Position numbers and translations under genes: made by a program. From NCBI GenBank assembly GCA_036676495.1, contig JAKFCT010000013.1, positions 1-18,492 of the forward strand: a DNA stretch of 18,492 bases. The letters are read 5' to 3'. Under the pieces are notes generated by a model. That model saw nothing but the letters and a program-made list of their open reading frames with translations. It did no database searches and was not told where the DNA came from. Positions 1 to 18,492 of the stretch are shown here, in pieces (the stretch's first letter is position 1; the number at the start of each line of letters is the position of its first letter). This DNA is from Candidatus Sericytochromatia bacterium (lineage in GTDB: Bacteria > Cyanobacteriota > Sericytochromatia > S15B-MN24 > UBA4093).

Positions 1-82
1 CCTGGCTTCCGTCCTCTCGGCCGTCTCCAGGAACCTGGTGTACGCGCTCGACGCGGTTCGCCGTCAAAAGGAAGGCGCCTAG
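1..82 (+). CDS. rplJ: 50S ribosomal protein L10, C-terminal fragment (5'-truncated by window)
   Basis: Frame from nt 2 reads LASVLSAVSRNLVYALDAVRRQKEGA-stop (TAG 80-82), matching the C-terminal L12-binding helix of L10. It lies directly upstream of rplL. Not in the ORF track. Confidence 0.9.
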   Translation, partial: LASVLSAVSRNLVYALDAVRRQKEGA

Positions 83-150
83 CGCCACGTCCCGGCCTCC
101 GGCCTTGGGATTTGTCTGCAACATCATTTGACCGGCCCCGCCGGTTTTTA

Positions 151-158
151 AAAGGAGA
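151..158 (+). promoter_or_regulatory. Shine-Dalgarno site of rplL
   Basis: AAAGGAGA lies 8 nt before the ATG at 167 and is preceded by a U/A-rich stretch. Confidence 0.85.
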
Positions 159-166
159 TTGAATCA

Positions 167-553
<387 letters not shown>

Positions 554-611
554 GATCGGCGGCGCGTCCGGCGCGTCGATTCCTCGACTTCCCGGATGCA
601 CTGAAGCGTGG

Positions 612-644
612 GAGGCCCGGCCATTGGCCGGGCCTCTTGCCTTT
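612..644 (+). terminator. Intrinsic terminator of the rplJL transcript
   Basis: Perfect 11-bp stem GAGGCCCGGCC (612-622)/GGCCGGGCCTC (626-636) with loop ATT, followed by TTGCCTTT (interrupted U tract). Confidence 0.75.
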
Positions 645-671
645 ACAGCCTGTCCCGGCCCCCCGTATAAT
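642..671 (+). promoter_or_regulatory. Sigma70-type promoter for the TPR-barrel-tonB operon
   Basis: TTTACA (642-647), an 18-nt spacer and a consensus TATAAT (666-671) in a high-GC background, about 45 nt upstream of the TPR start. Confidence 0.65.
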
Positions 672-713
672 GAGGCTGCCTGTATTGGCGCCCCCCCGAA
701 CCGCAAAACGAGG

Positions 714-3700
714 ATGGGCCCGTTGTTTACCACCCCTGAGAAACTTCCGAAATTCCTATCCTTGTCCTTGGCGCTTTCCTTCGCCCTCTGGACCGTCCCC
801 GCCACGCCCGTCCTCGCCGCGGAGCTGTCCTGGCGGCGCATCGAGCAGCTCATCGACGCCCGCGCCTACTCGGTCGCGCGCCTGGAGCTCGCCACCCATC
901 TTTCCTCCCTGAAGGGGGACGACCTCCAAGCCGCCCGCTACTGGCTCGGCTTCGTCGAACGCCGTCTCGGCAACCCCGATGGCGCCGAAGCCGCCCTGGC
1001 CAAGGTCTATCCGCGCAGCCTCTATTACCCCAAGGCCCGCCTCGAATTGTCGCGCCTCCTGATCGCCGAGAACCGTATCCCCGAAGGCCTCGACGTCCTC
1101 AAGCGCCTCATCCCCGAACTCACCGGCGAGCAGCGCGACGACGTCCGCCAGACCTACGCCGACCTGCTTTTCGCCCAGGGCAAGATCTTCGAATCCATCG
1201 ACCCGTACCGCGAGCTGGCCGACCGGGGCCTCACGCCCAAGCGCCGCGAGCATGCCGCGTATGCGCTCGGCTGGGCCTACGACAAGCTGGAGAACCCCGC
1301 TCGGGCCATCTGGAGCTGGAAGGAGGCCCTGCGCCTCTACCCAGGAAGCGCGCATGCCACGGCAGCCCGAACGGCGCTCGCCAACCAGTACGTCAAGCTC
1401 GGCAAGCCCCTGCTGGCTTCCGACGTCCTCCGGGGCTTCCCCAAGGAGATCTTCACGGGCGACCTGAAGGCGCGGGCCGAGTACCTGGCCGGCGAGGGCT
1501 ACGCCCAAGGGGGGAACTGGAAGATGGCGATCGTCGCCTACTCCCAGGTTCCCGCCGGCACCAAGTTCAGCGACGAAGCCGCCTACGGCCTGGCTTACGC
1601 TCGCTGGCAAGCCGGAGACGCGACTCGCGCCTCCAAGGACCTCGAGGCCTGGCTCGCATCGAACCCCAAGAGCCCGACGCGTCCCGCGGCCCTCTATGCG
1701 CTCGGTCGGATTCGCGAGGAAGCCGGCAAACTCGACGAGGCCGCCAAGTGGTACGCCCAGGCTGCCGTCCTTCCGGCTGCCGCGCCCGCCGCAGAGGCCC
1801 GAAACCCCTGGGCCGAAGCCGCAATCTACCAGGGTGCCCGTCTGAGCTTCAATCGTGGCCAGCATGCCGAGGCGCTGCGCCTGGCGAAGGCCCTCACCGA
1901 GAAGTACCCGGGCGGCCGCTTCGAGGGGCCCGCGCGCTGGATTGCCGCGGAGTGCCTGCTGGCGCTCAAGCAGTTCGACGCCGCCATCTCGGCCTATGCG
2001 TCGCTTGCCAAGGAAGTCGCCGATCTCGGTTTCCTCGACGCGAAGGGGGACTCGGTCACCTTCCGGCTCGGCCTGGCCCATGTGCGCGCCGGGGACTACA
2101 CCGCCGCCGTCGGCTACCTCGCGCAGGTCGCGGGCAGCCCCCGATACGGGGAGGAAGCCACCTTCTGGATGGCGGAAGCCCTCTACCGCTCGGGCAGCAT
2201 AGAGGAGGCGCGCGACACCTACGAGGCCTTCCTCCAGCGTTACCCCAAATCGGCGCGGGCTGGTTCGGCGGCCTACGGGGCGGCCTGGTGCGCGTACCGA
2301 CAGGAGAAATGGGACGTGGCCCGCGCGGGCTTCAAGCGTGCCGCCTCGCTGCTCGTGAACTCCAGCACCGAGGTCGTGACCCTCAAGCAGGACGCGCTTT
2401 ATCGTCTGGGTGTGCTCTCCGCCAATGCCCATGACTGGTCTGGGGCGCAGAGCGCCTTCAGCCAGCTCCTGAAGCTGAGTCCGGATGCCGAGCAAGCCGC
2501 CGAGGCCCGGTTCCAGGTCACGTACGCTGCTTACCGCATCGGACGCCTGGAAGAGGCCGTCATCGGGCTCGAGGATTTTCTGGCCCAGCACCCCAAGCAC
2601 GCGCGATCGGCCTCAGCACGCTCGACGCTGGGTCAAGCGCTCTTCCGGCTCGGCAAGTTCGAGGCGGCGGTCAGCGCCTTCCAGGGAGTCCTGAGCGATC
2701 CCAACGCCACCCCGGAAGCCCTTCTGGACGCCCGCTCGCGGATCGGCGCTGCCAGCTTCAACGGGGGGGACCTCGACCAGGCCATCGCCACCTACCGGGC
2801 CCTCTTGAAGGATGCCTCGGGATCGGCCGAGGTTCGGGCGCAGATCCTGCAGCCCCTGGCGCAGGCCGAACTCGCTCGCGGCAACCTGTCGGAGGCCCGC
2901 CAGATCGCCTCGGAAGAGGCCTCCGGCTCCCTCTGGAGCGGAGATATCCTGGGCAAGGTCGGCCAGGCCTTCCTCGACAAGGGGCAGCCCAAGGATGCCT
3001 TGCTGGCGCTGGAGGCGATCCCCACGCCCACCCTCGAACAGCGTTACCTGCTTTACAAGGCGCGCAAGGCCGGCGGGGACCTCAATGGGGCCCTGGCGCT
3101 CCTCAAGACGATCGCTGCGGAGCCCGGTCCCCAGCAGCCCTCGTGGCTTTACGAGCTGGGAGAAGCGCAGGCCGATCGCGGCAACTTGGACGAAGCCAAG
3201 GCGGCGTGGGATGACCTGGCCAAGCGTCATCCCGGTCATGCGTTGGCCTCTAAGGCCCAGGTGAACCTGGCCCAGGCCTATCTGAAGGCGGGTCAGGAGA
3301 AGACGGCGCTGACGACCTACGAGCTGATCGCCAAGCGTTTCGCCGCGGATACCCCCCTGGCGCGAGCCGCCTGGATGCGGATCGGGCAGCTTCGCCTCAA
3401 GCACGGGCAGCACTCCGAGGCCGCTCATGCCTACCGTCAGGCCGAGCGACTCAGCGAGAAGGGCTCGGGACCGGCGGTGCAGGCGCGCTACTGGCTGGGG
3501 TATACCATGGTGGCCTCCAAGCGTTACGAGGATGCCGTCAAGGAGCTGCAGTCGCTCAGCGTTTCTCCCGAAGCGGGGCTGGAGTGGCAAGCGCTCGCCT
3601 GGCTCAAGCAGGGTGAAGCCCTCGAGCAGTTGCGCCGGTGGAAGGAGGCCGAGAAGGTGTACGAAAAGCTCATCGCCGCCGCGGGGCTTCCCGCCACCGA

Positions 3701-3764
3701 GAAGCGGGAGGCCAAGGCGCGCCTGGACTGGATTGCCAAGAACGTCAACGGGAGGCGGCCATGA
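714..3764 (+). CDS. Large exported tetratricopeptide-repeat protein (~1015 aa; CpoB/BamD-like TPR units)
   Basis: Start is ATG 714 or TTG 723 (GAGG SD at 710-713); the ORF-track start at 450 overlaps rplL and is rejected. Sec-type signal peptide KLPKFLSLSLALSFALWTVPATPVLA-AE. The remainder is helical repeats (ARYWLG, AAYALGWAY, ALYALG, ATFWMAEALY, ALYRLG) with YPxS-type loops (LRLYPGS, EKYPGG, QRYPKS, QHPKH, RHPGH). Confidence 0.9.
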   Translation: MGPLFTTPEKLPKFLSLSLALSFALWTVPATPVLAAELSWRRIEQLIDARAYSVARLELATHLSSLKGDDLQAARYWLGFVERRLGNPDGAEAALAKVYPRSLYYPKARLELSRLLIAENRIPEGLDVLKRLIPELTGEQRDDVRQTYADLLFAQGKIFESIDPYRELADRGLTPKRREHAAYALGWAYDKLENPARAIWSWKEALRLYPGSAHATAARTALANQYVKLGKPLLASDVLRGFPKEIFTGDLKARAEYLAGEGYAQGGNWKMAIVAYSQVPAGTKFSDEAAYGLAYARWQAGDATRASKDLEAWLASNPKSPTRPAALYALGRIREEAGKLDEAAKWYAQAAVLPAAAPAAEARNPWAEAAIYQGARLSFNRGQHAEALRLAKALTEKYPGGRFEGPARWIAAECLLALKQFDAAISAYASLAKEVADLGFLDAKGDSVTFRLGLAHVRAGDYTAAVGYLAQVAGSPRYGEEATFWMAEALYRSGSIEEARDTYEAFLQRYPKSARAGSAAYGAAWCAYRQEKWDVARAGFKRAASLLVNSSTEVVTLKQDALYRLGVLSANAHDWSGAQSAFSQLLKLSPDAEQAAEARFQVTYAAYRIGRLEEAVIGLEDFLAQHPKHARSASARSTLGQALFRLGKFEAAVSAFQGVLSDPNATPEALLDARSRIGAASFNGGDLDQAIATYRALLKDASGSAEVRAQILQPLAQAELARGNLSEARQIASEEASGSLWSGDILGKVGQAFLDKGQPKDALLALEAIPTPTLEQRYLLYKARKAGGDLNGALALLKTIAAEPGPQQPSWLYELGEAQADRGNLDEAKAAWDDLAKRHPGHALASKAQVNLAQAYLKAGQEKTALTTYELIAKRFAADTPLARAAWMRIGQLRLKHGQHSEAAHAYRQAERLSEKGSGPAVQARYWLGYTMVASKRYEDAVKELQSLSVSPEAGLEWQALAWLKQGEALEQLRRWKEAEKVYEKLIAAAGLPATEKREAKARLDWIAKNVNGRRP

Positions 3765-5407
3765 GGATCGCGCATCGCCTGAGCGCGGCGCTCGGCCTTT
3801 CCCTGTCGCTTCTGGTCGTACCCGGACTTCCGGCGTGGGCGCAAGGCGCGGCCGAGGCGGACAAACCGATTTCTCCGAAAGCGCCCGCCAAGACGCAGGC
3901 CGAGCCGCGCGCTGCCGAAAAGTCGGTGGACAAGCTTCCGGTGGACCTGCCTTCGGTCATCATCCGGGGCGAGGACGAGACGGCGGCTCCCCTGAAGGGC
4001 GGAGTCAAGGTGACCCCGCTCGACCCCAAGGCTCCCCTCTCCGAGTTGCCGGCGGCGCCCAGCGCCAAGGCTCCCGGCGCGCTCGAGCTGGCGATCGAGA
4101 ACCTCTTGCCCAACCTGACTCCCCCGCCGGAGAGCATGCCTTTGCCGCGGAAGGACTGGACCGAGCTTCAGCTCGGCCTGGGCGGCCTCTACGAACTGGG
4201 CCTCTTCCATGGCCGCGAGATCGCGGGAGCCGTGACCGAGAGCCAGCTCGCCATCGATTCGGCCATGCCCTGGATGCGCGCGCGCCTCGGGATCGACGCG
4301 ACCTGGAACCTCGCCACGGCGGGCCTGGGCGTCCGCCACTACCAGGAAGACCGCGCGCCCGGCGAGCGCCTCATGATCCAAAGCATGGACCTGGGGGGCA
4401 ACTGGCAACGTGATGACTTGTTGACCGAGGGCTCGCTCGAGTTCGGTCGGGTCGTCGTGCCAGCCACCACCGGGAACGGCCGCGCGCCGGACGGGGATAC
4501 CTGGACCCGCGCCGTCGTGGCCGGAGCGCTCTGGAAGCCCCAGATTCACCCGGATCACGTCTCGGAGCTCTCGGCTTCGCTCGGCCATCGCGAGACGGAG
4601 CGCCGCTCGGATCCGACGGTATACCTCCGGGCCTTCGATCACTGGACTCTGAACCCCAAGTGGAGCGTGGAGGCCGGCCTGGGGGGAGGTCTCTTCGTGG
4701 GGATGCCCGTCCTGGACCCCTTGGCGCGTTTGAGCTATCGTCCCGACGACCCGACGGAGATCAGCGTCGGCCTCACCAGCGGCAGTGAGATGCCGGGATT
4801 CGAGAGCCTCTACCTCTCGCGCCGGTTGTCGGAGGGCAATGGCGGCCTCTTGCCGCAGCGCTCGACGATCATCGCGAGCCTCAGCGGGTCCCATCGCCTC
4901 AACGACCTCTGGTACGCCACGGCCGAGCTGGGTTACCAGCAGATCGATCGGTTCATCTTCTGGGAGGATGGCAACCAGGACGGCCTCTGGAGACCCGTGA
5001 ACACGGCCCTGGGCGCGGCCCAGGACGTCTGGAACGCGCAGTTCTCGGCCCGCTACCAGATCGGCATGACGGGTTCGCAGCGCTTCCATTACCGGATCCG
5101 GTCGGCGCAGCCGCTGGGCCTGGTGGTGCAGGAAGCCGGAGCGGTCCACCAGCGGACGCTGATCCCGGATCGGCTGACCATGGAGGCGGGGGCGGCGATC
5201 GCCCTCGACCAGCTCGGCGCCGCCCAGGCCGTTTCCGCGAGCTCGGGCTGGCAGATCCTCGCCAACGCCGGGTTGAACTACCGCCTCAACGAGCGCATCG
5301 GCCTCTACGCCAAGCTTCAGGACCTGCCGCTCGCGGTGCGTCCGCCGAGCCCCAATTACTACGCCCCCTTCGGCCTCGCGCTCATCGGGGCGACGGTGGA
5401 GTTCTAG
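3761..5407 (+). CDS. Outer-membrane beta-barrel protein, TonB-dependent-receptor-like (548 aa), apparently lacking a plug domain
   Basis: ATG 3761 overlaps the TPR stop (ATGA) and has a GGAGG SD. Signal peptide ends AWA-Q. TonB-box-like DLPSVIIRG, about 22 amphipathic strands by eye, TBDR-like motifs MPGFESLY...GNGGLLPQRS and LNYRLNERIGLYAKLQDL, and C-terminal Phe (GATVEF). Confidence 0.75.
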   Translation: MRIAHRLSAALGLSLSLLVVPGLPAWAQGAAEADKPISPKAPAKTQAEPRAAEKSVDKLPVDLPSVIIRGEDETAAPLKGGVKVTPLDPKAPLSELPAAPSAKAPGALELAIENLLPNLTPPPESMPLPRKDWTELQLGLGGLYELGLFHGREIAGAVTESQLAIDSAMPWMRARLGIDATWNLATAGLGVRHYQEDRAPGERLMIQSMDLGGNWQRDDLLTEGSLEFGRVVVPATTGNGRAPDGDTWTRAVVAGALWKPQIHPDHVSELSASLGHRETERRSDPTVYLRAFDHWTLNPKWSVEAGLGGGLFVGMPVLDPLARLSYRPDDPTEISVGLTSGSEMPGFESLYLSRRLSEGNGGLLPQRSTIIASLSGSHRLNDLWYATAELGYQQIDRFIFWEDGNQDGLWRPVNTALGAAQDVWNAQFSARYQIGMTGSQRFHYRIRSAQPLGLVVQEAGAVHQRTLIPDRLTMEAGAAIALDQLGAAQAVSASSGWQILANAGLNYRLNERIGLYAKLQDLPLAVRPPSPNYYAPFGLALIGATVEF

Positions 5408-6166
5408 ATGTCCGAACGCCCGATTAGCCTGACGGCCTCCGTGGCCCTTCACGCCCTCCTCTTGCTCGTGGGCATCTTCACCTGGCAGACGACGGTCGAG
5501 GAGCCCATCAGCGAGCCCGTGGAACTGGTCGACCTGCCCTGGACGGCGCCCGGTGCCGGCGAGAGCGATCGCCCCGCCCCCGGCAAGCCGCGTCCCCAGA
5601 GTCAGGCCGTCCCCAAGCCGGAGGCCCCGGCGCCGCGCGAGCGCATCGACACTCCGACGAAGGCGGCCGTCACGCAGGCCCCCAAGGTCAAGACTCCGGC
5701 CAAGACGGAGCCCAAGCCCGACCTCGACGCCCTCCTCGAGGAGCGCCTCAAGGATCGTCAGGAAAAGGAAGCCAAGCGCCTCGGCGAGCTGGCGTCGAGC
5801 GACCTCAGCTCGGTGGTCGGCACCGGCAAGGCCCCGGAATCCGGTGGCCCCTTGCAGGAAGGCTCGGTCAACTCCGGGAGCGGCATGCGCGGAGAGCTGG
5901 GCAAGCGCGGCATCCTCACGAAGGTCCATCCCGAGTACCCGTCCTTCGCCAAGCGCCAGGGAATCGAGGCCGACGTCACCCTCCGGGTCTGGGTCAGCCC
6001 CCGCGGCGGCGTGAGCCGGGTGGAGGTGGTCAAGCTCTCGGGGACCCCGGAGCTGGATCGCCGGGCCATGGAGGCGCTCAAGCAGTGGAAGTTCGCGCCC
6101 CTGCCGGATGAGATCGAGCCCGTCACCCAGTGGGGGGAGATCACCCTTCACTACCGCCTGGATTAG
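5408..6166 (+). CDS. tonB: Energy transducer TonB family protein
   Basis: N-terminal TM helix with S-x3-H (TASVALHALLLL), Pro/Lys-rich spacer, and TonB C-terminal domain PEYPSFAKRQGIEADVTLRVWV...SGTPELDRRAMEALKQWKFAP. The ATG directly follows the upstream TAG. Confidence 0.92.
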   Translation: MSERPISLTASVALHALLLLVGIFTWQTTVEEPISEPVELVDLPWTAPGAGESDRPAPGKPRPQSQAVPKPEAPAPRERIDTPTKAAVTQAPKVKTPAKTEPKPDLDALLEERLKDRQEKEAKRLGELASSDLSSVVGTGKAPESGGPLQEGSVNSGSGMRGELGKRGILTKVHPEYPSFAKRQGIEADVTLRVWVSPRGGVSRVEVVKLSGTPELDRRAMEALKQWKFAPLPDEIEPVTQWGEITLHYRLD

Positions 6167-6226
6167 CGCGGGCCGACGGTTCGGCTCCTGAAGAATCGGA
6201 TTGCCCTTTAGGGTATAAGGCCTTTG

Positions 6227-8194
6227 ATGAAAGACACCGTTCAGCACCTCCTCTATACGTCCAGCGCCAACCTCAACCTCGATATCCTGCGCTCGCTCGA
6301 GGAGCGGGGTATCACCTGGCGGGTCATCGACCACCTGGGCGAAATCAGCGAGGATGCGAGCTATGGCCCGAAGATCCTCCTGCTCGATCGACACTTGATC
6401 CAGCAGCATACTCCCAATGACCTTCATCGCCTCCAGGAGGACTGGGGGCCGGACGGGGTCTTCGTCTGCTCCTACCCCGAGGGTGAGGATCCGCCGCATG
6501 TCCCGGACGACCTGCTCTGGGGCTTTCTGCGCGAGCCCTATCACGGTCAGGCGTTCACCAAGTTCGTCAACAACGCCTTCCTCTTCATCCTCGGTCAGAT
6601 GGAGAACGAACGCTCGCGGGCCGAGATCAAGGACTATGCCATCAAGCTCCAGGAGCTCAACCGGATCGGTATCGCCCTCTCCTCGGAGCGCGAGCCGGAG
6701 CGCCTGCTGGAGCTGATCCTCTCCAAGAGCCGGGAGATCACCAACTCCGATGCCGGCAGCCTCTTCCTGGTCGAGACCACGCCAGACCAGGATAAGCGCC
6801 TGCGCTTCAAGCTGACCCAGAACGACTCGGTCCCCTTCGAGTTCACGGAGATCACGCTGCCCATCCGGACGTCGAGCCTGGTGGGCTACGTGGCCCTCAC
6901 GGGCCAGGCGCTGAACCTTCCGGACGTCTACGAGATTCCCCGGGATGCGGAATACGGTTTCGACCAATCTTTCGACCGGAGGACCGGCTACCGGACTCGC
7001 TCGGTGCTCACCATCCCGATGAAGAACCGCAACGACGAGACCATCGCCGTGCTGCAGCTCATCAACCGCAAGCGCCGCCGAGATCTGCGTTTGACGGATG
7101 CGCGGCTCGCCACGAGCGGAGTCGTTCCGTTCGACGCGATGTCGGAAGAGCTGGCCAGCTCCCTGGCGAGCCAGGCGGCCGTCTCGATCGAGAACAACAT
7201 CCTCTACCAGAGCATCGAGGGCCTCTTCGAGGGCTTCGTGAACGCGTCGGTCACCGCGATCGAGTCGCGCGATCCGACCACCTCGGGCCACTCCGCCCGG
7301 GTCGCCAGCCTGGCGGTGGCGCTCGCGGAGGAGGTCGACCGCCTCGACGCGGGCCCGTTCCGGGAGCTGCGCTTCAGCCGCGAGCAGATCCGGGAGCTGC
7401 GCTACGCATGCCTGCTGCACGACCTCGGGAAGGTCGGCGTGCGCGAGCAGGTCCTGGTGAAGGCCAAGAAGCTCTACCCCCATGCGCAGGAGCTGATCAA
7501 GGCCCGCTTCGACTTCGTCAAGAAGGCGCTGGAAGCCGAGTTCACGGGCAAGAAATTGAGCTTCCTGCTGGAGCATGGGCGGGAGCGTTACCTCGAGTCT
7601 CTGGGGATCTTCGATGCGGACCTGCGCGCCGAGCTGGAGGCCATCGACGACGCCTGGACCACCATCCTGTCCGCGAACGAGCCGACGGTCCTCGAGGAGG
7701 GAAGCTTCCTGCAACTGCTCGAGATCGCGCAGCGCAGCTACCGGGATATCGACGGGCATACCTGCAACCTGTTGACGCCGTCGGAGGTGAAGCAGCTCTC
7801 GGTGCGCCGTGGCAGCCTGGACGAGGACGAGCGGCTGGAGATCGAGAGCCACGTCACGCATACCTTCCGGTTCCTCGCCCAGATTCCCTGGACCCGGGAT
7901 CTGGCGAAGGTGCCCGAGATTGCCTACATGCATCACGAGAAGCTGAACGGGAAGGGGTATCCCAACCGTTTGCCTGGGCCGGCGATTCCGGTCCAGTCGA
8001 AGATGATGGCGATCGCCGACATCTACGATGCCCTCACGGCGAGCGATCGCCCCTACAAGAAAGCCGTCCCACTCGCCAAGGCCCTGGATATCCTGCGCTT
8101 CGAAGCTCGCGACCAGCACATCGACCATGAGCTGCTCACGATCTTCATCGAGCACCGGATCTTCGAGCGGGGCCGCGTCCTGAATCCGTCCTGA
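6227..8194 (+). CDS. GAF- and HD-GYP-domain cyclic-dinucleotide phosphodiesterase with a degenerate receiver-like N-terminus
   Basis: Start is ATG 6227 or TTG 6224. GAF region DAGSLFL...FDRRTGYRTRSVLTIPMKN...VLQLINRK. HD-GYP motifs ESRDPTTSGHSARV, LLHDLGKVGV, HHEKLNGKGYP and IADIYDALTASDRPYKK. Confidence 0.92.
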   Translation: MKDTVQHLLYTSSANLNLDILRSLEERGITWRVIDHLGEISEDASYGPKILLLDRHLIQQHTPNDLHRLQEDWGPDGVFVCSYPEGEDPPHVPDDLLWGFLREPYHGQAFTKFVNNAFLFILGQMENERSRAEIKDYAIKLQELNRIGIALSSEREPERLLELILSKSREITNSDAGSLFLVETTPDQDKRLRFKLTQNDSVPFEFTEITLPIRTSSLVGYVALTGQALNLPDVYEIPRDAEYGFDQSFDRRTGYRTRSVLTIPMKNRNDETIAVLQLINRKRRRDLRLTDARLATSGVVPFDAMSEELASSLASQAAVSIENNILYQSIEGLFEGFVNASVTAIESRDPTTSGHSARVASLAVALAEEVDRLDAGPFRELRFSREQIRELRYACLLHDLGKVGVREQVLVKAKKLYPHAQELIKARFDFVKKALEAEFTGKKLSFLLEHGRERYLESLGIFDADLRAELEAIDDAWTTILSANEPTVLEEGSFLQLLEIAQRSYRDIDGHTCNLLTPSEVKQLSVRRGSLDEDERLEIESHVTHTFRFLAQIPWTRDLAKVPEIAYMHHEKLNGKGYPNRLPGPAIPVQSKMMAIADIYDALTASDRPYKKAVPLAKALDILRFEARDQHIDHELLTIFIEHRIFERGRVLNPS

Positions 8195-8195
8195 C

Positions 8196-8750
8196 ATGGC
8201 TGCTGCGACCGACGCCGCCATCTACCGGGCCTGCGAGGCCATCGGGGCCATGATGGAAGTCTGGGGCTTCAAGCGGGTCATGGGCATGGTCTGGGCTTAC
8301 CTCTACCTCAGCGATCGGCCCATGTCGGCGCAGGAGATCCGCGAAGGCCTCGGCATCAGCGCGGGCCTGGTCTCGATGGTCATCAACGACCTGGAGCGCT
8401 GGGGGGTGGTCCACAAGTGCACCACCCCCGGGGAGCGGCGGGAGTACTACGAGGCCGAGGCCGATATCTGGAGCCCCATCGCCAAGGTCCTGCGCGAGCG
8501 CGAGATGCAGCAGATGCAGGAGACGCTCGACCAGATGCGCGCCGCGCGCGACGTCGTGAACCGGGAAGTCCCCTCCCGGCGCCTCGATGAGCTCATCGCC
8601 GCCGGAGAGCTCACCCACCAGCTGCTCGACCAGTTCATCAACCTGGGAGTCCTCGACGTGCGCGACATCCGCTCCGTCGGGCTGGGTGTCGGCCTCACCC
8701 GGACCATGTTCCAGCTCAAGCAGCTGGGATCGCGCTCCGATTCCCGCTAG
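8196..8750 (+). CDS. GbsR/MarR-family winged-helix transcriptional regulator
   Basis: WGFKRVMGMVWAYLYLSDRPMSAQEIREGLGISAGLVSMVINDLERWGVV followed by wing GERREYYEAEADIW, typical of GbsR/OpcR-type proteins. Starts 1 nt after the HD-GYP stop. Confidence 0.88.
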   Translation: MAAATDAAIYRACEAIGAMMEVWGFKRVMGMVWAYLYLSDRPMSAQEIREGLGISAGLVSMVINDLERWGVVHKCTTPGERREYYEAEADIWSPIAKVLREREMQQMQETLDQMRAARDVVNREVPSRRLDELIAAGELTHQLLDQFINLGVLDVRDIRSVGLGVGLTRTMFQLKQLGSRSDSR

Positions 8751-9238
8751 CGGATCTGCCCCTTCACCGGAGGCGCGATCTCGGGGCGTTGACCCGTGAC
8801 CGCCCCGCGCGCCACGTCGAACATGACCCGCAGCCGACCGCCCTTCGGCTCCCAGTACTCCGCCTCGCGCGCCGTCACCTTGATCATGCAGAGATCCGAC
8901 TGCTCCGGCCCTTCCGGGAACCAGACGCGCCAGCTCTCCTTCCAGTGCTGCTTTAGGAAGTCCTTGTCCTGGACCACCTCGACGTCGCCGGTCAGCGAGA
9001 CGTAGGCGTTGTCCCGATCCCGGAAGTAGATCACTCCCGCCTTGGGGTTCGCCCGCATCTCCTCCACCTTGTCCGAGTGCAGCGCGCTCACGAACCAGAG
9101 ATCCGCATCCGGCTCGCGCTCCTGCGTCATCATCGGGCGGGCATGCAAGTAGCCGTCCCGCGTGACCGTGGTCAGCATCGCCACCGAGAATTCCTTGAGG
9201 TGCTCATGCAGCTCATCGAGCGAAAGCGTCTTGGTCAT
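8747..9238 (-). CDS. Pyridoxamine 5'-phosphate oxidase-like FMN-binding protein (general stress protein 26/YdaG type)
   Basis: Motifs VAMLTT...LHARPM, LWF...SDKVEEMRANPK, YVSLTG, WFPEGP and AEYW. Strong GGAGGGAGG SD upstream on the minus strand. Confidence 0.88.
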   Translation of the reverse strand: MTKTLSLDELHEHLKEFSVAMLTTVTRDGYLHARPMMTQEREPDADLWFVSALHSDKVEEMRANPKAGVIYFRDRDNAYVSLTGDVEVVQDKDFLKQHWKESWRVWFPEGPEQSDLCMIKVTAREAEYWEPKGGRLRVMFDVARGAVTGQRPEIAPPVKGQIR

Positions 9239-9269
9239 CTCATCCTCCCTCCGAATCCCCCCTCACCCT

Positions 9270-9302
9270 AGCAAGGAGCCCCTCCGAGGACATCGGAGGG
9301 GC
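9270..9302 (-). terminator. Hairpin, probable terminator of the lipoprotein gene
   Basis: Perfect 10-bp stem GCCCCTCCGA (9278-9287)/TCGGAGGGGC (9293-9302) with a 5-nt loop, about 30 nt past the lipoprotein stop. The U tract on the minus strand is weak (TCCTTG). Confidence 0.55.
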
Positions 9303-9330
9303 GGACTCGAATTGGCGGAGATTTTGCTCG

Positions 9331-10065
9331 CTAGCCCGGCATCGAGACGAAGGCGAAGCCCGTGTTGAGCTTGAAGACGCCCGCTCCCACGTAGCTGAGT
9401 CCCGGGGTCTTGGCCGCGTTCTTCGGCCCTTCCACGTTCAGCTGCTTGACGATCTCCTCGCGGGTCTTCTTGCGGATATCCCCGCCGAAAAGCCGCGCCA
9501 GCGGATCGAAGCCCGAAACCTCGCCCTTCACGCTCTCATCGGGCTGGTCGATCCAGACCATCCCCTCGCGATCCAGGTAGACCGCGAAGTCGAAGCTCAC
9601 CGCGATGTTATGCCCCTGGTAGTCCACGATGCCGCTGCAGCGCAAGGTCTTGCCAATGCGCGTCACGGTGATGCCCTTGGGCATGTTCGGCTTGAGGTTC
9701 TTTTCCAGCTCCGCGACCACCGTGTCCAGGACCTGCATGCGCAGCTTCGCACGCTCGATCTCGGTGGCGGGATCGTTGCTGCCCATGCCGTAGGTCGAAA
9801 GGTAATGGTTGATGATGTTGGCCGCTTCGCGCGGGTAGGTGCGCTTCACCCAGCTCACGAAGGGGTTCTTCATGATGTCGTTGGACGCCCCTGCCGGCTC
9901 TTCCACCCGGTTGTAGACCGGAGTGGGCGGAGCTTTCTTGGGCTGGGTCGCCGTCGGGGCCGAGCCGCAACCCAAGAGCCCGAAGGCCAGGACGGCCAGC
10001 AAACCGAGCCGGACCATGGCGGAAGACCTCCCGGCAAGGGGCTTTTCTGCAGCCTCGTTACGCAT
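9331..10065 (-). CDS. Hypothetical lipoprotein
   Basis: Hydrophobic stretch with lipobox LAFGLLG-C, followed by a Pro/Thr-rich tether and a globular domain I do not recognise. GGAGA SD upstream; an alternative start at MVRLG is possible. Confidence 0.75.
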   Translation of the reverse strand: MRNEAAEKPLAGRSSAMVRLGLLAVLAFGLLGCGSAPTATQPKKAPPTPVYNRVEEPAGASNDIMKNPFVSWVKRTYPREAANIINHYLSTYGMGSNDPATEIERAKLRMQVLDTVVAELEKNLKPNMPKGITVTRIGKTLRCSGIVDYQGHNIAVSFDFAVYLDREGMVWIDQPDESVKGEVSGFDPLARLFGGDIRKKTREEIVKQLNVEGPKNAAKTPGLSYVGAGVFKLNTGFAFVSMPG

Positions 10066-10188
10066 GGTTCTCCGCCTTTCCGCAAAAAGATCGACCCGAG
10101 CATGGGTCCTGGCTTTACTATGGCCGTTAATCAGCCGGAACTTGGTTGTGGTAAGGTTAAATCAACTTTAATCTCGAAAGGAGGGGCC

Positions 10189-10719
10189 ATGTCCGCATCG
10201 CCCGTCGGTGGAAATCTCCGCCGGAACCTCGAACTCAAAGCCCGTTGTCCCGACCCTTCCCGCGTCCAAGCCGCCCTTCAGCGGCTCGGAGCCCAGGATT
10301 CAGGGCTCTTGATCCAGACGGACACTTACTTTCATGCGCCTCACGGCCGCCTCAAGCTGCGGGAAATCGAGGGTTGTCCGTCCCAGCTCATTGCCTACGA
10401 CCGCCCGGAGGAAGCAGCCCAGCGCATGAGCGCCTTCCGGATCACCGAGGTCACGGATGCCGACGGGCTAAAGGCCGTCCTCACGGACGCCCTGGGGCTT
10501 CGTGGCGTCGTCTCCAAGCGCCGTCGGCTCTACCTCTGGCAGGACTGCCGGATTCACCTGGACGAGGTCGAGGGTCTCGGCACCTTCCTGGAGTTCGAAG
10601 TGTTCTCCGAGGGCGACTCCTGCAGCGACTGGGATCGCATGGAGGCGCTCATGACGACGTTCGGGCTCACGGACGCGGACGCCATCCGGGCCTCCTACTC
10701 CGACCTGATGGGGTTTTGA
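10189..10719 (+). CDS. CYTH-domain protein (class IV adenylate cyclase/triphosphate tunnel metalloenzyme family)
   Basis: ATG 10189 with AAGGAGG SD; the longer ORF-track start at 9610 is rejected. Motifs NLELKAR (ExExK variant), QTDTYF, RLKLRE, KRRRLY, IHLDEVEGLGTFLEFE and SYSDL. Confidence 0.9.
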   Translation: MSASPVGGNLRRNLELKARCPDPSRVQAALQRLGAQDSGLLIQTDTYFHAPHGRLKLREIEGCPSQLIAYDRPEEAAQRMSAFRITEVTDADGLKAVLTDALGLRGVVSKRRRLYLWQDCRIHLDEVEGLGTFLEFEVFSEGDSCSDWDRMEALMTTFGLTDADAIRASYSDLMGF

Positions 10720-10773
10720 TTCGGGGCTGGGGTGAGGCGGTGGGAAAGCGACGTTTCGCTACAGCCGCGGGCG

Positions 10774-11526
10774 CTAGGCCAAGCGGTGAAATGGGGCGCG
10801 CTCGCGGGCCCGGGCGGCTTCCCAGGGAGTGAGCGCGCCGACTTCCAGGGTGATCCCCCAGGTTTCGGCCATGGCCTGGGCGATCGCCGACGCGATCCTG
10901 TCGCGCTCGGGAACCATCCCCAGCACGTCTGCCAGGCAGGTGGCGTCGTCGCCCGTCGACGGCTGGGTGAGCAGGTCCTGGATTTCCGCAGGGCGCTGGG
11001 TGAGCATGACCGCGCCGTGCTGCAGGAAGGCGCCTTCCCGGCGGGTCTGGGCGCTTCCTACCAGCTTTCGCCCCAAGGCCACGAGATCGGCCTGGGTGGC
11101 GCTCTGGAAGCAGGACGCGGAGCCCGCGCGGCTCAACTTTCCCGGGGCGATGGCGGTCGGGGCTCCCAGCCGGGCGATCGCCGTGGCGAGCACCTCGGTG
11201 ATCATGCGGTAGGTTCCCGCGACGCTCGCCGGGAAGCCCTCGGAGGCGATCACGGCGTACGTGAACTCCCCCCGGTGCAGGACCGCCCGTCCGCCGGTCG
11301 AGCGACGGACCACGGCGATGCCGGCCGCCGCGCAGGCGTCCAGGTTCACGTCGGAGAGCGGCTGGGCGTAGCCGAGGGAAAGCGCCGGAGGAGTCCAGGA
11401 GTAAAAGCGTAGCGTCGGGGGCGTGAGGCCCTGGCGATGGGATTCGAGGAGGGTTTCGTCGAGCGCCATGTTCCAGGCGGCGTCTCCCGCCGCATCGGGC
11501 AGGAGTCGCCAGGAACGGGCCGGCAT
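10774..11526 (-). CDS. Lipoate-protein ligase family protein, LipM-like octanoyltransferase (single catalytic domain)
   Basis: Motifs NMALDETLL, TLRFYSWTPPALSLGYAQ, VVRRSTGGRAVLH, CF, KLVGSAQ and LQHGAV. 250 aa with no LplA C-terminal domain. Confidence 0.88.
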   Translation of the reverse strand: MPARSWRLLPDAAGDAAWNMALDETLLESHRQGLTPPTLRFYSWTPPALSLGYAQPLSDVNLDACAAAGIAVVRRSTGGRAVLHRGEFTYAVIASEGFPASVAGTYRMITEVLATAIARLGAPTAIAPGKLSRAGSASCFQSATQADLVALGRKLVGSAQTRREGAFLQHGAVMLTQRPAEIQDLLTQPSTGDDATCLADVLGMVPERDRIASAIAQAMAETWGITLEVGALTPWEAARARERAPFHRLA

Positions 11527-12248
11527 CAGGAAAGGGGCTTGGTTGCCGAGACGAGGGCCATGGCCCCCATGGCGCGGTCGTGAACCTGGACCTCGGTGAA
11601 GCCGACGGCCTGCATGCGCTTGGCCAGCTCGCGCTGGTCGACGAAGCTGAGGTTGGACTCGGGGAGGTACTTGTAGGCATCGCGGTTGCCGCTCACGAGC
11701 CCGCCGATCAGGGGCACCACCCGGAAGGAGTAGACGTCCGCTCCCCAGCGAATGAGGCGGAAGCGGGGCTTGCCGAGATCGAGGGAGACGGCGCGGCCGC
11801 CGGGGCGGAGGACGCGGTGGATCTCGGAGAGGGCGCGGTCGAGGTCGGTGACGTTGCGCAGCCCATAGCCCACGGTCACGGCGTCGAAGGAGGCGTCCGG
11901 GAGGTCCAGGGCGGTCATGTCGCCTTGAATCCAGGTGATGGGGCGGCCTTCCAGGTCGCGATCCCGGGCGATCGCGAGCATGCCCTCCGAGAAGTCGAGA
12001 CCGACGATCTCCCCCTGGGCTCCGACGCGATCGGCCAGCAGGAAGGCGATGTCACCGGTGCCGGTGGCGAGGTCGAGGGCCTTGCCGCCGGGCGCGAGGG
12101 CCGCGAGCGCGACGACCTGACGCTTCCACTGGCGATGCGCGCCGGCGGTCATTAGGTCGTTGACGCGGTCGTAATTGGTGGCGATGGCGTCGAACATCGC
12201 CTGGACGTAGCGGCCCTTCTCGGGGGCTTGAGGCATCTGGAAGCTCAT
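11526..12248 (-). CDS. menG: Demethylmenaquinone methyltransferase (UbiE/MenG)
   Basis: True start is MSFQMPQ at 12248 (ATGA overlap with the upstream stop). Motifs VQAMFDAIATNYDRVNDLMT, SAM motif LDLATGTGD, GYGLRNV, RVLRPGG and AYKYLPES. Confidence 0.95.
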   Translation of the reverse strand: MSFQMPQAPEKGRYVQAMFDAIATNYDRVNDLMTAGAHRQWKRQVVALAALAPGGKALDLATGTGDIAFLLADRVGAQGEIVGLDFSEGMLAIARDRDLEGRPITWIQGDMTALDLPDASFDAVTVGYGLRNVTDLDRALSEIHRVLRPGGRAVSLDLGKPRFRLIRWGADVYSFRVVPLIGGLVSGNRDAYKYLPESNLSFVDQRELAKRMQAVGFTEVQVHDRAMGAMALVSATKPLS

Positions 12249-13225
12249 TTGGTGGCCGGTCCGTGCAGGCGGGCCTGCTCGCTGAGCTGGTCGAGGTAGC
12301 TTTCGAGCTCGTCGCGCGACGGGGCCTTGGGCAGCTCGTGCAGCCACTTGCGGGTGAGGGCGACCTCGGCCTCGACCTGCTCCAGGGTGAGGCGGTAGAC
12401 GTCGGGCTGGAAAAGGAAGTCCTTGAGGTCCTGGCTGAGATCCTGGGGGTACGGGGTCAGGAGGGCGCGGAGGCGCGGGCCCATCTCGGCATGATCCAGG
12501 GCCACCAGGACCGGGAGCGTGAGGTTGCCGGCCATGAGATCCTGACCCACGGGCTTGCCGAGGGTCTCGGCGTTGCTCGACCAGTCGAGCAGGTCGTCGA
12601 TCATCTGGAAGAGGCGTCCCAGGTGGTAGCCGAGCATGCGGGCGGCTTCCGCTTCGCGCTCCGAGCCGCCGCTGAGGATGGCGGCGCCTTCGCAGGCCAG
12701 CTCGAAGGGGCCCGAGGTCTTCTTGGCGACACGCTCCAGGTACTCGGTGATGCTCACGTCGAGGTTGTGCTGCTGCTCGTCCTGAAGGAGCTCGCCCTCG
12801 CAGAGACCGGCGAGCACTTCGCCCATGCGGCGGCAGAGGTGCGGGATGCCCAGGGAGGCCATCAGGATGGAGGCTTGGCTCAGGAGGTAGTCTCCGGCGA
12901 GGACGGCGACCTTTTCGCCCCACTTGGCGTGGACGGCCTCGACGCCGCGACGGACGGCGGCTTCGTCCAGGATGTCGTCATGGACGAGCGAACCCGTGTG
13001 CAGCAGCTCGACGGCGTCTCCCAGCCGGGAGTGCTCGTCTCCGACCGGGCCCGTCGGGTTGACGGCTTCGCCGACCAGGCGGACGCAGGTGGGGCGAATG
13101 CCCTTGCCGGAAGCCTTCAGGAGGTGAATCGAGGACTCGGAGAGCAGCTGATGGCGGGTCGCAATGCGCTCCGTGACGCCGATTCGGAAGGTCTTCGACG
13201 GGGTTTCTTGGGACGGCACGGTCAT
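12245..13225 (-). CDS. Long-chain trans-polyprenyl diphosphate synthase (solanesyl/octaprenyl/heptaprenyl type)
   Basis: GKGIRP, FARM LVHDDILD...RRG with small residues (G,S) at -5/-4, AVLAGDYL, GELLQ, KT, and SARM FQMIDDLLD...LGKPVGQDL..G.LTLP. Confidence 0.95.
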   Translation of the reverse strand: MTVPSQETPSKTFRIGVTERIATRHQLLSESSIHLLKASGKGIRPTCVRLVGEAVNPTGPVGDEHSRLGDAVELLHTGSLVHDDILDEAAVRRGVEAVHAKWGEKVAVLAGDYLLSQASILMASLGIPHLCRRMGEVLAGLCEGELLQDEQQHNLDVSITEYLERVAKKTSGPFELACEGAAILSGGSEREAEAARMLGYHLGRLFQMIDDLLDWSSNAETLGKPVGQDLMAGNLTLPVLVALDHAEMGPRLRALLTPYPQDLSQDLKDFLFQPDVYRLTLEQVEAEVALTRKWLHELPKAPSRDELESYLDQLSEQARLHGPATK

Positions 13226-13270
13226 GCGGGGCCTCGCTGCATGGCTGAAGAGAATGGGCGGTCGGATGCC

Positions 13271-13299
13271 ATCCTAGCACGCGCTACGGCAAGTTTCAA
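13271..13299 (-). promoter_or_regulatory. Sigma70-type promoter for the prenyl synthase-menG-lipM operon
   Basis: On the minus strand: TTGAAA (13299-13294), a 17-nt spacer and TAGGAT (13276-13271). Confidence 0.65.
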
Positions 13300-13311
13300 G
13301 ATTTCTTGAAA
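13294..13311. promoter_or_regulatory. 18-bp palindrome, candidate operator overlapping both divergent -35 boxes
   Basis: TTTCAAGA-TT-TCTTGAAA has perfect 8-bp arms and is an AT-rich island in a GC-rich genome. Confidence 0.7.
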
Positions 13312-13334
13312 GCAAAGGAAACATGCGGTAGAAT
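13306..13334 (+). promoter_or_regulatory. Sigma70-type promoter for menFDHBA
   Basis: TTGAAA (13306-13311), a 17-nt spacer and TAGAAT (13329-13334). Confidence 0.75.
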
Positions 13335-13407
13335 CCAGGGGTGATGCTTGGCCGCATGAGCTGCGGCAATGCGTTTCCGGACCTCCGTGCCCCTTGAAGG
13401 TGACCCC

Positions 13408-14814
13408 ATGCGCACTCAGACGAGCTTGCTTTCTCTCGAGGCCCGAATCGACGTCCTCGATCAGGCCTTGGAGCGGGCTCGCCGCACGGGGCGCCCCGTC
13501 CTGGTCGCCCTGGCCAGCCGTCCGGTGCGCGAGGCGCTTCGCGATCGCCTTCTCGACGCTCCCGCCGCGCCGAAACTGGCCTGGACGGACCTCTCCACCG
13601 GCTCGCGCTTCCTGGGGCTCGCACAAACCGACGTCCTGCGCGCCTTCGAGGCGGATGCCGCCTGGGAGATGCCGGACCATGCCCGGAGGCTTCTCGACGA
13701 AGCCGTCTGCGCCCCCGAGATCCGCCCCGAACTGCGCGTCTTCGGCGGCATCGCCTTCGACCCCGGCACCGCCCCCCACCCCGCTTGGCCCGATGGATCG
13801 CCCGCCCGCTTCGTCCTCCCTCAGGTCCTCGTCCACGAGCACGCGGAGGAGACCCGGATCCTCCTGACCAACTGGGCGCAGCCCGAGGACCATGCCGAGG
13901 ATTTGCTCGGGCGCTTCGAAGACGTGTTGAGGGATGTCGAGGACTGGCTGGAGGCTCCTGCTGCCGCCGTCTTGCCGTTCGCCGTGCCGGACCTTCCCGA
14001 GGGTGCCCGCGAGCGCTGGTTCGCGCAGGTTGAAGCCGCCCTATCGCACATCCGCTCCGGAGCGGTTACCAAGATCGTGCTCTCGCGAGACCTGCCGGTC
14101 CGCTCCGATGGTCCCTTTCCCATGGGGACCGTCATTCGAGGCCTGGAGGCCCTGGCGACCTCCGGGACGGTCTTCGGCTTCCAGTTCGAGCCGCACGCGG
14201 CCTTCGTGGGAGCGACCCCTGAGCTGCTGGTCTCCGTCTCGGGGGCCACGGTCCACAGCGATTGCCTGGCCGGCACCTGCAAGCGGACGGGAGACGCCGA
14301 GGAAGACGATCGCCTGGCCCTGGCCTTGCTCGCCAACGACAAGGAGCGCCGGGAGCATGAGCACGTGATCGCCGCGGTCACCGACGCCTTGGCGCCGCTC
14401 TGCGAAACCTTCGACGTCCCCGAGACGCCGACCCTCATGCGCCTTCCGACCCTCCAGCACCTCCACACTCCGGTGCAGGGCCGCCTGCTCGACGGCGTCG
14501 CGCTCGGCACGATCATCCGGAGGCTGCATCCGACGCCTGCCGTGGGAGGCACCCCGCGCCTGGAGGCCCTCGGACTCATCCGGGACCTCGAAGAGCGCCC
14601 CCGCGGCTGGTACGCCGGGGCCATCGGCTGGATCGGCTCCGAATCGGCCAAGTTCGTGGTGGGCATCCGATCCGCCATCTTGCATCCCGAAGGCGCCGTG
14701 GTCTTCGGGGGGTGTGGCATCGTCCGCGGCTCCGACCCGGCTGCCGAATGGGAGGAAACCCAGCGCAAGGCCGCCACCCTCCTCACCTTGCTCACCCAAG
14801 GAGCGTCCGAATGA
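13408..14814 (+). CDS. menF: Menaquinone-specific isochorismate synthase
   Basis: Preferred start is ATG 13408 with AAGGTG SD (alternative 13369). Chorismate-binding motifs KIVLSR, GATPELL, LAGT, KERREH, LHPTPAVGG, RGWYAG and GCGIVRGSDPAAEWEET. First gene of a men operon. Confidence 0.92.
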   Translation: MRTQTSLLSLEARIDVLDQALERARRTGRPVLVALASRPVREALRDRLLDAPAAPKLAWTDLSTGSRFLGLAQTDVLRAFEADAAWEMPDHARRLLDEAVCAPEIRPELRVFGGIAFDPGTAPHPAWPDGSPARFVLPQVLVHEHAEETRILLTNWAQPEDHAEDLLGRFEDVLRDVEDWLEAPAAAVLPFAVPDLPEGARERWFAQVEAALSHIRSGAVTKIVLSRDLPVRSDGPFPMGTVIRGLEALATSGTVFGFQFEPHAAFVGATPELLVSVSGATVHSDCLAGTCKRTGDAEEDDRLALALLANDKERREHEHVIAAVTDALAPLCETFDVPETPTLMRLPTLQHLHTPVQGRLLDGVALGTIIRRLHPTPAVGGTPRLEALGLIRDLEERPRGWYAGAIGWIGSESAKFVVGIRSAILHPEGAVVFGGCGIVRGSDPAAEWEETQRKAATLLTLLTQGASE

Positions 14815-16562
14815 CTCCAGCCAACCTCAACGCCCTCTGGGCGGAAACCCTCATGGAGGCGCTCGCCGCCGCTGGCGTCGCGCATGTCTGTATCTCCCCC
14901 GGCTCGCGGTCGACCCCGCTGGCCAATGCCGCCTACCTGAACCCCTCCCTGCGGACCACCGTCCACCTCGACGAGCGCTCGGCCGCCTTCTTCGCCCTGG
15001 GGCTCGCCAAGGCCTCGGAGTCGCCGGTCGCCCTGATCTGCACCTCGGGAACGGCCGCGGCCAACTATCATCCCGCGGTGATCGAGGCCTCGCTCTCCCG
15101 CGTGCCGCTGCTCGTCCTTTCCGCCGATCGTCCCCCCGAGCTGCGCCAGGCGGGAGCCGCCCAGACCATCGACCAGATTGGCCTCTTCGGCTCCGCCGTG
15201 CGCTTCTTCCAGGACCTGCCGGTTCCCGAACCCAAGCTCGCGCTCCTGAGGACCCTCCAGGCCATCACGCGGCACGCGGTCGTTCAGGCGGCCGGCCTTC
15301 CCGCCGGCCCCGTCCACCTGAATATCCCCCTGCGCGATCCCTTGCCTCCCATCCCCAACGACGAGGCCCGGATCGCCGAGCTCGCGGGCCAGCTCCGCCT
15401 GGAAGCGGCCCATCGTCTCAATCTCCCGGTCGTTCCCTCGGTCCCGGTGCCGCAGGGATCCTCCTTGATCCAGCTGGCGGATGCCCTGTCCAAGAGCGTC
15501 CGCCCGCTGATCGTCGCGGGCCCCCAAGCCGTTCGCTCCGAGGAGGCCGGCTCGCTCATCCGCTTCGCCGAGCGCTTCGGGATTCCGGTCTTCGCGGATA
15601 TCGCCTCGGGCCTGCGCTTCCAGGAGAGCCCGGTCGTACTGGCGGCCGCCGACGCGTTTCTCAAGTTGGAGGCGATCGCCAACAAGGCTCCCGACCTGGT
15701 CTTGCGGATTGGCGGCCTGCCGACCTCCAAGCCCGTCAACGAGTACCTGGCCCGGCACCGCGCGCCGTCCCTTTCCATCGGCCCGGATCGCATGCGCCAT
15801 GACCCCGATGCCCTGGTCCATGCCGCCATCGAGGCGCATGTCGGCCTCACGTTCGAGCGCCTGGGCGAATTGCTGCCCGGGATGAACGTCGAGGCGACCT
15901 GGACACCCGCCTTCCAGGAGCTGGAGCTTCGAACGGGCGACCTCTTCGCCGCCTCGGAGCTTCCCCTCGAAGCGCATGCCGCCGCCGCGGCCGTTCGCGC
16001 CTTGCCGGCGGGAGGATCGGTCTTCTTCTCCAACTCCATGCCCATCCGCTACGGCGAAACCTTCGTCCGGGAAGCGGCTCCGGGTATCAAGGTCCACGTG
16101 AGCCGCGGCGCCAACGGCATCGACGGCATTCCCTCCACCGCCCTGGGCATCGCCACCGGATCAGAGGGGCCTATGTTGCTCGTGACCGGCGACCTGGCCT
16201 TCTTGCATGACCTGGGAGGCCTCGGGGCCGCCCGCTACACCCGGCATCCGATGGTGATCGTCCTGCTCAACAACGACGGCGGCGGCATCTTCAACTTCCT
16301 GCCCATCTCGGGCTTCCCCGAGGTCTTCGAGCCCCTCTTCGGCACTCCGCACGGCCTGGACCTCAGCCATGCCGCCCGCCTCTTCGGATGGCATCACCTC
16401 CGGATCGACACGGCCCGCGAGGTCCAGCCGGCCGTGGAAGCCGCCTTCCGCTCGGGCGGTCTCCACGTGATCGAGGTGACCACCACCCGCGATGAAACCG
16501 TCCGCGCGCACCGCGCCCTGATGGGACGCCTGGTCGAAACCCTGAGGAGCGTCCCATGCTGA
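14811..16562 (+). CDS. menD: SEPHCHC synthase (TPP-dependent)
   Basis: ATG 14811 (ATGA overlap, AAGGAG SD). Motifs ISPGSRSTPL, DERSAAFFALG, CTSGTAAANY, ADRPPEL, NSMPIR, RGANGIDG, GDLAFLHD and NNDGGGIF. Confidence 0.98.
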   Translation: MTPANLNALWAETLMEALAAAGVAHVCISPGSRSTPLANAAYLNPSLRTTVHLDERSAAFFALGLAKASESPVALICTSGTAAANYHPAVIEASLSRVPLLVLSADRPPELRQAGAAQTIDQIGLFGSAVRFFQDLPVPEPKLALLRTLQAITRHAVVQAAGLPAGPVHLNIPLRDPLPPIPNDEARIAELAGQLRLEAAHRLNLPVVPSVPVPQGSSLIQLADALSKSVRPLIVAGPQAVRSEEAGSLIRFAERFGIPVFADIASGLRFQESPVVLAAADAFLKLEAIANKAPDLVLRIGGLPTSKPVNEYLARHRAPSLSIGPDRMRHDPDALVHAAIEAHVGLTFERLGELLPGMNVEATWTPAFQELELRTGDLFAASELPLEAHAAAAAVRALPAGGSVFFSNSMPIRYGETFVREAAPGIKVHVSRGANGIDGIPSTALGIATGSEGPMLLVTGDLAFLHDLGGLGAARYTRHPMVIVLLNNDGGGIFNFLPISGFPEVFEPLFGTPHGLDLSHAARLFGWHHLRIDTAREVQPAVEAAFRSGGLHVIEVTTTRDETVRAHRALMGRLVETLRSVPC

Positions 16563-17392
16563 CCGAGACCCTGAGCATCGACGGCCGTCCCTGGCACGTC
16601 CACCTCCAGGGAGAGGCCTCGGATCCCGCCTTGCTGCTGCTTCACGGCTTCACGGGTTCCGGCGCCAACTGGCAGGACTTTGCCGACAAGCTCACGGGCT
16701 GGCGCATCATCGCCCCGGATCTTCCCGGCCACGGGACGTCGGCTCCTCCGGTCGGGACCATGCCCGCCGTGGCCCAGGATCTCGTCGCCTTGCTCGACCG
16801 ATTGGGCGTGGAGCAAGCCGTCGTGATTGGCTACTCGATGGGCGGCCGGCTGGCTTTGCACCTGGCCCTTCATGCTCCCGAGCGGATCCGCGCCCTGGTG
16901 GTCGTGGGAGCGACTCCCGGCCTGAGCGATCCTCAGGCCCGCGAGGCGCGGGTCTCGGCCGATGAGGCCCTGGCCCAGCGGATCGAGGCCTCTTACGCGG
17001 AGTTCGTGAGGGACTGGGAAGCGCTGCCTCTGTTCGCGACCCAGCAGGCGCTGGCCCCGGAGACCAAGGAGCGGATCGGCGCGATTCGCCGCTCGCATGA
17101 TCCTCAGGCCCTGGCTTCGGCCCTGCGCCTCATGGGCACCGGATCCCAGGAGCCCCTGCATGAGCAGCTCAGTCGGCTGACGATGCCGGTTCTCTGGGTG
17201 GCCGGAGAGTACGACGCGAAGTTCCGGGACATCGCCCAGAGCGTCCAGGACCGCTTGCCGAACGCCAAGGTCGCCATCCTTCCCTACGCCGGCCACGCGG
17301 TTCACCTCGAGCGCCCGAGCGCGTTCCGGACGCTCTTCACCGCCTTCGCGGAGAAGCTTTCCCCTGTCCCCCCCCGACGATCCGATCGCTGA
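16556..17392 (+). CDS. menH: SHCHC synthase (alpha/beta hydrolase)
   Basis: Motifs LLHGFTGS, DLPGHG, nucleophile elbow GYSMGGR, GEYDAKF and AGHAVHLERP. Lies between menD and menB. Confidence 0.93.
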   Translation: MLTETLSIDGRPWHVHLQGEASDPALLLLHGFTGSGANWQDFADKLTGWRIIAPDLPGHGTSAPPVGTMPAVAQDLVALLDRLGVEQAVVIGYSMGGRLALHLALHAPERIRALVVVGATPGLSDPQAREARVSADEALAQRIEASYAEFVRDWEALPLFATQQALAPETKERIGAIRRSHDPQALASALRLMGTGSQEPLHEQLSRLTMPVLWVAGEYDAKFRDIAQSVQDRLPNAKVAILPYAGHAVHLERPSAFRTLFTAFAEKLSPVPPRRSDR

Positions 17393-17440
17393 GCGGATTC
17401 GTTCGCGTTGTTGATACCGAAACAAGGAGATACATTCGAC

Positions 17441-18274
<834 letters not shown>

Positions 18275-18277
18275 GCC

Positions 18278-18492
18278 ATGCAGACCGCCGTCGCCGCGAA
18301 TCCCGTGAAGGTCTGGGTGCTGGCGTCTCGCCCCCGCACCCTGCCGGCGGCCGTCGCTCCGGTCGTCGTGGGCATGGCACTCGCCATCGCCCACGGCGTC
18401 TTTGCCTGGGGGCCGGCCCTCGCCGCCATGCTGGGGGCCTGCTTCATCCAGATCGGGACCAACTTCGCCAACGATTACTTCGACTTCAAGTC
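18278..18492 (+). CDS. menA: 1,4-dihydroxy-2-naphthoate polyprenyltransferase (3'-truncated by window)
   Basis: ATG 18278 reads [32 protein letters not shown]...[17 protein letters not shown], containing the UbiA-family RPxTL and NxxNDYxD motifs of MenA. Not in the ORF track. Confidence 0.95.

Follow-up and report, generated by a model that had tools for sequence, protein, structure and literature searches.

The window, a stretch of 18,492 nucleotides, comes from a soil bacterium with kinship to cyanobacteria (Candidatus Sericytochromatia). Downstream of a ribosomal protein gene it carries three consecutive genes for a giant TPR protein, an outer-membrane barrel and a TonB (Table 1), here called the module. 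Between the rplL stop codon (553) and the −35 hexamer lies a hairpin that is not in the list of the terminator scan, but is also kept in a locus of the same genus, L050. The intergenic region 554-660 folds as RNA with −61.5 kcal/mol (z −4.38), and 0 of 200 shuffled sequences folded equally well. The hairpin is followed by the promoter, with TTTACA at 642-647, TATAAT at 666-671 and a spacer of 18 nt; it is the sole sigma-70-like site in a scan of positions 1-8800 (shuffles: mean 0.6, sd 0.8), and L050 has an equivalent TTTACT-N18-TATAAT. Genes 1 and 2 overlap by ATGA at 3761-3764, with GGGAGG at 3750-3755, and the TAG of gene 2 (5405-5407) directly abuts the ATG of gene 3 (5408-5410). The original prediction of an own promoter and of translational coupling at both junctions is thus borne out, and 642-6166 probably forms a single transcription unit. 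Gene 1 most likely starts at ATG 714, 642 being part of the promoter. Also as predicted, the Pfam scan of 19 ORFs in the window found no exbB or exbD, no binding protein and no ABC transporter; nor did it find a synthase or glycosyltransferase. A Fur box, likewise said to be lacking, gave 0 matches to the E. coli consensus with up to 3 mismatches, which is a weak test in this phylum.

Table 1 Features of the module and its upstream neighbour (window positions)
Feature	Position	Strand	Remarks
rplL (ribosomal protein L7/L12)	167..553	+	Upstream neighbour, outside the module; Pfam Ribosomal_L12 104.8 bits, Ribosomal_L12_N 69.6 bits
GC-rich hairpin, 15-bp stem	608..640	+	3' of rplL; terminator-like, without T run
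Sigma-70-like promoter TTTACA-N18-TATAAT	642..671	+	11/12 consensus matches
Gene 1, exported TPR solenoid, 1016 aa	714..3764	+	Pfam TPR_6, TPR_16, TPR_19 and others
Gene 2, outer-membrane protein, 548 aa	3761..5407	+	Start overlaps gene 1 stop (ATGA)
Candidate TonB box, residues 59-70 of gene 2, LPVDLPSVIIRG	3935..3970	+	Conserved motif LPSVIIRG
Predicted 22-strand TBDT-type barrel with short loops, residues 130-548 of gene 2	4148..5404	+	AF2, VIA, Foldseek
Gene 3, TonB, 252 aa	5408..6166	+	Start abuts gene 2 stop; TonB_C 70.8 bits

The product of gene 1 has a signal-peptide-like N terminus without a lipobox Cys, and the AF2 model (pLDDT 89.3) consists of 53 helices and no strand, in line with the exported, all-TPR protein of about 1000 residues that had been claimed. 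The CpoB/BamD character of the repeats was recovered as well: the best-scoring models are CpoB/YbgF (NCBIfam ybgF-type repeats, TIGR02795, 207.5 bits across 8 stretches) and BamD (TIGR03302, 127.9 bits across 5 stretches). These scores may reflect the repeat type alone. CpoB/YbgF is a protein of about 260 residues with one TPR domain, encoded alongside tolQRAB-pal, and BamD is a lipoprotein of about 240 residues in the Bam complex. Gene 1 is neither of the two: a protein of this length with 8 repeated stretches, in a genome without TolB or Pal above cut-off, is not CpoB/YbgF, and the length together with the missing lipobox Cys speaks against BamD. Conservation peaks at residues 451-500 and 901-1016.

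Gene 2, a single-copy gene in this genome, encodes a protein with a signal peptide and the C terminus ...ATVEF. Its match to PF00593 (E 0.022) is below the Pfam threshold; of its relatives, 7 of the 14 close ones do match PF00593 (best E 3.7e-8), as do 4 of 19 further ones. The AF2 model has 22 long strands starting at residue 132, with pLDDT 89-98 in nearly all 10-residue blocks of the barrel and 72-75 in two blocks at 231-250. This is the fold of canonical TonB-dependent transporters (TBDTs) such as BtuB, FhuA, Cir and PirA. With BtuB, PirA and Cir, VIA gave Z 19-21.6 and rmsd 3.1-3.8 Å over 358-383 residues, and every top match in Foldseek was a TBDT. The alignments begin at residue 126-132 of gene 2, and residues 130-548 superpose on the part that follows the plug (BtuB 134/136-594, FhuA 158-723, Cir likewise). 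The Plug family (PF07715) was not detected at E ≤ 10 in any of 14 barrel family members nor, with a limit of E ≤ 0.01, in a further 19 relatives, although a model built on 29 sequences may miss a small fold of plug type between residues 70 and 130. The TBDT-like outer-membrane barrel of the original prediction therefore holds by the predicted fold and the PF00593 matches of relatives, not by the Pfam threshold, and its plug-less character holds in so far as profile, AF2 model and structural alignment detect no plug. Gene 2 is predicted to be a 22-strand barrel of TBDT type without a detectable plug, and with it a barrel family of about 550 residues is left unannotated by present domain libraries.

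In place of the plug there are about 100 unmodelled, Pro/Ala-rich residues; residues 1-130 have pLDDT 35-57, and the stretch 70-130 is moderately conserved (identity 0.37-0.53). The block 51-75 is conserved as strongly as the barrel itself, and of 30 full-length members of the family, 29 have the pattern LPx[VIL]x[VI]xG. Its version in gene 2, LPSVIIRG, resembles the TonB boxes of the five plugged receptors of the genome (LDEVVVTG, LEPVVVRS, PQVEVAT, LPEVFTTG, LAPQVVSG) and is a candidate TonB box that may bind the C-terminal domain of TonB.

The third gene had been called a TonB, rightly so on the features of its product: TonB_C (PF03544) at residues 174-251 scores far above the cut-off of 24.6, TIGR01352 gave 66.8 bits (cut-off 27.1), the linker is Pro-rich (14% Pro) and the N-terminal anchor carries the S-x3-H motif (SVALH, residues 11-15), by which TonB and TolA couple to the ExbBD or TolQR motor. 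The TolA model scored 46.3, below its cut-off of 59.45. For the module TonB, the best match in each genome adjoins the barrel; this TonB forms a lineage of its own that has been passed on together with the barrel. The genome has 6 MotA/ExbB matches, all on contigs other than that of the window. There are three ExbB-ExbD motors. Two ExbB genes (contigs C28 and C91) belong to clusters with TonB receptors, and tblastn places an ExbD-like match after each of them; contig C93 has an orphan pair whose ExbD was found by Pfam. The organism also has flagellar genes (MotAB, FliL, FlhB-type).

In 23 of 27 genomes from the order, the TPR, barrel and TonB genes follow one another in this sequence on a single contig, a synteny whose conservation had been proposed as a check; the block is kept across four families and down to 22-37% identity, and in the remaining four genomes it is interrupted by contig ends. 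It recurs on L086, a distant metagenome contig of lower GC, as TPR (992 aa)-barrel-ExbB-ExbD-TonB-(TPR+SpoIID). Here the TPR protein aligns end to end with gene 1 (hhalign E 3.4e-45, 882 columns), the barrel matches with a probability of 97.6% (hhalign), and the best matches of TPR protein, barrel and TonB in the genome studied here are in each case the window genes. The ExbB of L086 is closest to that of C91 and not to the orphan on C93. The barrel had no match in 374 other Cyanobacteriota genomes searched. Language-model look-alikes cluster in Bacteroidota/Rhodothermota or Spirochaetota lineages; they are leads only, but agree with the Bacteroidota look-alikes mentioned in the original prediction. 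Our literature searches found no description of such a gene set. As to the neighbourhood, rplA/J/L are upstream in 7 of 16 loci, but the module is set apart from these ribosomal neighbours by a terminator-like hairpin and a promoter of its own. A phosphonate-type ABC system follows downstream in one family only. Of 16 loci, 9 have subtilase genes close to the module, in several different arrangements, and such genes also lie beside the C91 receptor cluster and near the ExbBD pair on C93; since the genome holds 26 subtilase matches, some adjacency is to be expected. In the window genome, no subtilase adjoins the module.

With canonical TBDTs and their ExbBD-TonB, the module has in common a TonB-box-like N-terminal strand and a standard TonB C-terminal domain. 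In contrast to them, its barrel lacks the plug and has surface loops of only 2-24 residues (from the AF2 strand list), its box is on a Pro/Ala-rich tether of about 100 residues, and it comes with an obligate TPR neighbour of 1000 residues and a private TonB, but without adjoining uptake genes. Compared to a complete Ton locus it has no exbB/exbD beside tonB, whereas L086 has both inside. We propose that the module is a dedicated Ton-type force-transduction unit that spans the envelope and serves a constitutive envelope task rather than being a classical importer, and give this reading a probability of roughly 0.4. By analogy to Tol-Pal/CpoB or the Myxococcus Glt complex, the task would most likely be coupling or stabilising the outer membrane; classical high-affinity nutrient import is less likely. 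In the mechanism envisaged, which goes beyond the gene structure, families, predicted folds and co-inheritance shown above and for which we infer TonB-box binding, TPR-barrel contact, the role of force and the physiological function, the TonB would be anchored in the inner membrane and driven by an ExbBD motor encoded elsewhere in the genome. The barrel would be a TBDT descendant that gave up its plug and almost every surface loop, and would present its TonB box at the end of a flexible periplasmic tether, about 60 residues from the first strand. Gene 1 would add a solenoid in the periplasm, with about 26 TPR pairs, whose synthesis would be matched to that of the barrel by translational coupling. 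TonB would pair a strand with the box and then pull; without a plug to unfold, the force may act on the outer membrane and barrel, or displace a gate shared with the TPR partner.

TBDT-type barrels are overwhelmingly importers, and fold and TonB-box motif of the module are those of importers. It could therefore be a nutrient importer: the barrel would be a minimal uptake channel, TonB-dependent or no more than derived from TBDTs, for a small substrate or a peptide. Residues 70-130 would then serve as a plug in reduced form, with the TPR protein as a receiving or chaperoning partner in the periplasm. Peptide scavenging would fit the subtilase genes near the module, beside the C91 cluster and near the ExbBD pair on C93, an adjacency that, as said, is partly expected. 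However, the window offers neither a binding protein nor an ABC transporter as a partner, and relatives show none consistently, the modelled surface loops appear too short for a high-affinity site, and the promoter looks constitutive, with no match to the (E. coli) Fur box, weak as that test is here; moreover, we know of no importer with a TPR partner of 1000 residues and a private TonB. That the module is not an importer is nevertheless an argument weakened by a report on Bacteroidota (bioRxiv 10.1101/2025.11.13.688124), the available excerpt of which describes plug-less TBDT-like barrels as nutrient channels: the "Type S" transporters, small, lidless and often plug-less, take up short fructans, and a SusC remains able to transport after removal of its plug. 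According to the same excerpt, "Type S" barrels are TBDT-derived, unannotated by Pfam and have a reduced or absent plug, like the barrel described here, but have about 770 residues, lie in carbohydrate-enzyme clusters, take up small sugars and are described there without a giant TPR protein or private TonB (bioRxiv 10.1101/2025.11.13.688124). On balance, we regard import as somewhat doubtful. The barrel could also be read as a product of decay, a receptor remnant that lost plug and loops, escapes Pfam at threshold and came to lie beside TonB and TPR genes by chance, without joint function. Intact frames, translational coupling, the conserved N-terminal motif of the barrel family, conservation of the block in four families and the corresponding block on L086 make this hardly credible.

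A TonB-powered exit channel for proteins, for example subtilases, or for a polymer, with the TPR solenoid as periplasmic guide, would make use of the wide plug-free lumen of the model and of the subtilase neighbours in their different arrangements, and polysaccharide porins such as BcsC, PgaA and AlgK/AlgE do follow a TPR-plus-barrel logic. These porins, as far as known, are barrels of 16-18 strands that come with TPRs and are encoded with a synthase, whereas the module barrel is predicted to have 22 strands, has TBDTs as top matches and is found in a window without synthase or glycosyltransferase. Oar, the TonB-dependent barrel that would be the precedent for protein export, has a plug, which also counts against such a gate. 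In Myxococcus, Oar is needed to secrete the subtilisin-like protease PopC (PMC6434023, excerpt), a tie between a TonB-linked barrel and a subtilisin-type protease that recalls the subtilase neighbours; it is described there as a TBDT, in contrast to the plug-less barrel of the module, and a subtilase is lacking in the window. We consider export quite improbable.

For the preferred reading as a force-transduction unit, two systems offer a likeness. Like Tol-Pal/CpoB, the module pairs a TolA/TonB-type transducer with CpoB-type repeats. In Tol-Pal, what TolA binds is a short box at the N terminus of its partner; on L086, the one locus with this adjacency, the block is followed by a gene for a SpoIID-type cell-wall enzyme. 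Unlike Tol-Pal, the module has no TolB and Pal and ends at the outer membrane in an integral barrel, and its TPR protein is about four times longer than CpoB and not a lipoprotein. The Agl-Glt machinery of Myxococcus xanthus, as far as described in the excerpts of the sources, combines a Tol/Ton-type motor with GltD, a TPR protein of the periplasm that has about 1200 residues, with the TonB-like GltG/GltJ and with the barrels GltA/GltB, which begin with long N termini that have no fixed structure and may contain a TonB box (PMC9946355, PMC11761067). A periplasmic TPR protein, TonB-C-like domains and outer-membrane barrels are thus common to both, but the same excerpts present the Glt barrels as porin-like rather than as of TBDT type (PMC9946355, PMC11761067), and three genes stand against at least 17. 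The flagellar genes of the present organism are a further contrast. The module is not a member of Agl-Glt: the GltE model scored 26.7 bits (cut-off 225) and GltC 12.5 (cut-off 450).

It is tempting to go further and to see in the block an unrecognised, proton-powered envelope system that crosses phyla and replaces Tol-Pal/CpoB where it is absent, an extension that we rate as rather unlikely. TonB would then pull an integral outer-membrane anchor, and the CpoB-like solenoid would link to cell-wall enzymes, for attachment or for constriction at division; one Sericytochromatia order would have acquired the block, perhaps from Bacteroidota/Rhodothermota or Spirochaetota lineages. The module is no general solution for such envelopes, since its barrel is unmatched in the other Cyanobacteriota genomes searched and Tol-Pal was sought in this genome only.

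In the current picture, TonB systems import nutrients by pulling on plugs, and Tol-Pal provides the force for outer-membrane stability. In the module, TonB, the candidate TonB box and the predicted 22-strand barrel are retained, whereas the plug is gone and a CpoB-like scaffold of 1000 residues has been added, which raises the question of what TonB-delivered force does in the absence of a plug. With only three genes, it is a compact target for structural and genetic work. Should it serve to stabilise the envelope or to export, it would be relevant to outer-membrane attachment in bacteria without Tol-Pal, such as Cyanobacteriota and Bacteroidota, a problem listed as open in the accessible part of a 2025 survey of force transducers (PMC12204202).

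The three genes of the module, which code for a TPR protein (gene 1), a barrel (gene 2) and a TonB (gene 3), form one transcription unit with coupled translation. The promoter, the ATGA overlap and the TAG-ATG abutment of the original prediction were all located in the window. Its module at 642..6166 indeed has the three-gene layout; only the start has to be corrected, because 642 belongs to the promoter and gene 1 starts at 714. This promoter is the sole sigma-70-like site found by a scan of positions 1-8800, and a 15-bp GC-rich hairpin lies at 608-640 in a strongly folding stretch past rplL (z −4.4 versus shuffles). Hairpin and promoter are both retained in a congeneric genome; in a different family of the order, the equivalent position has a classical terminator and a TATAAT. 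A search with the E. coli consensus of the Fur box, a weak test for the host phylum, gave no match.

Features of the window and of other contigs (C) of the same genome; L008 is a fetched locus
Feature	Location	Strand	Remarks
rplL	167-553		upstream of module; Pfam
Sigma-70-like promoter TTTACA-N18-TATAAT	642-671		11/12 matches; shuffles mean 0.6
Gene 1, TPR	714-3764	+	1016 aa
Gene 2, barrel	3761-5407	+	548 aa; ATGA overlap with gene 1, GGGAGG six bases upstream
Gene 3, TonB	5408-6166	+	ATG directly after TAG of gene 2
GAF + HD/HD_5 (HD-GYP-like) protein	6224-8194	+	after TonB gene
MarR-family regulator	8196-8750	+	past GAF-HD gene
UbiE-type methyltransferase	11526-12923	-	Pfam
Polyprenyl synthetase	12245-13225	-	Pfam
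Chorismate-binding enzyme	13369-14814	+	Pfam
TPP enzyme, MenD type	14712-16562	+	Pfam
Alpha/beta hydrolase	16556-17392	+	Pfam
Enoyl-CoA hydratase family, MenB type	17408-18274	+	Pfam
Long ORFs without family match	9331-10065, 10667-11680, 13222-13893, 13821-16097, 16394-18394	-	overlap annotated opposite-strand genes
MotA-MotB pairs	C38:35467-38123, C57:49921-51567, C27:5601-7369		one adjoining FliL and FlhB-type gene
Orphan ExbB-ExbD pair	C93 (L008:1026-2094)	-	no TonB or receptor gene adjoining
Subtilase	C91:75610-76383		adjoins C91 receptor cluster
Subtilase	C93:6633-7403		near C93 ExbB-ExbD pair

Candidatus Sericytochromatia is a non-photosynthetic relative of cyanobacteria, and the genome under study has 4.1 Mb in 106 contigs with about 67% G+C, the window being its 18.5-kb contig C13. 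TPR, barrel and TonB genes stand in that order on a single contig and on the same strand in 23 of the 27 genomes of the order; the block is severed by contig ends in the remaining four (G124, G100, G064 and G079), and in none of the 27 are the three genes found apart within a contig. The TonB query matched all 27 genomes, the TPR query 26 and the barrel profile 24 of the 26 other genomes (four families), with the barrel of G007 counted on tblastn (E 8e-7) and the exhaustive search only. Elsewhere in the phylum, the same profile gave no match in 374 genomes, 19 of them from the same class. When 15 fetched loci were searched by tblastn, TPR and TonB genes were present in all and the barrel in 14, the fifteenth being found by profile match; the best TonB match of each genome adjoins the barrel. 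Since the genomes of the order are kin, this is evidence of a block passed on as a unit, down to 22-37% identity, and not of independent events. The co-conservation of the TPR-barrel-tonB synteny and the predicted architecture of an exported TPR solenoid, a barrel of the TonB-dependent transporter (TBDT) type free of a recognisable plug and a private TonB are both borne out.

The barrel protein has a signal peptide, ends in ...ATVEF and matched neither Pfam and NCBIfam at default thresholds nor the sequences of solved structures at E ≤ 10. A word-indexed search recovered 13 homologues, and when 1.84 billion representatives were searched exhaustively with a profile there were 26 matches at E ≤ 0.001, one of which (P0036) was dropped as a translated tandem repeat. 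With the barrel profile A5, the word-indexed search returned the known members and one vitamin B12 transporter (E 6e-4); with P0038, the barrel protein of a distant metagenome contig, it recovered P0038 alone. Judged from these searches, the family is small. Of 14 close relatives, 7 match the TBDT barrel family PF00593 (best E 3.7e-8), and the window protein itself does so at E 0.022; Plug has no match at E ≤ 10 among the 14. In 19 further relatives, PF00593 was found in four and Plug in none. An AlphaFold2 model built from 29 sequences has 22 long strands and a pLDDT of 89-98 nearly everywhere from residue 130, except for two blocks at 231-250 (72-75). All top Foldseek matches are TBDTs, with Cir first at 1.4e-12, and VIA structural alignment gave Z 19-21.6 and rmsd 3.1-3.8 Å over 358-383 residues. 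Residues 130-548 align with the parts of known transporters that follow the plug (BtuB 134/136-594, FhuA 158-723, Cir 162-663). The designation 'TBDR-like' is supported by the model, the structural matches and PF00593 in the relatives; 'plug-less' is supported by the missing Plug matches and the post-plug alignment, with the proviso that a small plug-like fold at 70-130 could escape a shallow alignment. According to the strand list of the model, the surface loops are short (2-24 residues), and the longest two, 344-365 and 397-420, bear the motifs that are best conserved in the family.

In place of a plug, residues 1-130 of the model contain one short helix and otherwise no secondary structure (pLDDT 35-57), and the mature N-terminus (residues 29-130) has 19% Pro and 17% Ala. 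Residues 58-73 of this flexible tether read KLPVDLPSVIIRGEDE. The block bearing this candidate TonB box scores about the same in conservation as the best blocks of the barrel (0.53 vs 0.54). The five plugged receptors of the genome carry LDEVVVTG, LEPVVVRS, PQVEVAT, LPEVFTTG and LAPQVVSG just past their signal peptides, and LPSVIIRG of the window is, by its sequence, a motif of this type. LPx[VIL]x[VI]xG occurs in 29 of the 30 full-length sequences of the family and the thirtieth has PQKVEIKG; five shorter entries without the motif are fragments or truncated calls. We infer that LPSVIIRG binds TonB. A complex prediction with barrel residues 45-135 and TonB residues 160-252 (score 0.00, mark 0.32) counts neither for nor against this binding.

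The gene 1 product has a signal-peptide-like start without a lipobox cysteine and matches only TPR families in Pfam. Its top NCBIfam score is to the CpoB/YbgF repeat model (207.5 bits over eight stretches), and the BamD model reached 127.9 bits over five stretches; these scores reflect repeat type and not family membership. The AlphaFold2 model (16 orthologues) has a mean pLDDT of 89.3, 53 helices and no strands, and Foldseek found generic long TPR solenoids only (IFT-A, Ski3, Ctr9, OGT), which gave no functional lead. Conservation is highest at residues 451-500 and 901-1016, and distant orthologues also match best in the C-terminal 150 residues. The genome search flagged one TAG inside the TPR match of two genomes, G046 and G043. 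A broken gene was rejected as the cause: in locus L051 the TAG is the gene's own stop, and the end of the alignment had been read through by one codon.

Gene 3 codes for a TonB by TonB_C (70.8 bits, cut-off 24.6, residues 174-251) and TIGR01352 (66.8 bits), and the full-length TolA model remained below its cut-off (46.3 versus 59.45 bits). The membrane anchor contains SVALH, the S-x3-H spacing familiar from TonB and TolA. The role of this motif is mentioned in PMC12204202. Two further TonB genes, which bring the total of the genome to three, belong to ExbB-TonB-receptor clusters on contigs C28 and C91; in both, an ExbD-like match directly follows ExbB. Its six MotA/ExbB matches are three MotA paired with MotB, the two ExbB of these clusters and one orphan pair on C93; the organism appears to be flagellated. 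With three ExbB-ExbD sets elsewhere in the genome, a motor is available in trans. The orphan pair was considered as the cognate motor of the window's TonB but is not supported, since the ExbB of the distant metagenome contig is closer to the C91 copy. Downstream of the pair, an ORF on the minus strand (L008:77-868) was discarded as it looks like a spurious antisense frame.

The genome searches for the block covered Cyanobacteriota. P0038 (517 aa, N-terminus ...LPEVIISGENE), a marginal match of the exhaustive search, is encoded on L086, a metagenome contig of 7957 bases with 48% G+C and the gene order TPR (992 aa, rich in TPR_6 repeats), barrel, ExbB, ExbD, TonB, TPR+SpoIID. In hhalign, the TPR proteins of L086 and the window match along their full length (E 3.4e-45, 882 columns, 47-992 versus 58-989), and the barrels align with 97.6% probability over 209 columns. 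For TPR, barrel and TonB of L086 the best match in the window's genome is the window's gene, for barrel and TonB the only one. The block is therefore present beyond Sericytochromatia, there with its own motor. The last frame of L086 (6618-7955, plus strand), in which TPR repeats are fused to the cell-wall remodelling domain SpoIID, is cut short by the end of the contig. By language-model similarity, both barrels have look-alikes in clusters of 533-596 aa that carry no annotation and were met mostly in Spirochaetota, Rhodothermota and Bacteroidota; we take them as leads and not as tests. A cluster look-up supplied hardly any names.

The surroundings of the block vary. rplL is upstream in 6 of 16 loci (window, L050, L055, L061, L062 and L063) and in L064 Pfam identified only rplA, upstream at a distance of about 2.6 kb. 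Three of the four families are represented in these seven loci. In the window, the TonB gene is followed by a gene for a GAF-HD protein and that by a gene for a MarR-family regulator. Within the window's family, each of the five loci (window, L050-L053) has the GAF-HD gene after the module, in L052 only about 10 nt past the TonB gene, and it may be a fourth, regulatory member in that family. Further downstream (11526-18274) is a menaquinone-type cluster with gene names read from Pfam matches, and the five long minus-strand ORFs of the window are most likely spurious frames opposite real genes, as is typical of DNA with high G+C. A Peptidase_S8 subtilase gene lies at most three genes from the module in 9 of 16 loci (L051-L054, L056-L060), in at least four arrangements. 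The genome has 26 subtilase matches in 4.1 Mb, two of them close to its other Ton genes. The adjacency exceeds what is expected from abundance alone, in loci that are non-independent across kin. Taken together, the subtilase genes point to a strongly proteolytic way of life, and Ton systems and proteases may be linked.

How may the module work? Like a Ton system, a TonB driven by ExbB and ExbD would pair with the box and pull. The barrel departs from the definition of a TBDT at the plug, and without a plug the work of TonB must go elsewhere. The pull could displace a gate formed with the TPR partner or the tether; alternatively, it could act on the outer membrane itself. In the literature searched, which included few subscription journals, no description of a TPR-barrel-TonB gene set was found. 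The Glt complex has similar parts, a large periplasmic TPR protein and TonB-like domains, and, as in the module, barrels whose N-termini are unstructured and may contain a TonB box (PMC9946355 and PMC11761067); by sequence the module is no member of it. To Tol-Pal/CpoB the likeness is in repeat type only. For OEP37 of chloroplast envelopes, the available portion of a preprint predicts a plug-less 22-strand barrel.

Two other functions are serious rivals to an envelope role. A minimal importer, possible if rather doubtful, would fit the ancestry of the barrel, which is import, and plug-less TBDT-like barrels and plug-deleted SusC still transport small sugars, as stated in the accessible part of a preprint (bioRxiv 10.1101/2025.11.13.688124); against it speaks that the barrel lacks a ligand-binding surface. 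An export gate is improbable, with a precedent in Myxococcus, where secretion of a subtilisin-like protease depends on a TonB-dependent barrel (PMC6434023). That the module is in decay is very unlikely. We tentatively favour, at a probability of roughly 40%, a constitutive role in the envelope of Tol-Pal/CpoB or Glt type, because the barrel has no surface for a ligand, its TPR partner is a scaffold of CpoB/BamD type, the promoter seems to be constitutive, Tol-Pal is missing from the genome (for TolB and Pal no model scored above cut-off in this 92% complete genome) and a cell-wall enzyme gene follows the block on L086.

Follow-up and report, generated by a model that had tools for sequence, protein, structure and literature searches.

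An outer-membrane barrel with a TonB-box-like motif and without a detectable plug is encoded in a conserved TPR-barrel-TonB gene module of Sericytochromatia

Results

Gene content of the locus

The stretch of DNA analyzed here (the window; 18,492 nucleotides, contig JAKFCT010000013.1 of assembly GCA_036676495.1) originates from a member of the Sericytochromatia, i.e., from an uncultured relative of the cyanobacteria. All coordinates are positions in the window on the + strand, and residues of the barrel protein are counted from the ATG at 3761. Three genes form a compact module consisting of a gene for a giant TPR protein (711..3764), a gene for a plug-less outer-membrane barrel of the type known from TonB-dependent transporters (TBDTs) (3761..5407; 548 residues), as judged from HMM searches, AlphaFold, Foldseek, and structural superposition, and a gene for a TonB paralog (5408..6166; 252 residues). 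The ATG of the barrel gene and the TGA of the TPR gene share bases (ATGA), and the ATG of the TonB gene follows the barrel stop codon directly, with no gap. A preliminary description of this DNA had set the beginning of the barrel gene at position 3944, which is the first base of the codon for D62; the real start lies at 3761.

The first gene encodes a protein of about 1017 residues that is predicted to be exported to the periplasm and to consist of TPR repeats throughout (Pfam, TIGRFAM). Its start is taken at the ATG at 711, corresponding to M88 of the listed ORF, and a TTG start at 450 was rejected because the ORF would then overlap rplL. The N-terminus resembles a signal peptide when read by eye and is devoid of a cysteine for lipidation. 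The protein is matched by 27 TPR-type Pfam families, by TIGR02795 (YbgF/CpoB) with 206 bits over seven stretches (cut-off 90.1), and by the BamD model TIGR03302 with 127 bits over five stretches; a phmmer search with it matched designed consensus TPR proteins only. Between rplL and the TPR gene lies a candidate σ70-like promoter, TTTACA-18-TATAAT (642..671), which is a match to the consensus only (11 of 12 hexamer positions) and the sole such site within positions 1-8900 of the window, where 0.6 would be expected from shuffled sequences.

The TonB paralog possesses an N-terminal membrane helix with a conserved histidine (H15, invariant in four sequences), a Pro/Lys-rich spacer, and a TonB_C domain, which is recognized by PF03544 at residues 174-251 (70.8 bits, cut-off 24.6) and by TIGR01352 (66.8 bits). 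No peptidoglycan-binding domain is detected by Pfam or TIGRFAM in the TPR protein, the barrel protein, or the TonB paralog.

This gene order is conserved. The TPR gene lies immediately upstream of the barrel gene in all 15 loci that have upstream DNA, the TonB gene immediately downstream in all 14 that have downstream DNA, and the order is maintained at barrel identities down to about 24%. The genes flanking the module vary between families, and none for substrate processing, transport, hydrolases, or synthases is conserved there. No glycoside hydrolase genes adjoin the module, and synthase or glycosyltransferase genes are absent from the window and from the Pfam-scanned flanks of loci L003, L004, L041, L045, and L048. 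Behind the module, six of the 14 loci that have downstream DNA, each of them from family f1, carry a gene for a GAF/HD-GYP-type phosphohydrolase, which possibly acts on cyclic di-GMP.

N-terminal layout of the barrel protein

The barrel protein begins with a signal-peptide-like N-terminus, MRIAHRLSAALGLSLSLLVVPGLPAWA, recognized by eye, with predicted cleavage after AWA (residues 1-27; 3761..3841), and a comparable hydrophobic N-terminus is present in all 15 complete homologous ORFs. There follows a variable spacer rich in Ala, Lys, and Pro (residues 28-57; 3842..3931), which lacks invariant positions and differs in length, shrinking to 6-8 residues in loci L045 and L046. Next comes a TonB-box-like motif, KLPVDLPSVIIRGEDE (residues 58-73; 3932..3979), and then a Pro-rich arm at the site where a plug would be expected (residues 74-132; 3980..4156), in which 13 Pro, 10 Leu, and 9 Ala occur among 59 residues. 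Ahead of the β-barrel domain (residues 133-548; 4157..5404), which ends in Phe, the mature protein has just about 100 residues. The longest barrel loop (residues 344-365; 4790..4855) contains a short helix and the TBDT-like signature P-x-F-E-x-LY...GN-x-x-L-x-P-x-R. Everything that had been read from the sequence of the protein beforehand holds, namely that DLPSVIIRG occupies residues 62-70, that 62 residues (71-132) separate it from the barrel, that the first strand begins at W133 and the protein ends in GATVEF, and that the stretches PGFESLY, GNGGLLPQRS, YQQIDRFI, and LYAKLQDL are all present.

The barrel lacks a detectable plug

In Pfam searches the barrel protein obtains 15.1 bits with PF00593, below the gathering cut-off of 27, and no match with the Plug family PF07715. 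Among 22 members of the family, none matches Plug at E≤1, and eight match PF00593 at this threshold (best E 1e-8). AlphaFold predicts the barrel with pLDDT values above 90 and residues 1-129, including nearly the whole arm, with values below 50, and the model of a relative of 24% identity again consists of a confident barrel and a disordered N-terminus. No plug is therefore detectable by HMM or structure prediction; the absence of a plug proposed at the outset is borne out by the family search and by both models, with neither a Plug match nor a folded plug within residues 70-200.

The barrel is of the TBDT type

A Foldseek search with the barrel model has TBDTs exclusively among the top matches listed (Cir, E 5e-12). 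With VIA-align, residues 129-548 of the model superpose on residues 133-594 of BtuB (1NQE) with Z 21.2 and an rmsd of 3.2 Å over 364 residues, and the model of the 24%-identical relative does so almost equally well (Z 21.1, 3.3 Å, 365 residues). The alignment with BtuB covers the barrel end to end, around its whole circumference. Usher barrels such as FimD are 24-stranded, and the fit of the model to FimD is much worse (Z 14.5, 5.8 Å). DSSP delimits 24 strand elements, two of which are just 4-5 residues long (399-402 and 410-414). Since the superposition on BtuB is complete and the usher fit much worse, the model is best read as having 22 strands, in which the two short elements would be kinked parts of strands 15 and 16. 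A reading with 24 strands was dropped in view of the shortness of the extra elements and of a BtuB superposition that spans the whole barrel. The count rests on this superposition and agrees with the approximately 22 strands counted earlier.

On their inward-facing side the strands are polar, with 19 Arg, 15 Glu, and 21 Gly among 152 residues. No loop exceeds 22 residues; AlphaFold places the helix of the longest one at residues 347-352, and the residues that are invariant in alignments A1 (14 sequences, down to 36% identity) and A2 concentrate in this loop. The terminal F548 is invariant in A1 and nearly so in A2. With hhalign, residues 316-548 align with a canonical TBDT from the same genome (E 1.2e-4), the loop signature facing FRAPDF..GNPHLGPE of that protein. 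A search of PDB sequences with the family profile retrieved no TBDT even at E≤10, with mere noise at E of about 1.7. The TBDT-type fold is supported by Foldseek and by the superposition of two models on BtuB, and descent of the barrel from TBDTs is the best explanation for these data.

Conservation of the TonB-box-like motif and the arm

In A1, 12 of the 16 motif positions are invariant, compared with none of the 30 spacer positions, 11 of the 59 arm positions, and about 92 of the 416 barrel positions. In these sequences, conservation of the barrel protein is thus highest in the TonB-box-like motif, at a level that exceeds chance. Among 16 loci sampled from as many genomes, 15 have it as [ED][KR]LPx[DEQN]LPx[VI]x[VI]xG, so that the conservation of the box on which the first description depended is indeed found. 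In L045 and L046 the motif sits 6-8 residues past the predicted cleavage site of the signal peptide. The arm is nearly constant in length over the 16 loci. The motif resembles the TonB boxes of the five canonical TBDTs encoded in the same genome, the N-terminal boxes of which include RLDEVVVTGTR, QLEPVVVRSAR, MLPEVFTTGQRD, and KLAPQVVSGAR. Prediction of a complex between residues 160-252 of the TonB paralog (A3) and residues 48-100 of the barrel protein (A1) scored 0.04, where the mark is 0.32; this single prediction counts as evidence neither way.

Distribution and possible energizing partners

Full-length copies of the barrel gene are encoded in 25 of 26 other genomes of one order of the Sericytochromatia, always in single copy. 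The exception is an assembly of 87% completeness in 610 contigs (G079), in which a weak partial match is present. The reading frames are intact in 16 of 16 loci. The family was not found in families f5 and f6 of the class, nor in 354 genomes of the phylum outside the class, and all its named matches are from Candidatus Sericytochromatia. By these occurrences, the distribution of the barrel is of a housekeeping type. In the ESM Atlas, clusters of look-alikes of 533-601 residues, unnamed or called 'TonB-dependent receptor-like', reach scores of 0.94-0.95 and are commonest in Spirochaetota and Rhodothermota; they are leads only.

Three TonB_C genes are encoded in the genome, two of which, on contigs C28 and C91, each have an ExbB-family match and a TBDT with a Plug domain as neighbors. 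A third ExbB gene, on contig C93, is adjoined by an ExbD gene, and its 3-kb locus contains no TonB_C match. In a genome of the sister family f7 (G136), a relative of the barrel gene is followed directly by ExbB and ExbD genes, and this ExbB is 46% identical to the one on C93. A restriction of the C93 ExbB to genomes with the module was considered and ruled out: it has matches in 44 of 47 genomes of the class, and equally good homologs exist in f5 and f6, which lack the barrel, so that it is not specific to the module. Plug matches number five in the genome, all within reading frames of 653-758 residues.

Discussion

Comparison with known systems

With TBDTs such as BtuB, Cir, and FyuA, the barrel protein shares the barrel fold, the signature P-x-F-x-x-LY...GN-x-x-L-x-P-E/R, the C-terminal Phe, and an adjoining TonB gene, and close to its mature N-terminus it likewise has a TonB-box-like strand. 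In contrast to TBDTs, it has no plug, it has no long loops for ligand binding (22 residues being the maximum), it remains below the gathering score of PF00593, and its gene is invariably part of a module that includes the giant TPR protein.

The module also resembles Tol-Pal in that a TonB/TolA-type arm is encoded together with a CpoB-type TPR protein. TolB is an outer-membrane-side partner with a disordered N-terminal box, and the barrel protein carries such a box as well. Unlike Tol-Pal, the module contains neither a TolB propeller nor Pal nor a peptidoglycan-binding domain, and the partner at the outer membrane is an integral 22-strand barrel. The arm protein reaches 46.3 bits with the TolA model TIGR02794, which is below the cut-off of 59.45, whereas the TonB_C models score above theirs. 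To judge from the models, the likeness of the TPR protein to CpoB is one of repeats and not of orthology, the score with TIGR02795 being a sum over seven repeated stretches and the length of the protein being about four times that of NF008068, a CpoB model of 263 positions.

TolB itself has nine matches in the genome, none above the cut-off of 343 bits (best 85.7), and across the class it exceeds the cut-off in 1 of 47 genomes, there only by summing neighboring matches. It is also absent from f5 (0/13) and f6 (0/6), families without the barrel. A distribution of the module complementary to that of Tol-Pal can be ruled out, given that TolB is missing from the whole class; because f5 and f6 lack TolB and the barrel alike, there is no pattern suggesting replacement of Tol-Pal. 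For Pal, the best match in the genome reaches 56.1 bits (cut-off 125). Both matches to the Pal model are located about 0.5-0.6 kb from MotA/ExbB-family matches (contigs C57 and C38).

A large periplasmic TPR scaffold combined with an outer-membrane barrel is likewise found in the AlgK/AlgE, BcsC, PgaA, and PelB systems. Export barrels of the AlgE, BcsC, PgaA, and PelB type have 16-18 strands. They are not known to carry a TonB box, and the synthase genes of those systems have no counterpart in the module.

The lidless TBDT-like 'Type S' barrels of Bacteroides (e.g., BVU_1662) escape PF00593 and PF07715, and their plug is small or absent, as described in the parts consulted of bioRxiv 10.1101/2025.11.13.688124. 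According to the same parts, they import short fructans, strains with plug-deleted SusC are viable, the genes lie in glycan-utilization clusters beside CAZymes, and the term 'TonB box' does not occur in the text. Compared by description only, Type S and the present family are both shortened, plug-poor barrels of TBDT type, and Type S indicates that natural plug-poor descendants of TBDTs function; unlike there, CAZymes are absent here, yet a conserved box, a TonB paralog, and a TPR scaffold are present, and the Type S passages mention no dedicated TonB or TPR partner. Chloroplast OEP37 is predicted to be a plug-less 22-strand barrel, which its authors call unexpected in the passages available from bioRxiv 10.64898/2026.07.15.738633. 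By this description it shares the predicted strand number and the lack of a plug, and it differs in being a plastid protein for which those passages report no TonB box or TonB context. The literature searched yielded no paper on a plug-less barrel that carries a TonB box and is partnered by TPR and TonB proteins, and such a module is not mentioned in the parts consulted of a work on the evolution of TolA/TonB systems (PMC12204202).

Alternative explanations

The module might be a large TonB-gated pore for uptake or release, essentially as the first description proposed, in which the arm, perhaps held by the TPR protein, would lie in or under the lumen and a pull by TonB would clear a broad hydrophilic passage through which a solute or polymer could move. 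The family as a whole has retained the full set of 22 strands and their polar inner surface, the arm is constant in length and conserved to roughly the same degree as the barrel, conservation is highest in the TonB box, and the Type S barrels, as far as bioRxiv 10.1101/2025.11.13.688124 describes them in the parts consulted, offer a precedent. However, judged by their size, some 60 Pro-rich residues would be too few to fill a 22-strand lumen alone, there are no substrate-binding loops, transport, hydrolase, or synthase genes are not conserved beside the module, and order-wide conservation in single copy is unlike that of nutrient transporters, five separate ones of which are encoded in this genome. 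We regard such a pore as possible but not as the probable answer. Considerably less probable is an export port with a periplasmic TPR scaffold in the manner of AlgK/AlgE, BcsC, PgaA, or PelB, to which TonB would have been added as energizer or regulator. The translational coupling of the giant TPR protein to the barrel would fit, as would the phosphohydrolase of f1 with its possible link to cyclic di-GMP, and a TBDT is known to be required for protein secretion (Oar/PopC; PMC6434023, consulted in part). However, the second model fits the BcsC barrel far less well than TBDTs (Z 14.0, rmsd 7.7 Å, 256 residues), a weak match that leaves relatedness possible, no synthase or glycosyltransferase gene was encountered in the window or the flanks examined, the phosphohydrolase gene is limited to those f1 loci, and, as weak evidence, fused or longer forms such as a TPR-barrel fusion were not found among longer proteins.

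A plug might also be supplied in trans. Large barrels are usually plugged, and LptD/LptE illustrates that a separate protein can do so. The same precedent is given in the passages available from bioRxiv 10.64898/2026.07.15.738633. In such a two-piece TBDT-like transporter, the TPR protein, the C-terminal domain of TonB, or an unlinked protein would sit inside the barrel, and the strict coupling to the TPR gene would be accounted for. Yet according to Pfam the TPR protein consists of TPR repeats from end to end and has no Plug-like or other globular domain, and the module includes no Plug-only gene, all Plug matches of the genome being parts of the long frames mentioned above. This arrangement seems unlikely, slightly more so than an export port. 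Finally, the sub-threshold score with PF00593 and the loss of the defining domain might be taken as signs of a decaying TBDT without any function of its own. Intact frames in every locus, full-length copies throughout nearly the whole order, the same predicted architecture at 24% identity, and the conserved gene order already contradict decay, which we consider practically negligible.

A proposed dedicated TonB-driven envelope module

The best reading of the module is that of a TonB-driven envelope device rather than a nutrient receptor, and with the longest loop comprising only 22 residues, the barrel is hardly a ligand receptor. We infer, with about an even chance of being right, that the barrel is the outer-membrane member of a dedicated envelope module of TPR scaffold, barrel, and TonB, that it derives from TBDTs, and that TonB pulls on its arm. 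The barrel would have retained the 22-strand fold, the signature motif, the C-terminal Phe, and the N-terminal TonB box, but it has no plug and only short loops, the plug being replaced by a Pro-rich arm of fixed length (about 60 residues) that is probably extended. The adjacent TonB, presumably energized by the ExbB-ExbD pair encoded elsewhere on contig C93, would capture the box through strand pairing and then pull the arm. As there is no plug to unfold, the load on TonB would be the barrel itself plus whatever the arm and the TPR scaffold hold.

In the preferred version of this envelope device, it would be a tether driven by the proton-motive force that passes force between the inner and outer membranes, and it might perform an envelope task resembling that of Tol-Pal in bacteria that have neither TolB nor Pal. 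Gating of the lumen by the arm, alone or together with the TPR protein, is almost as likely. A force anchor fits the evidence at least as well as a pore, because the barrel is conserved order-wide in single copy, substrate genes are lacking nearby, and the loops are very short. However, the retention of 22 strands and a polar interior at 24% identity speaks against a pure anchor, which would not need them, and suggests that the lumen matters. It also speaks against the tether that a Tol-Pal-like one would be expected to need a peptidoglycan-binding domain, which none of the three proteins has.

More speculatively, the Sericytochromatia module might represent an undescribed multi-phylum class of envelope machines driven by the proton-motive force, beside Ton for import and Tol-Pal for stabilization of the outer membrane, in which a TPR protein of 1000 residues holds a 22-strand barrel without a plug and a TonB paralog pulls the Pro-rich, fixed-length arm of this barrel and thereby draws the outer membrane inward or opens a pore several nm wide; we consider this conceivable and would not presume it. 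If it were true, the loss of the plug would be ancient and functional and not a product of decay.

In the current understanding, TonB serves to unfold transporter plugs. The barrel described here keeps the handle for TonB more strictly than the rest of its sequence, yet it offers nothing to unfold, and it comes with a TonB of its own and a giant scaffold. None of the papers searched was found to describe this arrangement of TPR protein, plug-less barrel, and TonB. Should the coupling prove real, motors of the TonB type would do a second job on barrels, in which they anchor or pull the outer membrane or else gate a pore of great width, and the module would be a candidate envelope-maintenance machine for a lineage without Tol-Pal. 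Since each genome has a single copy, the module comprises just three genes, and the motif is well defined, the family constitutes a small and clean test case for the action of TonB without a plug.

Domain Layout and Conservation of the TonB-Box-Like Motif

The barrel gene (3761-5407, +) codes for a protein of 548 amino acids, and this single gene carries the whole finding. Its ATG overlaps the stop codon of the upstream TPR gene as ATGA, and the ATG of the TonB gene (5408) begins at the base right after its own stop codon. The preliminary description let the feature begin at 3944, which is the first base of the codon for D62, so that the start has to be moved to 3761; the peptide strings quoted there are all found in the protein at the places given for them. 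Judged by eye, residues 1-27, ending in PAWA, resemble a signal peptide and are followed by a variable spacer of Ala, Lys, and Pro (residues 28-57), the motif KLPVDLPSVIIRGEDE (residues 58-73), an arm of 59 residues (residues 74-132; 13 Pro, 10 Leu, and 9 Ala), and amphipathic strands, which begin at W133 and end with GATVEF at the C-terminus.

An alignment of 14 sequences with identities as low as 36% shows invariant residues at 12 of the 16 positions of the motif. The spacer ahead of it has 0 invariant positions out of 30, the arm 11 out of 59, and the barrel about 92 out of 416. The form [ED][KR]LPx[DEQN]LPx[VI]x[VI]xG is found in 15 of 16 loci from 16 genomes, as expected for the conserved box that had been proposed, and the remaining locus, a truncated and distant relative, has LEIPDVVVEG in its place. 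The length of the arm between motif and barrel is nearly constant across the 16 loci. The TonB box of TonB-dependent transporters (TBDTs), the N-terminal strand bound by TonB, sits shortly after the signal-peptide cleavage site, and in two relatives (L045 and L046) the motif starts at just such a position, 6-8 residues past the predicted cleavage. The five Plug-bearing TBDTs of the genome carry the N-terminal boxes RLDEVVVTGTR, QLEPVVVRSAR, SPQVEVATKR, MLPEVFTTGQRD, and KLAPQVVSGAR, and DLPSVIIRGED of the barrel protein seems to be of the same kind. Judging from these sequences, the motif is a candidate TonB box.

Predicted Fold of the Barrel and Absence of a Plug

An AlphaFold2 model of the barrel protein, built on a 22-sequence alignment, has a mean pLDDT of 81, with residues 1-129 below 50 and nearly all of residues 133-547 above 90. 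The top matches listed by Foldseek against the PDB are all TBDTs (Cir, 2hdi, E 5e-12; BtuB, 1nqg, TM 0.56). VIA-align, which is independent of Foldseek, finds BtuB as best match (Z 21.2, rmsd 3.2 Å, 364 residues), superimposing model residues 129-548 on BtuB 133-594, i.e., on the complete BtuB barrel and no part of its plug. BtuB is followed by FyuA, Cir, ShuA, and about 30 further TBDT/SusC entries; weaker and more poorly fitting are OpdQ (Z 15.2, 6.3 Å), FimD (Z 14.5, 5.8 Å), and PapC (Z 13.5, 6.5 Å), which are barrels with other strand numbers. A second model, for the 24% identical L045 protein from another family of the order, behaves alike (mean pLDDT 83, residues 22-111 below 50; Z 21.1, rmsd 3.3 Å over 365 residues, model 112-528 on BtuB 133-594).

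Both models have 24 DSSP elements in common, including the same two very short ones of 4-5 residues (399-402 and 410-414 in the barrel protein), and a helix after the 13th strand. The short elements are best explained as kinked continuations of the predicted strands 15 and 16, and if they are taken as kinks, the models contain 22 rather than 24 strands, 13 before and 9 after the signature loop (residues 344-365). Together with the BtuB superposition, this reading agrees with the about 22 strands counted earlier from sequence. Loops are short, the longest being the signature loop with its 22 residues and the helix, where the most conserved barrel residues sit. The side of the strands that faces inward is polar (19 Arg, 15 Glu, and 21 Gly of 152 residues), which would suit a lumen filled with water or protein.

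No Plug domain is recognized by Pfam in the barrel protein, nor in any of the 22 family members at E ≤ 1, and the residues preceding the barrel stay below pLDDT 50 in both models, which bears out the suggestion that the plug is missing. The barrel model PF00593 reaches 15.1 bits on the barrel protein (cut-off 27) and matches 8 of the 22 members at E ≤ 1, with a best E of 1e-8; NCBIfam gives no match for the barrel protein. Homology to TBDT barrels is supported by hhalign, which matches residues 316-548 to residues 397-645 of one of the genome's canonical TBDTs (E 1.2e-4, probability 56%) and pairs MPGFESLYLSRR...GNGGLLPQRS with FRAPDFKELL...GNPHLGPETS. At the sequence level the family is very divergent: a search of PDB sequences with the family profile gives no TBDT, even with E values up to 10.

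Gene Neighborhood

The upstream gene (711-3764) codes for an exported protein of about 1017 amino acids with TPR repeats throughout, which matches 27 TPR-type Pfam families, the CpoB/YbgF model TIGR02795 (206 bits, seven stretches), and a BamD model (127 bits, five stretches). An ORF starting at TTG 450 is too long, as it runs over the L7/L12 gene rplL (167-553, +) in another frame, and the true start is therefore ATG 711, preceded by a promoter-like site (TTTACA-18-TATAAT, 642-671). An inverted repeat at 612-640, between rplL and this site, may be the rplL terminator; blastn aligned it in reverse to the homologous spacer in locus L003. The N-terminus of the TPR protein (711-830, +) carries TPEKLPKF just ahead of its hydrophobic signal segment, which echoes the EKLP opening the barrel motif, possibly by coincidence. 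The module lies directly downstream of rplJ-rplL; in many bacteria, rpoB-rpoC are found downstream of these genes. The contig of a related MAG (L002) begins at the same point as ours, pointing to an assembly break common to both a little farther upstream.

The downstream gene (5408-6166) codes for a TonB protein with a membrane helix that carries an invariant His, a Pro/Lys-rich spacer, and a TonB_C domain (PF03544, 70.8 bits; TIGR01352, 66.8 bits). The order TPR-barrel-TonB is kept in all 14 loci with downstream DNA; the contig of the 15th stops just past the barrel. A GAF plus HD/HD_5 (HD-GYP-type) phosphohydrolase (6224-8194, +) and a MarR/CudC-like regulator (8196-8750, +) follow. This pair, perhaps related to cyclic-di-GMP, is retained only in the six loci of one family within the order (f1) and is thus probably a separate unit. 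Other flanks differ (ribosomal proteins, subtilase, phosphonate ABC transporter, and glycine cleavage genes), and the core therefore consists of three genes.

In L045 (12937-14175, +), L048 (3312-4544, -), and L004 (3007-4464, +), a subtilase gene (Peptidase_S8) is found next to the TPR gene on its upstream side. It is divergently oriented in two of the three, includes a fervidolysin-like prodomain in L045 and L048, and may be linked to the module. Farther downstream in the window, a reading frame for a CYTH-domain protein (9610-10719, +) overlaps two ORFs without any Pfam match (9331-10065, -, 244 aa; 10667-11680, -, 337 aa). A menaquinone-type cluster (11526-18274) contains MenF-like chorismate-binding (13369-14814, +), MenD-like TPP enzyme (14712-16562, +), MenH-like alpha/beta hydrolase (16556-17392, +), and MenB-like enoyl-CoA hydratase family (17408-18274, +) genes, besides UbiE/MenG methyltransferase and polyprenyl synthase genes on the minus strand; the 465-aa UbiE ORF overlaps the polyprenyl synthase gene, and its actual start is probably near 12220.

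A Candidate Motor for the Module TonB

The genome possesses three TonB_C genes and six MotA/ExbB-family genes. Two of the TonB_C genes (contigs C28 and C91) have both a canonical TBDT and an ExbB-family match as neighbors. A third MotA/ExbB-family match belongs to a MotA-MotB pair by Pfam (C27), and those on C38 and C57, which have OmpA-like matches at a distance of about 0.5-0.6 kb, resemble additional MotB-type pairs. This leaves the module TonB without a motor and, near the end of contig C93, an ExbB-ExbD pair (L014 1029-2112, -) whose 3-kb locus contains no TonB_C match, and we infer that this pair is the candidate motor. In a genome of a sister family of the same class (G136), a weaker barrel relative (E 2.5e-23; LEIPDVVVEG; N-terminus cut by the contig end) is directly followed on the same strand by ExbB, 46% identical to that of C93, ExbD, and then an ABC transporter (L043, contig C250, 6947-9533, -); no TonB was detected downstream. 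Gene neighborhood thus ties the barrel family to an ExbB-ExbD type motor. The C93-type ExbB is not module-specific, being matched in 44 of the 47 genomes of the class.

Distribution and Possible Function

The family is small, with 13 clusters of 5.8 billion, 20 representatives of 1.84 billion, and 22 members found by profile. Every hit with a named source comes from 'Candidatus Sericytochromatia bacterium', save one protein labelled Pantanalinema sp.; look-alike neighbors in the ESM Atlas are commonest in Spirochaetota and Rhodothermota. Of the phylum's 401 genomes, our own has a full-length match, as a single copy, and so do 25 of the 26 others of its order; the exception (87% complete, 610 contigs) gives only a weak and partial one, within a frame of 674 aa. 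Among other families of the class, f7 has a weak match in its one genome, and no match is found in f5 (0/13), f6 (0/6), or the 354 genomes outside the class. Such conservation rules out a decaying gene.

Several observations speak against a nutrient receptor: the single copy, the order-wide conservation, the lack of substrate genes nearby and of long loops, and the repeat type of the TPR partner, which is that of envelope-assembly and division factors. In a barrel that has no plug for TonB to unfold, pulling on the box would either pass the force on to the barrel and outer membrane or move whatever the arm holds. We prefer the former, a force-bearing tether, because no match to TolB or Pal exceeds the cut-off in this lineage and because no unseen component is needed. 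Against such a tether, no peptidoglycan-binding domain is present, related families without the module likewise lack Tol-Pal, and conservation of a full 22-strand polar barrel suggests that the lumen matters. A gated pore is almost as likely, and the Bacteroides 'Type S' barrels, whose plugs are reduced or absent (bioRxiv 10.1101/2025.11.13.688124), are a partial precedent for it. Less likely are an export port similar to AlgK/AlgE and a plug provided in trans.

TBDT descendants with little or no plug are known from that 2025 preprint, and a predicted plug-less 22-strand barrel, OEP37, from a 2026 preprint. The combination of a plug-less barrel that has kept a TonB box with a dedicated TonB and a giant TPR partner is not described in the literature searched. 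We group the module with Ton-type machinery, and the facts point towards the barrel being the outer-membrane end of a dedicated TonB-driven module.
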